Source: an uncultured Candidatus Saccharibacteria bacterium
GTDB taxonomy: Bacteria > Patescibacteriota > Saccharimonadia > Saccharimonadales > Saccharimonadaceae
Assembly (NCBI GenBank): GCA_963515045.1
Contig: CAUPWH010000001.1
Location: forward strand, 127,118-191,117
DNA length: 64,000 nucleotides
Reading direction: 5' to 3'
Shown here: in pieces, positions 1 to 64,000 of the stretch
How positions within the stretch are numbered: position 1 is the stretch's first letter
Layout of the letters: each line of letters begins with the position of its first letter
Program-made: the position numbers and the translations under genes
The notes under the pieces: model-generated
Told to the model about the DNA's origin: nothing
Seen by the model: only the letters and a program-made list of their open reading frames with translations
Databases searched by the model: none

Positions 1-215
1 ACATAGGCTTGCGGCGTCTGATTTTGGCTGGCAGCCTTGGCAGCAATTTTATTGCCGTGTTCATCCACGCCCGTCTGGAAACGCACCTCGCGACCGTTTT
101 GCCGCTGATACCGCGTCCACACATCCGCTAGCATGTAGTCCATGGCGTGCCCGATGTGCGGCAGACCGTTGACATAAGGAATAGCAGTAGTGATGTAGGC
201 GTGTTGTTTAGTCAT
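1..215 (-). CDS. metG: methionyl-tRNA synthetase, N-terminal fragment (gene runs off the left edge)
   Basis: My reverse translation from the ATG at 215-213 gives MTKQHAYITTAIPYVNGLPHIGHAMDYMLADVWTRYQRQNGREVRFQTGVDEHGNKIAAKAA. This is a class-I HIGH motif in MetRS-type context. It is absent from the ORF track because it is truncated. Confidence 0.75.
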   Translation of the reverse strand, partial: MTKQHAYITTAIPYVNGLPHIGHAMDYMLADVWTRYQRQNGREVRFQTGVDEHGNKIAAKAASQNQTPQAY

Positions 216-295
216 GATATATATTATATCACCTCTTTAGTAAAAGAAAGAGCGAGATAAATAAAATCAAAAGTCGGTCTGTTTTGCCGATAAAA

Positions 296-1789
296 CTATC
301 TATACTTAATCGCGGCGCAACCAATTATTACAAGCACAGTAGCTACAGAGAAAATAGCTGCAATGTTAGCGCCAGTATCAGCCAGCTTGAATTTTAATTG
401 CGAATTTCTATTTGAGCCGCTGCTCGCTGCGATATAATCGGGGTTCTTATTCCATTTCGCATAAAGCGTCAAATCGTGATCTGGCATGGTGTCGTTTGTA
501 AAGTTCCAGCTTGTTGCAAACGTAGTGTCCGTATACCAGCCGGCAAAAGTGTAGCCAGAGCGGGTCGGGGCGACCGGCGGTCTGAAAGGATACGTATAGC
601 CTACCATCTTATTTGGAACGGCAGAACCAGACTGCGAATCAAACGTCACTGTGTGTTTTGTACATAACTTTCTATCACTGGTAATTACCCAGCCGTGTCC
701 GCCGTCAGCAATAGACTTCAAGATATTAGCTCGCGCCGAAGCAGCTGCACAAAATTTCAAACCAGCCGCACCAAGCGACACTGGCGATTTTAGATTCTGC
801 GCATTCCAAGCAATTAGTATAGCATCGTAATTCTGGCGCGAAATCGCTGTATGATCAAGCGCGGCCGCCGCACCAGACAACGGTTTTCCCGGCAAAATAA
901 CCAACGAATCCAATCGCCAAGCAGCTAGCGATTGATTGAACGAAGTTGCATCGCTTAAAAAACGAACAAGAAACTGCACTTTCTTCATATCCCACGAGCC
1001 AATCGGCTGGTTGAACGACGCCGCCTTTCGGAACATATCATTTGCAATCACGAGGTTCGACGTATTCCAATTCGCAATAGAATCGCTACCTCCGTTATTG
1101 AAAGCGCTGGCGCCATTAAACATAGCAGCGGTATCAGTCACCTTTGAAACATCCCAAGAACCAATATTTTGATTAAACTGGTTTGCATTTTGAAAGACGC
1201 CCGGCATTTTGGTAATAGTTGATGTATTCCAATTCCAGTTAGCAGACTCGCCTTTCAGCGATTTATTTCCAACAAACATCCATGATAAATCAGTGGCTTG
1301 GCTTAAATCTGGTGTATCAGTTGCCCTGACGTCCATATTCTCCGCGCCGGCAAAGGCAGAACGCATATTCTTCCACTTGTTCGTACCCCATTGATCAATC
1401 GAAAGCAGTTTTAACCTATCACCCCTACCATTTATGATAAACCAAGGGAAAGCGCCGCCAATGCGTATAGTGTAGACCCCCGGCGTAGCGTAATTACAAG
1501 TATAAGAGGCAGTCTGCCCAGATACCTCAGTTACACCGTCATTATTGCAGTCAACAGTATAATTGTACCCTGAACCGCTTGTCGGAATAACAAACTGAGT
1601 GTTTGGCGACCCCGGCTTTCTGGTATCAACAGTAAATACGAAGTCCGTGTTGTTGATAACGTCAGCTGCGGCTTTTGGCGAATAGAGTGTTGATGCAACA
1701 AGCACCGACAAGACACCAGACACTAAAATCAGCGACCTTAATGGCAGCTTAAATTTCTGTATTTTCGTTACTCTAAAATGTTTATTCAT
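296..1789 (-). CDS. cell-surface protein: signal peptide, DUF285/BspA-type ~26-residue repeats, Listeria-Bacteroides repeat domain, LAXTG-type sorting signal
   Basis: N-terminal hydrophobic signal. Repeats of the form F..A..FNQ.IGSWDVS.V..M..MF. C-terminal TVTFDSQSGS...GYTFAGWYTD...LYAKW (Flg_new-like). Ends in LADTG plus a hydrophobic stretch plus KYR. Confidence 0.75.
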   Translation of the reverse strand: MNKHFRVTKIQKFKLPLRSLILVSGVLSVLVASTLYSPKAAADVINNTDFVFTVDTRKPGSPNTQFVIPTSGSGYNYTVDCNNDGVTEVSGQTASYTCNYATPGVYTIRIGGAFPWFIINGRGDRLKLLSIDQWGTNKWKNMRSAFAGAENMDVRATDTPDLSQATDLSWMFVGNKSLKGESANWNWNTSTITKMPGVFQNANQFNQNIGSWDVSKVTDTAAMFNGASAFNNGGSDSIANWNTSNLVIANDMFRKAASFNQPIGSWDMKKVQFLVRFLSDATSFNQSLAAWRLDSLVILPGKPLSGAAAALDHTAISRQNYDAILIAWNAQNLKSPVSLGAAGLKFCAAASARANILKSIADGGHGWVITSDRKLCTKHTVTFDSQSGSAVPNKMVGYTYPFRPPVAPTRSGYTFAGWYTDTTFATSWNFTNDTMPDHDLTLYAKWNKNPDYIAASSGSNRNSQLKFKLADTGANIAAIFSVATVLVIIGCAAIKYR

Positions 1790-1981
1790 GATGATTATTA
1801 TTATTGTACTTATGCTTTAGCTTTTTGACAATAGATTTTACGGATCGTTCAGCAAACAACAGATCGCGCATCAAGACGAAAGTTGCAAAAAAGTCAATAG
1901 AGCATCAATAAACTAATTACCAAATCAGCATATCTCTAACTAAACATAAATGCCATCTACCCTCATGTTATAGCCAACAAA

Positions 1982-3493
1982 TTAAATTCGTTTTATTAAT
2001 TTAATTAGAATAAATCCAGTCACTATAAATCCAGCAGTCGCAAAAAGAAGCATTGACACATCCGAGCCAGTCTCGGCCAGCTTGGTCGATGAGCTTGAAT
2101 TGTTTTCCGAAGCACCACTGCTTGTTGCAACAGACTTAGGATTCTCGATCCACTTTGCATATAAAGTCAAATTACTGTCTGGCATGGTATCGACAGCAAA
2201 GTTCCAGGCTCTTGCAAAAGTGTTATCCGTATACCACCCAGCAAAAGTATAACCCTGCCGGTTTGGCACAGCTGGCGCAGTAATTTTATCAGTAAAAGCA
2301 ACTTCTTGGCTGGCAATTGCCATTCCGCCCTGGGTATCAAAAACTACGGTATGCTTCGGACACTCCTTTGCATCGCCATTGATGGTCCAGCCATGCCCGC
2401 CGTCGGCGACTGGCTTGATTAGATTTTTTCTAGCCGCATCAGCAGTGCAATATTTCAACCCGGCGGCTCCTAGTATAAGCGGAGAGTTAGTTGATTGAAT
2501 ATTCCAAGATATCAAAGTAGCATCATAATTTTTCATAGACAAGCCGCTATTATCCAACATTCTAGGAGCACCAGACCAATAGCTGTTGGGCAAACCAGTT
2601 GTCGAAACTAACGAATCTAGCCGCCAGCCCGCCAAAGATTGATTAAAAGCGCGAGCACCGTTAAACATTTCACTCATCAACTCGGCTTTCGAAACATCCC
2701 ACGACCCTATCGGCTGATTAAACTTAACTGCGTTTTGAAACATTGCATTCATTGCAGTCATTTTGCCAGTGTTCCAGTTTTTAATTGAATCGCTGCCGCC
2801 ATTATTGAATGCTGTCGCATTATTAAATAAACCGCCAGCAAAAACAACGTTAGACACATCCCACGACCCGATGTTTTGATTGAAATTTTCAGTATCGCTA
2901 AACGCACTACCCATATTAGTAATGGTCGAGGTGTTCCAATTCCAGTTAGCATTCTCACCCTTGAGAGAAGTGTTGCCTCTAAAGACAGAGTATATCGAGT
3001 CAGTCTGCGACAAATCGGGAGTGTCAATCGCCTTTACGTCCATATTTGCAGCACCGTAAAACGAAGCCACCAACGATCTCCATTTATTCTTCCCCCACTG
3101 ATCAATAGAAATCATCTTCAGTTTATCGCCGCTGTTATTGAGATAAAACTCTGGAAACACACCTCCGATACGAATCGTATATACGCCAGGCGTAGCGTAG
3201 CTGCAAGTATAAGATCCGGTCTGAGCGGTTGCTTCGACCGTACCATCATTATTGCAATCAATAGTATAATTATATCCGTTTCCCCTCGTCGGAATAACAA
3301 ATCGGGTGTCCGACGACCCTGGCTTACGGGTATCAACGGTAAACACAAAATCTGTGTCATTGATGGCGTCGGCGGCAGCTTTTGGCGGATAAAATATCGG
3401 ACCAGAAAACGCTGCCAACGCACCTATTGTCACAGCTAACGCCTTGATGGCCAATCCAAATTTTAGCCTTTTTGTTTTCCAACATCTATTCAT
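1982..3493 (-). CDS. paralogous DUF285/BspA-type repeat surface protein with LAXTG-type sorting signal
   Basis: Same architecture as 296-1789 with a closely similar N-terminal region (DTDFVFTVDTRKPGS...GVYTIRIGG). Ends in LAETG plus a hydrophobic stretch plus KRI. Confidence 0.75.
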   Translation of the reverse strand: MNRCWKTKRLKFGLAIKALAVTIGALAAFSGPIFYPPKAAADAINDTDFVFTVDTRKPGSSDTRFVIPTRGNGYNYTIDCNNDGTVEATAQTGSYTCSYATPGVYTIRIGGVFPEFYLNNSGDKLKMISIDQWGKNKWRSLVASFYGAANMDVKAIDTPDLSQTDSIYSVFRGNTSLKGENANWNWNTSTITNMGSAFSDTENFNQNIGSWDVSNVVFAGGLFNNATAFNNGGSDSIKNWNTGKMTAMNAMFQNAVKFNQPIGSWDVSKAELMSEMFNGARAFNQSLAGWRLDSLVSTTGLPNSYWSGAPRMLDNSGLSMKNYDATLISWNIQSTNSPLILGAAGLKYCTADAARKNLIKPVADGGHGWTINGDAKECPKHTVVFDTQGGMAIASQEVAFTDKITAPAVPNRQGYTFAGWYTDNTFARAWNFAVDTMPDSNLTLYAKWIENPKSVATSSGASENNSSSSTKLAETGSDVSMLLFATAGFIVTGFILIKLIKRI

Positions 3494-3582
3494 TTAGTAC
3501 CATTATACTTATACTTTATTTTTTTAGCAATATACTAATGATAATCAAGATAACACACAACATTGCCATGACGTTTTGGAGC

Positions 3583-4329
3583 TTATTTAGTAGATTTTAT
3601 CTCTGCTAGCACTGCGAATCTTCCCCCTGCATCACCAGCGGAATGTGAGAAATAATTTGGATCATCCGCCGTATCAATTGGCGAAATGACAATATTATTA
3701 GCCGGAACGCCCGCCTGGACGGCTAACGAACGATTGAATCCTTGCATGTCCAGGTAAATTCCGTCAGCCGTTTGACGGCAGAAATTGTGCCAATTCGTAT
3801 CATTTGTATGATTGAAATAATCCATACGATAGTTTTTCTGCGTGATGCTTGGCGACATCCAAATTTGTAAATCTTTTGCCTGACTACCGCGCTCGACGAA
3901 ATACCGGATCGCCCTTGTCATCAACTGCGCCACCGTCGAATGCCGACCCAAATGCGCCAGCATAAGCGCCCGGCGTTTTGGATCATAGATGACGGTGGCG
4001 ATACAGTCCGCCACTGGCAAGAACAAACCTACACCAGCCATTTCGGTATATAGCGCGTCAGCAAAAATCCCCTCGTTGTTGTGTTTAACCGTGTCAGCTT
4101 CAGTGACTTCGGCAATATTATCAAAAGTTTGCGCTCGATCATATGAAATCACGTGATAAACAACGTCGTCATACTTAACGCCAATTTGATCGCAAAACCG
4201 ATGCCGATTCTCCAATACCTCAGCCACGTGGCGACCGCGAATACGATTGAGCATAGTGCCGTCGTCTTTCGACGAAACCGCAATGAGCAGTTCAGGCGGA
4301 AAATAGGTTGGCTGGTCTGTCCTAATCAT
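3583..4329 (-). CDS. pgeF: YfiH/PgeF (DUF152, Cu-oxidase_4) family protein
   Basis: LPVADCIATVIYD...LAHLGRHST and C-terminal FSHSAGD..GRF match the conserved Cys/His pattern of the family. Confidence 0.65.
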   Translation of the reverse strand: MIRTDQPTYFPPELLIAVSSKDDGTMLNRIRGRHVAEVLENRHRFCDQIGVKYDDVVYHVISYDRAQTFDNIAEVTEADTVKHNNEGIFADALYTEMAGVGLFLPVADCIATVIYDPKRRALMLAHLGRHSTVAQLMTRAIRYFVERGSQAKDLQIWMSPSITQKNYRMDYFNHTNDTNWHNFCRQTADGIYLDMQGFNRSLAVQAGVPANNIVISPIDTADDPNYFSHSAGDAGGRFAVLAEIKSTK

Positions 4330-4332
4330 CCT

Positions 4333-4938
4333 CTACCGCTCAATTCCATATTGTCGCATCAATCGTCTATATGCATATATAATATAACAGCCATATGTAA
4401 GCGTCGCCGTTGCACCACCCGCGCCAGCCACTGCGTACAACACCATCCACGGTTCGTTTGTAAAACATCCTAAGTAGATAGCCACTACAGCAGCAAAAAT
4501 TGGCACTGGCGCTACGAAATAATCAATTTTGCGACTCATGATTTTCGCTTGCGGCACAAAATGAAAACCAATTAGCAGTGTCACCATCGGCATGATAAAT
4601 TTTGCCTGCCCAATGACAGCCAATATGATGCCCAGCAGCCAAATCGTGCTATATGTAATACCGCTCAAAATACCCATGGTCCGGACGATTCGCTGCCCCT
4701 CAGCTGTCTGTACTATGGGAAACTGTTTAGCGTGACAGACATTCCTCACGCTAAGCACAACTATAATCAACGCCGCTACGCATACTATCCCGAGCAGCGT
4801 CCAGCCAGCCCAGCCCCAGGCAAGCCCAAAGCACGCGGCATAAACCAGCGCAAAGATCGCCATCATAACGCCGTATGGCGCAATATTCTGCGCAATTGTA
4901 CCAAATTGCGTCGCATTAGTATTAGTTTGATTACTCAT
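4333..4938 (-). CDS. polytopic membrane protein, unknown function
   Basis: Several long hydrophobic segments. I start it at MSNQTN (ATG 4938). The longer ORF to 5025 would overlap rsmA by about 95 nt. Confidence 0.55.
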   Translation of the reverse strand: MSNQTNTNATQFGTIAQNIAPYGVMMAIFALVYAACFGLAWGWAGWTLLGIVCVAALIIVVLSVRNVCHAKQFPIVQTAEGQRIVRTMGILSGITYSTIWLLGIILAVIGQAKFIMPMVTLLIGFHFVPQAKIMSRKIDYFVAPVPIFAAVVAIYLGCFTNEPWMVLYAVAGAGGATATLTYGCYIIYAYRRLMRQYGIER

Positions 4939-5746
4939 TGTATTTCCCCTCGTTGTGTTTAATATTTTTCTGAACCGCCAGCAGCCGCTGCCAATCGTCA
5001 ATCGCCAAATCCTCAGCACGGACATCAGGCGAAATGTTAGCCTTTTTCAGCAACTGTTCGGCGCTAGCTTTACTGACGCCCAGTCCGCCGCTCAAACTGG
5101 AGCGCAGTTTTTTACGCTTGGCCGAAAAACCAGCTTTGACGACACGGAAAAAATCTTTTTGATCTTCAGCGGCGACCAATGGTTCAGTACGGATTCTTAG
5201 CACCACTACTTGCGAATCAACTTTTGGCGGCGGCGTGAAGAATTGCCGCGGTACTTCAATATCGAGTTCCGCTTCGGCAAAAGCCTGAACACTAACCGCT
5301 AAAATGCTCATTTCACCAGGCTCGGCCGCGATACGCTCAGCAACTTCTTTTTGCACCAGCAGCACCGCTAAGCTCGGCTTATTCTCCGCCGTCATCAGCT
5401 TTTCAACAATTTTGCTCGTGATATAGTACGGCACGTTGGCGACCACTTTATAACCAGCAGGCAACTGATTCAAATCAAATTGCAAAATATCTTCATTGAT
5501 CACTTCCAGGTTTTTACCAGGAAACTGCCCCGGCAATTTGCGCGCCAAATCCCTGTCAAATTCTACCGCCACCACGCGCTGAGCTCGTGCCAACAACCGG
5601 CTGGTCAAGGTGCCAAGTCCCGGCCCAATCTCCAAAACCACATCATCTTTACTCAGCTCCGCCGCCTCAGCTATCTCCGCCAAGATTTCTGGGTCGCGCA
5701 GCCAATGCTGGCCTAACTCTTTTTTCGGTCCATGCGCTGACGCCAT
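4931..5746 (-). CDS. rsmA: 16S rRNA (adenine1518/1519-N6)-dimethyltransferase
   Basis: LGQHWL, VLEIGPGLGTLT SAM motif, NVPYYITS. Typical KsgA/RsmA length. Confidence 0.9.
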   Translation of the reverse strand: MASAHGPKKELGQHWLRDPEILAEIAEAAELSKDDVVLEIGPGLGTLTSRLLARAQRVVAVEFDRDLARKLPGQFPGKNLEVINEDILQFDLNQLPAGYKVVANVPYYITSKIVEKLMTAENKPSLAVLLVQKEVAERIAAEPGEMSILAVSVQAFAEAELDIEVPRQFFTPPPKVDSQVVVLRIRTEPLVAAEDQKDFFRVVKAGFSAKRKKLRSSLSGGLGVSKASAEQLLKKANISPDVRAEDLAIDDWQRLLAVQKNIKHNEGKYNE

Positions 5747-6787
5747 CTAGCGACCATCTCCGTTTGTCCAATCAGTCGCCAGGTCAAATCCATGCGGATG
5801 CCGCGCCGCAAAACCGCCGGTGTCATACACCTTTCCAGGGCCCATACTAGTTTCCACCACCGAGCAGCGCGGATAATTCCCATAATTTGCCGCCACTAAA
5901 ATATAGCCGTCCTTGTCCACCTTGGCGCCGTCCGCCCGCACCGTGTAGCCACCACCGCCGCAGGCGTTAGCAACAATATTCATCGGCAGGTCGTAGTAGG
6001 TTTCGCGGTGCGCCACGCCTTTGGAATCAGTAAATATTTGCGCACCTTTGCCTTTAGTCAATGGATTTTTCGGCTTAGTACCGACTACTTCGATCTGCTT
6101 TTTAGGCTGCTTAATAATTTCATGAGAAACCTCTCTGCGGCTGATCTCAATCCCGTTATTAGTCTCAACTTTATACGTCACTTTTTTAATTCCTTTTTCG
6201 CCCAGCTGTTTAATCTGCTTAAAGCCAATCGGCTGTGTATCGTCTTTCGTTTGCTCAACCAGAAAAGCAATCTCCACGTCCTCGGTTATCGTCCGCCGCT
6301 TGGCTCGTTCAATTTTCATCGCTAGGCTGGCGCCGCTAACCAGCAAATTTTCTGGATTAGAAAAATCAATCTTATCCTCACGATACAGTATAATACCCGC
6401 TTTTTTAGCAATTCTGATCGGTGACTGTTCGGCGGTAATTACTTGACGGCTTTTCGTGCCGTCGATAACCGTCACCATCCGAGCACGATGAATATTTACC
6501 TGAAATTTCGTGCCAGTTAGTTCCATATCAATATTCGGCTCAATCACATCTCGCTTTTCGTCAACTGTAATGCCTGCCGCCTGTAAAGCCTGGCGAACTG
6601 TCAGCGCATTCGTAACAATCGTTTTTTCCGAATCTCTATCATGAATACTCACTAGACGCGTGGAAGCCCCGGCTTTCTCTGCACTTTCAGCTTTTACTAT
6701 ACGATTAAATAAAAATCCGCCAGATATAATAACTCCGATTGCTACAATCGCGCCGAAAAAATAATTACAACGTCTTTTTATTGCCAT
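5747..6787 (-). CDS. DUF348-G5-3D domain cell-wall protein (YabE-like)
   Basis: N-terminal TM, DUF348-like repeats, G5 region (EVSHEIIKQPKKQIEVVGTK), C-terminal 3D/RlpA-like barrel-type sequence. Confidence 0.65.
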   Translation of the reverse strand: MAIKRRCNYFFGAIVAIGVIISGGFLFNRIVKAESAEKAGASTRLVSIHDRDSEKTIVTNALTVRQALQAAGITVDEKRDVIEPNIDMELTGTKFQVNIHRARMVTVIDGTKSRQVITAEQSPIRIAKKAGIILYREDKIDFSNPENLLVSGASLAMKIERAKRRTITEDVEIAFLVEQTKDDTQPIGFKQIKQLGEKGIKKVTYKVETNNGIEISRREVSHEIIKQPKKQIEVVGTKPKNPLTKGKGAQIFTDSKGVAHRETYYDLPMNIVANACGGGGYTVRADGAKVDKDGYILVAANYGNYPRCSVVETSMGPGKVYDTGGFAARHPHGFDLATDWTNGDGR

Positions 6788-6877
6788 ATTATCGACAACT
6801 CCACGACCTATATTATAGATTAACCACGCTTAAAAATCCAGCGACCCATAGATAGAACCCATTACACCAGAAACCTG

Positions 6878-8500
6878 TTAAATCACCCGATTCACTTCTT
6901 CCAGCGTCGTTTCACCGCGCAGCGCTGTCAATACCCCCGCCTGCAGTAGTGTCACCATGCCGTTCTTCTTCGCTTCCGCCTCGATAGCTTCAGTATGAAT
7001 ATCAACCACGTCGCCGCGTAAAAAGCTTTGGATGTTTTCTGTTACCACCAGCTGCTCCATTACCGGAATACGCCCCTTATAGCCAAACGGCACGTCGGGA
7101 GTTGGTACTGGTCTCCATAACTTGAATGTATCCAGATCCGGACAGTCAACATTCTCCGGCAAATCTGCCAAAACCTTTTTTACCCATTTACGCGTAGCTT
7201 CATCCGGCTCGTACTCTTCCTTGCTCTCGTCCCAAAGTTTACGCACCAACCGCTGAGCAATTAATAATCGTACCGCCGAACTAAAAATAGGGTTTTGCCC
7301 AATCATGTCAATGATACGGCTGAACGCCGCCGCAGTTGAGTTGGCGTGGAAGCTGGAAAGCACCAAGTGCCCGGTAATCGATGCCTGGATAGCTGTCCGC
7401 GCAGTCTCCTGATCGCGAATCTCACCAACCATCACCACATCCGGGTCAAGGCGCAAAACACTGCGTAAACCGTCAGCAAACCGCTGCCCGGCAGTCGTAT
7501 CAATCGGAATCTGCGTAATCCCCGGAATTGTGTTTTCCACCGGATCTTCCAGCGTAATAATCTTCCGGTCTGAAGTATTCAACGCATTCAAAATACTATA
7601 CAGCGTCGTCGACTTTCCCGAGCCAGTCGGTCCAACCATCAACAGCATGCCGCGCGGATGCGAAATAATTTCATCAATCTGCTCGCGTTCTTCCTTGGAA
7701 ATACTTAAAAGATCCAAATTTAGCATTGATGTATCAAAGTTAAACAAACGCAGCACTAAATCCATTCCGTAAATCGTCGGCACTGCCTCAACGCGCAGAT
7801 TTAGCAAATGAGACGCGCCATCGCGATGAATTACCTGCTGCATGTGGCCAGACTGAGGCTCGGTGGCTGCCGTGGAAATATTAGCGTGAGACGCCAGCGT
7901 TGCCATAATCACCCGGTAGCGATCACGGCTTAGTTCTGCCACCGTGTGCAAAGCGCCATCAACGCGCATTCGCACCCGAATTGATTCGCGCTGGTTCTCA
8001 ATATGAATATCGGACGCGCCTAGTTTATCAGCCTGGTCAATCAAATAATTGAAGACATCGTTCGTACCGACTGTCGCTAAAATCTGCGTCACCTGAGCTA
8101 ACGTGTCACTGTCGCCTTCTTTAGCAATTTCGATATCATCGTAAATTATCTTTTTCGGCGGATCAAACCGCAGCATAATCGACCGGAAGGCCGAGCCGGA
8201 AATTAAAGAGAAAAAAATCCGCCGGCCTTCGTCGGTATATTCCCTGGTCATCTGCGCCATTAAAGATTGCGGCGTTTGCGATGTTACTGCAAACCGGTAC
8301 GACTGATCTTCTTCATTGAATGACAATGGTACGATGCGGCCTTCGTACATTTCGTCAATTGTCAGGATATCCCGCAATAACGGCATAGTACTCTCAAACT
8401 CGCGGCCATCCAAATAAGGCAAACCTAAAATCGACGCCCGATGGCGTGTTGCGTCCTCGTCTTGGTCGCGGCGGCGCGCTTGGATCTTTTCCTCGTCCAT
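6878..8500 (-). CDS. pilB: type IV pilus assembly ATPase (GspE/PilB family)
   Basis: Walker A GPTGSGKSTT, Asp box/Walker B LEDPVE...DPDVVMVGEIRD, His box region. Size is typical of PilB. Confidence 0.85.
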   Translation of the reverse strand: MDEEKIQARRRDQDEDATRHRASILGLPYLDGREFESTMPLLRDILTIDEMYEGRIVPLSFNEEDQSYRFAVTSQTPQSLMAQMTREYTDEGRRIFFSLISGSAFRSIMLRFDPPKKIIYDDIEIAKEGDSDTLAQVTQILATVGTNDVFNYLIDQADKLGASDIHIENQRESIRVRMRVDGALHTVAELSRDRYRVIMATLASHANISTAATEPQSGHMQQVIHRDGASHLLNLRVEAVPTIYGMDLVLRLFNFDTSMLNLDLLSISKEEREQIDEIISHPRGMLLMVGPTGSGKSTTLYSILNALNTSDRKIITLEDPVENTIPGITQIPIDTTAGQRFADGLRSVLRLDPDVVMVGEIRDQETARTAIQASITGHLVLSSFHANSTAAAFSRIIDMIGQNPIFSSAVRLLIAQRLVRKLWDESKEEYEPDEATRKWVKKVLADLPENVDCPDLDTFKLWRPVPTPDVPFGYKGRIPVMEQLVVTENIQSFLRGDVVDIHTEAIEAEAKKNGMVTLLQAGVLTALRGETTLEEVNRVI

Positions 8501-8507
8501 GAGAAAA

Positions 8508-8513
8508 ATTATA
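8508..8513 (-). promoter_or_regulatory. -10 box TATAAT 7 nt upstream of the pilB ATG (apparent leaderless promoter)
   Basis: The reverse complement of 8501-8515 reads GCTATAATTTTTCTC, followed directly by ATG. No Shine-Dalgarno is possible in that space. Confidence 0.5.
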
Positions 8514-8540
8514 GCAAAAAGCTTACGTTTTGGCGAATGC

Positions 8541-8546
8541 TATAAT
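8541..8546 (+). promoter_or_regulatory. extended -10 (TGcTATAAT) 6 nt upstream of the trmH-family ATG (apparent leaderless promoter)
   Basis: The sequence is tgcTATAATgagagcATG at 8538-8555. Confidence 0.5.
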
Positions 8547-8552
8547 GAGAGC

Positions 8553-9107
8553 ATGAAACCGGAGATAACGCTACTACTACACAATATTCGCTCTACATAT
8601 AATGTCGGGGCAATCTTCCGTACCGCCGAGGGGTTTGGCGTGAAAAAAATTATTCTCAGCGGCTATACGCCGTACCCGGACTTGAGCTTAAACCGTGAGG
8701 CGCCGAGTTGCGCGTACATAGAAGGCGAAGTCTGCCAAAATGATCCGCGCCTGCCGCATATCCGACAGAAAATTACCCAGCAAATTCATAAAACCGCACT
8801 GGGAGCCGAAAGTTTAGTGCCATTTGTATTTTACGAGGATATTACTGACTGGCTGGAAGATAACGATCAGCATGAGAACCTGCCAGTTATAGCCTTAGAG
8901 CAGTCAACTCGCAGTACCATGCTGCCAGATTTTCGCCCGCCAGAAAAGTTCGCACTGCTGCTGGGCGAGGAAGTTCACGGAATTACGCCTGAGCTTTTAG
9001 AACAATGCCAGCATATCGTGGAAATACCCATGTTCGGACAAAAAGAATCTTTCAATGTGTCGGTGGCAGCGGGAATTGCGCTGTATGGACTGACGATCAG
9101 AAAATAG
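8553..9107 (+). CDS. TrmH/SpoU family RNA 2'-O-methyltransferase
   Basis: SpoU motifs NVGAIFRTAEGFG, LLLGEEVHGI and IPMFGQKESFNVSVAAGIALY. Start chosen at MKPE (8553) because of the adjacent -10 box. Confidence 0.8.
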   Translation: MKPEITLLLHNIRSTYNVGAIFRTAEGFGVKKIILSGYTPYPDLSLNREAPSCAYIEGEVCQNDPRLPHIRQKITQQIHKTALGAESLVPFVFYEDITDWLEDNDQHENLPVIALEQSTRSTMLPDFRPPEKFALLLGEEVHGITPELLEQCQHIVEIPMFGQKESFNVSVAAGIALYGLTIRK

Positions 9108-9177
9108 CATTATTTTTTTATAAAAAATAATAACAGAGGTGACGATGTATATTATGACACATTTTCTGAAAAATGTG

Positions 9178-9206
9178 TTGACATTTCTGCTTCAGTATGA
9201 TATATA
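9178..9206 (+). promoter_or_regulatory. sigma70-like promoter (TTGACA-17 nt-TATATA) with no annotated gene downstream
   Basis: TTGACA at 9178-9183, a 17-nt spacer, then TATATA at 9201-9206. It lies in the gap between the convergent 3' ends of trmH and dnaE. Confidence 0.4.
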
Positions 9207-9486
9207 TATCAGCTTTTGCTCAGGCTACGGTCTTAGGGCAAAAGTTGCCCTTTAGCTTGAGCGAGCTTCTCTTAGGAAGGAGAGGAACAGTGTATACAAT
9301 CACACATGTCGCAAACATGGTACTCATACGCAAGAGCGTCGTACTATTCAAGAGCAGAGGTTACGCCTACGGAGTGATCTATCGTGAAGTCTGGAAGGAG
9401 GATGAGAATAGCACTTGGGCTCGGAACATGAGTTGCGAGTATCGTGGGGTCTGTTTCAGGGTCCCAGAGGACGAGCTCTAAGGGCG

Positions 9487-9600
9487 CCCACCGAAAATCG
9501 CTTGCCGAATTGGCTCAACCTGGTTGAGACGCAATCGCGTTTCCTGGGTTGAGATACACCCAATTCCGGTTTGAGCCAGTTCGGTGGGCTATTTTCTTTG
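9487..9600. terminator. long imperfect hairpin closed by a 9-bp stem, followed by a T-rich run; possible bidirectional terminator
   Basis: CCCACCGAA (9487-9495) is the exact complement of TTCGGTGGG (9579-9587). It is followed by CTATTTTCTTTG. The interior holds competing GGCTCAA/TTGAGCC and CTCAACC/GGTTGAG pairings. Confidence 0.4.
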
Positions 9601-9621
9601 TAAGTCAGTACTCTCTATTTA

Positions 9622-12600
9622 TCACTGCACTTTAACACACTCTTTACCCAGCAGCTGCTCTAGTTTTTTAATAAGCGCATCATCTGCTTCAACTTTGAAC
9701 GGCAGGCGCATGGCTGACTTTTTTTCTTCGCCCAGCACTAGAACTACATCCGTCATACCGGCATAATCGCCGCACACTGACTTCATTTTTATCAGCGCAT
9801 CGTGATTATTTGGATCTTTAACATGTACAAATAATTTTACTACTGGCATTTCCGCAGCAGCAACTGACACTGCAGGTTGTTTAGTAGCCGACTGAACTGC
9901 CGCGCTCGCCTGCTTCGATCCGTCCGATCCGCCAGCAGAACTGCGGCGCTGATTTTTATAAGCTGCCCGCCGCTCTTTCTTTACTGCGGCGCTGATTTTT
10001 GGCGCATCCATTTTACGGCCGGTCGACTCGTAATTATCAACGTCGTCATCAGTAATCATAATAATATCGTCGGCAATCAGCTTGCTCTCGCCGCCTAAAT
10101 TACCGTCGCGATCCCGCGCCGAATTCTTGCCGGATACCCGAATCACTGCATCTTGCTGCATCTTAGCGCCAACTTTTTCATACAGATTTGGAAAAACTAT
10201 TACTTCGCCTTCGCCAAACTTATCCTCAATTCCCACGAAAGCCATCTTTGAACCGCTTTTGGTGACAATTGTCCGCACCGAATTGATAATTCCGCCGACG
10301 GTCATCGTCCGGCTATCGTATTCCGGAATTAACTGCGTTAACGGCTGGGCTTGCTCGCTTAGATACGTCTCATACTTATCAAGCGGATGGGCGCTAATAT
10401 ACAAGCCCAACAGTTCCCGCTCCCACGCCAGGCGCTCTTTGTCCGTATGCTGAACTGGCGCTTTTTGCAAGTTTAACATTGACTGCACGCCCGATCCTTC
10501 GCCGCCAAGCATACCAAACAAATCCGTCTGACCGCTGGCAGCTTCTTTTTGAAGCTTGGAAGCAAAGGCGGTAATCGCGTCAAGATTGAATAGCAAGTCC
10601 GACCGATCGCCCATATCATCAAAGGCGCCGGATTTAATCAGCGATTCCCAAGCCTTACGGTTAAATTTACTGGTCGAGACACGCTTGGCAAAATCTTCCA
10701 CCGAAGAAAACGCGCCTTCTTCGCGCGCACGCAACACTTCCTCCACTGCGCCAACGCCGACACCCTTCACCGCCGACATACCGAAGCGAATTTTATGCTC
10801 GTTCGGCACCACTGCAAACTCGATGAACGACTCATTAACGTCTGGGCTTAATACGTCAATGCCCATATGTTTACACTCAGTCATTTCAATTGCCAAACGA
10901 TCCGTGTCGTCATGATCGCTAGTCATCAAAGCTGCCATGAAAGCATCCGGATAATGCGCTTTCAGATAGGCTGTCCAATAAGCAATCAAGCCGTAGCAAG
11001 CGGCGTGCGACTTGTTAAAGCAGTAATTAGCGAATTCCTCCAGCTGCGTCCAGAAGGTTTCCGCCATTTCGCGCGTAGCGCCGCCGACTTTGACCGCGCC
11101 CTCGACAAACTCCGGCTTAACCTTTTTCATTAGGTCGATTTTTTTCTTACCGACGGCTTTACGCAGCGTATCAGCTTGACCGCCAGTAAAACCGCACCAT
11201 TCCTTGGAAATTTGCATAAATTGCTCTTGGTAGACCAAAATTCCGTAGGTATTTTCCAGCGAGTTGCGCATACCCTCGTGCAAGTAGGTAATCGGCTCTT
11301 CGCCGTGCTTGCGGCGGATAAAGCTATCGATAAACTGCATCGGCCCCGGGCGGTACAAAGCCACCATAGCAATGATATCCTCGAAATGCGTCGGTTTGAG
11401 CGCCCGAAGATAGCGTTTCATGCCCGCCGATTCTAACTGGAACACGCCGGTGGTGTCGCCGCGTTGGAATAGCTCGTACGTTGGCTTGTCATCGAGCGGT
11501 AAATGCGCCAAATCGATTTCTTCTTTATAAACTTTTTTGATAATACGCATGGTATTATTGATAATCGTCAAGTTGCTGAGTCCCAAAAAGTCCATCTTCA
11601 GCAAGCCCAGCTCCTCGACTTCGCCCATCGGGAATTGCGTCGCTACCACGCCTTTTTGCGCCATTTCTAGCGGAATATAATTGACCAGCGTGTCCGGCGC
11701 AATCACCACGCCGCAGGCATGAACGCCGTGGCTGCGAATCGTACCTTCGAGCTGGATGGCGTAATCTAGAACCTCTTTAGCAGTAGGGTTATTCTCGTAC
11801 TCCTTACGCAAATCAGCGTCCTCTTTAACGCTAACCGACAGCGGAATGTGCCGACCCTGGTTCGGCGGCGGCACCAACTTAGCCAAGCGGTCGCTCTCAG
11901 CATACGGCACTTCCAGCACCCTGGCGACATCGCGCACCGCCATGCGGCCAAACATCTTACCAAAGGTAGCGATATTACTAACATGGTCTTCGCCGTATTT
12001 TTTAGCGCAATATTCAATCACTTCGTCGCGGCGAGTATCTTGGATATCAACGTCAATATCTGGCATGGAAATACGATCTGGATTAAGGAAACGCTCAAAC
12101 AGCAGACCGTACTTCAGCGGGTCAAGGTCAGTAATGTTCAGTGCGTAGGCAATAATTGATCCGGCGGCGCTACCACGGCCCGGGCCAAAAACAATCCCTT
12201 GAGATTTACCCCAGTTGATAAAGTCCTGAACAATCAAGAAATAACCCTCATAACCCATATTGCCCATCACGCCCAGCTCCATCTCGGCGCGCTGGCGAAC
12301 TTCGTCAGATAATTGCGGGATGATATCGTCAGGGTCTAATTTCTCGGCTTCCTCTTTCGAGGCGCCATTATAACGCTGCAATAGGCCTTGATAAGTCAAT
12401 CTCAGCAGATACGAATGCTCGTTTTCGCCCTCAGGAAGCGGATATTTAGGAATAAGAATGCGGCCCAACTCAATTTCAACATTACAGCGGTCAGCCACCT
12501 TTTTAGTGTTACGAATTACCTCGGGATATTCCTCTCCCCAGTGAGCGATGATATCGCGCGGGTCGGTCAAGTGCAGTTCAAAGTCTTTCAGGCTCATCCG

Positions 12601-13365
12601 CTTTTCATCGCTCAAGTACGAACCGGTGCCGACACATAGCAAAATTTCGTGCGCGTCTTGGTGATCATGCGTCAAATAGTGGCCATCGCAAGTCACCACC
12701 ATCTCGATGTCCAGCTCCTTTGATAGCTTAATCAAGCCCTCGTTGATTTTTGCCTGGACGTCCCAGTGCGTGTTTGATTTTGGATGGCCGTGGTCTTGCA
12801 ATTCCAGATAGTAGCGGTCGCCCAAAATCGACTTGTACCACTTGGCGATATCGCGGGCGCGGTCATAGTCATCTTCTTTGAGTGCCACGCCAATTTCACC
12901 GCTAGCACAGCCGCTCATCACAATCAGCCCTTCGTTCAGCTCCTCCAGCAAGTCGTGGTCAATCCGCGGCTTGTAATACATTCCCTCCAGGTTAGCCTGC
13001 GTCGATAGCTTCATCAGATTATGAAAGCCTGTATTGTTCATCGCCAGCACCGTCAAATGGAAGCGCTGCTTATCCTTGGCCGGATCGCGGTCAAAGCGCG
13101 AACGCGCCGCCACGTACGTCTCGATACCGAGAATCGGCTTGATGCCAGCCTTTTTGGCAGTTTTATAATAATCAAGGATACCACTCATCGTACCATGGTC
13201 GGTTACTGCCGCCGCCTCCATACCGAACTCCTTGACCTTATCAACCAAATCATTGATTTTAGTCAAGCCGTCTAGCACCGAATGAAAGGTATGATTATGC
13301 AGGTGCACGAAATCTGACGGCTTCAAAGCCGCCGGCGAAGATTGTCCGCTATTTCCCCCAGTCAT
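9622..13365 (-). CDS. dnaE: DNA polymerase III alpha subunit
   Basis: N-terminal PHP domain (HLHNHTFHSVLDG), polymerase core (GRGSAAGS, PDIDVD), OB-fold region, plus a C-terminal extension. Confidence 0.95.
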   Translation of the reverse strand: MTGGNSGQSSPAALKPSDFVHLHNHTFHSVLDGLTKINDLVDKVKEFGMEAAAVTDHGTMSGILDYYKTAKKAGIKPILGIETYVAARSRFDRDPAKDKQRFHLTVLAMNNTGFHNLMKLSTQANLEGMYYKPRIDHDLLEELNEGLIVMSGCASGEIGVALKEDDYDRARDIAKWYKSILGDRYYLELQDHGHPKSNTHWDVQAKINEGLIKLSKELDIEMVVTCDGHYLTHDHQDAHEILLCVGTGSYLSDEKRMSLKDFELHLTDPRDIIAHWGEEYPEVIRNTKKVADRCNVEIELGRILIPKYPLPEGENEHSYLLRLTYQGLLQRYNGASKEEAEKLDPDDIIPQLSDEVRQRAEMELGVMGNMGYEGYFLIVQDFINWGKSQGIVFGPGRGSAAGSIIAYALNITDLDPLKYGLLFERFLNPDRISMPDIDVDIQDTRRDEVIEYCAKKYGEDHVSNIATFGKMFGRMAVRDVARVLEVPYAESDRLAKLVPPPNQGRHIPLSVSVKEDADLRKEYENNPTAKEVLDYAIQLEGTIRSHGVHACGVVIAPDTLVNYIPLEMAQKGVVATQFPMGEVEELGLLKMDFLGLSNLTIINNTMRIIKKVYKEEIDLAHLPLDDKPTYELFQRGDTTGVFQLESAGMKRYLRALKPTHFEDIIAMVALYRPGPMQFIDSFIRRKHGEEPITYLHEGMRNSLENTYGILVYQEQFMQISKEWCGFTGGQADTLRKAVGKKKIDLMKKVKPEFVEGAVKVGGATREMAETFWTQLEEFANYCFNKSHAACYGLIAYWTAYLKAHYPDAFMAALMTSDHDDTDRLAIEMTECKHMGIDVLSPDVNESFIEFAVVPNEHKIRFGMSAVKGVGVGAVEEVLRAREEGAFSSVEDFAKRVSTSKFNRKAWESLIKSGAFDDMGDRSDLLFNLDAITAFASKLQKEAASGQTDLFGMLGGEGSGVQSMLNLQKAPVQHTDKERLAWERELLGLYISAHPLDKYETYLSEQAQPLTQLIPEYDSRTMTVGGIINSVRTIVTKSGSKMAFVGIEDKFGEGEVIVFPNLYEKVGAKMQQDAVIRVSGKNSARDRDGNLGGESKLIADDIIMITDDDVDNYESTGRKMDAPKISAAVKKERRAAYKNQRRSSAGGSDGSKQASAAVQSATKQPAVSVAAAEMPVVKLFVHVKDPNNHDALIKMKSVCGDYAGMTDVVLVLGEEKKSAMRLPFKVEADDALIKKLEQLLGKECVKVQ

Positions 13366-13384
13366 TGCTAATAATTATAGCATG

Positions 13385-13684
13385 TTATTGACGGTGCTGC
13401 ATCGTCTCTATTAGGTGGTTGATAAAATCAGCCAGCGGCGGAAAAATGTCGGCGAACTGGCCTAATAGCCAAGCCAGCAAGGTAATCAACAGCGTCGCTC
13501 CCAGCGCGCTGCCAATACCAAAGAAGATACCGCGAATAAAATTCATCCAATAGACTTGACGACGCGAACGATGAAAATCAAAAAACAAATCTTCTAAAAT
13601 TGCCTGCCGCGCGCCGTTTTCATTATCGCGAACAATTTTCCGCGCCAACTTATTTTGTTGTTTTTTGGTTGGTTTTTCTGCCAT
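13385..13684 (-). CDS. small membrane protein (DUF5665-like)
   Basis: Basic N-terminus, then NFIRGIFFGIGSALGATLLITLLAWLL. I recognise this as DUF5665-type from memory only. Confidence 0.5.
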   Translation of the reverse strand: MAEKPTKKQQNKLARKIVRDNENGARQAILEDLFFDFHRSRRQVYWMNFIRGIFFGIGSALGATLLITLLAWLLGQFADIFPPLADFINHLIETMQHRQ

Positions 13685-13937
13685 TTCCCGCCCTCTTTTT
13701 AGTAAAATACTTGGCTAAAAATCCACGCTTTGAAGTCAAGTTTTTCGCCAGCTCTGCGCCAATTGAAACAGCACTGACAATTCCGCTAAATCCAGAAATT
13801 CGCTGAGTTATCGCCTCTACTTTTTGCTGGGTTTGGCGAATCTGCCGCGTCAGCTTAATAATGGAAATTGTCATGACGATCAGCATGACGACAAATACCG
13901 CCATCAACGCTACTAATACTATTAACAAACCATTCAT
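13650..13937 (-). CDS. small N-terminally anchored membrane protein
   Basis: One strong N-terminal TM segment and a basic tail. Overlaps the next gene by 35 nt. Confidence 0.45.
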   Translation of the reverse strand: MNGLLIVLVALMAVFVVMLIVMTISIIKLTRQIRQTQQKVEAITQRISGFSGIVSAVSIGAELAKNLTSKRGFLAKYFTKKRAGNGRKTNQKTTK

Positions 13938-13952
13938 GTTTTTTACTATACA

Positions 13953-14846
13953 CTATTTCAAGCGATTTGTCAGATGAGCGCGCAAGTCCCCGCCAAAATT
14001 CGGATCGCGCAGACCAAAGTCAATCACCGTCTTCAAATATTCCAATTTATCGCCGGTATCATAATATGTGCCGTTGGTGATTTCTACGCCGTAAAAATCA
14101 AATCCGTCGTCGATCATTTCTTGCATAATTGGTTGAATAGTGAACTCGCCGCGACCATCAAATTTTTCCTTAGCTTTCTCTAAATAACCAAAAATCTCGC
14201 CTGGCAGCAAATAGCTGCTGACACTCGCCAGATCAGATGGTGCGTTGGTCTTTCCTGGCTTTTCGACAATATTGGTCATTTTAATGACACCGTCTTTAAT
14301 TTGCTGACCATTGATAACACCATAACGATCAAATTCCGAATCGTCGGTAATTTTCTTACACGACAAGATTGCCCCGTCGAGCTGCTGCGACGCCTCAATC
14401 ATTTGTCGAAAACGGCTCGGGCTGGCAGCGATAAAATCATCAGCAAAGGTATAAATCACCGGCTCATCGTGGCGAATTAAATGCGAAGCGCAAGCCAGCG
14501 GCGTAGCATTGCCGTACGGACCTTTCTGACGAATATAGACGAAGTTAGCCATCTCGGACAGGCGCTGAACGATATCGATGAGCGGCTGCTTTTTGGCGCC
14601 GCCAGCACGCAGATTGGCAAGCAGCTCTTCGTTTGGCGTATCAAAATGGTCTTCGATCGCTCGCTTATTGGCGCTACCGATGATAATGATATCTTTGATG
14701 CCAGCCTCCACCAATTCCTCGACGACATACTGAATAATCGGCTTGTCGATTAGCGGCAGCATTTCCTTAGGCATGGCTTTGGTCTGCGGCAAAAACCGGG
14801 TGCCAAAACCAGCGGCAGCAATGATAGCTTTGGTTGGTTTTTTCAT
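13953..14846 (-). CDS. galU: UTP-glucose-1-phosphate uridylyltransferase
   Basis: AAGFGTRFLPQTKAMPKEMLP and VEKP motifs. AGGAG Shine-Dalgarno lies 7 nt upstream. Confidence 0.9.
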   Translation of the reverse strand: MKKPTKAIIAAAGFGTRFLPQTKAMPKEMLPLIDKPIIQYVVEELVEAGIKDIIIIGSANKRAIEDHFDTPNEELLANLRAGGAKKQPLIDIVQRLSEMANFVYIRQKGPYGNATPLACASHLIRHDEPVIYTFADDFIAASPSRFRQMIEASQQLDGAILSCKKITDDSEFDRYGVINGQQIKDGVIKMTNIVEKPGKTNAPSDLASVSSYLLPGEIFGYLEKAKEKFDGRGEFTIQPIMQEMIDDGFDFYGVEITNGTYYDTGDKLEYLKTVIDFGLRDPNFGGDLRAHLTNRLK

Positions 14847-14887
14847 AATTTAACTCCTATTCTCTCCTATTTCTGAAGTGTCGAAAC

Positions 14888-16390
14888 TTATAATTTTTCG
14901 CGGATTAATTTCTGCGCCAGGCTCGGGTTGGCTTGGCCTTTGGAACGCTTCATTACTTGACCAACCAAGTAGCCAATGGCTTTGTCTTTACCAGCTTTAA
15001 TGTCGGCAACGGAAGCCGCCGAGGCCGGGTCGTTCAATACTTCGTCAACGATGGCGGCGATGGCTGATTCGTCGGATAACTGCAACAAGTTCTTTTCCTT
15101 GGCGATATCCTCCGGCATAACGCCAGCGTACTTTTCATTGAATAAATCGAGAAAGATTTCCTTGGCACTATTCGAACTAATCGTCCCTTTCTCAGCCAGC
15201 AGAGCCAAGTGCGTCAAGCGGCGCGGACCGACTAGTCCAGACTCGACTTTTTGATAGTCTAATTGTTCGTCTGGCGTGGAGGCAAATAAGTTAAAAATCC
15301 GTTTAGCTAGCCGATTGTAAGTCTGGCGATCAATATTCAAATCCTCCAGTACTGATTGCTTGTTGCTATCAGTCAGAGAGTAAATGGCGTCCAGAGTTTT
15401 TGCAGCTTCCTGATGAGCTAGCACCGTATCAATTACCGAATGATCCAGCTCCAAATCTACCCAGCGTTCTCGGTATTCGTTCGGTAACGCCGGCACTTCA
15501 GCTTGGATTCGAGCAATTTCCTCGTCGCTCAGCACCACTGGCGGGATGTCGGCATCAGGCATGTAGCGATAATCCTGGGCATCCTCTTTCGAACGCTGCG
15601 AGGTAGTAATTTGCTTGTCATCGCTCCAGCCGCGGGTTTCTTGCACTACTGGTTCGCCACGCTCCAATAGGTCAACTTGGCGTTTGAATTCGTATTCAGC
15701 GGCACGCTCGACGCTGCGGAATGAATTAAGATTCTTCACTTCCGCGCGCTTGCCAAGCTCAGTCGCACCCTTTTTAGCCACCGAAATATTGACGTCAAAG
15801 CGCATATTGCCGTGGTACAAATCACCGTGCGTAACGCCAGCGTAGACCATCAATTTGTGCAGCTCCGAAGCGTATGCCTTGGCCTCCTCGGCAGAATGCA
15901 TGTCTGGCTCGGAAACGATTTCGATCAGCGGCGTACCAGCGCGGTTGAGGTCAACCAGCGAATAACCGTCGTGATGCGTCAACTTGCCAGCATCCTCTTC
16001 CATGTGCGCGTGATGAATCCGCACTCGTTTGAGCGAACCGTCTTCTAGCGGCGCGTCAACATAGCCAGCCAAAATAATCGGCTGGTACATCTGCGAGGTC
16101 TGATAGCCCTTTGGTAGGTCAGGATAGAAATAGTGCTTGCGATCAAACCGGCTGACGTGGGCAATCGGCGCATTCAACGCTTTACCGGCGCGCACCGCCA
16201 GTTCGACAGCGTACTTGTTGAGTACTGGCAGCATGCCCGGCAGGCCAAAGTCAATCTCATGCGTTTTTTCGTTCGGCTCAGCATTACGCGCGTCATTATC
16301 AGCTGGGCTAAACAGCTTGGTCTTGGTCGCCAGCTGGACGTGGCACTCAATACCAATGGTCATTTCATATTCATCATATACACTCATCAT
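14888..16390 (-). CDS. gatB: Asp/Glu-tRNA amidotransferase subunit B
   Basis: IGIECHVQL, canonical GatB core and a YqeY-like C-terminal tail. Confidence 0.95.
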   Translation of the reverse strand: MMSVYDEYEMTIGIECHVQLATKTKLFSPADNDARNAEPNEKTHEIDFGLPGMLPVLNKYAVELAVRAGKALNAPIAHVSRFDRKHYFYPDLPKGYQTSQMYQPIILAGYVDAPLEDGSLKRVRIHHAHMEEDAGKLTHHDGYSLVDLNRAGTPLIEIVSEPDMHSAEEAKAYASELHKLMVYAGVTHGDLYHGNMRFDVNISVAKKGATELGKRAEVKNLNSFRSVERAAEYEFKRQVDLLERGEPVVQETRGWSDDKQITTSQRSKEDAQDYRYMPDADIPPVVLSDEEIARIQAEVPALPNEYRERWVDLELDHSVIDTVLAHQEAAKTLDAIYSLTDSNKQSVLEDLNIDRQTYNRLAKRIFNLFASTPDEQLDYQKVESGLVGPRRLTHLALLAEKGTISSNSAKEIFLDLFNEKYAGVMPEDIAKEKNLLQLSDESAIAAIVDEVLNDPASAASVADIKAGKDKAIGYLVGQVMKRSKGQANPSLAQKLIREKL

Positions 16391-16806
16391 AACGCTCCCA
16401 AATCTTTTAGTGCTTGTTCAAAGCTTGTCATAGCTCGCCGAAAACTTTGCGCGGTTAGTTTCACTTTAGTCTCGTGGGCAATTTGATTGCGCAATTTATG
16501 CGCTGCCCACAAACCATTTTCATCCGTCCAGTCACCCTTGCGAGCTTTCAGCCTGTCGCCCATTGTTGCACCCGCCACACCGCAGTCGCGCATGGCTTTG
16601 TCGAGCAGCTTGTCGGCTTTGACAATTGCCATCTGCAAGCTGTCCGAGTTACCCGCCTTAGCGCCGCGCTGAATTGCCCGCCAAACTTTTTGATACATTT
16701 CTCTGTCAAGCTGCTTGTGTCCGCGCGATGTCAATTGGATAAAAACAATCAACAAGCCGCCAATCAACAACGCCGCTACCACCAGCGCAATCAACAATCC
16801 ATCCAT
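16387..16806 (-). CDS. small TM-anchored protein with an HEPN-like AHKLRNQIAHE motif, embedded in the gatCAB operon
   Basis: N-terminal TM (LLIALVVAALLIGGLLIVFI). Rx4H motif about 35 aa from the C-terminus. 1-nt overlap with the gatA stop and 4-nt ATGA overlap with the gatB start. Confidence 0.65.
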   Translation of the reverse strand: MDGLLIALVVAALLIGGLLIVFIQLTSRGHKQLDREMYQKVWRAIQRGAKAGNSDSLQMAIVKADKLLDKAMRDCGVAGATMGDRLKARKGDWTDENGLWAAHKLRNQIAHETKVKLTAQSFRRAMTSFEQALKDLGAL

Positions 16807-18176
16807 CAGACAGCCTCCACTTCCGCCGCCAACTTCAGCAAGTTGCCGTCTGACTGATAATCACCAATCAGCTGTACGCCAATCGGCAAGCCTTCGTCGT
16901 TATTTCCAGCTGGCACGGAAACTGCTGGCAGTCCGGCCAGGCTGGCTGGTACGGTCATGATATCCGCCAAGTACATCTTGATCGGATCATTGGTATTTTC
17001 ACCAAGTTTGAACGCTGGTGTCGGCGCCGTCGGCATTAACAGCGCGTCATACTCAGTGAACAATTTTTTGAACTCGTTGATGAGCAATGTGCGCGCTTTT
17101 TGCGCCTGCATATAATAGGCGTCAAAAAAGCCGCTCGACAACACGAAACTACCGATCATAATCCGCCGCTTATTCTCCGTCATAAAACCCTCGTTACGAC
17201 TGCGGCCGTACAATTCCGCCAATGTTTTCATCTCAGCTGCCCGGTGACCATAGCGAACGCCATCATAGCGCGCCAGATTTGACGATAATTCTGCCGGCAC
17301 AATGATATAGTACATCGCCAGCGAATATTGCATCATATCTAGATCTACTTCTTCAATTCCATAACCCAGCTGCTTCAGTTTTTCAGCATAATCAAGAGTT
17401 TTTTGGCGAACTGCCGCGTCCACATCGTCAGTCATACATTGCTTGACTAAACCAATCTTTTTCTTTCTAAAGCCTGGCTGGTTCCGCCAAAAGTCAGGCA
17501 GCGTCGTCATATCCTTGTCGTCGCGGCCCGCCATAATTTCCATCACCAAATTGGCGTCATCAGCGTTCGTGGCAAAACAACCAATCGTATCCGTACTCGA
17601 CGCCATGGCCACCACACCGTAACGGCTGACTGCGCCGTAGGTTGGCTTGACACCGACCACGCCGTTAAAGCTGGCAGGCTGACGAATTGAACCGCCAGTA
17701 TCTGTCCCCAGCGCAAACGGCACCACGTCAAGCGCCGTCACCACCGCCGAGCCGCCCGACGAGCCGCCGGCTACTCGAGTTTTATCTACGGCGTTTTTGG
17801 TCGGACCAAAGGCTGAATTTTCCGTTGAACCGCCATGAGCAAAGGCGTCCAAGTTCGCCTTGCCAATGCAAATTGCACCTTCGGCCTCTAATTTTTCAAC
17901 CGCTGTTGCCTGGAGCGGCGCCTCAAAATTCTCGAGCATTTTTGAGGCAGCAGTTGTCGGCGCCCCAAAGGCTAAGAAATTATCTTTCACCACAAATGGC
18001 ACGCCGGCCAGCCGCCCAGAAATTTCACCAGCGTCAACTTTAGCTGCTCGCTCCAGCGCCCGTTCTTCCGTTAAACTGAGCAGCGCATGATAATCTTCAA
18101 CTTCGCGCGCTCGCCGCAGTGCTTCTTTAACATTTTCGACTGCGCTCTTTCCGGTAAAATCACTAATCCGACTCAT
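16806..18176 (-). CDS. gatA: Glu-tRNA(Gln) amidotransferase subunit A
   Basis: Amidase signature GGSSGGSA...GTDTGGSIRQPA. Confidence 0.95.
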   Translation of the reverse strand: MSRISDFTGKSAVENVKEALRRAREVEDYHALLSLTEERALERAAKVDAGEISGRLAGVPFVVKDNFLAFGAPTTAASKMLENFEAPLQATAVEKLEAEGAICIGKANLDAFAHGGSTENSAFGPTKNAVDKTRVAGGSSGGSAVVTALDVVPFALGTDTGGSIRQPASFNGVVGVKPTYGAVSRYGVVAMASSTDTIGCFATNADDANLVMEIMAGRDDKDMTTLPDFWRNQPGFRKKKIGLVKQCMTDDVDAAVRQKTLDYAEKLKQLGYGIEEVDLDMMQYSLAMYYIIVPAELSSNLARYDGVRYGHRAAEMKTLAELYGRSRNEGFMTENKRRIMIGSFVLSSGFFDAYYMQAQKARTLLINEFKKLFTEYDALLMPTAPTPAFKLGENTNDPIKMYLADIMTVPASLAGLPAVSVPAGNNDEGLPIGVQLIGDYQSDGNLLKLAAEVEAV

Positions 18177-18463
18177 TACAATACCTGCGGCACTTTCACT
18201 TGATTATTCTGTTTCTCAGGCGCTAGCTTAAGCAGCTTTTCTGCCGAAATCCCCGGCTGAACCTCATCTTCGCGCCAGACATTCTCTAGTCCCGTCACTT
18301 GATAAGTTGGCTCCACACCCGCCGTATCAAGCTCACCGAGCTGCTTAATGTAGCCAATTATATTTTCCAAATCTTGGCGCAGTTCATCAACTTCATCATC
18401 GGCTAATGCCAGACTACTCAAACTCGCCAAGTGCTGAATATCACTGGTAGAAATATTTGTCAT
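18176..18463 (-). CDS. gatC: Asp/Glu-tRNA amidotransferase subunit C
   Basis: 95 aa with the LA.L.L.E.E...DL..I pattern. Sits directly upstream of gatA. Confidence 0.9.
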   Translation of the reverse strand: MTNISTSDIQHLASLSSLALADDEVDELRQDLENIIGYIKQLGELDTAGVEPTYQVTGLENVWREDEVQPGISAEKLLKLAPEKQNNQVKVPQVL

Positions 18464-18493
18464 ACAGATTATTATATCACTTTGGAAGCCAAC

Positions 18494-20351
18494 TTAGTAC
18501 TGAATAAAGCGAGGATTATATAGCGAGACCATCTGCGGTAGTCCGTAATAACTTAAAGCACCTCCAGGCAGCGGTAGTCCGCCATACCGCCAGCCAACAT
18601 TGACAGCCGTTTGAGCTGACGTTGCACCGCTAGACGCATCAGGATGATCAACTACGCTAATCCATGGTGCGCTACGATCAGCAACATACATTTTACCATC
18701 AGGACCGCGCAACACCTGGCCACCGCCCTCTTCCGAAATATGATATGAGGTTACCCGACACGACCCCCCAGCTATACCAGCCCCTGGATGTTCTGCACAG
18801 TTAGTTTTACCAATAAACATTTCACTATTTTTTATAGTAGTATTATTACCGCTACTTAAATCATACCGAAACAGCCTTCCGGGATATATTGACGACGTAT
18901 ACACATATCGGCTTGACGGTGAAAAATCTGCAGCATACCCCACTCCTCTGTTCTCAGTACCATTATTTACGCTCCAGTAATTCATCTGCCGCATATCGTT
19001 GTCGCCAGCACTAATATCAAAAACCTGAATAGAGCCGGCGCGCCGCTCCTGGGGACATTTGTCGCTCCCTCCCATCATGACAACCAATTTAGTATAGCTA
19101 TCGTTAAAGTTTATACTACCAAAGCTAGTCGTCTTGAAAGCTATGGCGTCGCTCCCGCACATAACGGACCGACCATTTGCTGAGGTAAACTCCTTATAAG
19201 CAAACTGTATCGGCTTTGTGTTGCCGCTCATATTCGGATGTTGCCCGCTAATAATATTAGATCCGTTATTAAGCGTCCATATACCAAAAGCATATAACGC
19301 ATTTGGCGCGTTCGGTCTGTACGTGTAAATAATCCCACCATTACCAACAGCATTCGGCCGGGCATTTAACGCCTCTGAAGCATATTCTTTCATACCACCA
19401 GGCGCAACAGCTGCGTTTTTAAGAGTAATTACTCCATCAGGATACCCTGGTACCGCAAAATCTATCAGACTCCAATACAAAGTCCCGTACTTTTTATTAT
19501 CCTGGGCATTGACCGTATTACTAACTACGATAAACCTAGTTTCTTCTCTATTAATAGGAAACGATGCCACTGCTTGAGTTCCTGTTACTGAACCACACAG
19601 CCCCTGCCCAAGCGGGCTGAACGGAAACGGCGTACCAGTAGGATAATCGCAATTTGAATTAAAATTGGCAGCGCCAGACCGCGTCGGCATAACATTACCG
19701 TTTTTATCCCATATATTTAATCCATCGGACACAAACTTCAGATTACCGTCCCTGCCAGAGACAGTTGTTATACCCTCTGCCGATATTGGACGGCTTGGCG
19801 TCGCCAAAGAAGGGGATACAGTAGTCCCACCAGTACCAAAATCAACCTTGGCATTATTGCCAAAATACCACCATCGTTTACTAGCGCGGCTGCCAGAAGG
19901 ATCTACTTCTTGACTTACCTGCTGGCGCGACACATACGAATAAGTTTTATATATTGAACCGTCTTTACGTCGCAAGTTAATCATACCAACAGACTCAGTG
20001 ACTCTGGCCAAGCCGGATGATACATATTTCGCTTCAAAAGTTGTCGTGTAATTAGGGCCTTTCAATATATGATCAGGTGCTGCTACTACCCCCCCCCAGG
20101 CAATTGGTATTCGGACGAACAGTTTTTGTCGTATCAAAGTAATCCCTGCGAATACAGTGGGCCAACCTAGCAGCGCCAGCCTCGGCCGCTTCTCTGGCCA
20201 ACTGGCTGTAATACTGCTCTTTTAGAGCATTAGAAGCGCTGGTAGATAATAAGAGTGCCGAAGACAACAAACCTAAAAGCACTAGACTGGCAATTAGCAC
20301 CGTTGATAAAGTAAACCCCTCAAAGCGCTCTTTATTAATCATACCGTCCAC
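18494..20351 (-). pseudogene. PilX-N-like minor pilin fused to a large secreted (propeller-like) domain, split into two frames at a G9 tract
   Basis: The 92-aa ORF (20073-20351) has a prepilin-like GFTLSTVLIASLVLLG followed by AREAAEAGAARL (PilX_N-like). The 547-aa ORF (18494-20137) overlaps it in another frame. Removing one G from the tract joins ...NTNCLGG to VVAAPDHILKG... Confidence 0.6.
20089..20097. repeat. homopolymer C9 on the + strand (G9 on the coding strand) at the frame junction
   Basis: Counted directly: ...ctactaCCCCCCCCCaggc... Confidence 0.9.
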
Positions 20352-20364
20352 CCCTTCTCAAATT

Positions 20365-21186
20365 TTAGTCGCTTACGTAACTTTCAAAGTTCTTCTGTAG
20401 CCGCAGCCTATTAGAGCTGCCAGAGTCTACACTGCTTCTTGAACTTGTCCCACCATGCAGTTTTACAGCCATAGTGATAGCGCCAGCTAGCAGAACAACA
20501 GCTGAAGCTGCAACCAATACTAACGTCAGAGTCTTAGAAGTATTCTTACCCTGAACAATCTTATGGACGAAGAACACTGAAGCTGACACGACTGCCAACG
20601 CCAGTAAGTACGGTAAAAACTCGCCAAGATACAAACTCTTGTAAATTTCACCAGCACCGCTAACACCAATGAACAAAAGCGAGTTAACAAGGATACTAGC
20701 TAACTTAGCAACCAACCCAACAGCTGGTAATAACAACGCGCCAAGACCGCCATAAGTTATTAATTTATAAGCTGTACGATTAGTATAACCTTCACGCTCT
20801 GGCACAGTCCTGGAAACTCGCGAAAACAACACAAACGATAGAACTGAGAATAGTAGTGCTAATACAGCCGCCGCCACGATGCCTGTACCTGGCGTTACCA
20901 TATCTGGAGATAGATATCCACGCACAAATGAAGTGGTTACTGACGCAGTGCCAGCCCAAAGGCCAAATACACTTACCATTGTATCAATGAGCAAAAAAGC
21001 AGCCGCTACAGCCGAACCCATCGCAAAAGCGTATTCAAATGTCAATAACTTTGACTTGCCCTTATTCGGATCAGCATACGCTGCATATTGCGGATATGCC
21101 TGATAGCTTGCCGCTGGCGGTACAGGTACAGCTGCTTCCGGCTGCGCGACATTATTTTCTGGCTGCGGTTGTTCTTTGGTTGCCAT
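20365..21186 (-). CDS. polytopic membrane protein with a Pro/Ala/Gln-rich N-terminus
   Basis: Multiple hydrophobic helices. No family recognised. Confidence 0.55.
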   Translation of the reverse strand: MATKEQPQPENNVAQPEAAVPVPPAASYQAYPQYAAYADPNKGKSKLLTFEYAFAMGSAVAAAFLLIDTMVSVFGLWAGTASVTTSFVRGYLSPDMVTPGTGIVAAAVLALLFSVLSFVLFSRVSRTVPEREGYTNRTAYKLITYGGLGALLLPAVGLVAKLASILVNSLLFIGVSGAGEIYKSLYLGEFLPYLLALAVVSASVFFVHKIVQGKNTSKTLTLVLVAASAVVLLAGAITMAVKLHGGTSSRSSVDSGSSNRLRLQKNFESYVSD

Positions 21187-21218
21187 TTTTACCTCCTAAT
21201 CTAATGGTTAACTCTATT

Positions 21219-23189
21219 CTACATGGTCTGGCGAATTTCTGCAATCAAATCACGCAGTTCCGCTGCTTTTTCAAATTCTAGATTGGCGCTATGTAGCTCC
21301 ATTTGACCAGTCAACTCCTTAATTAACGTTGGATATTCGTCCTTTGGAATCTTCTTCAAATCAAGTTTTGGCTTTTTGTCTGATTCTTTTTGCGGGATGA
21401 TGGAGCGCAGGCCATCGTCAATCTTCTTCTGGATGGTCTGCGGTGTGATGCCATGCTCTTCGTTATATTGCTGCTGTATAGCACGCCGACGATTCGTCTC
21501 ATCAATCGCCGCCCGCATCGATCCAGTAATTGTATCACCGTACATCAGCACCCGCCCGTCCACGTGCCGTGCCGCCCGGCCAATCGTCTGAATTAGTGCC
21601 TGTTCACTACGGAGGAAACCTTCTTTATCAGCGTCCATGATCGCCACCAGACTGACTTCTGGTAGGTCCAGCCCCTCGCGCAGAAGATTAATACCAACCA
21701 AGACGTCGTACGTCCCCAGCCGCAGATCTTTGAGAATATCGCCACGTTCCAACGTGTCAATTTCACTGTGTAGATACGCCGTTTTCACGCCATTATCGGT
21801 CAAATAAGCGCTCAGATCCTCGGCCATACGCTTGGTCAAGGTGGTTACCAGTACGCGGTGGCCCTTGGCGATGGTCTGGCGAATCTCCTCCATCAAATCA
21901 TCAACCTGTCCTTCGGTCGGCCGCACCTCAATCGGTGGATCAAGCAGCCCCGTCGGCCGAATCAACTGCTCAGCCGGCTTCGGCGAATGGGCAATTTCAT
22001 AGTCGCCCGGTGTAGCGGAAACATAAATCGCCTGGTGAATATGCTGATCAAACTCATCAAACCTGAGCGGACGGTTGTCCAGCGCGCTCGGCAGACGAAA
22101 CCCGTGCTCCACCAGCACTTCCTTGCGCGCCCGGTCGCCGTTGTACATACCGCGGACTTGCGGCAACGTCATGTGCGACTCATCGACCAGAAGCAGCCAA
22201 TCATCCGGAAAATAATCAATCAAGGTCGCTGGTTGCTCGCCCGGCTCGCGGTCCGTCAGATAGCGCGAATAATTCTCAATGCCTTTGACAAAGCCAGTTT
22301 CTTTCAACATCTCCAGGTCGTATTTGGTGCGCTGAGCTAGGCGCTGTGCCTCTAGCAATTTGTCGTGCGATTCAAACCATTTCAGCCGCTCGTCAAACTC
22401 TTTTTCAATGCCAATGATGGCTTTTTCAATTCGTTCGCGCGGCGTTGAATAGTGGCTGGACGGGAAAATCGTCAGGCTAGCTGGCTGATCCAAAATCTCG
22501 CCAGTCAGCGGATCGATTCGCGTTAACCGCTCAACCTCATCGCCAAAAAATTCCACCCGCACCGCCGTGTCCTGCCCGGCCGGGAAAATATCCACTACAT
22601 CGCCGCGCACCCGAAAAGTACCGCGCGCAAAATCAATGTCGTTGCGCTTATACTGAATATCAGTCAGCAGACGAATGAATTTATCCTGCACTCGCCGCTC
22701 GCCAACCGTCAATTGAATCGCCATGTCGGCATACGTCTCCGGCGAACCGATGCCGTAAATACAGGACACGCTGGCCACAATGATAACATCGCGCCGCGTT
22801 AGCAGCGCCGAGGTTGCCGCATGCCTGAGCCGATCAATTTCATCATTAATTTTCGAATCTTTCTCGATGTAGGTGTCGCTACTAGCAATGTAGGCTTCCG
22901 GCTGATAATAATCAAAATAACTGACAAAATAATGCACCTCATTGTCCGGAAAAAACTCCTTAAACTCAGAAAACAGCTGCGCTGCCAAAGTCTTGTTATG
23001 CGCCAGCACCAGCGTCGGCACGTTCCGCCGGGCGATAATATTTGCCATAGTAAAGGTCTTACCCGAACCGGTCACGCCCAATAAAGTCTGCTCGCGTTCG
23101 CCCTGCTCCAAACCATCCACCAGCTGAGCAATCGCCGTTGGCTGGTCGCCAGTCGGCTGGTATTTCGACTTCAGGGTAAATTCGTTCAC
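21219..23189 (-). CDS. uvrB: excinuclease ABC subunit B
   Basis: [12 protein letters not shown] Walker A, DESH box, C-terminal UVR domain ([17 protein letters not shown]). Confidence 0.95.
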
Positions 23190-23222
23190 CTTATTATTGT
23201 ATCACCGACCAGCGCTGATTAT

Positions 23223-24389
23223 CTATCTATAAATATCCTGCAAACCCTTGCTTCTGCTGCATGCTGGCCACGGACTCCAACCGCGCCTTTGGTATAATTT
23301 CCAAGCGGCTTCATCTTGTTCAGCCGGCGTGGCATTACCGTACTTGCTCGGGTCGGCAACCGACGCCCACGTGCCTCTATTAAACTGATAAGCGCCATAG
23401 TAACCATTGCCTGTATTAGACGTATAGCTGCCCTCGCAGCTTCTCAATCGAGCTAAAGCCTCAGCAAAACTACCAGAAAAAGTATTTGAACTCTTTGCGC
23501 CTACAATTTCAATCTGTTTTTTCGGCTCTTTCGTTACGACGCTAGCGATTTCCTTGCGGCTTATTTCAATACCATTTTTCATTTCAATCTCATATGTCGC
23601 GTTACGCTTACCTTTCTCGCCAACTTGTTTGACTTCCTTATGTCCAATATCTTTATTAGCATCTTGGATTTTTTCAGTCTCAAAATTGACTTCTTCCTCA
23701 ACGGTAACGGTTTGCTTGCCGTTTCGCCATAGCTCAATTTTCATACCCTCAGAGATAGCCGTCAGCGCATTTACAGACAGCGTGTCATTCCTGCCAGGTT
23801 TAATATTCTTTTCTTTCAGCAAATCGCCAACTGTCTTCGCATGCGTTCTGATAATAGATTCCTTGCCGTACAAGACAAAATTCACCGCCTTTGCCCGTTC
23901 AACTTTCATCACCAAACCCGCACCGTCAACCAGCAAATTATCCGTCTTATTAAGCACAGTTTTATCTTCAGGGTATACTTTCAAACCTGCCGCCTTAGCA
24001 ATCAAAGCCGGCGTTTGCTGCGCAGTCGTTACTTTCAAGCGCTTATCGTTATCAACAATCGTAATTGGCCGGGCGCGATAGATATTAATATTATACTTTT
24101 CAGCAGCCATGTCCGTATCAAGGCTCGGCTCTATTACATCCTGTTTTTCATCTACCTTAATGTTGGCTGCCTTTAGCGTCTCGCGGATAGTCCTAGCCTT
24201 CGTAATAACCGTCCGTCCAGCACCGCGATCATAAATATTAACAAGCTTTTCGCCAGCTTTAACTACTGGATTATCGCTATTAGCGAGCGCTTGATTAACG
24301 AAAAGCAAACTGCCAAATAAAACTGCAAATACACCCAGCAGGACAGCGGCGCTTCTATAATGACGTTTTATTAGCGATACAATACTCAT
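23223..24389 (-). CDS. RpfB-like resuscitation-promoting factor (DUF348-G5-transglycosylase-like)
   Basis: TM, DUF348 repeats, G5 (ASVVTKEPKKQIEIVGAK), C-terminal CEGSYTSNTGNGYYGAYQF..GTW Rpf domain. Start moved to MSIVSL (24389) to avoid overlapping pcrA. Confidence 0.8.
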   Translation of the reverse strand: MSIVSLIKRHYRSAAVLLGVFAVLFGSLLFVNQALANSDNPVVKAGEKLVNIYDRGAGRTVITKARTIRETLKAANIKVDEKQDVIEPSLDTDMAAEKYNINIYRARPITIVDNDKRLKVTTAQQTPALIAKAAGLKVYPEDKTVLNKTDNLLVDGAGLVMKVERAKAVNFVLYGKESIIRTHAKTVGDLLKEKNIKPGRNDTLSVNALTAISEGMKIELWRNGKQTVTVEEEVNFETEKIQDANKDIGHKEVKQVGEKGKRNATYEIEMKNGIEISRKEIASVVTKEPKKQIEIVGAKSSNTFSGSFAEALARLRSCEGSYTSNTGNGYYGAYQFNRGTWASVADPSKYGNATPAEQDEAAWKLYQRRGWSPWPACSRSKGLQDIYR

Positions 24390-24423
24390 AACAATGTACG
24401 AATGTACAACTTCTCCTATTATA

Positions 24424-26526
24424 TCAAATTTTCTCCAAACGTGCAAATTCAACGTTTAATTTTTTAACTGTTCCGTCGTCAAATTTAACAGTCACACCCA
24501 AGCCCTCACTGTCAATAATTTCACCCGCGCCAAAGCTCGGGCTGCGCACCCTATCCCCTACTTCCAGTCCAATTTCTTCTGAGTAGAAATCGGCTTCTGC
24601 TGGCGGCTGAGCCGGCCTATCAACTCCGCCGACCAGCAGCCCCATCTCGTCCAAAAACCGCGACGGCATATTATAACCAATTTGCCCAAATTGTGTCCGG
24701 GAACTGGCGCAACTAACAAATAACTCCTCCCTTGCGCGCGTCACGCCGACATAACACAACCGGCGTTCTTCCTCAATGTCGTCAGCCTTACCGCTGTCAA
24801 ACACTCGCGCGTGCGGCAAAATCCCCTCTTCCAGTCCCGCCAAAAATACTACCGGAAATTCCAATCCCTTAGCCGCGTGCAGCGTCATAAGCGTCACCTG
24901 TTGCTCCGCCGCCGTGTCCGCTGAAGACATCAGCGCCATTTCTTCCAAAAACGCTGGCACGTCAACATAAGCTTTGGCTTCCGCCAGCAACACGCCAATA
25001 TTTTCCATCCGCTCCTCAGCTTGAGGTGTGCCATCATTGATAAAATCCCCATAGCCAGTTCTTTTTATAATTTTTTCAATTAATTCTGCTGGCGAACCGT
25101 CTATTTCCTGCTGCAGTTCCTCCAGAATTTTGCCTAGCTCCAACAAAGGTCGTTTCGCTCGCGCCGTCAAATTATTGGCCTCTTCAACCGCCAGCAAGCC
25201 GCTAACAATATCCCGCCGCGCCGCATCATTCCAATCCAAAAATTTAGCCACGCTTACTGTACCGATACCGCGCTTTGGCACATTGACAATCCTTAATAAA
25301 CTAACCCGGTCGCTCGGTTGATACAACAATCGAAGATACGCCAGTACATCTTTAACAACCGCCCGATCTAAAAACCTTAGACCGCCGACAATTTTATACG
25401 GAATATAGCTCTGCCTAAGGACTCGCTCAATCGCATAGCTCTGCGCATTCGTCCGATATAACACCGCTACGTCGCCGTACTGGCGGCCGTTGGCAATTTG
25501 CGCTTGAATCTCATTAGCAATCGCCAGCGCTTCTTCCGACTCGCTATATAATTGCCATAATTTTGGATCAATACCATCACCATTTGCCGTCCATAAATTC
25601 TTATCTGTCCGATGAATATTATGCTGAATTAGTGAATTTGCTAAATCTAAAATCGCGCCTGTTGAACGATAATTTTGCTCCAATTTGACCACGGTTGTCC
25701 CCGGAAAATCGCGCTCGAAGTTAAGAATATTAGTACAATCAGCGCCGCGAAAACTATAAATCGACTGCGCATCATCGCCAACTACGCATAAATTACGCCG
25801 TTCGTTAACCAACAATTTGATTAGCGCGTACTGTACAGCATTTGTATCCTGATACTCATCAATTAGAATATACTCAAACTGACGCTGCCATTTCCGACGA
25901 ATCTCTGGACTGTTCTGTAATAATTCTACGGTTTTAGTCAATAAATCATCGAAGTCGAGCGCCGCCGCCTCTTTCAAGGCTTTTTCATAGGCGAAGAACA
26001 ACTCAGCAATTTTCTGCTCCCGAGGGCCGCGCGCTGACATTGAAAAATCTTCCGCGCTGCGCATTTCATTTTTAGCGTTTGAAATAACCGAAAGTACCGC
26101 CCGCGGCTTAATATCTTTATCCGTCAGACCGCGCACTTTCATAATCTGTTTCATCAGGCTTATTTGATCGTCAGTATCGTAGATTAAAAACCGTCTGTCC
26201 AACCCAATATGTGTGCCATCCATCCTTAGTATCCGTACGCAAATACTATGGAATGTCCCCATCCATGGCATAAATTGACGATTATCAGCCTCCTCATCCA
26301 GCAATTGCGCCAATCGCTGCCGCATTTCCTTGGCAGCTTTGTTAGTAAATGTCACTGCCAAGATTCGGCTAGGAAAAACTTTCAACTCGCCAATCAAATA
26401 AGCAATCCTATGCGTTAGCGTCTTTGTTTTTCCAGAACCAGCACCCGCCAGAATCAATAGCGGTCCGTCGCCATGCGCCACCGCCCGAGCTTGTTCGCCA
26501 TTCAAACCATCCGTAAAATCAGTCAT
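24424..26526 (-). CDS. pcrA: ATP-dependent DNA helicase, UvrD/PcrA family
   Basis: AGAGSGKTKTLTHR, DEYQDTN, TLHAAKGLEFPVVF, VGVTRA. Confidence 0.9.
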   Translation of the reverse strand: MTDFTDGLNGEQARAVAHGDGPLLILAGAGSGKTKTLTHRIAYLIGELKVFPSRILAVTFTNKAAKEMRQRLAQLLDEEADNRQFMPWMGTFHSICVRILRMDGTHIGLDRRFLIYDTDDQISLMKQIMKVRGLTDKDIKPRAVLSVISNAKNEMRSAEDFSMSARGPREQKIAELFFAYEKALKEAAALDFDDLLTKTVELLQNSPEIRRKWQRQFEYILIDEYQDTNAVQYALIKLLVNERRNLCVVGDDAQSIYSFRGADCTNILNFERDFPGTTVVKLEQNYRSTGAILDLANSLIQHNIHRTDKNLWTANGDGIDPKLWQLYSESEEALAIANEIQAQIANGRQYGDVAVLYRTNAQSYAIERVLRQSYIPYKIVGGLRFLDRAVVKDVLAYLRLLYQPSDRVSLLRIVNVPKRGIGTVSVAKFLDWNDAARRDIVSGLLAVEEANNLTARAKRPLLELGKILEELQQEIDGSPAELIEKIIKRTGYGDFINDGTPQAEERMENIGVLLAEAKAYVDVPAFLEEMALMSSADTAAEQQVTLMTLHAAKGLEFPVVFLAGLEEGILPHARVFDSGKADDIEEERRLCYVGVTRAREELFVSCASSRTQFGQIGYNMPSRFLDEMGLLVGGVDRPAQPPAEADFYSEEIGLEVGDRVRSPSFGAGEIIDSEGLGVTVKFDDGTVKKLNVEFARLEKI

Positions 26527-26530
26527 GTAT

Positions 26531-28381
26531 CTATTTTATCAGCAAAAAGTATGCTGCCGCACCGCCAGCCACGCCAATTGCCAAAAATAACAGAATCAGT
26601 AGAACTGTCAGCCAGCCAGATTTGCTTTCTTCTTTAGGGTCAAAATTTTTTGACGTACGGCTTGCCGCATCGAACATAGGCTTAGGTTCAGGTTCAGTTG
26701 AGGCTTTTTTCGGCGAATGACGCGGCGAAACATCGTCGTTATCACTTGGTTTTTTAGAAGCTCTCTGTTCGGCTGCCTTAATATCATCAACGGCAGCATC
26801 AAGGCTAGAAACATCAGCCTCCTCGGCCGCCATAACATCCGCGCTAAATTCTGGCGGCAACCCGACATCACCGCCCGGCTCAACTTCATCGTCCGGATCA
26901 TCCTCTGAAACATCCAACTTACGCGGCGTATAATTTGCTAAAGATTTTTTATGGTCATCATTTTTTGCTGTTGCAGCGTCTCTGTCATTTGCATCATCAG
27001 TAGCAGCGGCTGGCGTACCTAGCGGCCTTTTCTCGACTTCAACGTTAGAGATAAAAGGCGATACTGGAGCAATGCTTTCGCTTTTACTCTGAACTGACAT
27101 TGCTACATCAGACGAATTGTTTGTTTTACCCTCTGGGCTTTGCGGCAACACGACGCGTTTTTTCGCTGAACTCAGCAAAGACTTTTCAGGATTAGCAGAC
27201 GTCGGCGCATCAACACTGCTGTTGTTCTCGTTTGAATGAATACTATTAAGGTTATTACCCCCTCCTATCATGGACGGGCGGCGGATACCCTTATCTGCAA
27301 AGTTAGCACTATCATCCATATTCGCTGAATCAGCTCCAGATTGGTCGCCCAGTCCCGCTTTGGATGTATTTGGAGTCATTTTTCGCTGCTGTACTAATTT
27401 AGACTTAGACGACGGATGAACAACATCCATAAAACGACCATGCGGACGCTTAGCTATCATTGGCGATACATGAACAGTATCACTCTCTGGAGGAGCAACT
27501 GGCGGCGGAGATACGGCCGGCGTAACTGCTGGCGTATGACCACTAGGCGAAACAGAAGACGATACCGTAGAGCCAGATGAGCTTGACGGTGGAGCGGACG
27601 GCACTGCTGGCGCCGTTGATACGGACGAGACCGACACTGTCGATGCCGCTGGTTTTGGCTTTTGTGCAGCTGGTGTTACTTCTGAATCTGGCGAAGATGG
27701 AGAAGATGGCGGAGCCGATGAAACCGAAGCTGGCGAATTTGTCGTTACTACCGGCGCAGTAACTGCTACTGGTGCCGCTGATACTGTCGTTGCTGATGGC
27801 GTAGTTGAAGTGGAGGGAGCTACTACTGGCGCCGAGGAGACCGCCGGAGCAGACGAAACAGTTGGCGGCTTCACGTTAGTTGCCGCTGAAAGAATAGGAG
27901 GGGCCGAAGGAGTCAAAGATCTTGCAGGAACTGACGGCTGGCCTGCAACTGACGCAGCCACTGGAGCAGACGAAGTTGGCGAAGAGACCGGCACCGAAGT
28001 TACTGTTGTAACTTTAACAGCACCAGCTTCTGCTTCAGTATTTGGAGATGGCTTGGGAGCTTCCGCTCCAATCTTAGCCGCCGGAACATCCGCACTCTGA
28101 CTACTACTAGACGTTTGCATTACAGGCGAGCTATGCGACACACTCACCGGAATGTTACCGCCAACATTATTATTGACAGGGGCAGAGACAGGATCAGGAC
28201 TAGCGTTCTCGGCAGAAGAGACTGTAGGACTAGCAAGCTCAGAGCTGCTTTCATTACCACTAGCCAAGCTAGTGTCAGAAGTCGTACTATCGCCAGCATC
28301 TGTCTTATTTTCCGCTGCCCGCTGCTTGCTCATCAAGGAATTTACTGCTTTGTCCAGCTCGTCAAAATCAATATCTGTCAT
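26531..28381 (-). CDS. tail-anchored low-complexity (Ser/Pro/Ala/Val/Thr-rich) protein
   Basis: Short acidic N-terminus, about 300 aa of SAP/VS repeats, a single C-terminal TM (WLTVLLILLFLAIGVAGGAAAYFLLIK). Confidence 0.55.
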   Translation of the reverse strand: MTDIDFDELDKAVNSLMSKQRAAENKTDAGDSTTSDTSLASGNESSSELASPTVSSAENASPDPVSAPVNNNVGGNIPVSVSHSSPVMQTSSSSQSADVPAAKIGAEAPKPSPNTEAEAGAVKVTTVTSVPVSSPTSSAPVAASVAGQPSVPARSLTPSAPPILSAATNVKPPTVSSAPAVSSAPVVAPSTSTTPSATTVSAAPVAVTAPVVTTNSPASVSSAPPSSPSSPDSEVTPAAQKPKPAASTVSVSSVSTAPAVPSAPPSSSSGSTVSSSVSPSGHTPAVTPAVSPPPVAPPESDTVHVSPMIAKRPHGRFMDVVHPSSKSKLVQQRKMTPNTSKAGLGDQSGADSANMDDSANFADKGIRRPSMIGGGNNLNSIHSNENNSSVDAPTSANPEKSLLSSAKKRVVLPQSPEGKTNNSSDVAMSVQSKSESIAPVSPFISNVEVEKRPLGTPAAATDDANDRDAATAKNDDHKKSLANYTPRKLDVSEDDPDDEVEPGGDVGLPPEFSADVMAAEEADVSSLDAAVDDIKAAEQRASKKPSDNDDVSPRHSPKKASTEPEPKPMFDAASRTSKNFDPKEESKSGWLTVLLILLFLAIGVAGGAAAYFLLIK

Positions 28382-28395
28382 ATGCCCCCTATTTT

Positions 28396-29154
28396 TTATC
28401 CCTTATGTGCTTTTTCTATTATCTCCGTAAATTGATGTATATCCAAACTTGCTGCGCCAACCAATAATCCATCAAGTCCTGAAATTGCCAAATAATCAGC
28501 TGCGCTATCAACCGTTATACTGCCGCCATATAAAATCCGCACTTCCTCAGCCGCCTTTTTACCATACAAATGAGCAACATGCTGGCGAATCATCTGCGTT
28601 GCTTTTTTTACATCAACCGGTTTAGCATTGTCGCCAGTACCAATCGCCCAAATTGGCTCGTAGGCAATCACTACCCTATCCAGCTCCTCAGCAGTCACAT
28701 TCGCCAGACCGCTAGTTAGCTGATCAGCCAAAACGTCTCTCGTTTCACCCAAAGCCCGTTCTTGCGCCGTCTCGCCAACACACAAAATCGGCTGAATACG
28801 ATTCCGAATCGCCGCCTGAACTTTCAACCTAATATCTTTATCGCTTTCAATAAAGATATATCGCCGCTCCGAATGTCCGATAAGTACATAGTCAGCAATC
28901 CCCCGAAGATGCGCCGCCGGCACTTCGCCAGTGTACGCGCCATGGTCGCGCCAATAGCAATTTTGCGCTGCCAACTTAGCAATTCGCCGATTGATTTGCA
29001 GGCTTAAACTCTGCAATGTTAATGTTGTAGGAGATACAACAACCTCAACGTCCCGGCGCGGCTTTAGAACCTCCATTAGCTTATGCAGATACAAGCTCGC
29101 CTCTTGCATATTGAGGTTCATCTTCCAGTTGCCAATGATTAATTTTTTTCTCAT
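28396..29154 (-). CDS. tpiA: triosephosphate isomerase
   Basis: GNWKMN, IGHSERR, AYEPIWAIGTG. Confidence 0.9.
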   Translation of the reverse strand: MRKKLIIGNWKMNLNMQEASLYLHKLMEVLKPRRDVEVVVSPTTLTLQSLSLQINRRIAKLAAQNCYWRDHGAYTGEVPAAHLRGIADYVLIGHSERRYIFIESDKDIRLKVQAAIRNRIQPILCVGETAQERALGETRDVLADQLTSGLANVTAEELDRVVIAYEPIWAIGTGDNAKPVDVKKATQMIRQHVAHLYGKKAAEEVRILYGGSITVDSAADYLAISGLDGLLVGAASLDIHQFTEIIEKAHKG

Positions 29155-29179
29155 GATGATAATCCTTATGTTTAGTTTA

Positions 29180-30418
29180 TCACCTCAATCCGTACACGTC
29201 TAGTAAACTTTCAATTCCCGGCAGTTTTTTACCCGCCATCAGCTCCATACTAGCACCGCCGCCAGTAGAAACATGCGTAAAGCTTTGCCCGTCATGACCA
29301 TCCCACTTTAAAATAAAATCTGCTGTATCGCCGCCGCCAACAATCGATACTACATCCTTATTCTGAGCAATTGCCAAAGCTACTCGCGCCGAACCAATCG
29401 AAAAAATCTTTGTTTCAGTATAACCGAGGGGCCCGTTCCAAATCACCGTTTTCGCAGTTGCCAGGACTTTCGTGAACGCCTCAATTGTCTGGCTGCCAAT
29501 GTCTAGCGCCATATCATCTCTGGCAATTTTATCAACGCTAACCTCGCGGCGAGGTAGTTCGCTATAGGGATCGGGGGCTACCGCCACATCACTTGGCAAA
29601 ACCAAAAAATCATCAACATGATCTATGCCGACCTTTTTTTCTGCTTTATCATAAATGTCCTTAATCACCTGTTCCTGGCCAGATTCAGAGATACTCTTGC
29701 CAATACTGCAGCCGCGGTATTGCAAGAAAGCATTTGCCATAGCGCCGCCAATTAAAATCCGATCAGCCTTATCAATCAAACGCTTGATCAAAGCAATTTT
29801 ATCGCTAACTTTAGCGCCGCCGATAATCGCCACCAGCGGCGGCCGGGGATTTTTCATCGCCTCGGTAATAGTTGTATACTCTTTTTCCAGCAAAAAACCC
29901 GCCACGCCAGGCACGCATAGTGCAATGGCATGCGTACTAGCATGCGCTCGATGCGCTACCGCAAACCCGTCCTGCACGAAATAATCGGCGCGAACTGCCC
30001 GCTGAATTGATTTAGCAAACGTCAAATCATCAGCTTCTTCTTCCGGATAAAAGCGCAGATTTTCTAGCAAAATAACGCTACCCAGAGGCGCACGGCGTAC
30101 TGTTTGGCGTACTTCATCGCCAACACAATCACCAACGAACTGCACTTTCCGGCCTAGCAACTCTGCCAAATGTTTAGCCACTACCTCCAGGCTCAGCTTC
30201 ATATCCCAGCCCTTTGGACGCCCCAAATGCGACATGATAACGATCTTGCAATTTTGTTCCAATAGATACTTTAACGTCGGCAAGGAAGCGCGAATCCGCA
30301 AATCATCGGAAATTGTGCCCTTCTTTGTCAGCGGCACATTGTAATCTGCCCGCACTAAAACAGTCCGCCCGCGCAGATTAACGCCTCTAATTGTCTGTTT
30401 TGAAAATTGTTTGCCCAC
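29180..30418 (-). CDS. pgk: phosphoglycerate kinase
   Basis: RADYNVP, SHLGRPKG, GGGDT, STGGGAS. GTG start. Confidence 0.95.
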   Translation of the reverse strand: MGKQFSKQTIRGVNLRGRTVLVRADYNVPLTKKGTISDDLRIRASLPTLKYLLEQNCKIVIMSHLGRPKGWDMKLSLEVVAKHLAELLGRKVQFVGDCVGDEVRQTVRRAPLGSVILLENLRFYPEEEADDLTFAKSIQRAVRADYFVQDGFAVAHRAHASTHAIALCVPGVAGFLLEKEYTTITEAMKNPRPPLVAIIGGAKVSDKIALIKRLIDKADRILIGGAMANAFLQYRGCSIGKSISESGQEQVIKDIYDKAEKKVGIDHVDDFLVLPSDVAVAPDPYSELPRREVSVDKIARDDMALDIGSQTIEAFTKVLATAKTVIWNGPLGYTETKIFSIGSARVALAIAQNKDVVSIVGGGDTADFILKWDGHDGQSFTHVSTGGGASMELMAGKKLPGIESLLDVYGLR

Positions 30419-30429
30419 CCAATATTTTC

Positions 30430-31851
30430 CTATGACAAAGTCTTAATTTGAATATTATCAGTCTTTCCCGGCTCAGGATGATGACCGCTCACCAGCACAA
30501 CTGTAACTGGATCCTCGCCAAAATAGCCTTCCCGCTTCAATTCCTCAGCCAGCTTCGTCGCAGCGTTCAGCTCATTTGGACGAATGTATGGGCGAGAAGC
30601 ATAGCTTAATGCTAATTTTTGCGCCGTCTTGACATTCTCGGTCACGCAAACAATCGGCAAGTTCGGACGATACGCACCGACATTAACCGCGGTAGCACCA
30701 GTATTAGTTTCAGCAATAATTGCCCGCGCCTTAATTCTTCTAGCCAGCTGCGCCGCCGTGTAGCTTAAAATCGCATCAGTTTTTTCGCGCATCTCAGTCT
30801 TATCTACCATCATCACTTCGCTATGTTCTTGGGTGTAAAGGATCGTCCTGCGCATTGCCCGAACAGTCTCTATAGGATATTTACCATTGGCTGTCTCATC
30901 CGACAACATTACCACATCGGCACCTTGAATGACGGCATTTGCCACATCACTCACTTCAGCGCGAGTCGGCTCGGGATTATCAACCATACTACCCATCATC
31001 TGCGTTGCCACGATCACCAGCTTGCAATATTTACGGCACAAGGCGATAGTTCGCCGCTGCATCACTGGCACAATCTCCGCGCCAGCTTCCACTGCCAAGT
31101 CGCCGCGCGCCACCATAACTCCGTCGCTAGCTTTGACAATTTCTTCCAAATTTTCCGGATCAACTGCTGATTTTGTTTCAATCTTAGCAATGATATCGAC
31201 CGTTGAACCCAATTCCACCAGCCTCTGCCGAAGATCGATAATATCGTCGGCCTTCTGCACAAAGCTAAGCGCCACATAATCAAAGTCCTGCTTAGCGCCC
31301 CACTCCAGATCGGCGATGTCTTTCGGCGTCATAATATCGCCGCCAAAATCCGTATCTGGCAAATTCAGTCCCTTGCGGCTCATCAAAAATCCGTCATTTT
31401 GAACCTCCACGCGAATCGCCGTCGAACTAACAATTTCCCGCACAATCGTCTTAATCTTTCCATCAAACATGTAAAGAGGTTCGCCGACTTTCATCTTTTC
31501 TGCCAAATTATACTGTACCGGCAAATTAAAGCTGCCATCATGTTCGGCAATTTCTGAATCCAGAACTAACATATCGCCAGCCTTAACATTCAGCATGTTA
31601 TCTTTCAGGATACCCAGGCGAATCTTTGGTCCTTGCAAATCCTGTAAAATCGCTACCGGTTTGCCTAGCCTTTGACTAGCCGTACGCACCCAATTAATCT
31701 GCTCCAACCGGCTCTCATTATCGCCATGGCTAAAATTCATGCGAATGCCATTAACGCCAGCGTCCAGCAGTTGAAAAACTTTCTCCTGGCTGAATGTTGC
31801 CGGGCCAATTGTTGCTAATATTTTTGTCCTCTTAAATACATTGTTACTCAT
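30430..31851 (-). CDS. pyk: pyruvate kinase
   Basis: TKILATIGP, NFSHG, MVARGDLAVE, TQMM.SM. Confidence 0.9.
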   Translation of the reverse strand: MSNNVFKRTKILATIGPATFSQEKVFQLLDAGVNGIRMNFSHGDNESRLEQINWVRTASQRLGKPVAILQDLQGPKIRLGILKDNMLNVKAGDMLVLDSEIAEHDGSFNLPVQYNLAEKMKVGEPLYMFDGKIKTIVREIVSSTAIRVEVQNDGFLMSRKGLNLPDTDFGGDIMTPKDIADLEWGAKQDFDYVALSFVQKADDIIDLRQRLVELGSTVDIIAKIETKSAVDPENLEEIVKASDGVMVARGDLAVEAGAEIVPVMQRRTIALCRKYCKLVIVATQMMGSMVDNPEPTRAEVSDVANAVIQGADVVMLSDETANGKYPIETVRAMRRTILYTQEHSEVMMVDKTEMREKTDAILSYTAAQLARRIKARAIIAETNTGATAVNVGAYRPNLPIVCVTENVKTAQKLALSYASRPYIRPNELNAATKLAEELKREGYFGEDPVTVVLVSGHHPEPGKTDNIQIKTLS

Positions 31852-31970
31852 TTTTCAAATTATAACACTATTTAAACAGATATAGTAGTGGTACTACGGC
31901 ATATTAATCCGATTAATTTTCAGCAATATTAGCCCTTATTCAATTATGTAAATCATTTACAATAACTAAT

Positions 31971-32690
31971 TCACACCCCCGGCACCGTCCAATACTCCTG
32001 AACAATGGCTTGGACTTGCGATGGTTGGGTTGTTAAGGCTTGTTCCCAGGTCATGCCGGTGTCTTTTTGGAAAGAGGACATAGCTTGGATTAGGCTTTCG
32101 ATTTGAGTGTGAGTAATGGTACTGCCTGCGGCGGATTTGAAGGTTTCGATTTTATAGTTGTCGCCGCTGTACCATGAGCTAATTGTAATAGCATCTATAG
32201 AGCCAGGCATACGGACACGTAGGTCATTATTTACACGCTCAAAAACCACGCCGATCGATTCGTGTCCCAGACGAATCTCGTCGGCTTTACCGTTCACGTC
32301 ACAAACCGTATCTTCCCCATCTCCCTTGTTGAAGATGTAGACGTCGTCACCTTCGCCGCCTTTGAGATAGTCTTTGCCTTGACCGCCGATGAGGGTATCG
32401 TTGCCGGCTTTGCCTTCGAGAGTGTCGTTGCCGGCGTCGCCGTAGAGGAGATCGTTACTGGCTGCTCCAATAAGAGTATCATTACCGTCACCCGCAGTAA
32501 TAACATTATCTCTGTCTACAACCCCGTTAATACTATCACCCGCATCAGTACCTGTCATAGTCGTAAGTGGAGCAGTATCAATAATTCTCTGATATTTAAT
32601 CGACTTTTTAGCAAAATGTTCGCGTAAATGAGTAAATTCTGTATCTGAAACAAGTCCGCGACCGCGCAGCGCTCGCGTTACTTCTGCCAA
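31971..32690 (-). CDS. hemolysin-type calcium-binding (RTX) repeat protein, probably the C-terminal remnant of a larger gene
   Basis: GGxGxD nonapeptide repeats (GDGNDTLIG, GDAGNDTLEG, GKAGNDTLIG, GGQGKDYLKG, GGEGDDVYIF). These are followed by an HCBP_related-like segment (ITISSWYSGDNYKIETFKSAAG). The ORF opens only 7 codons upstream of a TTG, with no ATG. Confidence 0.6.
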   Translation of the reverse strand: MAEVTRALRGRGLVSDTEFTHLREHFAKKSIKYQRIIDTAPLTTMTGTDAGDSINGVVDRDNVITAGDGNDTLIGAASNDLLYGDAGNDTLEGKAGNDTLIGGQGKDYLKGGEGDDVYIFNKGDGEDTVCDVNGKADEIRLGHESIGVVFERVNNDLRVRMPGSIDAITISSWYSGDNYKIETFKSAAGSTITHTQIESLIQAMSSFQKDTGMTWEQALTTQPSQVQAIVQEYWTVPGV

Positions 32691-32740
32691 TATTTTTCGC
32701 CAGTTACCGCGTCAGATTGAAGTTGTTCATCTAAGTGTAG

Positions 32741-33305
32741 ATACTCTCCAGAAATACCGTATATAAGCCTCCTAAAATCGGCGCTTTAGTGGCAGTTGGT
32801 GAGCTAACCAATATAAATGTGGAACTCCTTTTTCGCGATTTGTTTGTACTGCGAGATCGCTTCAAGGAGCTTGGTATGGTTATCAAAAATGGCGAGGTGT
32901 ATTTGCCGGATTTGGAGGAGCGCGGACTTACGAATAGCCCGAAAAAGCGTTATTATCGAAAGCCCGTTTCTCAGAACTGCCCGAGCTGAAAGATTCATCC
33001 CGATATTTCATCGGCTCAAAAAGCGTGGCGTGGCAATATTACTTAACACCAAACCGCTTGAAGAATACGACGAAATATACAAATTGCAAGTCCAAAAATC
33101 TCTAAGTTCACTACAGTCTGCGGGTGTCGACGTTCTTTTTACAGTCAAACATCACCGTAAATTAGCCATCATCGACAGAAAAATTATTTACGACGCGGTC
33201 GGATTCCTGAAATTCATGCAGCGGTTTGCGTACGTCGCTAGCAAGAATGAGGAGTTTGATTTTGAGGGGTTTTTGGAGAAATATAAAAAATCTTCGGACT
33301 CTTAA
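32741..33305 (+). pseudogene. PLD-family (Nuc-like, HxKx4D) nuclease, frameshifted near 32.92 kb and lacking an ATG
   Basis: Frame A (32741-32989) reads ...FKELGMVIKNGEVYLPDLEE. Frame B continues LRIARKSVIIESPFL...FHRLKKRGVAILLN...SAGVDVLFTVKHHRKLAIID (HRKLAIID fits HxKx4D). Layout resembles small Nuc-type PLD nucleases. No clear GSxN follows. Confidence 0.45.
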
Positions 33306-33318
33306 TACTCAATGATGT

Positions 33319-34992
33319 CTAGCTAGAGAGTAGGTTTTTAATTTTTGACTTAATGTTAGTATATATTACCGATAGTCTGTCTTTGGCATCTTGTGTAAGC
33401 CTTGATGTATGCATTAGTGCATTACGAATTGGCATAAAGGCCTTTTCATCACATATGCCACTGTCTTCTGCATAATTATTTTGCGATAAGTAAGCTAAGT
33501 AGGTCAACCGCTCCAAATCTAGATAGAATAAATCGTCGTTATCTTGACGTATATCTATAGATAGATTACTCTTGTTCTTCCTCTTTATTTCCATTTCTCG
33601 GTAACGCTTGATTTGCTTCCTCGCTATACAATCAGGATCTGTGTTATCATCAATAGTTATGGATTGATATCTTATTAACTTTCGAGTGAGGTTTTCTAAT
33701 ATGAAGCATTCCGTATACGATTGAAGGTTAAAAGTAGCATCCTCTTCAAGCTCATTTATCCATTTTTTTATTCTTTTAATAGGCTCTGAATTATCGGGTA
33801 AATCTGGCTTATATTCGTTTACAGTCTCGTTGTATAATTTCTTTGATGCACGCTCCTTCTGTGAAAAACGCGGGTTATCATTATCTCCATCTTGCTTGAT
33901 TTCAATACGCCACTTATCCCATTGGTCAATTATAGATTTAACAACCGGCTTTATATCTTCAAGCAACTCAAGAAATAGCGCATCGTCAGACACTATTCCT
34001 TCACGACTACTAGTAAATCTATCAATCTCGTCTCCGTCAAGATCGTTATAGTGGATTTGTCCGTACATATAACTTTCTGGTATTCTCGCGCTTTGAATAT
34101 GCTTTAGTATATCCCGCTCGCGAAGCCGACCGTTAACGAACAAGTCTACTCCAACTTTTTCTCCGGTTCCTAGTATATTTAGGTCTTTTGGTTTTTTGAC
34201 CGAGGCTATGAAGCCACTAATGTTCTTGTTGAACCTGACACTCTCTGTACGAGAGGCTAATGTTGAAAGGGTATAGATAAGTGAATCCTGACTTTTATTA
34301 ATTGGCCACAAAAATTGAGTCCTATCGGTTAAATCTTTTATGTCGTCTAGATTTATTTCATTACCATCAACGTAAATCTTGAAACTTTCATCAACGAGAG
34401 AGAAGCGAAAATATAGTGCAATAGCTTTTCGTATATTCTCTAATGTATTGACTATACCGCCCTTAAGATTAACGAACTTGATAATAGTCCCTTGTTCCAT
34501 TCCGCCAAGCAACTTTATATCTTCACTAGAAAGCGCTCCTAGCTTGTATGATTCGTGATCTCTGTCATCTTGTATAGCCTCATCTAGCTCGCTGTTGTCT
34601 ATCACTCCACCGGTGACTGGCTCACCAGCTTTCTTCGTCACTATAACGACGCGGTTAGCGCACGAAAGGAGGGCTAGTTTTCCAATTCCTTTTCTACCTA
34701 TATACGGACGACCTTTTCGTGAGTTTGACCCATTTGTCCGTTTTGAGTAGCCAATCCTTAAAAACTTGCCACTAAAATCAGATACGGACATACCGTCGCC
34801 ATCATCAATAACGAGCATTTCTGATTTTTCTCTATTTATGATAATTTTGACATTATCAGCATCTGCATCCCAAGAATTAGATATAGCCTCACCTAGTATG
34901 GTTATAAAATTTCTATAAAGATTTCTACCGAGACTGTTTAGTACTGCTAGAGATATATTGAAAGTAAATTGACTATCTTTTTCGTCGTTCAT
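33319..34992 (-). CDS. GHKL (HATPase_c_3-type) ATPase with a C-terminal HEPN-like Rx4H motif
   Basis: Bergerat-fold motifs: LGEAISNSWDADA (N box), IDDGDGMS (DxGxG), GRKGIGKLALLS (G2). The C-terminal ~150 aa end in FMPIRNALMHTSRL (R-x4-H) about 40 aa from the end. 4-nt ATGA overlap with the upstream methyltransferase. Confidence 0.7.
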   Translation of the reverse strand: MNDEKDSQFTFNISLAVLNSLGRNLYRNFITILGEAISNSWDADADNVKIIINREKSEMLVIDDGDGMSVSDFSGKFLRIGYSKRTNGSNSRKGRPYIGRKGIGKLALLSCANRVVIVTKKAGEPVTGGVIDNSELDEAIQDDRDHESYKLGALSSEDIKLLGGMEQGTIIKFVNLKGGIVNTLENIRKAIALYFRFSLVDESFKIYVDGNEINLDDIKDLTDRTQFLWPINKSQDSLIYTLSTLASRTESVRFNKNISGFIASVKKPKDLNILGTGEKVGVDLFVNGRLRERDILKHIQSARIPESYMYGQIHYNDLDGDEIDRFTSSREGIVSDDALFLELLEDIKPVVKSIIDQWDKWRIEIKQDGDNDNPRFSQKERASKKLYNETVNEYKPDLPDNSEPIKRIKKWINELEEDATFNLQSYTECFILENLTRKLIRYQSITIDDNTDPDCIARKQIKRYREMEIKRKNKSNLSIDIRQDNDDLFYLDLERLTYLAYLSQNNYAEDSGICDEKAFMPIRNALMHTSRLTQDAKDRLSVIYTNIKSKIKNLLSS

Positions 34993-36044
34993 AATTTTAT
35001 ATTCTCCAAATGCTCATTAATAGACATGCCAATAATTTTTCCTAAATCAACCGGTACAGCGTTACCTATGTGCCTGCTAATTGTGCCGATTGAAACATTG
35101 TTGACGTCTTCAAAGAATTTATAATCTCTTGGGAAGGTCTGGAGTAGCGCACCCTCTCTGAGAGATATTGCTCTATCTTGCTCAGGATGACCATAACGAC
35201 CAGTACCGAATGAATAAAATTGCGTTGTAACAGTCGGCGAAGGTTTGTCCCACTCCATGCGACCATACACGCTGCCGAATGATTTGCCGGACGGCTTTTT
35301 GTAGCACTCTGGCAATAGTGATTCATCCCAGTCTCGCCACGTGCCGCCTGGCTTTGATTGTTTAATTCTCTTGAGATTTATCTCGGTTAATCCAGCACTT
35401 CTATGAAGAGGGTCGCTTTCGTCAATTTGTCCTTGAGATATCACAGGCAATCCCGATAATACGTCTCTGACGGTAAGTTTTTTCTCTATGGAGGTTTCTG
35501 GAATTAGTTGAATATCACCGTGTTTTGATGCCAATAAAACAAGTCGACGACGCTTTTGCGGTAGTCCGTATTTGCTACAGTCAACTATTTTGTAGCTTGT
35601 GTGATAACCTAATTCATCTAGTTTACCCAGAAAATCTTCGAATATGTCGTACTTATGAAGTTCTGGAACATTTTCCATAGATACAATGTCTGGTTTTATA
35701 TCTTCAATATACTGAGCAAACGACCTTAATAAATTCCAGCGGACGTCCGTCTTGGTGTCTATACTTTTACGGTATTTGTTGGCGTGACGCGAAAATCTTT
35801 GACAGGGTGCACAGCCGACTAGAACCTTAATATCGGCTTCTCCAAACATATTATCTACGTCTGAGCTTGGTAACTTTGATACATCCGCTTCAATAAATTT
35901 TGTATGATTGTTTTCTTCGTAGGCGTATCGGCATGTTGCATCATTATCTATGCCAGCAACGACGTCTAAGCCAGCTTTTTTCAGGCCGCAAGTCAACCCA
36001 CCTACGCCGCAAAACAGGTCTACGACGGCAACGTTATTATTCAT
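34989..36044 (-). CDS. dcm: DNA (cytosine-5)-methyltransferase
   Basis: All hallmark motifs are present: I DLFCGVGG, IV GCAPCQRFS, VI ENV, VIII QKRRR, IX REGALLQTFP, X GNAVPV. Confidence 0.9.
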   Translation of the reverse strand: MNNNVAVVDLFCGVGGLTCGLKKAGLDVVAGIDNDATCRYAYEENNHTKFIEADVSKLPSSDVDNMFGEADIKVLVGCAPCQRFSRHANKYRKSIDTKTDVRWNLLRSFAQYIEDIKPDIVSMENVPELHKYDIFEDFLGKLDELGYHTSYKIVDCSKYGLPQKRRRLVLLASKHGDIQLIPETSIEKKLTVRDVLSGLPVISQGQIDESDPLHRSAGLTEINLKRIKQSKPGGTWRDWDESLLPECYKKPSGKSFGSVYGRMEWDKPSPTVTTQFYSFGTGRYGHPEQDRAISLREGALLQTFPRDYKFFEDVNNVSIGTISRHIGNAVPVDLGKIIGMSINEHLENIKL

Positions 36045-36080
36045 GTCTATAGTATAGCAACATATACCACTTGCGCCTAG

Positions 36081-36889
36081 CTAAAGTCTCAGAATCAACT
36101 CCGCCTTAATCTGCGACTTTTTCTTCAGCTGCTTTTTGGTTTTGGCGGCTTCTCTTGACGAAGCCCTGATAGAACTTTTTCGCGCAGAAAACTCTTCTCG
36201 TTTCCTAGCAAATTCCTTTCGTGAATGTTTAACGATTTCATCTCGTACTGTTTCGTCGCCTTCATTTTCAGGCAATAAAGTCTGTCCGGATAGTGGGACT
36301 TGCACATGAACTGCCGCCAGCCAGGCGTAGTAATTATACACAGGCAGGTTACTGATTTCACCCGGCTCAATGTATGGGCTAAACATTGGTAGCAAACGTT
36401 GTTCATCCTGCGGATTGCCGGTTTGAAAACAGATGGTTAGCTAGAGTTATGTCGACCGTCTGCTGATCGCTTTGCTGTGAAGTAGACTGCTCTGCCACGA
36501 TCACGAAAACTTTATATTTACGACTTTCAGATAGCATTTGCACAAATGAGGTTGTGGCGAAATTTTGGAACTCATTGACGTAAATATAGAACGCGCTGTT
36601 GCAATCGGGCGCACCGCAGACTTGCGAGCTGAAGCTTCGTAAGTACAGTAATGCCAAATAACTCAGAAGTATCTTCACCGAGCAATCTTTTCGATAAATT
36701 ACAGATCGGGATTTTGCCCGAGTTGATAATATCATCAAAATCAACGGTAGACTTCAATTGTTCAAGGATCTGTTTAGCTGAAGCCGAAAACAAGAATCGA
36801 CCAATTTTAGCAGTGATACCGGCTGCCATTTTTACTTTCTGCATATCGCCAGCTTTGCCAAATTCATTTTTCCAAAAGTTGCCAAACAA
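36081..36889 (-). pseudogene. T4SS coupling protein (TraG/TraD/VirD4-like) C-terminal remnant, in at least 3 frames
   Basis: Three consecutive minus-strand ORF pieces in different frames. They read ...SGKIPICNLSKRLLGEDTSELFGITVLTKLQLASL.. / ..FYIYVNEFQNFATTSFVQMLSESRKYKVFVIVAEQSTSQ.. / ..GEISNLPVYNYYAWL... This is the (D/N)EFQNF...SE.RKY signature. The N-terminal Walker A part is missing. Confidence 0.55.
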
Positions 36890-37121
36890 CCGAATTTACA
36901 AGCTGAATTTGACCAGGTTTTACAATATGGAAAATATATTTTGGAACACCCTTCAGAGCTGCTACTTGATCTCTGTAATCCACTGCGAAAAGCCACCTTT
37001 TTCGGTGCTATATTTAACAAGCTCCCAACATACGACAAAATAAACTTTGGAACCCACAAAAATAGCTCGCCACCAGAGGTAAACGAGCTATTTCAAATCC
37101 GAATGTAATATAAAACCCTTA

Positions 37122-37196
37122 TGGTGACCTTACCGGGAATCGAACCCGGGTTGCCAGGATGAGAACCTGGTGTCCTAACCGCTAGACGATAAGGCC
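37122..37196 (-). tRNA. tRNA-Glu (anticodon CTC), CCA encoded
   Basis: The reverse complement GGCCTTATCGTCTAGCGGTTAGGACACCAGGTTCTCATCCTGGCAACCCGGGTTCGATTCCCGGTAAGGTCACCA folds as a cloverleaf. The anticodon loop is TTCTCAT. Confidence 0.9.
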
Positions 37197-37279
37197 TCAA
37201 CGTCAGTTATTGTAGCAGAAACCTATCTCTGTGTCTATACGCGTATAACAAAATAGTTCTTACACTCACCAATCGTTTA

Positions 37280-37308
37280 TTGACTTTTCTAAAAATATTC
37301 TGTATAAT
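37280..37308 (+). promoter_or_regulatory. near-consensus sigma70 promoter (TTGACT-17 nt-TATAAT)
   Basis: TTGACT at 37280-37285, a 17-nt spacer, TATAAT at 37303-37308. It lies about 75 nt upstream of the LPXTG protein gene, which has its own AAGGAGG. Confidence 0.6.
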
Positions 37309-37382
37309 AACAATTATTAAATGCAGATTTAATAATGTGTTAGCTGGCGGTGGAGCTGGCTAACAGTAAGGAGGAGCGATGC

Positions 37383-38987
37383 ATGCGTAAATATATCAAT
37401 TGGCTGCAAAATGCGCCAAAGCAGTTTTATGCGCTGGCTATGATCGCGGCGGTGTCCGCAGCTTTGCCTGTCGCATTGAACGCTTTGGGTCCGGCAAACA
37501 ACACGGACGCAGCTTTTACTATCGATAAGAAAGTTCGAGTCGCTGGTACAGCTGAATGGAAAGATAGTACCACCGCCAAACCAGGCGATACTGTCGAATA
37601 CCAAGTAACCTACACCAACAAAAGTAAAATTCGCCAACTCAATGTGGCTTTACGCGATAAAATGGGCAAAGGTTTGCGGTACGTAGCTAATTCATCTGTC
37701 TTAAACGGCACTAAATTATCTGACAAACTCATGGAAAGTGGCGTAAATCTCGGACATCACGATTCGGGTGATAATGCCGTCGTTTACTACAAAGCCGTCA
37801 TTCCTAATAAAGAGAACTTGTCATGCGGCACGACGGTGCTAAAAAATACCGCCACCATTAACGTCGGCAACACTCCTAAAAGCGACGAAGCGACAGTTAC
37901 CGTAGAAAACGAATGCGCGCAGGCTCCAATTTACAAGTGTAACTCGCTAACCATTGAGAAGATTTCTCAAGATGACTTCAAGTTTTCCGTACAATACACA
38001 GCATCAAACGGCGCAGTGTTTAAGAAGGTAGTGTACAAGGTTTATGATGCCAATAACAATGAAGTTTATAGCTCAGACAAAGGCAACTTCAATGGCTTTA
38101 AGCCAGGCAAATATACCGCCAAAGCTTTCATTACCGTAGCAGTAGACGGCTCAGAAAAGACCGTCACCAGCGAAACTTGCGAAAAGCAATTCGTTATCGA
38201 TGGACAGACCACTCCTAAAAAATCAAGTGTTAAAATCGACAAGCTGGTGGAAAACACCGAACAAAAAGCAGTTGGTGTCAATAAAGAATTCACTTATCAA
38301 ATTAAAGTCACTAACAATGGCGAAACCAATCTTAAAAACGTCGCTGTCACCGACAATGCGCCAGCAGGCATAACCTTCACTAAGGCTAGCGCTGGCGCGC
38401 TAAAAGACAACAAGTGGAACTACACTATCGCTGAATTACAGCCTGGACAATCTGTAAGCTTTACAATTACCGCGAAAGCTCCGGCTGCTGTAAATGGCGC
38501 AGTTAAAAACACCGCCTGCGCAGATATCCCGGAAACCGCGGCAAATGCGCCGGACAGCTGCGACAGTGCAACTGTGACAGTTGAGGCGGCAAATAATAAT
38601 CAAAAACCGACAGAGCCGAATGACAATAAGAATCCAGCAAAGCCGTCAAAACCAACAGAGCCGGCGAAACCATCAACACCAACTAACCCGAATCCAAAAG
38701 CTCCGTCAAACCCTACAAACCCTTCGACGCCGACGACGCCATCAAACCCGACGCCGACGACACCAAGCAAGCCTTCAGCCCCAACTTCCCCATCTCCGAC
38801 GCAGCCGTCGTCTACAACAACCCCACCCCCATCGACAACAAACACCGAATCAACAGTAAAAAACCCTTCAGCAGGACCGGCTGCTTTGCCAAAAACCGGC
38901 ATGAATGACCCGCTAGTTGGCGGACTTGGACTCGGCGCATTGATGACAGCCGGTCTAGCCTACGCCATTAGCCGGCGTCGTATATAG
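37383..38987 (+). CDS. LPXTG-anchored surface protein with DUF11-type repeat domains and a Pro/Thr-rich stalk
   Basis: AAGGAGG lies 6 nt before ATG 37383. Signal peptide; GDTVEYQVTYTN and EFTYQIKVTNNGETNLKNVAVTD (DUF11-like). Long PTxP stalk, then LPKTG plus hydrophobic stretch plus RRRI. Confidence 0.8.
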   Translation: MRKYINWLQNAPKQFYALAMIAAVSAALPVALNALGPANNTDAAFTIDKKVRVAGTAEWKDSTTAKPGDTVEYQVTYTNKSKIRQLNVALRDKMGKGLRYVANSSVLNGTKLSDKLMESGVNLGHHDSGDNAVVYYKAVIPNKENLSCGTTVLKNTATINVGNTPKSDEATVTVENECAQAPIYKCNSLTIEKISQDDFKFSVQYTASNGAVFKKVVYKVYDANNNEVYSSDKGNFNGFKPGKYTAKAFITVAVDGSEKTVTSETCEKQFVIDGQTTPKKSSVKIDKLVENTEQKAVGVNKEFTYQIKVTNNGETNLKNVAVTDNAPAGITFTKASAGALKDNKWNYTIAELQPGQSVSFTITAKAPAAVNGAVKNTACADIPETAANAPDSCDSATVTVEAANNNQKPTEPNDNKNPAKPSKPTEPAKPSTPTNPNPKAPSNPTNPSTPTTPSNPTPTTPSKPSAPTSPSPTQPSSTTTPPPSTTNTESTVKNPSAGPAALPKTGMNDPLVGGLGLGALMTAGLAYAISRRRI

Positions 38988-39037
38988 AGACTGACCGCTC
39001 CAAAATCTTTTTCTGAAGCGTTCAGTTTCAGATAGTG

Positions 39038-39070
39038 CACTCCCTGTTTAGCAGGGAGTGTCTTTGTTGT
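39038..39070 (+). terminator. rho-independent terminator
   Basis: CACTCCCTG-TTTAG-CAGGGAGTG stem-loop followed by TCTTTGTTGT. Confidence 0.7.
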
Positions 39071-39083
39071 ATAATAGAAATAT

Positions 39084-39296
39084 ATGGCGAAACATAAGAA
39101 AAAACGCAGCAAGAAATATTCCGGCGTAGACGCCGCTTCTAAGCGTCCAAGCGTTACTAAAATAACCGCCGTCAACCGCTCGAAAACATCGCAGTGGTTG
39201 TTTGATTGGAAGGCACTGCTTAAACCAGCCGGCATAGCCCTAGTTATTATATTAATAATTGTCTTAATTCTGTCGGGGATCTTCCGTTTGTTTTAA
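39084..39296 (+). CDS. small basic protein with a C-terminal TM segment
   Basis: Sequence MAKHKKKRSKKYSG...GIALVIILIIVLILSGIF. No family recognised. Confidence 0.45.
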   Translation: MAKHKKKRSKKYSGVDAASKRPSVTKITAVNRSKTSQWLFDWKALLKPAGIALVIILIIVLILSGIFRLF

Positions 39297-39304
39297 TGTT
39301 TTAC

Positions 39305-40876
39305 CTAAGGTTTACCTGCTGGAATTCTAAATCCAAACACGCTGCCTTTCCCCTCCTCTGATGAAAATATTATTTCTCCGCCATGAAAGAGAATAACTTT
39401 CCTCGCTAAGAATAAACCGACACCAGTTCCGTCCGGTCGTTTTCTCCTAGCATTTGAGCCGCGGAAAAATTTACCAAATAAATTCGGCTGCTCGGCTTTC
39501 GGCACGCCAATACCCGAATCCTTCACTGTAAATTCGATAAAGTCGCCTTTTTTGGACAGGCTTATCGCTACGTCTTTATTAGGCTTGGAATAGTAGATGG
39601 CGTTATCGATCATGTTTAATATAACTTGGCGAATTTTTTCGGCGTCAATTTTAACTTCCGGTATATTTTTATTAATTTTTACTTTCAACTTTACCGACCG
39701 CTGGCTAGCCACCACTTTCAATAGAGCAACCTCTTCTTTTATAATTTGCGCAATGTCGGTTTTTTGCTTGTCAATCACAAATTTGCCAGTTTGCAGGCGC
39801 GAGACATTCAAAAAATCGTTAATTAGCCGCACCATTCGCTCGCTGGAAGAAAAAGCCTCCCTTAGAACAGCCTTCTGAGTTGACGAGACTCTACCCAAAT
39901 CACCCTCAAGCAGCATATCCAAATACCCCTTAATACTCGTTAGCGGCGTTCTTAACTGGTGCGACGCCATTGAAATAAACTCATTCTTTGACTCGTCAAG
40001 CCGTTGAAGCTGGCGATTAGTTAGTCTCAACTCTTTGGTTGATTCGTCAATTTTACGCTGCAAAGTATCGTTCAGCCGCTTAATTTCCTCCACCGACAGA
40101 GCGTTCTGAATCGAGATCGCCAATTCACTAGCCACCGACTCCAGAATACAGATATTCCGCCGGCTATATTTACGCCCTTTACGCTCGCCTAAAAATAGTA
40201 TGCCCGCCTCGCGGTCTTGCTGCATCAAAGGAATTGCCACCGCAGTTTTATGCAGCTTAAATAACTTTTGCAAACTTTTATCTTTAATATCTTTGGTAAT
40301 AATCGCCTCGGGAAAACTATAATGCTTCCAATAGTACTGCATAATTTTTCGCGTATCATCTTCAATTACCGCATAGCGCCGGCGTCCAGCCCGGCCGTAA
40401 ATGCCTTTACTAGGAATACAAAACGTAACTTTTTCCAGTTCAAATTCCCGCATAATATAGCTGCTGATTCGCCTGAGTAATAGCTGCAAGTCAGTAGTTT
40501 GCGCTAATATAGCCGATAAACCTTGGGAGAAATCTTCAAAATTACACTCGTTGCGATAAAATATTTTATCAGTATACGTGTCAAAAAACTTTTTTATCGG
40601 CTGAAAAAGAAATGCCAAAACCACCGCCAGAATAACATCTATTGGCTCCAGGCTAGACCCCAGCGCAATATTTTCGTACAAAAGCAGCTTGGATATCGCA
40701 TAGGACAAAACAAAATAAATACCAGCCAAAGAGCCAATCAGCAGCACATAGACGACGCCGCGCGTTAGCGCCGCCTTAGCACCTATTTTTTTATAGCGGG
40801 AAACCGAAACATGGATAGCAACCGCCGCTAATATAACCGCCAGAGCAACCATAAGAATAGGATTGTGCGCTGTCAT
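39305..40876 (-). CDS. sensor histidine kinase (TM, GAF-like, HisKA, HATPase_c)
   Basis: H box SHQLRTPLTSIKGYLDML, N box NMIDNAIYY, G boxes DSGIGV / GTGVGL. Start taken at MTAHN (40876). Confidence 0.85.
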   Translation of the reverse strand: MTAHNPILMVALAVILAAVAIHVSVSRYKKIGAKAALTRGVVYVLLIGSLAGIYFVLSYAISKLLLYENIALGSSLEPIDVILAVVLAFLFQPIKKFFDTYTDKIFYRNECNFEDFSQGLSAILAQTTDLQLLLRRISSYIMREFELEKVTFCIPSKGIYGRAGRRRYAVIEDDTRKIMQYYWKHYSFPEAIITKDIKDKSLQKLFKLHKTAVAIPLMQQDREAGILFLGERKGRKYSRRNICILESVASELAISIQNALSVEEIKRLNDTLQRKIDESTKELRLTNRQLQRLDESKNEFISMASHQLRTPLTSIKGYLDMLLEGDLGRVSSTQKAVLREAFSSSERMVRLINDFLNVSRLQTGKFVIDKQKTDIAQIIKEEVALLKVVASQRSVKLKVKINKNIPEVKIDAEKIRQVILNMIDNAIYYSKPNKDVAISLSKKGDFIEFTVKDSGIGVPKAEQPNLFGKFFRGSNARRKRPDGTGVGLFLARKVILFHGGEIIFSSEEGKGSVFGFRIPAGKP

Positions 40877-40927
40877 GCTAATGTTTATTATAACATCCAA
40901 CCCGGTAATTCATGCTATACTTTTATT

Positions 40928-41302
40928 ATGATAAAGATTGTTATTATTGAAGACGATCCAACCATCAGCCAGATGTACCGTATAAAATTTGAGTCTGATG
41001 GTTTTGAAGTGCATTTGGCAGCAAACGGGCAAATTGGTATTAATGTAGCAGAAAAAGTCCGGCCGGATATAATCTTATTAGATTTGCAAATGCCAGAGAT
41101 GGACGGCACCGAAGCGCTTAAAATAATTCGTTCTCGGAATTGGGGTAAAACCGTGCCAGTTATCATACTAACTAACCTTGGCGAAGAAGAAGCGCCGCAC
41201 GAGCTGCGGAGTCTGGGTGTTGATAGCTACATTGTCAAAGCAAACTACACGCCGCGCCAAGTTGTCGAACAAGTCAAATCAGCCATAAAGATGGCTAACT
41301 GA
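40928..41302 (+). CDS. stand-alone receiver-domain response regulator (CheY-like)
   Basis: IVIIEDD, phospho-acceptor context ILLDLQMPEMDG, LTN, K at VKA. No output domain. TGcTATACT lies 6 nt upstream of the ATG. Confidence 0.8.
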   Translation: MIKIVIIEDDPTISQMYRIKFESDGFEVHLAANGQIGINVAEKVRPDIILLDLQMPEMDGTEALKIIRSRNWGKTVPVIILTNLGEEEAPHELRSLGVDSYIVKANYTPRQVVEQVKSAIKMAN

Positions 41303-41311
41303 TATAAATAT

Positions 41312-42121
41312 CTAATTAGTTTTTACCGGCAATTTTAGGCAGGCGTTAATGACATTGTCAAACAGCGCGGCGACCGTAAGCGGGCCGACACCGCCTTTTT
41401 TAGGCGTGATGGTAATATCATTCCGCCGGCGGACTTCCTCCGCCGTATCGCCAACTATTCTACCGTTTTCCGACGCTGTTCCCGCGTCAATAACCACGGC
41501 TTTCGGTTTTATCATCTGGCTCGTTATTAATCCTGGAACTCCCGTAGCCGACACGATAACGTCATAATTTATCAATTCACTCAAGTCGTCGCCTTTCTCA
41601 AACACCGTAGTATCAACCCCAGAATTCTGCCACATTCGCTCCAGCGGCGCGCCGACCAGCCGTCCGCGCCCCACGATCGCTATTTTTTTTCCTTTCAGCT
41701 CAATACCATAGCCAGCCAGCAGCCAATTGATGGCTATCGGAGTTGCGGCATCAAAAATCGCGTTTCGACACAAACCGTCAACATCCTTCTCTTTATCGAC
41801 GCTTTCTAATAATTCATCTGTTTGCTCTGGATTGTCTACGGGCAATTGGACAATTATTCCTTGCACGTCTTGCCTGATATTCAATTCTTTTATTATATTT
41901 AATGCTTGCCCTGAAGCCGCTCGATGAATTTCCACATCAATTAGAATATCCGCACCGTACCGCTGTTTTAAGCGCATATATGTCTCAATTACTGGATTCT
42001 GAGCGTCCGTCACAATTGCTAAGCGCGGCTGAATATGGCGCGCCTGGCGCAGCGCTCGTACTTGCTTGGCTTGGCGCTCCTTAATGAAACCCGCCAATTC
42101 CGATCCGTTTAGCTCTCTCAT
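41312..42121 (-). CDS. folD: bifunctional methylenetetrahydrofolate dehydrogenase/cyclohydrolase
   Basis: YMRLKQRYG, IIVQLPV, VVGRGRLVG-type NAD(P) motif, GGVGPLTVA. Confidence 0.9.
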   Translation of the reverse strand: MRELNGSELAGFIKERQAKQVRALRQARHIQPRLAIVTDAQNPVIETYMRLKQRYGADILIDVEIHRAASGQALNIIKELNIRQDVQGIIVQLPVDNPEQTDELLESVDKEKDVDGLCRNAIFDAATPIAINWLLAGYGIELKGKKIAIVGRGRLVGAPLERMWQNSGVDTTVFEKGDDLSELINYDVIVSATGVPGLITSQMIKPKAVVIDAGTASENGRIVGDTAEEVRRRNDITITPKKGGVGPLTVAALFDNVINACLKLPVKTN

Positions 42122-42196
42122 TTTACCCAGTATAACAATTACCGCTCCTTGAGTACAGAGATAACCTGTGGTATAATCTGAAAAGCTTGGGTTTCT

Positions 42197-42275
42197 GGCG
42201 GATGTAGCTCAGTTTGGTTAGAGCGCTGGATTGTGGCTCCGGAGGCCGTGGGTTCGAACCCCATCATTCGCCCCA
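42197..42275 (+). tRNA. tRNA-His (anticodon GTG) with encoded G-1 and CCA
   Basis: Cloverleaf with anticodon loop TTGTGGC. The extra 5' G pairs with C73, the His identity element. Confidence 0.9.
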
Positions 42276-42360
42276 AGTCCTATCGCGATTTACTTTTCTG
42301 GCGAATTGTGATATAATAAAAGTATGGACATTCTTATTGATTGTCGTATAATTGAACTAT

Positions 42361-42437
42361 GGGCCAGTAGCTCAGCTGGTTAGAGCACCTGCCTCTTAAG
42401 CAGGGTGTCGAGGGTTCAAGCCCCTCCTGGCCCTCCA
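42361..42437 (+). tRNA. tRNA-Lys (anticodon CTT), CCA encoded
   Basis: GGGCCAG/CTGGCCC acceptor stem, anticodon loop CTCTTAA, T-loop GGTTCAAGCC. Confidence 0.9.
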
Positions 42438-42457
42438 GGATAGAATTTCAACGAAAT

Positions 42458-42486
42458 ATCGCTCCAATAGAGCGATGTTTTGATTT
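42458..42486 (+). terminator. probable rho-independent terminator after the tRNA pair
   Basis: ATCGCT-loop-AGCGAT 6-bp stem followed by GTTTTGATTT. Confidence 0.5.
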
Positions 42487-42558
42487 AACAGCGAGGAGTA
42501 TTTGGATGCTCAACACCCGGCAGCGCGGCCACGAGTAGACCTATACGATCAAATCCCT

Positions 42559-43200
42559 CTACAACACCTCCTGCAGCAATGATAATATAGAAGTCTTTAT
42601 ATCGTCGTCGGCTTTTATCTTCTGCTCTTCATTTAATTCTGTGTAGTATATCCATTCTCCGTTAATATTGAGTTGCATGATTGACGATATGAAATATCCT
42701 GGCACCAGTTCTGGTTTTCGAGATGTACTTACTAAGCGGGCTGGCAATTCCGATGAACTTGCAACAATTTTTATTCTTTGACGATCTGTCTTAGTTTTAT
42801 AGGCGATAGCATGTCCGTAACGAAACATCATTGGAATTATTCCGCCATACTTTTTCGCAAGATCGGTGTAATATTTAATAGCATTGTCATCTGTGAAATT
42901 GCCATATTTCAGCCTCACTGGCTCTTTAATAAATGCGCCTGGATTATCCTCGCTAGCAACTCCCTCAAATGAGATAGTGTCGTCTTGCGTTAAAACTACA
43001 GTACCCTCATCAACATATTGGACATAGCCTAGCGCTTTTTGGGCGGCAATTTCAATCCCAGACCCAGCTGTCTCGGCAGGTTCAGGTAGCTCCGCCAGTA
43101 AATCAGCAAGCGAGACAATCTCTACTGGCGCATCGACCAGCAGCCGTTTGATCCTGGACACTTTGTTGTGATTTGTAGTTGCAATTAGTATTTTTCTCAT
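42559..43200 (-). CDS. Ham1/RdgB-like non-canonical NTP pyrophosphatase family protein (tentative)
   Basis: N-terminal MRKILIATTNHNKVSRIKRLL resembles the ATxNxxK motif of ITPases; the rest is divergent. Start at ATG 43200. Confidence 0.45.
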   Translation of the reverse strand: MRKILIATTNHNKVSRIKRLLVDAPVEIVSLADLLAELPEPAETAGSGIEIAAQKALGYVQYVDEGTVVLTQDDTISFEGVASEDNPGAFIKEPVRLKYGNFTDDNAIKYYTDLAKKYGGIIPMMFRYGHAIAYKTKTDRQRIKIVASSSELPARLVSTSRKPELVPGYFISSIMQLNINGEWIYYTELNEEQKIKADDDIKTSILSLLQEVL

Positions 43201-43281
43201 GATAGTTCCTGTATATTCTGTCATTAACTCTAATCTAGCGTCTGGCGCACGCCGCAAATAAAGCAATTTTTATAAATAGTT

Positions 43282-43686
43282 TTAGGCAAACGGATTATAC
43301 CGAGCTGGCGGCTCCTTAAAGACAATTCGGCCTTTCGCGTTAGTAGAACTACCAGGCTGCCGAGAGCCGGTAGATGAATGTTGAGAGCCAGTAGAGGACT
43401 GTTGAGAACTACCAGGCTGCACGCGATTGAGCTGGCGATTTTGCCCAGGCATCGCCGTACCGCTGCCGCTACTAGCATCACTGCCGCCAACCCGCTGGTT
43501 ACTGCCAATGCTGGAATTTGCCGACATTGAATCGCCGTAACCTTTTATATATTGGCGGTCGGTGTTATGTGTACGGTTCGCAGACGCCATTCTGGTCGTA
43601 CCATACGTTTGCGCATTGGCTGCATGATTAGACATCAGCCTGCTTAATAATTGGCGCGACATTCGCGGTTTGCCGCTCGCATCCAT
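43282..43686 (-). CDS. low-complexity Ser/Gly/Gln-rich basic protein, unknown function
   Basis: Only an ORF in an otherwise empty interval. No motif recognised. Confidence 0.35.
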   Translation of the reverse strand: MDASGKPRMSRQLLSRLMSNHAANAQTYGTTRMASANRTHNTDRQYIKGYGDSMSANSSIGSNQRVGGSDASSGSGTAMPGQNRQLNRVQPGSSQQSSTGSQHSSTGSRQPGSSTNAKGRIVFKEPPARYNPFA

Positions 43687-43720
43687 ATATCCCCCTATTT
43701 GCGATATATAAATATAATAA

Positions 43721-43797
43721 TGGTGCCCCGAGTAGGATTCGAACCTACGGCCTTGAGCTTAGAAGTCTCCTGCTCTATCCAGCTGAGCTATCAGGGC
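43721..43797 (-). tRNA. tRNA-Arg (anticodon TCT), CCA encoded; anticodon stem has two non-Watson-Crick pairs
   Basis: The reverse complement GCCCTGATAGCTCAGCTGGATAGAGCAGGAGACTTCTAAGCTCAAGGCCGTAGGTTCGAATCCTACTCGGGGCACCA has good acceptor, D and T arms. The loop is CTTCTAA. Positions 27-43 are G.A and 31-39 are A.G. Confidence 0.7.
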
Positions 43798-43839
43798 GTA
43801 TTTTCATTATATCATCTTTCTGCTACAATAGAACACATT

Positions 43840-43914
43840 GCGGGTGTAGTACAGCGGCTAGTATGCAAGTTTTCCAAACTTGAGATGGGAGTTCGATTCT
43901 CCCCACCCGCACCA
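43840..43914 (+). tRNA. tRNA-Gly (anticodon TCC), CCA encoded
   Basis: GCGGGTG/CACCCGC acceptor stem, anticodon loop TTTCCAA, T-loop GTTCGATTC. Confidence 0.9.
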
Positions 43915-43924
43915 GGAGATTATC

Positions 43925-44431
43925 TTGCTTAGCTTTTTTAAGCGCCATATATTTTTAATTATTGTTATAGTTGCTATTGTTTTTATGTATCTCGCGGCAG
44001 GTTTGGCGATTGTTTTCTTACGCCCTACACCCGGCAGCGAAGGACTTACAGCCTATCGATTAAATTTGCCAAACCATATAAGCGTAAAAAATGAAAAATT
44101 TGTCCGTATCTACGACAGTTATAAATCTGGGCATATTGAATATCGGATCTGGCTTTCAAGCGGTATTACAGTCACTGAAAAGAAACGATCGCCACTTCGC
44201 ACCTTAAACTGTTCCCAGAAAAAGAAAGATGAAAACTGCCAAAATCTCACTACTAGAGATGGCACGCAGATTCAACTCACTCAAAACAGCAAATCCTCAG
44301 ATTTAACAATTCACGCGATTAAACATGACACCGAATTCTTTCTTACCATTCCGCAGTATCTACGCCAAGCGCATAATAACGTTAATTGGCAGCAGGTTTT
44401 TACCAATATACCCGCAGTTACCGCTAATTAG
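43925..44431 (+). CDS. N-terminally anchored hypothetical protein
   Basis: The ORF-track start (43880) lies inside tRNA-Gly. TTG 43925 follows AGGAGA by 7 nt, and ATG 43985 is the alternative. One TM (IFLIIVIVAIVFMYLAAGLAIVFL). Confidence 0.45.
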   Translation: MLSFFKRHIFLIIVIVAIVFMYLAAGLAIVFLRPTPGSEGLTAYRLNLPNHISVKNEKFVRIYDSYKSGHIEYRIWLSSGITVTEKKRSPLRTLNCSQKKKDENCQNLTTRDGTQIQLTQNSKSSDLTIHAIKHDTEFFLTIPQYLRQAHNNVNWQQVFTNIPAVTAN

Positions 44432-44485
44432 TTAACATGCTTATGCTATAATAAGTAGGTTGTTATTTAATCTATAAAGGGCATC

Positions 44486-46309
44486 ATGGATCTATATTCT
44501 TACACCGATACACCGAAATATCAGCCTCAAGACATTGAGGACGCATCAGAATTTTATAATTTGATTGAACGCAGCAGCCTAACACATCAGCTGTCAGAAA
44601 CGCGGCCGTACGTTTACTGGACGATGGAGATTTACGACAAGGCCAATGGCATTAAGGGCGGCGGCGGTCTCGGTGTTTTGGCGGCGGATACCCGGCGCGT
44701 GGCTGAAAAATTGGAAGTACCGTTCGTGGTAGTGACGCCGTTTTATCGCAGCGAGTCGCACCAAAAAATTGATGATTTGTCGCAGAATGAATACTCGGAA
44801 AAGGTTTCGCCGCAAGATTACGGTTTTGAATACATTGACGAAGTTACTGTCAGTTCGGCAGGCTTCCCCGACTCAAGTTTGAGTATTTTCAGAAAAACGC
44901 TCGGTTCGACGCAATTTATCACAATGTCAGAACCAAATTTCGGACAGTTATACGAAGGCGACGGCTCTGGCGATCATCGCCTGTATCAAGAAGTAGCGCT
45001 AGGCTTCGGCGGCTACAAAGCGCTGAAACTGGTCGGCATTAAGCCAGCTGTCATCCAGCTGAACGAGACGGCAACTATTTTCGCAGCGCTAGCGCGGCTG
45101 GACGAACTGTGCGCAAACGGCATGAATTTATATGAAGCCATTGTCTATGTTCGCAAACATACGCTGTACACTAACCATACATTACTGCAAGCTGCCGAGC
45201 CGGAGTTTAATCGTTCGCAATTTGAAAAACTGGTTTTACCAAACCTAAAAAGCAACGCTGTACGCTGCTGGCTAATGGAGCAATTCCGCAATGACCGCCT
45301 GCGGCCGAATTTACTAGCTATTGAGCTGACCGAGGCAAAAAATGGCGTCAGTAAACTACACGCTCGCGTAGCTGATTTTCGCGATCGCAACAATGATAAA
45401 GTAAAATTCCAAGCGATCACCAATGGCATCGACATGGAAACATGGGTGCTGCCAGAAATTATGAACACTTATTACAGCCAAAACATCATCGATAAGTTTG
45501 GCTTGCCGACAGAAGAGTTCAAAGAACAAATTGATAAAATTGACGCGCCAGCCATTCGCCAACTAAAAAGGCTTGGACGCCAGGAACTGAACAGGATTCT
45601 AGCGGCGCGCAAAGATCAGTATAATGAACCAGTGCAAATTCCTGAAGATGCGGTGCTGTTTGATTTCAAGCGGCGATTCGCCAACTATAAACGCCCGTAT
45701 ATGGCGTTTGAGCAGCCGGAAACTCTGCGCCAGATTTTAATCAACCATAACGCGCACTATATTTTAGCCGGCAAAGTCCACCAGGGCGACACGGCTATGT
45801 ACCAGCGGCTGCTTGACATCCTGAAGCTCGTTGACGGCGATCCAGTTTTACGCGAGCGCGTCCATTACATCCAGGATTATGATGAAGAGCTGGGCCGAGC
45901 TTTGGCAATCGGCTCAGATATTGCGATTAACGTACCGATGATCGGGCTGGAGGCTTGCGGCACGTCGTGGGAAAAAGATATCGCCAACCTTAAATTGCTT
46001 ATCTCTACCAGCGATGGCGGCGTCGCGGATGTCAAACCGATTGCCTGCCTGGAAGTGTCGGGCAATAATTACGATGCCGAAATATCATCGCTGTATGTCA
46101 ATATGCTAAAAGCTGCCGCTGCCGTTAAGAATGACCAATTGTTAGAAAAGACTGTTCGCCGCCAGTTAAAGGCATACCTACCGATCATTTCTGGCACGCG
46201 TATGATGAAAGATTATCTGAAGTTCCTGTTTCCGCAGCACCATTCGCAAAAATCACCAGCACCGCGAAACACGCCAGTGTCCGAACCAAAGAAAACCGCT
46301 ATTCAATAA
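44486..46309 (+). CDS. glgP: alpha-glucan (glycogen/maltodextrin) phosphorylase family, GT35
   Basis: GGGLGVLAAD, YTNHTLLQAAEPEF, NGVSKLHA, ITNGID..TW, and EACGTSWEK at the PLP-lysine region. Confidence 0.75.
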   Translation: MDLYSYTDTPKYQPQDIEDASEFYNLIERSSLTHQLSETRPYVYWTMEIYDKANGIKGGGGLGVLAADTRRVAEKLEVPFVVVTPFYRSESHQKIDDLSQNEYSEKVSPQDYGFEYIDEVTVSSAGFPDSSLSIFRKTLGSTQFITMSEPNFGQLYEGDGSGDHRLYQEVALGFGGYKALKLVGIKPAVIQLNETATIFAALARLDELCANGMNLYEAIVYVRKHTLYTNHTLLQAAEPEFNRSQFEKLVLPNLKSNAVRCWLMEQFRNDRLRPNLLAIELTEAKNGVSKLHARVADFRDRNNDKVKFQAITNGIDMETWVLPEIMNTYYSQNIIDKFGLPTEEFKEQIDKIDAPAIRQLKRLGRQELNRILAARKDQYNEPVQIPEDAVLFDFKRRFANYKRPYMAFEQPETLRQILINHNAHYILAGKVHQGDTAMYQRLLDILKLVDGDPVLRERVHYIQDYDEELGRALAIGSDIAINVPMIGLEACGTSWEKDIANLKLLISTSDGGVADVKPIACLEVSGNNYDAEISSLYVNMLKAAAAVKNDQLLEKTVRRQLKAYLPIISGTRMMKDYLKFLFPQHHSQKSPAPRNTPVSEPKKTAIQ

Positions 46310-47822
46310 TTACTTCAATTTCTGCGCCCAACGAATTGAGCCGCTGAGCCAGTTCCTCGTAGCCGCGATTTATTGAATATACATCGCGCAGGATTGACAC
46401 GCCTGGTGCTGCCAGCATCGCCAGTAGCACTACGACTGACGGCCTAAGCGCTGGCGGCGCCACAATATCAGCCGGCTTCCATTTCGTCGGACCAGTGATA
46501 TATACCCGGTGCGGATCAACCAGTTCAATTTGCGCATTTAATTTGCTTAGCTCCGTGAAATAAATTGCTCGATTTTCATAGCTCCAATCGTGTACTAGCG
46601 TCCGCCCTTTGGCAACTGTCGCGATTAGCCCCAAGAACGGCAGGTTGTCCATGTTAATCCCCGGAAACGGCAGCGCGTGCAGCTTATCTTTGGCTGCTTT
46701 CATCTGAGAATGCTTGAGGTGGATATCAACCAGGCGCGTCCTTTCGTTATTCGCAAAATATTCCTGGCTTAATTCAAACTGCAAGCCCATTTCCGCCAGC
46801 GTCGCCAGTTCAATTTCCAAAAATTCAATCGGCGCCCGGCGCACGGTAATTTCCGAACCAGTTACCGCCGCTGCGGCAATAAAACTCATGGCCTCGATCG
46901 GATCTTCGCTTGGATAGTAGTCAAGGTTTTTATTAATATGCTTACGGCCAGTAATTTTCAAAATCGTCGTACCGATTCCTTCGACTTTTACGCCCAATTT
47001 TTGCAGAAAGAAACAGACGTCCTGCACCATGTAATTTGGACTAGCATTGCGGATGATTGTCGTATCTGGCGACAACGCCGCCGCCATAATGACATTTTCC
47101 GTCACTGTATCGCCGCGCTCCGTCAAAAGAATCGTTCGATTGCCAGAAATCACCTTAGTTTGCGCATGATAATATTCCGATTCTGCCGCCACATCCATAC
47201 CAAAACAGCGCAAGCCGCTCAGATGCGGCTCAACCGTGCGCTTGCCGAGATTACAGCCGCCAGCAAACGGCAAACGAAAATCACGGTACTGGTGAAGCAG
47301 CGGGCCAAGAAACATGATCACCGTACGCGTCCGCTTGGCAGCCTCTATGTCCATATTTTCCAGCTTCAGGCGCGCTGGCGGCATAATTTCCAAATCATTG
47401 CCATCCAGCCAGCGAGTTTTCACGCCAATTGAGTTTAATACTTCAATAATCCGATTAACTTCCTCAATCCGCGCCACTTTCCTGAGCGTGGTTTTCCCTT
47501 TATTTAACAAACTGGCACACAGCAAACCGACTGCCGCGTTTTTACTCGTATTGACGCGTATCTCACCAGACAATTTTTTACCGCCATGCACCCGAAAATT
47601 CATTTTTCCAGAATGATTTACCATCATAATGTTATTATTTAATACTTCACTAATACGCGCTACCATCTCTATACTAATATTCTGACCACCGTTTTCAATC
47701 CGGTTAATAGCGCTCTGCGAGGTGCCAATCGCCTCGGCCAATTGTACTTGCGTCATGCCCTGTTTTTGGCGGTTTTCAGCGATTAAATTACCAATCTTCT
47801 TCAAATACTTATCTTTATTCAT
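46299..47822 (-). CDS. murA: XRE-type HTH domain fused to UDP-N-acetylglucosamine 1-carboxyvinyltransferase
   Basis: The first ~70 aa are an HTH_3 domain (GMTQVQLAEAIGTSQSAINRIENGGQNISIEMV). The remainder aligns along its length with MurA (FRVHGGKKLSGEI, SKNAA, active-site loop FAGGCNLGKRTVEPHLSGL, INRGYEELAQRLNSLGAEIE). Confidence 0.85.
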   Translation of the reverse strand: MNKDKYLKKIGNLIAENRQKQGMTQVQLAEAIGTSQSAINRIENGGQNISIEMVARISEVLNNNIMMVNHSGKMNFRVHGGKKLSGEIRVNTSKNAAVGLLCASLLNKGKTTLRKVARIEEVNRIIEVLNSIGVKTRWLDGNDLEIMPPARLKLENMDIEAAKRTRTVIMFLGPLLHQYRDFRLPFAGGCNLGKRTVEPHLSGLRCFGMDVAAESEYYHAQTKVISGNRTILLTERGDTVTENVIMAAALSPDTTIIRNASPNYMVQDVCFFLQKLGVKVEGIGTTILKITGRKHINKNLDYYPSEDPIEAMSFIAAAAVTGSEITVRRAPIEFLEIELATLAEMGLQFELSQEYFANNERTRLVDIHLKHSQMKAAKDKLHALPFPGINMDNLPFLGLIATVAKGRTLVHDWSYENRAIYFTELSKLNAQIELVDPHRVYITGPTKWKPADIVAPPALRPSVVVLLAMLAAPGVSILRDVYSINRGYEELAQRLNSLGAEIEVIIE

Positions 47823-47887
47823 GCGGCGATTATATCACAGATGGTATATTAACGCAATGGTATAATAGAAGAAAAGGAGGAAATGCC

Positions 47888-49159
47888 ATGCAGGATACAC
47901 AGGTCGCCGACTTGATTGCGGCAGAAATAAAACGACAGCAGCTGGGGATCGAAATGATACCTAGTGAAAATTATGTCTCTTCAGACGTACTCAAAGCGCT
48001 GGGCAGCGTCTTTACCAACAAATACTCTGAGGGCTACCCTGGCCGACGCTATTACGGCGGACAAGAAAACACCGATCAAATTGAACAGCTGGCGATTGAC
48101 CGCGCTAAAAAACTATTCAAGGCTGATCACGCCAATGTTCAGCCGCACTCCGGCGCCCAGGCCAACGAGGCGGTGTATTATGCGTGGTGCGAGCCGGGCG
48201 ATACCATTCTGGCGATGGATTTGGCGCACGGCGGCCACTTAACACATGGCGCGCCAGTCACCCGCTCAGCCCGCGAATATAACTTCGTCCGCTACGGCAT
48301 CAAGGATGTCGAGACTGGCGAAATTGACTATGAAGAAATTCGCCACTTGGCGCTGAAACATCAGCCAAAAATCATCTTGGCGGGCTTCTCGGCCTATCCG
48401 CGCGAGCTAGATTACACCAAGTTTGCCGAGATTGGCAACGAAGTCGGCGCTATGTTGATGGCAGACATGAGTCACATCGCTGGGCTGATCGTCGGCGGCG
48501 TAGCCAAAAATCCGTTCGATCATGGCTTTCACGTTATCACCACTACCACGCACAAAACCTTGCGCGGCCCGCGCGGCGGCTTGATCTTGTCGAGAGGCAT
48601 AGTCAGCAACCCTTTGAAGCGGCCAGAAAAAACCTTGGAAAACTTACCAACGCTGATCGACCGGGCAGTCTTCCCCGGCACCCAGGGCGGCCCGCACATG
48701 CACACCATCGCTGCCAAGGCAGTAGCCTTTGGCGAGGCGCTACACCCGGAGTTCACGGAGTACGCCCAGCAAATCGTAAAGAATGCGGCTGTTCTGGCAG
48801 ATGAACTAAAACGCGGCGGTTTGAAGTTAGTGACAGGCGGCACCAGCAACCACTTGGTGCTGGCGGACGTCTACGGCAGCTTTAATATCGACGGCAAAAC
48901 CGCCCAAGAGCGGCTGGAGGCCAGCGGTATCACCGCCAATGCCAACGCCATCCCTAACGACACCCTACCGCCATTCCGCCCAAGCGGACTGCGTCTAGGC
49001 ACGCCAGCACTCACTACGCGCGGCATGATGGAAGCGGAAATTAAGCAAATTGCCAAGTGGATTATTACAGCGATAAATACAGAGAATACAGCAGAATACG
49101 CAAAAATTAAGCAGCAAACTACTAGTCTTGCGGCGTGTTTTCCGCTACCATATAAGTAA
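47888..49159 (+). CDS. glyA: serine hydroxymethyltransferase
   Basis: ENYVS, YSEGYPGRRYYGG, TTTTHKTLRGPRGG (PLP lysine). AAGGAGG Shine-Dalgarno. Confidence 0.95.
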   Translation: MQDTQVADLIAAEIKRQQLGIEMIPSENYVSSDVLKALGSVFTNKYSEGYPGRRYYGGQENTDQIEQLAIDRAKKLFKADHANVQPHSGAQANEAVYYAWCEPGDTILAMDLAHGGHLTHGAPVTRSAREYNFVRYGIKDVETGEIDYEEIRHLALKHQPKIILAGFSAYPRELDYTKFAEIGNEVGAMLMADMSHIAGLIVGGVAKNPFDHGFHVITTTTHKTLRGPRGGLILSRGIVSNPLKRPEKTLENLPTLIDRAVFPGTQGGPHMHTIAAKAVAFGEALHPEFTEYAQQIVKNAAVLADELKRGGLKLVTGGTSNHLVLADVYGSFNIDGKTAQERLEASGITANANAIPNDTLPPFRPSGLRLGTPALTTRGMMEAEIKQIAKWIITAINTENTAEYAKIKQQTTSLAACFPLPYK

Positions 49160-49173
49160 TACTAAATAAATTG

Positions 49174-49330
49174 GGGGGCAAATCAGAAATGGTTTCTTCA
49201 AAAAACAAAGTAAAAGGTTTTACGCTCGTTGAGCTTCTAATCGTCATCGTGGTCATCGCCATTTTGGCAGCCATATCAATTGTGGCGTACAATGGTATTC
49301 AGCAGCGTTCGCGCGACTCGGCAGCGGCAG
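49174..49330. repeat. left arm of a perfect 157-bp inverted repeat (5' UTR plus first 47 codons of pilin A)
   Basis: By my base-by-base comparison it is identical to the reverse complement of 49963-50119. Identity ends abruptly on both sides. Confidence 0.9.
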
Positions 49331-49617
49331 CAACTGCTGCGCAGCTATCGGCAAAAATTGAAGTATGGAATAGCCGAATCGGCAGATATCCTTCAACATC
49401 AGAGGTTGAGCACGGACTTGATAATGCGAAAGTTACCGAAGCAAAACTAAACCAAGATTTGAGAAATAAAATTACCGTCTCTGGAACATCCAGCATAACA
49501 AATGACATTTTAGTTAACTATAAAACATGCGGCACTTCTCCTAACTTTACCGGCGCAGAAATCGCTTACAAAAAGGGTAGCAGCATTGAAACACTCAAAC
49601 GAGGTACCGGCTGTTAG
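49189..49617 (+). CDS. type IV major pilin (copy A)
   Basis: MVSSKNKVKG/FTLVELLIVIVVIAILAAISIVAY prepilin signal with E+5. C-terminal Cys pair (TCG...GTGC). Confidence 0.85.
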   Translation: MVSSKNKVKGFTLVELLIVIVVIAILAAISIVAYNGIQQRSRDSAAAATAAQLSAKIEVWNSRIGRYPSTSEVEHGLDNAKVTEAKLNQDLRNKITVSGTSSITNDILVNYKTCGTSPNFTGAEIAYKKGSSIETLKRGTGC

Positions 49618-49638
49618 CCAATAGACGATACACAAATT

Positions 49639-49662
49639 AAAACCCCGGTTTTCCGGGGTTTT
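49639..49662. terminator. bidirectional rho-independent terminator between the convergent pilin genes
   Basis: AAAA-CCCCGG-TTTT-CCGGGG-TTTT. The palindrome is flanked by an A tract and a T tract. Confidence 0.8.
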
Positions 49663-49684
49663 ATAATACCGGTTTACTGATATG

Positions 49685-50104
49685 CTAACAACCAGTTCCA
49701 CGATCAATACGTTCAGTACCGCCTCCGTGAACGTACGTAATCCTAGCACCAGTACCACCGCCACATTGCTTGTAATGAACAGGGTGTTCGTTGTCTGGAG
49801 TAGCGGTACCTGTGATAATCCTACTCTGCAACTCAGCACCAATCGCCGCTTCGTTAACGTCAGAATCAACTAGATGATCAGTACCTACTTGACTATCAGT
49901 CGGGTATGAACCCTTTACACTATTCCATGCCTCAACTTTAGTTGATAACTGAGACGCAGAACCTGCCGCTGCCGAGTCGCGCGAACGCTGCTGAATACCA
50001 TTGTACGCCACAATTGATATGGCTGCCAAAATGGCGATGACCACGATGACGATTAGAAGCTCAACGAGCGTAAAACCTTTTACTTTGTTTTTTGAAGAAA
50101 CCAT
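49685..50104 (-). CDS. type IV major pilin (copy B)
   Basis: The first 47 aa are identical to copy A. The C-terminal globular part is divergent, with a Cys pair (QCGG...GTGC). Confidence 0.85.
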   Translation of the reverse strand: MVSSKNKVKGFTLVELLIVIVVIAILAAISIVAYNGIQQRSRDSAAAGSASQLSTKVEAWNSVKGSYPTDSQVGTDHLVDSDVNEAAIGAELQSRIITGTATPDNEHPVHYKQCGGGTGARITYVHGGGTERIDRGTGC

Positions 50105-50119
50105 TTCTGATTTGCCCCC
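49963..50119. repeat. right arm of the perfect 157-bp inverted repeat (pilin B 5' end)
   Basis: Reverse complement of 49174-49330. Confidence 0.9.
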
Positions 50120-50186
50120 TATTTTTAAGTTAAGTTGTTAACAAGCATTAGTGTATCAGAAGCGAGTAATAAGCGCAAGCATTTTA

Positions 50187-50819
50187 TTAAAAATTGAGAG
50201 ATTTTACGTATAGCCAGCCAGTATAGCTGATGTCGTCGCCGGCAACCGTCTTAGAAGCAGTTAACTTTACTTCCATAGTATCGGAATTAGTAGTTACGCT
50301 TAGTTTGACTTCTTTACCAGCAGAAATCAAAGTATCATCAATGCCTCTTTGCCAAACGTTCGAAGACGAACTACAGCCGCTGTCCATACTAGCCTTACGC
50401 TTTAAAGTATTACCTCCAACGACAGAATATTCCATCTTATATACCAGTGCTTCCGCCACAGAAATACCAGTTCCCGCTACCGAGCAGTCGCTTTTTTTAA
50501 TCAGCTTCCGGCTGGCGCTTAATGGGTTGGCAGACGTCGCCAGATTATGCATTGATATTTTATTAGACGCCATACCGTCAAAGTCAGTGCTTAACTTTAC
50601 ATCTTGCTCAATCTGATCAAGCGCCGCCAGCACCTCATTCTGCAGCTGTGTACGGGCGCTAGCGCGCATAGAGGTTCCGGTTAAGTTTACTATTGCTACC
50701 ACCATGGCGCTAATAATTAATATTATAAGCGGCATGACAGTCAACAGTTCTATCAGCGTAAATCCGGCGCTTCTTTTACGACTCTGGTCTCGGCGCTTAG
50801 CCTCCAAGATACGTTGCAT
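50187..50819 (-). CDS. prepilin-type N-terminal domain protein (minor pilin)
   Basis: SAGFTLIELLTVMPLIILIISAMVVAI. Start set at MQRIL (50819); earlier in-frame starts are possible. Confidence 0.7.
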   Translation of the reverse strand: MQRILEAKRRDQSRKRSAGFTLIELLTVMPLIILIISAMVVAIVNLTGTSMRASARTQLQNEVLAALDQIEQDVKLSTDFDGMASNKISMHNLATSANPLSASRKLIKKSDCSVAGTGISVAEALVYKMEYSVVGGNTLKRKASMDSGCSSSSNVWQRGIDDTLISAGKEVKLSVTTNSDTMEVKLTASKTVAGDDISYTGWLYVKSLNF

Positions 50820-51168
50820 GCGACACCTCCTCGCCATCGGAACCGTATTTAACAGTAACGACAACTCTTATTAATGATGAATCCGTATACGGTTTACACA
50901 TAGAGACAGTAGCGGACGCTGGCTTCGGTAAAGAGTTCGACCGAAGAGTTGCTGGCGATACAGCCGGCGACGAGCAAGTATTAGCAACGGCGGCGTAATT
51001 TTGTTTGCGTAAAATCTCATAGCCAAGATTGCTAGCCTCGCTCATCTCCCTAGTGTCAGCCGACTGATTTATGACCACGCTGTATAGCTGGTAGCCGCTC
51101 ATTAAAAACAGCGCCGCCACGAAAAGGGTTATTAATATTTCTACTGTCGTAAACCCACCCTGTTTCAT
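50797..51168 (-). CDS. prepilin-type N-terminal domain protein (minor pilin)
   Basis: MKQGGFTTVEILITLFVAALFLMSGY. Confidence 0.75.
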   Translation of the reverse strand: MKQGGFTTVEILITLFVAALFLMSGYQLYSVVINQSADTREMSEASNLGYEILRKQNYAAVANTCSSPAVSPATLRSNSLPKPASATVSMCKPYTDSSLIRVVVTVKYGSDGEEVSHATYLGG

Positions 51169-51764
51169 TATTTATGCCTGCTTTCTATGACTTGCCATTT
51201 ATCCGAATCTTTGGTTTCTAAATGATACATGATTGAGTATTGGCGGCATTCAACGCCGCTCTCCTGGCATTTCGTACCGCTGCCAGAGTGAGCAAAGTAT
51301 ACATATGCGCCGCTTGGATATGCCGGCAAGTTATTGGCAGCGTAGTTATTTTTATACGAATTTATATCAGCAATACTGCTAATACTGCGGCCGCCGGAAA
51401 ATATACCCTGCTTGGCTGGAATTAGCGCTTCGTTGCCGGACGGGCCTTTTTTCGCATCGTCCTGTAAATTGGCTAATATTTTATCAAACTGGGCGCTGGT
51501 CAAATTAGACGATCCAGCTGCGCCGGAAAAATAAGCCGGATAGCTGCCGACTGGCTTGATAACATTACCGCCGCCGTCTTTGATTTCCTGCGAATAAATA
51601 CTTTCCAAGTACATCTGAATCGCCGCTATGTCAGCTTCGCGCTCCTTATCGCGGGCGCTCGCCTGATAGCTGCGAAAGCTAACAACGCCGATGGTAAATA
51701 AGATTGCTATGATAGCAATAACGATAGTTAGTTCAATGATTGTAAATCCACGCCTCATCCTCAT
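51168..51764 (-). CDS. prepilin-type N-terminal domain protein (minor pilin)
   Basis: MRMRRGFTIIELTIVIAIIAILFTIGVVSF. Confidence 0.75.
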   Translation of the reverse strand: MRMRRGFTIIELTIVIAIIAILFTIGVVSFRSYQASARDKEREADIAAIQMYLESIYSQEIKDGGGNVIKPVGSYPAYFSGAAGSSNLTSAQFDKILANLQDDAKKGPSGNEALIPAKQGIFSGGRSISSIADINSYKNNYAANNLPAYPSGAYVYFAHSGSGTKCQESGVECRQYSIMYHLETKDSDKWQVIESRHK

Positions 51765-51802
51765 GTATTAAGCATAACCGTAAAGACAAAAAACTACAAG
51801 CC

Positions 51803-52825
51803 TTATTCTAGCTCAAGCGGCTCTTGCTGGATTTGAATGTGAAATTTATCGTATACTTTCTGAACAATTTTCTCTCTGGCCATAGCCAAATCAGGATAGC
51901 CAGCCGCGCCATTATTAACTAAAACCAGCGCATTTTTTTCGTAAACTCGAATATTATGGAATGTTTTTCCTTTTAAGCCAGCCTTTTCAATAAGCCAGCC
52001 TGTAGGAATTTTATATGTATTGTCCGGCATAATGTAGTTCGGAATATCCGGATATTTTTTCTTTAATTCGTCCAGCTGCCACTGCTCTATGATAGCATTC
52101 TTAAAGAAAGAACCGGAATTTGGCTCTTGGGTGGGATCTGGCAATTTCTCGGCGCGAATATTAAGAACAGCCACTCGAATGACTGGCAAATTAACAATTC
52201 TAATGTCATTTTCAGTAAGATACTTTTGGATGGCAGCGTAATACGGCGGCTTAGGCTGAGTACGGAACAGCCGCAATGTAATGCTTAAAATACAATACCG
52301 CCCTTTTTGGCTGCTGCGAAAAATACTATTTCTGTACGAGAAATGGCAATCTTTGGCGCTAATAGTAACGATTTTCCCTTCTTTTGAATCAAATGCCTCC
52401 AGGCTAACCAGCGTATCAGCGATCTCTTGTCCGTAAGCACCGATGTTTTGCACCGGCGCAGCACCAGCTGTTCCAGGAATGCCCGACATCGCTTCAACGC
52501 CCTGTAAATCCATGCCAACTATCTTTTCCACCATTTCATCCCAATTTTCGCCGGCACCAATTTTTATGACAACGTTCTCGCCATCATCCGATATAATGTC
52601 AAAACCTTTGATGCGGTTCAATAAAACAACGCCGTTGAATGTCTCATCATGTGTGATCACGTTGCTGCCGCCGCCAAGGACGAAGACTTTCAAGCCTTTA
52701 GTACTAGCTTCCTTATAAATATTTTTAACATCATCAGCAGTGCTGGCTGCCGCCATAAAACGCGCTTTGCCGCCCAGCTGCATGGTTGTGTATTTTTTCA
52801 AAGATATATCAGTTCTCATTTCCAT
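51803..52825 (-). CDS. murB: UDP-N-acetylenolpyruvoylglucosamine reductase
   Basis: LKKYTTMQLGGKARF, FAD-binding VLGGGSNV, C-terminal GWLIEKAGLKG...VNNGAA. ATG 52825 lies 6 nt after a TATAAT; ATG 52819 is also possible. Confidence 0.85.
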   Translation of the reverse strand: MEMRTDISLKKYTTMQLGGKARFMAAASTADDVKNIYKEASTKGLKVFVLGGGSNVITHDETFNGVVLLNRIKGFDIISDDGENVVIKIGAGENWDEMVEKIVGMDLQGVEAMSGIPGTAGAAPVQNIGAYGQEIADTLVSLEAFDSKEGKIVTISAKDCHFSYRNSIFRSSQKGRYCILSITLRLFRTQPKPPYYAAIQKYLTENDIRIVNLPVIRVAVLNIRAEKLPDPTQEPNSGSFFKNAIIEQWQLDELKKKYPDIPNYIMPDNTYKIPTGWLIEKAGLKGKTFHNIRVYEKNALVLVNNGAAGYPDLAMAREKIVQKVYDKFHIQIQQEPLELE

Positions 52826-52882
52826 AAGCACATTATATCATTTTTCCCGGCTGGCGCTAGTGTGATATAATATACCCGTTAT

Positions 52883-52959
52883 GCACCCGTAGCTCAGCGG
52901 ATTAGAGTACTTGGCTTCGAACCAAGTGGTCGCAAGTTCGAATCTTGCCGGGTGTACCA
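52883..52959 (+). tRNA. tRNA-Arg (anticodon TCG), CCA encoded
   Basis: Cloverleaf with anticodon stem CTTGG/CCAAG, loop CTTCGAA, and a G1.U72 wobble. Confidence 0.85.
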
Positions 52960-53044
52960 ATTTTTGCGCTCTGGCAATCCAGCTGAACCACCCTCGGCGT
53001 TAAATTATACGTCCTTTGGCTGTATTGTAAGCAGCGCACCAAAT

Positions 53045-53121
53045 GCCCCGTTAGCTCAACTGGATAGAGCGTTGGTTTCCGGTACCAAAGGTTGCAGGTT
53101 CGATTCCTGTGCGGGGTACCA
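53045..53121 (+). tRNA. tRNA-Arg (anticodon CCG), CCA encoded
   Basis: Cloverleaf with anticodon stem TTGGT/ACCAA, loop TTCCGGT, and a G1.U72 wobble. Confidence 0.85.
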
Positions 53122-53134
53122 AAATGAATTTATT

Positions 53135-53485
53135 ATGTGTGATTTTTCTAAAACTCCTTACCGTAACGACGAAGCTGCCGGCTGGATTCTTAGCCCAGTG
53201 CACAGGCGTCTTGATTGCGTAGCTATTCATCAGACGCCGTACATTGTTCCAATTCATAGAGATTGGGGACTTGATCTTTTTAGCCTCAGCGTTGAGCTTA
53301 TTATCGTTACGCTGCTACTGCTTGTTGCTTGGCGGACACGACAAAAAGCTTCACGCGATACGAATCGCAAATCGCGAGTTGTAATTTCAATACTTTTCAA
53401 AACAGCCGCAATACTATTTGTTGCCACCGTAATTGCCGTAACGTGCATGCGCTTGTTACATGGCGCGCGAGCAAACAGTCTTTGA
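53135..53485 (+). CDS. possible small membrane protein
   Basis: This is the part of ORF 52952-53485 downstream of tRNA-Arg, starting at MCDFSK. It has two hydrophobic segments and no family signal. Confidence 0.3.
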   Translation: MCDFSKTPYRNDEAAGWILSPVHRRLDCVAIHQTPYIVPIHRDWGLDLFSLSVELIIVTLLLLVAWRTRQKASRDTNRKSRVVISILFKTAAILFVATVIAVTCMRLLHGARANSL

Positions 53486-53580
53486 AAAATATGCAACGAA
53501 TTATTTTGATTCTAAAAACCATTCAGCAATTCCGAATCATCAATTGATATGATTCTTAAATCTCTGTTACAATATCCTCA

Positions 53581-54270
53581 GTGATGACAAAATTGAGAAA
53601 AAGACAGAGTCCTGATTTATGTGTAGAGCGCTGCACGCCCAGGTGGCTTGCTAGTTTATTTGGCCGCCAAGCTGTGCGCTGGAGCATAAAAAATGAGGAT
53701 ATTAAAGAACAGCTAGCAGATTTCAAAAAGGCTGAGCTATGGGCGGACACGCTCCTTGACGAGCACTGGAACGATAAGTTTCCTGTTGATCCAAACGTCA
53801 TCGCAGTAAACATGGGAATGGAAGTTTGGCTTGCACCTACTTCGGGAGAATTTGCTGGTGTCATTTTAAAAACCGATAAACAGGAAATGCCGTCAATCTT
53901 TGTAGACAAGGATGCTACCACTTCTCGAAAACGCTTAACGATCGCTCATATGGTTGGCCACTACGTTGAACATCTCGGAGACCCGGAATCCCCAGACCAG
54001 CAAATACCTGGCTATTTTGGATTTCATGATGAATCAATGGTTAGCGATGAGACAATTCTTGCAGACCGTAGGCCTACCGACTCGGGGGCGCCTAACCAAT
54101 CTCAGCGAGAACTCTTTGCAGACCACTTCGCCCGCTCTCTGCTAATGCCCGAGGGCGAGTTTCAGGAGGTTATCGATTTGGGATTGAAGTTCGACGACAT
54201 TGCGACATACTTTGGTGTTTCTGCTGCAACTATGCGAAATCGCCTGAATGATCTCGGAATAGACCTTTAA
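53581..54270 (+). CDS. ImmA/IrrE (DUF955) family metallopeptidase-like protein with an atypical HMVGH site
   Basis: LTIAHMVGHYVEH sits where the family has HExxH. Downstream ELFADHFARSLLMPEGEF matches the conserved E..AN.FA..LLMP segment. Confidence 0.6.
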   Translation: MMTKLRKRQSPDLCVERCTPRWLASLFGRQAVRWSIKNEDIKEQLADFKKAELWADTLLDEHWNDKFPVDPNVIAVNMGMEVWLAPTSGEFAGVILKTDKQEMPSIFVDKDATTSRKRLTIAHMVGHYVEHLGDPESPDQQIPGYFGFHDESMVSDETILADRRPTDSGAPNQSQRELFADHFARSLLMPEGEFQEVIDLGLKFDDIATYFGVSAATMRNRLNDLGIDL

Positions 54271-54395
54271 CGAGTAGTTAGGGATTACTTCCATCCTGGA
54301 ATTATCACAGAACGCCAGCAGACCCATATTCGTTATTTGACTTTCCATATTGCCTGTGCTTAAATCATAAGCATTAGTACTCTGAGGAGAGGGAT

Positions 54396-56630
54396 ATGGA
54401 ACATAAACAAACAAATCATGGAAAAATAAAAATTGTTGCTGGAATATTTACCGCCGCACTGGTAGCGGCTTTGCTATATTGGCTATTTACTAGCCTACTA
54501 AATGTAAACCAACACAGTCAAAGGAAGAAAGAGCCTGATCACGTCGCCGCCTCTCAAATAGATGATGAAAACACCAGTCCGCAGCGACCAAACACAAACT
54601 CAAAATCGAGTTCGGACGATAATAAAACTAATCAATCTCAACATAATGACGACATAGAAAATTCATCCAACGGCTCCGCCGAGACAACTAGCAATAATAC
54701 TGCTGTCATGTACCGTAACAGCGCCGCTTCCCGCCACCGCCAGGCAACCTTGGCAAGCAAAAAGCCGTCAACTCACAATAGTATTTTTCAAAGACCTAAG
54801 CACAGACCAATCACTAAGCCCGGCGGCAACAAACCGACTACACCGCCCAATCCGCCAAAACCACCCAAGCCAACGCCCGAGCCAGCGCAGGCAGCCGTAA
54901 AAATCGTCGGTGCCGCAGAGGTCGGCTCAACCCTAATCGCACAAATCGACGATCCCGACGGATTGAAAGACGGCGGTATACGATATTATCAATGGTTTGC
55001 TGACGGCGCGGCTATTCCTGGCGCCAGCTATTTCTCGTACAAGTTGACACCAGCCGAAGCCGGCAAAAAAATCACCGTCAAAACAACTCATGCTGACGGC
55101 AAAAACGTAATGAAAGATTTAATTAGCTCAGCTACGGCAGCTGTCGGCAACGCCGCATCAAATAATAACCATGGTAGCGTCACCATCGACGGAATAAACC
55201 GAGTCGGACAAATATTCACTGCTCACATTACCGATGCCGACGGCGTACCAGAGAGCGGCATTACTTACCGATGGTACGAATTTTACGGCAAATTCTTGGG
55301 AACTGGCAAAACTCTCGCGCAAACCAGAGATCACCTCGGTATGCAAGTCATCGTCCAAGCCAGTTACACCGACAAAAAAGGACATAGAGAGAGCGTCACC
55401 AGCGAATTTAGCGGGTCGGTCGTCGATAATTCAGGCGGCGGCACTGGCGCGGGGATAATCAGTCCTGCTGCGACTGCGCCAAAAATTACCCTTCATGGAC
55501 CAACCAACGTCAAAGAAGGAGAGACCGCTGTTTACACGGCAACTTTAGACAAAGCAGCCAGTACCGATGTTAGCGCGGATATCAAGATCACGCACAATAC
55601 TAGCAATCCGAACAATCTCAACATCCGTTGGGACAGCCAGCGAGTGGTTATTAAAGCCGGAGAAACCAGCGCCAAATTCTACGTTGATACCAATGCCGGC
55701 ACTGACGGTAAAGGTAAAACTTACACCGTTTCTCTTAGTAACGCTGTCGCTGGCATGGTCAATAAAACAAATACCAGTTCCTATACCGCGGTCAATGCTC
55801 AATCGGTTTTTATGTTATCGTACGTCTATCCGCTCGCTGAAGCTGGCGGCAGCGAGTTCTCCGACTACTGGAAAGCTGTTCATGCAGCAGGCAGCAGCAA
55901 AATCCCGTATACACTCATCATGGCAGACGGCAGTCCTGACGCCAAGCTCGACCCAGGCTATGTGCGGCTGCTAAAAAAGAACGCCGAGCTTGGTTTCAAA
56001 ACTGTCGCTTACATCCGCACTATTCATCAAACTCGCCCGATTGCCGAAGTTAAAGCCGCAATGGCTAAGTTCATTGAACTTTACGGGGCAGATAAAATTC
56101 ACGGTTTTTACTTCGACGAAGTATCATCCAGAAATAACGGCGCAACGGCTTACATGGCAGAATTGTATAACTATACGAAAAATACTTACGGCAATAAATT
56201 GGTCGTCGCCAATCCTGGTACTCATATCACCGACGCAATTGCACCATACGCCGATATTTTCATGACTAACGAAGGCACTGCTGACGAATATATTAATAAC
56301 TATAAGACCGCTTACTCTGCCTTTGAAAAAGATCCGGCAAACTCCCATCGTATTTTCCATACGATTTATGCCGCAAAAGCTGGCGATTACCAAAAAATAA
56401 TCAATTTATCGCGCCAGCGTAATGCCGGCTGGGTATTTATCACCACCGATAGTACGATACCTGATGGCAGGCCGTACAATGATTTGGCAGCTAATTTCCC
56501 TGCCCTTGTCGACAATATCAATAACCTGGGTGGACGACCATTTGATCCGAACAGGAACACAACGCAGCCTTTGCTGGCTGGCGCGATAATCGCATCGGCA
56601 GACGTTAAAACTACAATTACAGCAAAGTAA
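54396..56630 (+). CDS. membrane-anchored multidomain surface protein: two Ig-like repeats, Calx-beta-like domain, C-terminal spherulation-specific family 4 (GH135-like) domain
   Basis: TM, a low-complexity Pro-rich linker, and two ~85-aa repeats (VGSTLIAQIDDPDG..YYQW / VGQIFTAHITDADG..YRWY). Then VKEGETAVYTATL...VIKAGETSAKFYV. C-terminus SYVYPL...W...AYIRT...IHGFYFDEV...VANPG. Confidence 0.5.
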   Translation: MEHKQTNHGKIKIVAGIFTAALVAALLYWLFTSLLNVNQHSQRKKEPDHVAASQIDDENTSPQRPNTNSKSSSDDNKTNQSQHNDDIENSSNGSAETTSNNTAVMYRNSAASRHRQATLASKKPSTHNSIFQRPKHRPITKPGGNKPTTPPNPPKPPKPTPEPAQAAVKIVGAAEVGSTLIAQIDDPDGLKDGGIRYYQWFADGAAIPGASYFSYKLTPAEAGKKITVKTTHADGKNVMKDLISSATAAVGNAASNNNHGSVTIDGINRVGQIFTAHITDADGVPESGITYRWYEFYGKFLGTGKTLAQTRDHLGMQVIVQASYTDKKGHRESVTSEFSGSVVDNSGGGTGAGIISPAATAPKITLHGPTNVKEGETAVYTATLDKAASTDVSADIKITHNTSNPNNLNIRWDSQRVVIKAGETSAKFYVDTNAGTDGKGKTYTVSLSNAVAGMVNKTNTSSYTAVNAQSVFMLSYVYPLAEAGGSEFSDYWKAVHAAGSSKIPYTLIMADGSPDAKLDPGYVRLLKKNAELGFKTVAYIRTIHQTRPIAEVKAAMAKFIELYGADKIHGFYFDEVSSRNNGATAYMAELYNYTKNTYGNKLVVANPGTHITDAIAPYADIFMTNEGTADEYINNYKTAYSAFEKDPANSHRIFHTIYAAKAGDYQKIINLSRQRNAGWVFITTDSTIPDGRPYNDLAANFPALVDNINNLGGRPFDPNRNTTQPLLAGAIIASADVKTTITAK

Positions 56631-56645
56631 ATTCACCAGCTAAAG

Positions 56646-59102
56646 TTAAGTGCCGAAATCTTGAACATCTGACGGAAGCGGTGCTGGCTGAGAAACTTCT
56701 GATGCATCAAGCACCTGGCTAATTTGCTGGGCAGTAATAGTTGCCGTCGAACCCGGCGCGATCAGGCCAGCTAGCATCTGCTTGGCGATGGTATTCTCAA
56801 CTGCTCGCTGGACAACGCGGCGCATCGGACGCGCGCCCAGACGCGGATCATAGCCAGCTTCAACCAATAATTTCTTACCTTCCTCCTCAACCGCAACCTG
56901 GATTTTTTGCGGCGCCAAAGTTTTATTAACGCCAGCCAAAATCAAATCGACAACCTGCAATAGCTCTTCCTTGCCCAGCGGACGGAATAAGACAATTTCA
57001 TCAAAACGGTTCAAAAACTCCGGCCGGAATAGATTAGCATTAATTAGCTCGTTGATAAATGTTTGTTCAAACTGTTCCAACTGGTAACCGCGTTCAATAT
57101 ATTCGCGAATTCTATCCGCTCCAGCGTTCGACGTAGCAATAACAATCGTGTCGCGAAAACTAATTTCCCGGTTATTTTCATCGCGCAGAATACCCTCGTC
57201 CAGTAGCTGCAGCAGCGTTGTTAAAACTTGCGGATGAGCCTTTTCAATCTCATCCAGCAGCACCACGGAAAACGGGCGCTTCTGAACTTGAGCGGTTAGG
57301 CTACCTGGATCATGCGCGCCATCAGCAATCAGCCGCGCTACGTCATCTGGGCGAACAAACTCGTTAAGATCCAACCGGATCATACTGCCCTCGCCGCCAA
57401 AATAAACATCCGCCAGCGCTTTGGATAGTTCAGTTTTACCAACGCCAGTCGGACCAAGAAACAGGAAAGCGCCAATCGGCCGATTTTGGTTTCTAACGCC
57501 AGTACGCGCCCGACGAATAGCATCGGAAACAACTGTCACTGCCCGCGACTGATTAATCATCCGCTGATGAATCAACGTTTCTAAATTAAGCAATTTCTCA
57601 CGCTCGTCGCCAGTATTCGCTGTGGATATTTTTATACCCAAAGTTTTTTCAATTGCATCGTCCACCGATTGTGCAGTCACCAGTCCATTCTGAGCGCAGC
57701 TAGCAGCTGACTCTAGAATCTTCAAAGCTTTGCCTGGCATCGCCAAATCTTGAACATAGCGATCACCGACCCGATAAGCCTCGGCCAAAGCTTGATACAT
57801 ATACGCCACCCGGTATTGCGCCTCAAAAAAGAAGAGTTGGTCGCGCATAATCTTCATCGTTCCCACCTCGTCAGTCGGACGAATAGCGATTGTATTCAGC
57901 GCGTGCGCCAACTGCGGTTTCATCTGGGAAATCTGCAAAAACCGCTGCTCGTCCATCGCCAAAATCATGCGCAGCCGTCCCGCCTCCAGGATCGGCAGCA
58001 AGACATTGCTTAAATCAACCGAGCCGACACCCTCCTCAAAGAACAACTGCGCATTATCCAAACATAAAATAACATTTTTCGACAAATAAGCCTCGTTAAT
58101 AATCATCGTCACCAAGTTCTCCAAATCACCGCGGCCGGACGCCGAACTCACCAGTGACGACGCATCCAGCATAAAAACTTGCTGATATAGCAGATGCCGC
58201 GGCACGCCTTTATAACCATCGATCAGCATTTCGGCAAAAGCTGCTACTACCGTAGTCTTACCTGCGCCGTCAGCGCCAACCAGCGTAACATTTTGCCGCC
58301 CGCCAGAGCTAAATGTTGCCAGCATCTGTTCCAGTGCACTATTATGCATATCAAGCTTAGTCGCCATTATACCGCCGCTCACCTGCGCGCTAATATTCTG
58401 CGCGAAACGGCTTAGTAGCGGTGTATAACCAAACGACCAATCCCGGGCAATACCGCCTGTCCGAAGCGGTTTAACCTTGCGCTGCTCGATTAGCTCTTTG
58501 CTTCGTTCGTACCAGCGAACGCCCTCCAGTACATCCTGAAAGTCAATTTTCATATTTGCCAGCAGTGCGTCGTGCTGCGGCAGCTGCTTGACAATTGCCG
58601 CCGCTAAGACTGCGCCGGTAATCTTTGGACTGGCGGTTTCCTGCCAAATTTCAATCGCTGTTTGCCAAATCGCCTCAATATCTGCCGGATTTTCCGACGC
58701 GATATTTTGCAGCAAATTTGGCGTCACGCCCAAACGTACCGCCAGAAAAAGCCCGGCACGCGTTCCAGCGACCGCTAAAGCCACGTCTTTCGGCGTTGGC
58801 TGAGGCGATAACTTTCCTAAAACATCCGCCGCCATAACGTCATCAATTGTTTGCGGATTTTTACTAATTTCAGCTGTTTTCAAATCTTTTTCCCACCAAA
58901 TTGCCAGCATAATAAGCGGGCCGCTCAAGCCGATTAACAGCCAGCCGGCTGCGCCATGCGTAAATAGCGACCAAACCCCTAGCAAAAGCAATCCGCAGCT
59001 TAAAACGCCGGTCAGCAAATGCCAAGCCTTGCCGAAACGAACGGAAAAACGCGCTTTTTGCGAACGTAAACTGTGATAATTGAGTCTTGGAGCAACATTC
59101 AT
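56646..59102 (-). CDS. membrane-anchored two-ring Clp/Hsp100-family AAA+ ATPase
   Basis: Two N-terminal TM helices. D1 has Walker A GADGAGKTTV with Walker B ILCLDNAQ (Asn in place of the catalytic Glu). D2 has GPTGVGKTELSKALA, VVLLDEIEKAHP, FRPEFLNRFD. No ClpB-type middle domain or IGF/L loop seen. The ATG at 59102 overlaps the upstream stop (ATGA). Confidence 0.75.
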   Translation of the reverse strand: MNVAPRLNYHSLRSQKARFSVRFGKAWHLLTGVLSCGLLLLGVWSLFTHGAAGWLLIGLSGPLIMLAIWWEKDLKTAEISKNPQTIDDVMAADVLGKLSPQPTPKDVALAVAGTRAGLFLAVRLGVTPNLLQNIASENPADIEAIWQTAIEIWQETASPKITGAVLAAAIVKQLPQHDALLANMKIDFQDVLEGVRWYERSKELIEQRKVKPLRTGGIARDWSFGYTPLLSRFAQNISAQVSGGIMATKLDMHNSALEQMLATFSSGGRQNVTLVGADGAGKTTVVAAFAEMLIDGYKGVPRHLLYQQVFMLDASSLVSSASGRGDLENLVTMIINEAYLSKNVILCLDNAQLFFEEGVGSVDLSNVLLPILEAGRLRMILAMDEQRFLQISQMKPQLAHALNTIAIRPTDEVGTMKIMRDQLFFFEAQYRVAYMYQALAEAYRVGDRYVQDLAMPGKALKILESAASCAQNGLVTAQSVDDAIEKTLGIKISTANTGDEREKLLNLETLIHQRMINQSRAVTVVSDAIRRARTGVRNQNRPIGAFLFLGPTGVGKTELSKALADVYFGGEGSMIRLDLNEFVRPDDVARLIADGAHDPGSLTAQVQKRPFSVVLLDEIEKAHPQVLTTLLQLLDEGILRDENNREISFRDTIVIATSNAGADRIREYIERGYQLEQFEQTFINELINANLFRPEFLNRFDEIVLFRPLGKEELLQVVDLILAGVNKTLAPQKIQVAVEEEGKKLLVEAGYDPRLGARPMRRVVQRAVENTIAKQMLAGLIAPGSTATITAQQISQVLDASEVSQPAPLPSDVQDFGT

Positions 59103-59473
59103 AGCGTTACCCCCAATCGCCATAAGATAAATCCGATAACTGGCAACACTGGCAAAATTAGCCACGCCAAAACACCTATTAGTTCAAAAATAACCACAAT
59201 AGCAATCGCTATAATACCGATAAAAATAACCAGCGTACGAACAACCGCGCCGATTATTCTGGAAATTAGCCTGTCGAAAAAGGCTCTTAATTTGACTGGC
59301 AGCGGACCGTCAACATAACTGGCGGATATTTGGCGAAACGGGTTAAATAATGTCCTTAGCAACAGCCCAACAGAGAAATGATCGGCCACTCTTAGCACTG
59401 TCACGAAGCTTCGCCTGGCGTAATCCCATAGGCCGCTGCCATACCACCATTGAAAAATCCCCACCAAAAACAT
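59099..59473 (-). CDS. small polytopic membrane protein, translationally coupled to the AAA+ ATPase
   Basis: Hydrophobic C-terminal half (VIFIGIIAIAIVVIFELIGVLAWLILPVLPVIGFILW). TACAAT lies 6 nt upstream of its ATG. Confidence 0.55.
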   Translation of the reverse strand: MFLVGIFQWWYGSGLWDYARRSFVTVLRVADHFSVGLLLRTLFNPFRQISASYVDGPLPVKLRAFFDRLISRIIGAVVRTLVIFIGIIAIAIVVIFELIGVLAWLILPVLPVIGFILWRLGVTL

Positions 59474-59517
59474 GTTTTTATTGTAGCATATTTGCTAATC
59501 GGGTTATAATAGCTAGT

Positions 59518-60780
59518 ATGCAGAGGCAGATGATCAGTACGATTATTGGCAAAAGCGTAAAAAAAGTGGCGCAATTACGCGGCGGCGGATCGGCTTTGCC
59601 AGGTCTGGTGGTGGAAAAAATTGATCCGGATTTTATCAGGCGCACCTTAGAGGATTTACCGCAAGGAGTAGTAATTATCAGCGGCACTAACGGTAAAACA
59701 ACGACTACGAAAATAGTTGTCGAGCTATTAGAATCGGTCGGAATGAAAGTCTTTACCAACCGTACCGGCAGCAATTTTTCCCGCGGCGTAGCAGCAGCAT
59801 TATTAAACGAAATTGACATTCACGGCAAGCTGGACGCCGACATCGCCGTATTGGAACTAGACGAGGCTTGGGCGGTTAAGTTTGTTAAAATGGTGCAGCC
59901 GCGATTCTCCCTGCTGCTTAATGTCATGCGCGACCAGCTAGATCGTTTCGGCGAAATTGACACAACTGCCAAATTATTAGAAAAAATCGCCGCAGCAACA
60001 ATTGACACGGTAGTATTGAATCGCGATGATCCAAGGATATTCGCAATCAGTAAAAAAATCCGGGCAAAATCCGTTTTCTTCGGCACAACCAGCGAGTTAT
60101 TACAACTAATGCCGACCGACGACACACTCAAATCCGGATCAGCCAGGGCCAACAGCCGGGTAATTGCCGACGTACTGCTATCAAAAATCGACGGGCAGCG
60201 GGCAGTCTTCCGAATATCCGAAAAAAATGCACTTATTAGCACGCAGCTGACTGGCGTGTATAATTTATTAAACGCCGCGGCAGCCATTGCCTTAGCGCGG
60301 CAGATTGCCGGCAACGAAGTAACCGGCGCGCTGCTTCTGGCACTAAAAAATATCCAGCCAGCATTTGGCCGCGGCGAAACTATTATGCTACACGGCGTAC
60401 CAATTGAATTAATCCTCGTAAAAAACCCCAGCGGCTTTCGCCTGGCGCTACTGTCGTTTGTCCGCAGCCAGGCCGCTATGATGATTGCCATAAACGATAA
60501 TTACGCCGACGGCCGCGACATGAGCTGGCTGTGGGACGTTGACTTTTCAAAAATAAAAGCCGTATCAACTGTCAGTGGTATCCGCGCCTACGACATGGCT
60601 TTACGGCTGCAATACGACGAAGTGCCGGTTGAAAAAGTCGAACCGAACCTGGCAAAAGCACTGGATTATTTTATAGACAATAATCCAGATGAACCGAAGC
60701 AGATTTTTTGCAGCTACACTGCCATGACAACACTCAGGAAATTACTCAGCGATAAAACTGAAGTGGAGAAAATATCATGA
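59518..60780 (+). CDS. murT: lipid II isoglutaminyl synthase, Mur-ligase-like subunit
   Basis: GTNGKTTTTK P-loop, Mur ligase central domain, C-terminal DUF1727 (DGRDMSWLWDVDF). Start at MQRQ (59518), 7 nt after TATAAT. Confidence 0.8.
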   Translation: MQRQMISTIIGKSVKKVAQLRGGGSALPGLVVEKIDPDFIRRTLEDLPQGVVIISGTNGKTTTTKIVVELLESVGMKVFTNRTGSNFSRGVAAALLNEIDIHGKLDADIAVLELDEAWAVKFVKMVQPRFSLLLNVMRDQLDRFGEIDTTAKLLEKIAAATIDTVVLNRDDPRIFAISKKIRAKSVFFGTTSELLQLMPTDDTLKSGSARANSRVIADVLLSKIDGQRAVFRISEKNALISTQLTGVYNLLNAAAAIALARQIAGNEVTGALLLALKNIQPAFGRGETIMLHGVPIELILVKNPSGFRLALLSFVRSQAAMMIAINDNYADGRDMSWLWDVDFSKIKAVSTVSGIRAYDMALRLQYDEVPVEKVEPNLAKALDYFIDNNPDEPKQIFCSYTAMTTLRKLLSDKTEVEKIS

Positions 60781-61493
60781 AACATATAACTATCATTCAG
60801 CTGTACCCGCGCGACATGAATCTGTACGGCGATTGGGGCAATACGCTAGTCTTAAAAAAACGCTTGCAATGGCGCGATTATCCGGTCAGAGTTATTGACC
60901 ACAACCCAGGCGATTCTACAGATTTTTCGGCAGGCGATATTTTCGTTGGCGGCGGCGGCCAAGATTCCGGCCAGAATGTTATCCAAGAAGATCTGCTGCG
61001 GCGCGCTGCGGAGCTAAAAAAACTCGCCGAAGACGGCGTGCCGATGCTTATGATTTGCGGCATGTATCAATTGTTTGGCAAGTTTTTCGTCACCAATAGC
61101 GGCGAAAGAATCATCGGAGCAGGCATACTGCCAATCGAGACCAGAGCTGGAGATGAGCGGATGATTGGCAACATTACTTTGGAAAGTAAAGAATTCGGCG
61201 GAATCGTCGGCTATGAAAACCACAGCGGACAAACTTTCTTGGATGAAAATATCCTGCCCTTGGGGCGGGTGGTTAGGGGCGCAGGAAACAGCGACAACGG
61301 ATACGAAGGCGTGCGGTATAACAATATCATCGCTACATATCTGCACGGGCCGCTGCTGCCGAAGAATCCGCAAATTGCCGACTTTTTGATCGATACCGCT
61401 CTGAAGCGGCGCAATCTTGAAATTGCTAATTATTTTATTGACGACAATTTAGCCAGAAAAGCGCGAGAAACAGCTGAGAAACGCCCGCGATGA
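60777..61493 (+). CDS. gatD: lipid II isoglutaminyl synthase, glutaminase subunit (CobB/CobQ-type GATase)
   Basis: Nucleophile context MICGMYQLFG and YLHGPLLPKNP. 4-nt overlap with murT. Confidence 0.8.
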   Translation: MKHITIIQLYPRDMNLYGDWGNTLVLKKRLQWRDYPVRVIDHNPGDSTDFSAGDIFVGGGGQDSGQNVIQEDLLRRAAELKKLAEDGVPMLMICGMYQLFGKFFVTNSGERIIGAGILPIETRAGDERMIGNITLESKEFGGIVGYENHSGQTFLDENILPLGRVVRGAGNSDNGYEGVRYNNIIATYLHGPLLPKNPQIADFLIDTALKRRNLEIANYFIDDNLARKARETAEKRPR

Positions 61494-62992
61494 AACAAAC
61501 TCAATCAGCAGCCAAACGCCTTGCTAGCTTATGCCATAAAATTCCCGGCTGGATATATCTTATCCCAATATTACTTTTAGCCGTCCACGCCCGGCTGCTA
61601 TACCTTACTAAAGCAGACATTTGGCACGACGAAGGCTACACCGCTGCCCTCGTTAAGCAACCGATCGGCGACATTCTATCCATAACCATCACCGACGTCC
61701 ATCCGCCGCTTTACTACATAATTATGCATGTTTGGCAGCTGCTGTTCGGCGGATCAGCCGAATCGCTGCGCGGCTTTAGCGTTGTTTGCGGCGTTGCCAC
61801 TGTAGCACTACTTTTTTTTCTACTAGAAAAACTATTTTCCAAAAAAATCGCCGTTCTGGGAACGATTTTTGCAGCAATTGGGCCGTTTTTAGTTCGTTAC
61901 AGCAACGAAGCCAGGATGTACGCACTGGCTGCACTCATCGCCTTGGCCGCCACATATGTTTTTATTCAAGCAATTGATCATAAAAAGCAGAAATGCTGGT
62001 GGCTATTGTATGGCGCTTTAGTTTCCGCTGGAATTTACACGCAGTATTTTTTGGCGCTTATTATTCCAGCACACTTTATATATATATGGCTAACCTTCGG
62101 CGGCAATAAAAAAGCCTTCCTGAAAGTAATACGAAATAAAAATCTCTGGCTAAGCGCTGGTTTCGGACTGTTGTTATTTTCACCATGGCTGCCAATTATG
62201 ATCTCCCAAACAACTAAAGTCGGCGGCGGTTTTTGGATTCCAGAAGTTGACAGATTCAGTATACCAAACACCTTATCAATGTTCATATCATACGATTATC
62301 GAATAACCAAATACTTTGGTTTAATGCTAGGGCCGATGATGATCGCCGTATCGTATTGCCTGGCAAAACATTACCCGAAAAAACGCGCCGCAATCTGGCT
62401 GCTAACGTCCTGGCTACTTGTGCCGATGATGATCGTCTACTTATTAAGCTTGCGCCAGCCGGTATATCTTGACCGCTATTTCACCTACTCAGCGCCAGCA
62501 TTTTACGCATTGCTGGCGGTTTATTTGTGTTTAATCGGCGCTAAAAAATGGTGGAAAACAGCAATAGCGTTCCTCTTAGCTATATACATCGGCAGATACA
62601 TGTGGAACGTTGGCATTCATGAGGTTGCAGAAGCAGCTTGGAATAATACAAATACAGCAATGAGCCATATCAACAGCGGAATTAAGCCGGGCGACACGAT
62701 ATTATCGACAGAAATTTATACTTATTTCAATACGTCTTATTATAATAAAACCGGGCAGGAAATCGTGCTGCTGGCACCGGAAGGCGACGACGGCTGGGGC
62801 GAATGGGGCTTGGTGAAAAAAACAAAAACGCCGCAAATCCCGACGATGGATAGCGTGTCCTCAAGGCGTATTTGGCTTATCAGCCGAACTAAAAACTACG
62901 ACCAATTTATGGCTATCGTGCCAAAAAGCTGGAAACTGCAACAGGAATTTCATGACGGGGATTTGATTATTGGGCTGTATGAGAAGGGCTAA
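61490..62992 (+). CDS. ArnT/PMT-like (GT39/GT83-type) integral-membrane glycosyltransferase
   Basis: About 10 TM segments, WHDEGYT...DVHPPLYY loop-1 motif, soluble C-terminal domain. 4-nt overlap with gatD. Confidence 0.7.
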   Translation: MKQTQSAAKRLASLCHKIPGWIYLIPILLLAVHARLLYLTKADIWHDEGYTAALVKQPIGDILSITITDVHPPLYYIIMHVWQLLFGGSAESLRGFSVVCGVATVALLFFLLEKLFSKKIAVLGTIFAAIGPFLVRYSNEARMYALAALIALAATYVFIQAIDHKKQKCWWLLYGALVSAGIYTQYFLALIIPAHFIYIWLTFGGNKKAFLKVIRNKNLWLSAGFGLLLFSPWLPIMISQTTKVGGGFWIPEVDRFSIPNTLSMFISYDYRITKYFGLMLGPMMIAVSYCLAKHYPKKRAAIWLLTSWLLVPMMIVYLLSLRQPVYLDRYFTYSAPAFYALLAVYLCLIGAKKWWKTAIAFLLAIYIGRYMWNVGIHEVAEAAWNNTNTAMSHINSGIKPGDTILSTEIYTYFNTSYYNKTGQEIVLLAPEGDDGWGEWGLVKKTKTPQIPTMDSVSSRRIWLISRTKNYDQFMAIVPKSWKLQQEFHDGDLIIGLYEKG

Positions 62993-63257
62993 TATTTTCC
63001 TCAATCGCAGTGCAATACTAATTTGCAACCAACCTGCATAATAAGATTAGGCTCCCAATTCAGCTCCGCCGCAAAAGCCAGCTAATTACGATTCTTCGCC
63101 CATTCCTTTGACTCTAGAATAGAGCATAGACTAACTGAGGCAAGCTTCTACTTTAAAGACATGTTACTATACGTTTACCCAACAATTTTACAACTATCAA
63201 GCAAAACCGCCCCAAACGATGAGCAGTAAGTCATAATGACAAATTGCAGAAGTTTAG

Positions 63258-63527
63258 CTACCATCCTTGCTCATTGCGTATATTTGTGTTGACGAAACCA
63301 CGCTTAGTCATCGCCTCATCAAATGTTTTGTTCAGATAAAGCAAATCTATAAACCACCCAAACAGAAAATAGTTCATGGTGATACAGCGTAAGAACATAC
63401 CCTTGAGATTGCCTAAATAAAAGCGATTAATAGGTAGTATAAGGCTACAGGCGGTGAGTATTTTGTAAGTTTTCTTCGGTCTTTCATAACGCATCACTAG
63501 CGGTCGTCTGTAGTACCCGCTGGACAC
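63258..63527 (-). CDS. TM2-domain-like small membrane protein
   Basis: INRFYLGN...LFGWFIDLLYL resembles the TM2 pattern. Confidence 0.45.
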   Translation of the reverse strand: MSSGYYRRPLVMRYERPKKTYKILTACSLILPINRFYLGNLKGMFLRCITMNYFLFGWFIDLLYLNKTFDEAMTKRGFVNTNIRNEQGW

Positions 63528-63970
63528 GTTTGATTTCTATTAGGTACATTAGTCGTAATTACAGTTATATTGTCGCCGTCTTGCCGTATGTCGCTTACAA
63601 TATATGCATCCCAACCAAGCCTATCGCTACAACTGGTCGCGCTGGCATTTGTAAATTGTTCTGTATGGTCTTGATTAGCCGCTGGTACTTTTTCATTTTC
63701 GTATTTAGCTGTTACGGCGTAACCTTTAGTCTTTAAGTCATGGAATACTACTAGTCCTTCTTTGCCTGTAAAGTCCGCTTTGTTGAGTACTGGTAATTTA
63801 CCAACTTTTTGCGTGTTATCGGTGTTGTTTGCTGGTGGATTAGTGGCTGTGTTGTTGGTTGTCGTAGTGTCTTGTGTCATTAATCCAATAATACCCAAGA
63901 CAACCACCACGATAACCCAGAACCACCACTTCTTAAAGATTTGTTTGCCTAGTATTTTGTCGTTTGTCAT
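63497..63970 (-). CDS. N-terminally anchored secreted protein, unknown function
   Basis: TM (WWFWVIVVVVLGIIGLM), Thr/Asn-rich linker, ~100-aa globular part with two Cys. Confidence 0.5.
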   Translation of the reverse strand: MTNDKILGKQIFKKWWFWVIVVVVLGIIGLMTQDTTTTNNTATNPPANNTDNTQKVGKLPVLNKADFTGKEGLVVFHDLKTKGYAVTAKYENEKVPAANQDHTEQFTNASATSCSDRLGWDAYIVSDIRQDGDNITVITTNVPNRNQTCPAGTTDDR

Positions 63971-64000
63971 TGTTTACTACTCTTGTTTAGCTTGTATTAC

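Follow-up and report, generated by a model that had tools for sequence, protein, structure and literature searches.

The GHKL-type 'restriction enzymes' of REBASE, one of which has a C-terminal Hypoth_Ymh (HEPN) domain, were catalogued in 2008, and BbrUII and HgiDII were listed in the same work as a Type II restriction endonuclease family (Orlowski & Bujnicki; PMC2441816). True members of this family match the NCBIfam model NF050001, 'BbrUII/HgiDII family restriction enzyme', over positions 1–659 with 751–801 bits, and their C-termini carry a D...ExK nuclease motif (GRVDI...EHxIIELKR), in one case with a weak SduA_C match (5.4e-4). Their architecture is resembled by that of VcSduA, a GHKL module combined with a Shedu-type nuclease, and a family member from a P2-like phage carries the annotation 'ParaMORC3'. 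Fusions of paraMORC ATPases to Ymh HEPN domains in restriction-modification (R-M) neighbourhoods were predicted computationally in 2013, together with a proposed mechanism and with the anticodon nucleases PrrC and RloC as a functional analogy (Anantharaman et al. 2013; PMC3710099). In the same study, HEPN domains are defined by an Rx4-6H motif with a polar N, D or H after the arginine and by an acidic residue in helix 2, typically within Ex3[KR], and their chemistry is described as metal-independent and proceeding via the RNA 2'-OH (Anantharaman et al. 2013; PMC3710099). Experimental work on any GHKL–HEPN protein was not found in the literature. Here, we describe a mobile, two-gene R-M-type cassette that was found in the genome of an oral Saccharibacteria member and joins a GHKL ATPase, in one protein, to a helical domain with HEPN-type motifs. 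The original prediction saw in it a candidate uncharacterised defence cassette, but its architecture is not unknown: the N-terminus is that of the BbrUII/HgiDII family, fusions of GHKL/R-M proteins with HEPN domains had been predicted in 2008 and 2013 (PMC2441816, PMC3710099), and the cassette is a variant of that architecture. What is new is the C-terminal part, which appears to be an undescribed helical domain with the catalytic motifs of HEPN RNases.

A compact and mobile methylase–ATPase pair

The cassette lies within a window (the whole stretch of DNA analysed) of 64,000 nucleotides and is composed of a methylase gene followed by the gene for a 557-residue ATPase protein (Table 1). Read directly in the sequence, the junction is ...AAA TTA TGA / ATG AAC GAC, a four-nucleotide ATGA overlap, and tight or overlapping junctions are also seen at homologous loci L026 and L092. 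Both open reading frames and their overlap are present exactly as first described, and the pair is, moderately, more AT-rich than its surroundings (GC content 37.3% for the ATPase gene and 41.8% for the methylase gene, versus 46.6% for the window), as had been claimed. The original prediction further placed the pair in a decayed island next to a tRNA; a tRNA-Glu gene is indeed located ~1.1 kb from the methylase start, and the decay of the island is plausible and weakly documented, by fragments of two kinds. Short overlapping ORFs in the gap between cassette and tRNA are possibly the remains of a TraG/VirD4-like gene, and a PLDc_2 fragment (PF13091, E=8.1e-7; score 29.4 bits, cutoff 27) also gives weak matches to the PADLOC models MkoB/MkoC. 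Homology to ~75%-identical genomes stops within a few bases of both ORFs (window positions 33318–36060) and the cassette is therefore a mobile unit. A promoter and terminator scan gave no signal above chance level.

Table 1. Features of the cassette and its context, in window coordinates
Feature	Position	Strand	Basis
C5 cytosine DNA methyltransferase, 351 aa, M.HgiDII-partner type	34989..36044	-	PF00145, TIGR00675, identity 48-54%
GHKL ATPase / middle / HEPN-like C-terminal protein, 557 aa	33319..34992, stop codon included	-	ORF
ATGA stop/start overlap, methylase gene to ATPase gene	34989..34992	-	read in sequence
GHKL (Bergerat-fold) ATPase domain, residues 9-180	34453..34968	-	PF13589, motifs I-IV
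Middle (transducer / S5-like) domain, residues 181-370 (180/181 boundary approximate)	33883..34452	-	Foldseek, NF050001
Predicted all-alpha HEPN-like C-terminal domain, residues 375-557	33322..33870	-	AF2, profile search
E433-N-L-T-R437, invariant Ex3[KR], HEPN helix-2-type motif	33682..33696	-	translation ENLTR
R523-N-A-L-M-H528, invariant R-[N/D]-x3-H, HEPN catalytic-type motif	33409..33426	-	translation RNALMH
Context: tRNA-Glu(CTC)	37122..37196	-	ARAGORN
Context: 3 short overlapping ORF fragments, cassette-tRNA gap	36081..36889	-	sub-threshold TraG-D_C, E=0.0073
Context: PLD-like (PLDc_2) fragment, 162 aa, convergent with ATPase gene	32817..33305	+	PF13091

The methylase is a complete Dcm-type enzyme, as had been proposed. 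It covers almost the entire PF00145 profile (positions 2–322 of 324, E=3.9e-56), exceeds the cutoff of TIGR00675 (dcm; 135.8 versus 100.65 bits) and contains motifs I (DLFCGVGG), IV (PCQ), VI (ENV), VIII (QKRRR), IX (RE..LQTFP) and X (GNAVPV). Over its full length, it is 48–54% identical to the methylases paired with true BbrUII/HgiDII-family enzymes. Its matches to DrmMII and DruM come from generic similarity among m5C methylases; further genes of DISARM or Druantia are absent.

The adjacency of methylase and GHKL gene is conserved among homologues: an orthologous m5C methylase adjoins the ATPase gene in 80 of 80 genomes from many phyla, directly upstream and on the same strand in 78 of them, and still does so in members at 31–34% identity. 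Across homologous loci, the identities of the two proteins fall in step (both ~50%). A gene for a Vsr endonuclease comes next after the pair in 28 of 60 distant loci (in L026 the ends of the genes overlap), which argues that DNA is what the methylation acts on; the window itself has no Vsr gene. No conserved separate nuclease or helicase gene was found near the pair in the 60 distant loci, and the HEPN-like protein would therefore be the sole effector. One lineage has two tandem ATPase paralogues with the motifs intact in both, which fits a heterodimer and hence favours function as a dimer.

One ATPase chassis with exchanged C-termini

By its motifs and its middle domain, the 557-residue protein belongs to the GHKL ATPase superfamily (HATPase_c_3 or MORC–paraMORC type). 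It matches PF13589 (HATPase_c_3) with E=1.5e-18 and, in agreement with the original prediction, has the motifs of a Bergerat-fold ATPase, which in the checked translation are I (E35-x3-N39-x2-D42), II (D63-x-G65-x-G67), III (G99-x2-G102-x-G104) and IV (G168-T169). E35, N39, D42 and D63 are invariant among 79 homologues, and G65/G67, G99/G102/G104 and T169 are kept in 38 of 38 close and 39–40 of 41 divergent ones. In the AlphaFold2 (AF2) model of the whole protein (pLDDT 81.8, pTM 0.76), ~410 columns align with the ATPase modules of Hsp90/TRAP1, MORC2 and SMCHD1 in Foldseek (E ~1e-11); the GHKL module dominates the Foldseek results for this model. Homologues with E<=0.001 number 4767; of the 120 listed, those of full length have ~550 residues. 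The ATPase also has weak matches to MutL models, and a match to PADLOC MzaB (E=4e-4) comes from the shared GHKL fold only, so that membership in the MZA system can be dismissed.

The closest relationship of this module is to the BbrUII/HgiDII family. Residues 9–369 match positions 1–368 of NF050001 (8.3e-86), and the score of 288.9 bits lies below the full-length cutoff of 550 bits over 659 positions; all 41 divergent members match the model in the same way, with the N-terminal part only. What the two groups have in common is the GHKL and middle modules (30–33% identity over ~365 residues), the type of upstream methylase (48–54%), a frequent Vsr companion and the organisation as a compact mobile cassette. 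They differ at the C-terminus, where BbrUII and HgiDII have a ~290-residue PD-(D/E)xK domain (SduA_C/DUF4263-like) and the present protein has a ~180-residue helical domain with HEPN motifs. Neither a PD-(D/E)xK (SduA_C-like) domain nor a D...ExK motif is found in the 557-residue protein, and membership in Shedu is rejected for the same lack of a DUF4263/SduA_C domain; searches with Pfam, and with Foldseek on the C-terminal model, found no recognisable DNase fold. At a Neisseria locus, a Hypoth_Ymh HEPN domain (2.9e-25) comes after the same GHKL module. Since the NF050001 module is shared by the true family, the Neisseria Ymh protein and the present protein, one chassis carries three interchangeable effector domains: a Shedu-type DNase, a Ymh HEPN domain and the domain described here.

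Standard pipelines would most likely call the pair a Type II R-M system, because PADLOC REase_II models match the ATPase protein (~1e-40), NF050001 does so as well and the adjoining methylase belongs to the M.HgiDII-partner type. The tight linkage of methyltransferase and effector gene (ATGA overlap, 80 of 80 loci) is also that of a Type II system. In databases and defence-finding tools, it is most likely the N-terminal ATPase alone that places the family among the Type II restriction enzymes. The expected cutting part has been swapped for a domain with RNase-type motifs for which no Pfam model reaches threshold.

The C-terminal domain and its HEPN-type motifs

The AF2 model of residues 375–557 (pLDDT 84.6) consists of helices only. 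The original prediction had pointed to an R-x4-H motif near the C-terminus, and this motif, RNALMH, is present 30–35 residues from the end, with R523 and H528 kept in 79 of 79 homologues, down to 32% identity, and N or D following R523 in all 79. Its significance comes from this conservation and not from its mere occurrence, since 24% of shuffles of the 557-residue protein contain at least one R-x4-H, and the protein itself has another, at residue 293, that homologues do not conserve (R in 7 of 41). An invariant Ex3R, which had gone unnoticed, completes the HEPN signature, E433, N434 and R437 being likewise kept in 79 of 79 homologues. At 32–49% identity, Y426, E433, N434, R437, R523 and H528 are the only invariant residues in the C-terminal region. 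In the AF2 models, the E433–R437 motif lies inside a helix spanning residues 403–442, helices 454–474 and 487–502 follow, R523 ends helix 511–527, H528 is the first loop residue and the last helix comprises residues 534–556. The form of both motifs and their placement in the predicted helices match the published HEPN definition (PMC3710099).

Similarity searches leave the fold itself less certain. The C-terminal sequence from the window has no Pfam match even at E<=10. Foldseek with the C-terminal model gave nothing significant against the PDB (best E=1.8), with only non-specific helical bundles and Csm6 as the top TM-score (0.39, probability 0.18), and again only non-specific helical bundles with E>1 against BFVD; these results neither establish HEPN nor rule it out. 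A C-terminal profile returned only noise from PDB sequences with hmmsearch (DEPTOR, a small heat-shock protein). Against 1.84e9 representatives it retrieved 253 clusters, and the full-length matches among the best 150 are all proteins of the same GHKL family. The only recurrent Pfam match outside the GHKL models is Swt1-like HEPN (HEPN_Swt1, PF18731), found in 3 of 41 members with a best E of 6.8e-4 (20.4 bits, below the threshold of 27.5), so that no Pfam HEPN model reaches threshold for this domain. The two matches inspected both cover Rx4H, end at the same profile position and keep a consistent register over Rx4H and the next helix, which makes Swt1 the only HEPN model with recurring weak similarity, although all matches are sub-threshold and the window protein itself is not among the three. 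When members were scanned singly, the ten most divergent gave no HEPN match, and the HEPN_Swt1 matches came from a second set of ten. Of the proposal that the C-terminus is a HEPN domain, the motifs have therefore held up and are joined by Ex3R, and the fold has not been matched.

Among the nearest described relatives are also the paraMORC–Ymh proteins of the R.NmeAIP type, which likewise have an N-terminal GHKL module and a C-terminal helical domain with R-N-x3-H, and the Neisseria GHKL fragment also matches NF050001. The C-terminal domains can be told apart: the present one is longer and has a helical insert, neither the window domain nor 20 relatives match PF09509/TIGR02391 (Ymh) at E<=10, and in an hhalign comparison with a shallow Ymh profile of five sequences (only four close relatives were found) the probability is 0.7%. 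Among the profile matches listed, the present domain occurs only in the one GHKL family; Ymh, in contrast, is also known as a stand-alone domain and in combination with further partners (PMC3710099). With the query used, no methylase was found beside the Neisseria Ymh copy. PrrC and RloC share with the cassette an NTPase fused to a C-terminal HEPN-type RNase (putative in the cassette) and an R-M context, but their ATPases are of the ABC type and they accompany R-M systems equipped with DNases of their own (PMC3710099), and the present loci are without a conserved separate restriction nuclease.

From unmethylated DNA to a possible RNase effector

We consider it most likely that the protein uses ATP to sense unmethylated DNA and responds through an RNase effector of HEPN-like type. 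In the proposed model, the Dcm methylase would mark host DNA at a specific site, and the 557-residue partner, which belongs to the paraMORC3 or HgiDII–BbrUII lineage, would act as a GHKL clamp that dimerises and is driven by ATP. In the present branch of that lineage, a putative HEPN-like four-helix domain (Ex3R plus R[N/D]x3H) has taken the place of the C-terminal PD-(D/E)xK DNase. The GHKL and middle modules may sense DNA that is without the cassette's m5C mark by ATP-dependent closure on it, and closure would activate the C-terminal dimer as a metal-independent endoribonuclease. The expected outcome would be growth arrest, abortive infection or the death of cells from which the cassette is lost; invading DNA would not be cut directly. 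That a mobile R-M-type cassette has in this way exchanged its DNase for a HEPN-like domain acting as an RNase effector has, in our estimate, about an even chance of being correct. The full chain, in which a GHKL clamp reading missing m5C on DNA switches on a previously undescribed HEPN-family RNase in a methylation-gated abortive-infection or addiction module, is put forward more tentatively. As a counterpoint, the link between an RNase and the DNA methylation state is wholly inferred, and the sister family (HgiDII, BbrUII) cuts DNA, so that a DNA target is the default expectation.

The foremost alternative is unlikely but deserves serious attention: an ordinary, HgiDII-like Type II restriction enzyme that cuts unmethylated target sites in DNA and whose C-terminus is a new DNA endonuclease or recognition domain, with the HEPN-like motifs arising by convergence. 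The homology of N-terminal module and methylase to a listed Type II family (PMC2441816), the PADLOC REase_II matches (~1e-40), the strict methylase linkage in a compact mobile two-gene unit typical of Type II R-M and the lack of a fold match in PDB or BFVD that would establish HEPN all fit this view. However, among the invariant Y, E, N, R, R and H residues there is neither an acidic cluster for metal binding nor a PD-(D/E)xK, HNH, GIY-YIG or PLD (HxK) signature; what they make up are both HEPN motifs, in the correct predicted helices, and the published HEPN chemistry needs no metal and uses the RNA 2'-OH (PMC3710099). In addition, GTCGAC is only mildly depleted in the 64-kb window (6 observed versus 11.7 expected), a size at which a palindrome-avoidance test is underpowered.

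A non-catalytic C-terminus, e.g. an Hsp90/MutL-like dimerisation or DNA-binding tail on a MORC-like, ATP-dependent clamp by which foreign DNA without methylation would be compacted or silenced, or a host nuclease recruited, seems to us quite improbable. It would account for the structural similarity of the first 410 residues, which is best to the dimeric clamps Hsp90/TRAP1, MORC2 and SMCHD1, and it agrees with the lack of a nuclease fold in the Pfam and Foldseek searches and of a conserved partner nuclease gene, but six invariant polar or aromatic residues in two catalytic-type motifs are unexpected at 32% identity in a domain that otherwise drifts, and the sister architectures all have nuclease-type effectors at this position. 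Finally, a methylation and repair module with no role in defence, in which the GHKL protein acts like MutL (which stimulates Vsr in E. coli) in Vsr-type very-short-patch repair of T:G mismatches from 5-methylcytosine deamination, draws on the Vsr genes directly after 28 of 60 distant pairs, with the overlap in L026, and on the weak MutL-model matches, but is very improbable. The ATPase–methylase pair is universal, while the window and over half of the loci have no Vsr; in ordinary R-M systems, too, Vsr is a common companion of Dcm-type methylases, and it is also found beside HgiDII-type partners. Moreover, this reading leaves the HEPN-like motifs unexplained, and the characterised proteins nearest to the ATPase act in restriction or in Shedu-type defence.

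Should the RNase reading hold, R-M-type self-marking would be wired to an RNA-targeting, abortive-type effector within a single protein, an idea that was predicted in 2013 for Ymh fusions (PMC3710099): self and non-self would be told apart on DNA, killing would take place on RNA, and the 'restriction' arm would be no DNase. With its three different effector domains, the combination of one ATPase chassis and one methylase type forms a natural domain-swap series for the coupling of GHKL sensing to nuclease action. The cassette probably also adds to the DNA-transfer barriers in hard-to-manipulate members of the human microbiome; it occurs commonly in Saccharibacteria of the mouth and Bacteroidales of the gut and reaches at least one archaeal MAG.

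Genes and genomic setting of the cassette

The cassette is composed of a gene for an intact m5C DNA methylase, whose catalytic motifs are recognisable in translation, and a gene for a 557-aa GHKL protein to which it is translationally coupled, the methylase TGA stop and the ATG of the second gene overlapping in the sequence ATGA. ORF calling returned exactly the coordinates of the original prediction, and the overlap and AT-richness that it described are both present, with GC contents of 37.3% and 41.8% for the cassette genes versus 46.6% for the window. GHKL motifs I-IV are invariant or almost so among 79 homologues, and the ATPase, judged from its sequence, looks catalytically competent, with a clamp-type middle domain.

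Cassette genes and neighbouring features in the window
Feature	Position	Strand	Evidence
C5 cytosine methyltransferase, 351 aa	34989-36044	-	ORF; PF00145 end to end, E=3.9e-56
GHKL ATPase / HEPN-like protein, 557 aa	33319-34992	-	ORF; N-terminal PF13589, E=1.5e-18
tRNA-Glu	~1.1 kb from cassette
PLD-like ORF, 162 aa	32817-33305	+	PF13091, 29.4 bits (fragment of a PLD-like nuclease domain)
Three short overlapping ORFs	36081-36889	-	TraG-D_C (coupling protein) match in one, sub-threshold
RTX ORF, 239 aa	31971-32690	-	RTX calcium-binding nonapeptide repeats, PF00353, 1.8e-22

The cassette is flanked by the PLD-like fragment and the short overlapping ORFs. The former, convergent with the ATPase gene, shows weak similarity to the PLD domains of Mokosh MkoB/MkoC and may be what is left of a different defence gene; its 32920-33193 portion is kept beside the cassette in loci L001-L003 and L017. 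The latter, located between the methylase gene and tRNA-Glu, resemble a frameshifted gene, which, together with the sub-threshold TraG-like match, hints that the cassette came on, or beside, a conjugative or type IV secretion element that has since decayed. The RTX ORF, between pyruvate kinase and the cassette, also has a haemolysin-type calcium-binding related domain and may be a truncated gene, since its start is TTG.

A survey of 185,579 species-representative genomes gave relatives in at least 385, from Saccharibacteria, Bacteroidota, Chloroflexota, Planctomycetota, Pseudomonadota, Acidobacteriota, Omnitrophota, Cloacimonadota and one Woesearchaeota MAG; close relatives are named Candidatus Saccharibacteria and come mainly from human oral samples. 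The gene is strictly co-inherited with the methylase: an orthologous methylase adjoins the relative in all 80 fetched loci, and in 78 of them it is the gene immediately upstream, read from the same strand (the exceptions being L064, where it is divergent, and L069, which is cut by a contig end). Members at 31-34% identity keep this arrangement too. Compared with ~75%-identical Saccharibacteria genomes, the boundaries of nucleotide homology (window 33318-36060) lie only a few bases from the ends of the ORF pair, which marks the cassette, at the nucleotide level, as a discrete mobile unit, and with the closest relatives the homology runs on into the same flanks. One divergent lineage (L089 1101-5827, also L090 and L091) has a single m5C methylase gene followed by two tandem GHKL/HEPN-like paralogues of 606 and 608 aa, which are 44.5% identical and both keep ENxxR and RNxxxH. 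This arrangement would fit an obligate dimer turned heterodimer, and the lineage may carry a heterodimeric version of the system.

The HEPN-like C-terminal domain

The 557-aa protein was predicted to carry an R-x4-H motif placed as in HEPN domains. On its own this motif is within chance expectation, occurring at least once in 24% of shuffles of the protein, and a second copy at residue 293 is unconserved (R in 7/41); however, among homologues reaching down to 32% identity, R523 and H528 are retained in 79/79, always with N or D following R523. In the C-terminal region, the most divergent alignment leaves just Y426, E433, N434, R437, R523 and H528 invariant; of these, E433-x3-R437 is the second HEPN signature, Ex3[KR] in helix 2 (Anantharaman et al. 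2013). The AF2 models, of the full protein (pLDDT 81.8) and of residues 375-557 (pLDDT 84.6), agree with a HEPN layout, in which Ex3R lies on helix 403-442, helices 454-474 and 487-502 form an insert, and helix 511-527 ends in the R-x4-H motif, H528 opening the loop that leads to the last helix, 534-556.

Motifs and predicted helix layout thus fit HEPN, but Foldseek returned no significant match for the C-terminal model in either PDB (best E=1.8) or BFVD; the top TM-score against PDB belonged to Csm6, a HEPN protein (0.39, probability 0.18). A Pfam scan of this region of the window sequence gave no match even at E<=10. Among relatives, HEPN_Swt1 (PF18731) is the sole non-GHKL family matched more than once (1/20 and 3/41 members); the best match is sub-threshold (E=6.8e-4, 20.4 bits versus a cutoff of 27.5), and the two matches inspected both span Rx4H and reach the same final profile position. 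Only 253 clusters emerged when 1.84 billion representatives were searched exhaustively with the profile, and all full-length matches among the best 150 are 547-608-aa proteins that carry the domain C-terminally. From these profile and Pfam results, the domain appears private to this GHKL protein family, with no corresponding current Pfam model. On motif and topology grounds, it is probably a HEPN domain.

Kinship with BbrUII/HgiDII restriction enzymes

Residues 9-369 align to positions 1-368 of 659 of NF050001, the NCBIfam model of BbrUII/HgiDII family restriction enzymes (8.3e-86), although the protein scores 288.9 bits versus a cutoff of 550. Four true members, retrieved from plasmids of Halobaculum, Deinococcus and Rhizobium and from a P2-like E. 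coli phage (annotated 'ParaMORC3'), score 751-801 bits across the whole model. Their C-termini carry a D...ExK nuclease signature, one with a weak Shedu SduA_C match, in agreement with published work, in which R.HgiDII is described as a GHKL protein with a C-terminal domain left unassigned (PMC2441816), and GHKL-plus-DUF4263 proteins, formerly annotated paraMORC3, now count as a Shedu type shown to be active against phage (PMC12137116). With the full model of the 557-aa protein, Foldseek gave an alignment of ~410 columns to Hsp90/TRAP1, MORC2 and SMCHD1, so the region in common is the ATPase plus middle domain. The 557-aa protein has the ATPase and middle module in common with these enzymes, whereas their D...ExK nuclease is replaced. 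The window methylase is as close to the methylases partnering true HgiDII-type enzymes (48-54% identity) as to those of its own family (~48-50%). The simplest reading of these sequences is a single ancestral type of cassette, Dcm and a GHKL effector accompanied or not by Vsr, that has exchanged its effector domain at least twice. In Escherichia phage PhiR44_1 (L088 2998-6046), the full-length ParaMORC3 gene lies beside a Dcm gene, near portal and replication genes, so phages also bear this cassette type. On Deinococcus sp. AJ005 plasmid p96k (L085 6789-7080), an HgiDII-type cassette (ATPase, convergent Dcm, Vsr) abuts a DISARM drmC gene, a defence-island context.

It does not hold that nothing comparable is known: the chassis belongs to this named lineage, and R-M operons with GHKL-HEPN fusions were already listed in 2008 (PMC2441816) and interpreted in 2013 (PMC3710099). 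The same papers noted 'R.NmeAIP' and discussed paraMORC-Ymh fusions, respectively, and in Neisseria gonorrhoeae NZ_CP119142.1, a 2.17-Mb chromosome filed in a plasmid collection, this gene type (L083 3465-5144) is split into a 297-aa GHKL ORF matching NF050001 and a separate 198-aa ORF with Hypoth_Ymh (HEPN; 2.9e-25), and is therefore probably a pseudogene in this strain. The paraMORC-Ymh proteins have the same architecture, an N-terminal GHKL module followed by a C-terminal helical domain with R-N-x3-H, but the C-terminal domain described here is not detectably Ymh (hhalign probability 0.7%, with a shallow Ymh profile). What is new is a domain family that scores above no Pfam threshold and is distinct from Ymh at this level of detection, that takes the place of the nuclease on the HgiDII/BbrUII chassis, and that is obligately methylase-linked with no other conserved nuclease. 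The observation of the pair itself was accurate and is reinforced by conservation of both motifs (79/79) and linkage (80/80).

Residues 9-369 also match phrog_6203 and PADLOC REase_II models; to judge from the PADLOC matches, standard tools would most likely assign the pair to Type II R-M. The main rival explanation follows this assignment: the C-terminal domain would cut DNA, and the protein would be a regular Type II enzyme, albeit of novel structure. We consider this unlikely, given a domain in which the invariant residues, as aligned, are solely those of HEPN-type motifs.

A proposed methylation-gated effector

We give about even credence to a methylation-gated GHKL clamp with a HEPN-like RNase effector. 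The universal methylase linkage suggests that the activity of the partner protein must depend on DNA methylation state; the methylase would shield the host from it, the ATPase clamp would detect unmethylated DNA, and the C-terminal dimer would then be switched on as a metal-independent RNase, leading to growth arrest, abortive infection or post-segregational killing. Besides methylase, ATPase and Vsr, no gene is conserved in the 60 distant loci, notably no separate nuclease or helicase, and the HEPN-like domain would thus be the sole effector, whereas PrrC is found alongside a complete R-M system (PMC3710099). No experimental study of any GHKL-HEPN protein was found in the literature searched.

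A Vsr endonuclease follows the pair in 28 of the 60 distant loci, its gene end overlapping in L026, and none is present in the window. Of the lesser rivals, a non-catalytic MORC-like clamp is improbable and a MutL-like helper of Vsr repair very improbable.

GGCC is strongly depleted in the 64-kb window (122 observed versus 304 expected under a Markov model, ratio 0.40), and GGATCC, GAGCTC and TTTAAA are also low, which suggests that other R-M systems (e.g. HaeIII-like) act, or once acted, on the lineage; GTCGAC is mildly low (6 versus 11.7 expected).

Follow-up and report, generated by a model that had tools for sequence, protein, structure and literature searches.

The window, a 64-kb stretch of DNA (64,000 nt), comes from an oral Saccharibacterium (TM7) close to oral taxon 488. 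It contains two convergent pilin genes, A and B, each with its own start codon and ribosome-binding site (Table 1). Both predicted proteins matched the Pfam family N_methyl (PF07963) at 35.9 bits (cutoff 21.2). They share the leader MVSSKNKVKG followed by the mature start FTLVELLIVIVVIAILAAISIVAY, and have the features of type IV prepilins with a class III signal peptide: a short basic leader ending in Gly, Phe at +1, Glu at +5, and then some 20 hydrophobic residues forming the alpha-1 helix. Among known structures, type IV major pilins such as 8tum (E = 1.3e-6) and 2hi2 match the N-terminal region. A C-terminal pair of cysteines (residues 114 and 142 in A, 114 and 139 in B) could form the putative disulphide-bonded D-region that is typical of T4a major pilins. 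Between strains, omega was low in both genes (0-0.25 for A and 0.15-0.31 for B), so both are under purifying selection and functional.

Table 1 Features of the pilin locus (positions in the window)
Feature	Position	Strand	Evidence
glyA (serine hydroxymethyltransferase), upstream context of pilin A	47888..49159	+	PF00464
Promoter-like TTGCGG-N17-TATAAG inside the last glyA codons, 32 nt upstream of the pilin A ATG	49128..49156	+	putative
Left arm (15 nt of 5' UTR with G-run Shine-Dalgarno, 10-aa prepilin leader, alpha-1 helix; codons 1-47 of pilin A)	49174..49330	+	157/157; 0 synonymous differences in 36.3 sites
Pilin A ("G slot"), 142 aa, complete type IV prepilin	49189..49617	+	N_methyl match; omega 0-0.25 (purifying selection)
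Partly homologous extension past the perfect arm, mirror 49920-49962	49331..49373	+	206 nt, 93%; A copy of contig L144 has B sequence through here
Perfect 10-bp-stem GC-rich hairpin AAAACCCCGG-TTTT-CCGGGGTTTT between the two stop codons	49639..49662	.	symmetric
Pilin B ("M slot"), 139 aa, complete type IV prepilin	49685..50104	-	N_methyl match; synteny with the single pilin of sister clades
Right arm (same 157 nt, start of pilin B; overwritten by resident A-arm sequence relative to near-identical B alleles elsewhere)	49963..50119	-	arm 94.9-95.5% vs 99-100% for B interior and B upstream (window vs L035/L026)
Promoter-like TTGCGC-N17-TACACT, 45 nt upstream of the pilin B ATG	50150..50178	-	function inferred
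Three prepilin-like (minor pilin) ORFs upstream of pilin B: 50187-50864, 50797-51168, 51168-51764	50187..51764	-	ORF list, Pfam
murB, conserved boundary of the pilin locus	51803..52831	-	neighbourhood comparison

The two genes start with the same sequence. A base-by-base comparison confirmed the perfect inverted repeat over the 5' UTR and codons 1-47 that the sequence-only reading had described: positions 49174-49330 and 50119-49963 form a single perfect inverted run (157/157 nt). The repeat edges and the 632-nt interior between the perfect arms were also as that reading had them. At the inner edge the flanks read caactgctgcgc versus gttctgcgtctc, and the outer edges (ctaaataaattg versus aacttaaaaata) are non-homologous. 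An extended inverted repeat of 206 nt (49168-49373 and 49920-50125) has 93% identity; the extension at 49331-49373 is an older or occasional conversion zone. The arm occurs only twice in the window, with 0 copies expected (100 shuffles). The two-pilin structure is also found in dozens of independent assemblies and in the complete genome CP128407 and is thus not an assembly artefact of the window.

The glyA stop codon and the pilin A start are 29 nt apart. On the other side of the pair, the first minor-pilin ORF (50187-50864) is called as 210 aa in other assemblies. The hairpin between the stop codons is probably a bidirectional intrinsic terminator, a role that its symmetry suggests for the plus strand. 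The promoter-like element of pilin B, in the form TTG(C/T)G(C/T)-N17-TACAAT/TACACT, lies at a similar distance from the gene in nearly all close relatives, and like elements are present in several more distant single-pilin genomes. The element inside the end of glyA is found in all two-pilin genomes, and its hexamers are missing from the homologous glyA tail of single-pilin genomes. Its role as the promoter of pilin A is speculative; the two pilins may then have separate promoters. We also considered that the glyA C-terminal tail was made by the duplication. This was ruled out, as single-pilin genomes have a homologous tail. In the 64-kb window, Rfam models matched tRNAs and nothing else.

The locus corresponds to "T4P locus three" of Nanosynbacter lyticus TM7x, the home of pilA2, which encodes the major pilin of the thin host-binding pilus (T4P-2) (PMC11623550, PMC13194787). 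In TM7x this locus consists of pilA2, pilX2, pilW2, pilV2, and pilZ2 (PMC11623550, PMC13194787). The gene order in Nanosynbacter TM7-008 (L087), a relative of TM7x, is glyA, a pilin, an RCC1 beta-propeller protein, three prepilins, and murB, and equals that of TM7x (pilA2, pilX2, and three others; PMC11623550). Pilin B is the last gene of the minor-pilin operon between murB and glyA and is convergent with glyA. On the basis of the TM7-008 synteny and the published description (PMC11623550), it is the positional orthologue of pilA2. Pilin A is a lineage-specific inverted paralogue of pilA2 in a new slot after glyA. As with PilA2 of TM7x (141 aa), A and B (142 and 139 aa) are small (~140 aa) type IVa-like prepilins, and B, like PilA2, ends a minor-pilin operon. 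However, TM7x and other Nanosynbacter have one pilA2 at the locus together with the RCC1 beta-propeller minor pilin PilX2, whereas the clade studied here has two inverted pilA2-type genes and no RCC1 protein at the locus. RCC1 was absent from the pilin locus of the window and present in L087 and L023. The neighbouring 225-aa minor pilin was examined as a possible truncated PilX2 and rejected, as it has no similarity to the RCC1 protein.

Genomes with glyA amino acid identity of at least 92% carry the pilin pair, and sister clades (74-92%) carry only one pilin gene here, convergent with glyA. Beyond the arm (codons 48 to the end), pilins A and B differ at pS 0.80, which is saturated, and dN 0.50. 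Because the synonymous sites of the interior are saturated and the pair is common to the whole clade, the duplication is old. The two papers on the TM7x pili (PMC11623550, PMC13194787) do not mention a pilA2 duplication (the word stem "duplicat" occurs 0 times), and a literature search on pilin phase variation or duplication in Saccharibacteria found nothing.

Repeated gene conversion between the 5' ends of A and B is strongly supported. The arms have no synonymous differences in 36.3 sites, versus a pS of 0.80 right after the arm. Four arm SNPs segregate among strains (49269, 49272, 49278, and 49287), and each is mirrored in the other arm in the same strains (50024, 50021, 50015, and 50006). 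Over the first 120 nt, A and B of one genome differ by 3.06 positions, versus 14.9 to the B copies of other genomes and 13.9-15.5 for orthologues between genomes; none of 10,000 permutations reached the observed value. Within the tract, paralogues of the same genome are therefore more alike than orthologues of different genomes, as expected under concerted evolution. The arm sequences differ between species. A and B are thus old paralogues whose 5' end has been freshly homogenised.

Mosaic alleles, in which the history of the tract disagrees with that of its flanks, point in the same direction. Compared with genomes L035 and L026, the window has a nearly identical B interior (99.3-99.6%), B upstream region (98.5-100%), and adjacent minor pilin (98.8-99.6%), but the right arm embedded between them is just 94.9-95.5% identical (7-8 differences) and matches the resident A copy. 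For L035, the seven right-arm differences are the same as the left-arm ones, because the L035 arms are perfectly identical to each other. Part of this mosaic could be an import of the B interior only, by inter-strain recombination with a crossover inside the arm. A second mosaic, on contig L144, is a true chimeric allele: the gene in the A slot has B sequence through codon 62. Its junction shares just 9 nt, so it is not a k-mer graph artefact. The L116 haplotype has different leader classes in its two slots, which shows that homogenisation is not universal. Among 32 haplotypes, the perfect repeat is 7-157 nt long (about 200 nt in one strain), and in every two-pilin genome it begins at one and the same outer base (GGGGGCAAATCAGAAATG). 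The sequence-only proposal that the 5' ends of the pair are still undergoing conversion or recombination is now directly demonstrated by mirrored SNPs, mosaic alleles, distances, and synonymous sites.

We profiled the orientation of the interior across about 100 distinct junctions from ~14 species-level genomes and many metagenomes, including one closed genome. In essentially all of them, the glyA side has the A-type domain (36 distinct sequences), and the minor-pilin side has the B-type domain (15 for the B_g1 type). No robust contig among the junctions compared had the opposite arrangement. An exact-protein look-up of pilins A and B for swapped neighbours gave 20 of 20 normal arrangements among the matches listed. 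Scanning metagenome contigs with a 29-nt arm motif yielded 40 stretches, two of them with flipped joins (L134 and L124), and a homologue search with five more look-ups gave four normal joins, one flipped join (L149), and the chimeric allele of L144. The three flipped joins connect the glyA flank to a B-type domain (L134 and L149) or the minor-pilin flank to an A-type domain (L124). All are on contigs of at most 1.7 kb, and L134 and L124 have less than 2x coverage. L149, a contig of 769 nt, begins with Illumina adapter sequence and contains base errors. In L134, flank and interior match different strains (82-88% versus up to 99.6%). The joins in L134 and L149 hold no linkage information, since in both cases the repeat equals or exceeds the read or k-mer in length. 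We regard the three flipped joins as uninformative: they fit mis-joins, yet they are also compatible with the look of a real inversion. The glyA-slot pilins of L123 and L136, which lie outside the A clades, were considered as an old fixed inversion and set aside, as they belong to a third, long-branched glyA-slot family and their partners are not A-type.

Several contigs end in or at the arm, and several protein-search matches are on contigs of about 600-1060 nt (five examined), which may be repeat-bounded fragments. Both observations indicate that assemblers often failed to resolve the repeat. A minority flipped subpopulation would be invisible, since assemblies report the majority arrangement alone. 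We searched the 64-kb window for recombinase, integrase, or transposase domains with Pfam and recognised none; the survey covered every ORF of at least 150 aa, partly via related contigs, and a handful had no Pfam match. The crossover repeats of an invertible switch are short and fixed in length and position. Here only the outer edge, the boundary of the duplication, is constant. The sequence-only reading had suggested an invertible pilin-variation cassette, with swapped arrangements in relatives as its mark. With one prevailing orientation in the relatives, three uninformative flipped joins, an unfixed inner boundary, and no recombinase recognised in the window, that suggestion is not supported.

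We therefore favor, with a probability of about 0.8, an account in which two old, inverted pilA2-type paralogues have their 5' third repeatedly converted while their orientation stays stable, without a programmed inversion switch. On this account, pilin B, the terminal gene of the minor-pilin operon, holds the ancestral slot. Pilin A is a copy reaching from the Shine-Dalgarno sequence to the stop codon, inserted in inverted orientation directly after glyA in the ancestor of one oral clade (the relatives of oral taxon 488). Afterwards, the 5' third (UTR, leader peptide, and alpha-1 helix) has repeatedly been homogenised in both directions by non-reciprocal homologous recombination. This intragenomic conversion is presumed to depend on RecA. 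The window contains no copy of recA; TM7x has a recAX operon in its T4P locus two (PMC11623550). The outer limit of the tract is fixed at the G-run, where the duplicated DNA ends, and the inner limit varies, stopping where the globular-domain sequences become too different. The 157-nt repeat of the window is then just the longest tract at present among the sampled population. Both pilins, presumably serving the same machinery, are functional and share one processing and assembly module, and their exposed domains differ (dN 0.50 over codons 48 to the end).

The conversion itself raises the possibility of inversion, as a crossover stems from the same intermediates. Without any dedicated recombinase, RecA-mediated crossover between the 157-nt arms would reversibly invert the 632-nt interior at low frequency, move each globular domain into the other slot (the one with the dedicated pilA2 promoter or the one coupled to glyA), and thereby change the dominant pilin; the flipped short contigs would then be real. 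We consider this flip-flop unlikely, though it is the least unlikely of the alternatives. A perfect inverted homology of 157 nt is well over what RecA recombination minimally requires, the upstream elements of the two slots differ, the three flipped-join contigs come from two different pilin groups, and nothing obvious forbids an inversion, since it leaves both proteins unchanged. However, those contigs are all short, two are thinly covered and the third is adapter-led, and their joins may cross a repeat that no single read spans. The longer and better-covered contigs and the closed genome are all in one orientation, and no lineage has fixed the flipped state, although the pair persists across ~14 species-level genomes. 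Many assemblers also crossed the repeat without a break, which speaks against a sizeable minority in the other orientation. A very recent, undiverged duplication, which the sequence-only reading had kept as its fallback, or an assembly collapse would produce perfect identity over 157 nt. We give this almost no credence: synonymous sites are saturated directly beyond the arm, each of the species-level genomes in the clade that shares the pair has its own arm sequence, and the same structure recurs in many independent assemblies and the closed genome. The fallback is wrong, and the 5' ends have instead been re-homogenised repeatedly.

A further alternative is exchange between strains. The arms might mainly serve, or result from, the exchange of pilin-domain cassettes by natural transformation, with recombination in the flank and in the conserved 5' arm, so that the variable domain alone would be replaced. 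B-slot alleles are independent of the glyA phylogeny and intermixed with the alleles of single-pilin genomes, and genomes that differ by 5-13% in glyA and A have B interiors with 99.3-99.6% identity. L116 has a foreign leader class in one slot, and in L023 identity falls sharply at the locus, from 95.7% to about 70%. An excerpt of PMC10187176 describes Saccharibacteria as naturally competent, which fits such exchange. However, near-identity to L035 and L026 resumes beyond the right arm, in the B upstream region and the minor pilin. The right arm is thus an island of difference within a shared block, which calls for an internal overwrite rather than a block boundary, and exchange alone leaves the same SNPs in both arms of one genome unexplained. 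As the main explanation we hold it to be improbable; it probably co-occurs with conversion without replacing it. The geometry, two opposed pilin C-terminal cassettes sharing an N-terminal coding segment, also recalls an element inverted by a site-specific recombinase (Moraxella Piv, Hin, or shufflon type). Such an element is extremely improbable here: the genes of the 64-kb window have no recognised recombinase domain, the recombinases of relatives are strain-specific insertions (an rve-family IS in L002 and a large serine recombinase in L006), the boundary of the repeat ranges over 7-157 nt where a short fixed site is expected, both genes are complete with their own start codons and ribosome-binding sites, and the orientation is the same on all robust contigs.

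Several known systems resemble the pair in part. The tufA and tufB genes of Salmonella and E. coli are inverted paralogues with RecA-dependent gene conversion and rare inversions between them. They share with the pilin pair an inverted arrangement on one chromosome, synonymous-site identity through non-reciprocal recombination, and, as far as the robust contigs show, an orientation that is stable in nature. However, homogenisation extends over the full length of the tuf genes, which are distant from each other, whereas here only the 5' third is homogenised, the 3' two-thirds differ, and the arms are 632 nt apart. In Moraxella bovis and M. lacunata, the pilin segments tfpQ and tfpI are inverted by the Piv invertase. 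That system also has two opposed alternative pilin C-terminal segments sharing N-terminal sequence, which an inversion would exchange. In Moraxella, a single promoter and a single N-terminal segment lie outside the invertible DNA, the inversion sites are short and fixed, and the piv gene is adjacent; the locus here, in contrast, has two complete genes, variable homology-limited arms, no invertase in the window, and no robust evidence of flipping. In Neisseria, variable segments are moved from silent promoterless pilS cassettes into one expression locus, pilE, creating diversity. The likeness is a RecA-type gene conversion between pilin paralogues, but at this locus conversion acts between two complete genes and copies their conserved segment, with homogenisation as the result. 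Conversion between arms and inversion polymorphism are documented in passages of PMC3723533 for human Y palindromes and of PMC9731477 for the flip/flop of yeast chromosome XIV. There, as here, recurrent conversion keeps inverted repeats near-identical, which makes occasional inversion possible. Those palindromes, as far as these passages describe them, are eukaryotic and kilobase-scale (PMC3723533, PMC9731477), whereas this repeat, in a bacterium, spans 157 nt and only part of a gene, and its inversion is undocumented.

T4P-2 pili built from PilA2 mediate the binding of Saccharibacteria to their bacterial hosts and, via TLR2, to human cells (PMC11623550, PMC13194787). If the flip-flop were true, the host-binding pilus of an obligate episymbiont would be inherently heterogeneous even within a clonal population, as pilin surface domains would trade places between the slot behind a strong, conserved pilA2 promoter and the slot coupled to glyA (both promoters are putative). 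A practical effect of the repeat is that it breaks or mis-joins short-read assemblies at the locus. The pair is a clean natural case of partial concerted evolution in a very small genome. One widespread oral clade has duplicated the T4P-2 major pilin, keeping the assembly module identical by conversion and the exposed domains different, and this clade is without the beta-propeller adhesin PilX2 at the pilin locus. Together, the pair and the missing PilX2 suggest that these episymbionts reach host-range or antigenic breadth by a different route.

Base-by-base comparison of the two arms yielded one unbroken run of 157 complementary bases, so the exact inverted repeat described in the sequence-only reading between two convergent pilin genes is confirmed. 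Weaker homology extends it to 206 nt at 93% identity. In both genes the arm comprises codons 1-47 and the 15 nt of 5' UTR before them, in which a G-run forms the Shine-Dalgarno sequence; 632 nt lie between the arms. The window has just these two arm copies, and chance alone would be expected to give none. Pilins A and B are type IV prepilins, and each matches Pfam N_methyl at 35.9 bits (cutoff 21.2). Both carry the leader MVSSKNKVKG followed by FTLVELL, have two cysteines, and match solved T4a pilins in their N-terminal regions. The best sigma-70-like match of the region (TTGGCA-18-TACAAT, 10/12) sits in the arm, inside the coding sequence of both pilins, and is probably a chance match within AT-rich hydrophobic-helix codons.

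Features of the pilin locus and its surroundings, in window positions
Feature	Position	Strand	Description
Tandem DUF285/Flg_new paralogues	296-1789 and 1982-3493	-	~500 aa
PLDc_2 nuclease-like protein	32817-33305		
HATPase_c_3 protein	33319-34992		
DNA methylase	34989-36044		
MurA	46299-47822	-	EPSP_synthase fold
Extended repeat	49168-49373 / 49920-50125		206 nt
G-run of glyA-slot pilin	49173-49178		Shine-Dalgarno
Perfect arms	49174-49330 / 50119-49963		157 nt
Pilin A	49189-49617	+	142 aa
Sigma-70-like match, left arm	49264-49293	+	
Symmetric hairpin	49639-49662		between the pilin stop codons
Pilin B	49685-50104	-	139 aa
Sigma-70-like match, right arm	50029-50000	-	
B-slot promoter-like element	50150-50178	-	TTGCGC-N17-TACACT
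pilA2-locus interval compared for RCC1 gene	50187-51764		
Strain-variable interval	52832-54396		
M78 peptidase gene	53581-54270		

All 80 species-representative genomes with glyA-anchored loci are Saccharibacteria, and among named relatives 'oral taxon 488 strain 106.1.1' (complete genome, GlyA identity 95%) is the closest. In Nanosynbacter sp. TM7-008 the order is glyA, a convergent pilin, a 585-aa RCC1 beta-propeller protein, three prepilins and murB. This corresponds to TM7x 'T4P locus three', which encodes RCC1-bearing PilX2 together with the major subunit PilA2 of T4P-2, the thin pilus that binds hosts (PMC11623550); therefore, pilin B occupies the slot of pilA2, whose product has 141 aa (PMC13194787). 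The convergent pair is present in genomes with GlyA identity of 92% or more, and all genomes at 74-92% have a single pilin convergent with glyA, at times with tandem extra copies. Given that the C-terminal tail of glyA is homologous between single-pilin and two-pilin genomes, and that the extra gene follows the glyA stop codon and precedes the terminator, pilin A is a derived inverted duplicate, copied from ribosome-binding site to stop codon. Several more distant Saccharibacteria also have extra pilA2-slot pilins in tandem on the same strand (L058, L060, L089, L096, with identical upstream regions, and L103), which makes the duplication a recurrent event, in both orientations. A literature search found no account of pilA2 duplication or pilin phase variation in Saccharibacteria.

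The two pilin genes are old and their arms are young. In the window, A and B show 0 synonymous differences over the 36.3 synonymous sites of the arm, and a pS of 0.80 (saturated) with a dN of 0.50 from codon 48 onward. This saturation excludes a very recent duplication, which had been offered as the fallback explanation.

Recombination between the 5' ends, as earlier proposed, is shown directly, as intragenomic gene conversion, by several comparisons. Ten haplotypes encode the window's exact pilin A or pilin B; among them, four SNPs lie in the left arm, and each is mirrored at the matching right-arm position of the same strains. The repeat begins at the identical outer base in 13 other species-level genomes, where its sequence is species-specific and its perfect length 68-157 nt. 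Over the first 120 nt, A differs from its own B copy at a mean of 3.06 positions and from other genomes' B copies at 14.9 (orthologues, 13.9-15.5); 0/10000 permutations reached the observed within-genome distance. The clearest case is the window compared with the genomes L035 and L026. Identity to these is 99.3-99.6% in the B interior, 98.5-100% upstream of B and 98.8-99.6% in the next minor pilin; inside these near-identical surroundings, 7-8 of the 157 right-arm positions differ. The arms of L035 are perfectly identical, and its 7 right-arm differences are those of the left arm. Such an island of difference requires that in at least one lineage the resident A arm overwrote the B arm.

Conversion also runs in the opposite direction, into the glyA slot, and over a longer span in L144 (ERZ1744179 NODE_4403, 600 nt). 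Its glyA-slot pilin, a natural chimera, has B sequence up to and including codon 62; B-type codons 48-62 are joined to an A-type remainder with a 12-nt in-frame deletion (protein P0014), which shows that conversion tracts can extend to about 200 nt. Where the two sequences join, A and B have only 9 nt in common, and a de Bruijn graph artefact would need more. Homogenisation is not obligatory, as leader classes differ between the two slots of L116.

The sequence-only reading had gone further and proposed an invertible cassette, and this part was not upheld. The genes of the 64-kb window include none with a recognised recombinase, integrase or transposase domain, and recombinases in relatives are strain-specific insertions. 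The perfect repeat ranges from 7 to 157 nt across 32 distinct haplotypes, leaving no fixed crossover site. A neighbour-joining tree of globular domains shows slot fidelity: glyA-slot domains fall into their own clades (A_g1 and A_g2), with a third family, on a long branch, in L123 and L136, and minor-pilin-slot alleles intermingle with those of single-pilin genomes. Counted as distinct junction sequences, the glyA slot is joined to A_g1 in 17, A_g2 in 19, other domains in 3 and, flipped, B_g1 in 2; the minor-pilin slot is joined to B_g1 in 15, other domains in 47, A_g1 in 0 and, flipped, A_g2 in 1. The three flipped joins are all on contigs of 1700 nt or less: L134 (1700 nt, coverage 1.58), L124 (1260 nt, coverage 1.99) and L149 (769 nt, MEGAHIT k=141, with Illumina adapter sequence at its start and base errors). 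The L134 glyA flank is just 82-88% identical to any reference and its pilin part 94.8-99.6% identical to other strains' B alleles (99.6% to L001), a pattern that a cross-strain mis-join would give. The arm of L134 and of L149 (~152 nt) equals or exceeds the read or k-mer in length, and these two contigs thus give no linkage information across it. A single orientation was found in all longer or better-covered contigs and in the closed genome. This fits a stable orientation with homologous inversion rare at most; there is a small residual chance of rare inversion with functional meaning.

Concerted evolution of the inverted paralogues tufA/tufB is closest in mechanism, as is arm-to-arm conversion in palindromes (PMC3723533, PMC9731477). 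Moraxella Piv pilin inversion and shufflons are alike in geometry only: our locus has neither a recombinase recognised within the 64 kb nor fixed sites, and the second orientation amounts to three short-contig joins against the normal junctions of the tally. Neisseria pilE/pilS copies the variable part, whereas the window pilins copy the conserved part.

Between-strain omega, 0-0.25 in A and 0.15-0.31 in B, shows purifying selection on both genes, which are thus functional. Nearly all close relatives have the B-slot promoter-like element, reading TTG(C/T)G(C/T)-N17-TACAAT, ~45 nt upstream of the start codon; elements like it were seen in several single-pilin genomes that are more distant. For the A slot, every two-pilin genome has TTGCGG-N17-TATAAG within the last glyA codons, whereas single-pilin genomes lack these hexamers. 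From their consensus matches, both elements are candidate promoters. Across strains, the glyA-slot pilin has a G-run of 6 to 8 G (homologous positions of L001, L011, L118, L123, L131, L135 and L138); the minor-pilin slot has 5 G in nearly all of the close relatives listed. The glyA-slot run lengthens away from the ATG, so spacing is constant.

The RCC1 minor pilin (in TM7x PilX2, which is reported to matter for binding to the host and to TLR2) is absent from the pilA2 locus in the window's clade and present in Nanosynbacter relatives (TM7-008, L087 7874-9631; L023 9237-11000). The 225-aa prepilin near pilin B has no similarity to the RCC1 protein. This tip-adhesin loss coincides with the major-pilin duplication. 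Compared with window 46000-60000, L023 (ERZ26139479 NODE_1820) is 95.7% identical across ClpB-Spherulin4 (about 54.3-60 kb) and only 66-72% from murB through the pilins to glyA. Identity falls between the Spherulin4 gene and murB, except in two short 88-97% patches by the tRNA-Arg pair (52883-53121), and the pilin locus looks like a hot spot of recombination or replacement. The interval bounded by murB with the tRNA-Arg pair on one side and the Spherulin4-like gene on the other is strain-variable, and holds the M78 peptidase gene in the window, an rve-family IS in L002 (10965-12026) and other small ORFs elsewhere (L006 1-1111 and L001 9966-10607 were also compared). Upstream of the phosphorylase gene, L006 carries an inserted large serine recombinase. 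Elsewhere in the window, the tandem paralogues with DUF285 and Listeria-Bacteroides repeat domains are probable surface proteins, and the cluster at 32817-36044 is a possible restriction-modification or defence module. MurA carries an N-terminal Cro/C1-type HTH domain, a fusion kept in all related contigs.

We propose that the arms are homogenised by non-crossover homologous recombination between the inverted 5' segments, presumably RecA-dependent. The outer tract limit would be the end of the duplicated DNA and the inner limit the steep rise in mismatches at the start of the globular domain; selection for keeping the two domains different is probably a second inner limit. The outcome would be a pair of pilins that share leader and alpha-1 helix and have distinct surfaces (dN 0.50, codons 48-end); both should suit the same prepilin peptidase and assembly machinery, and they may co-assemble. 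B-domain alleles are also imported between strains, with the conserved arm probably used as one homology anchor. The pilin pair is a case of partial concerted evolution of a duplicated pilin.
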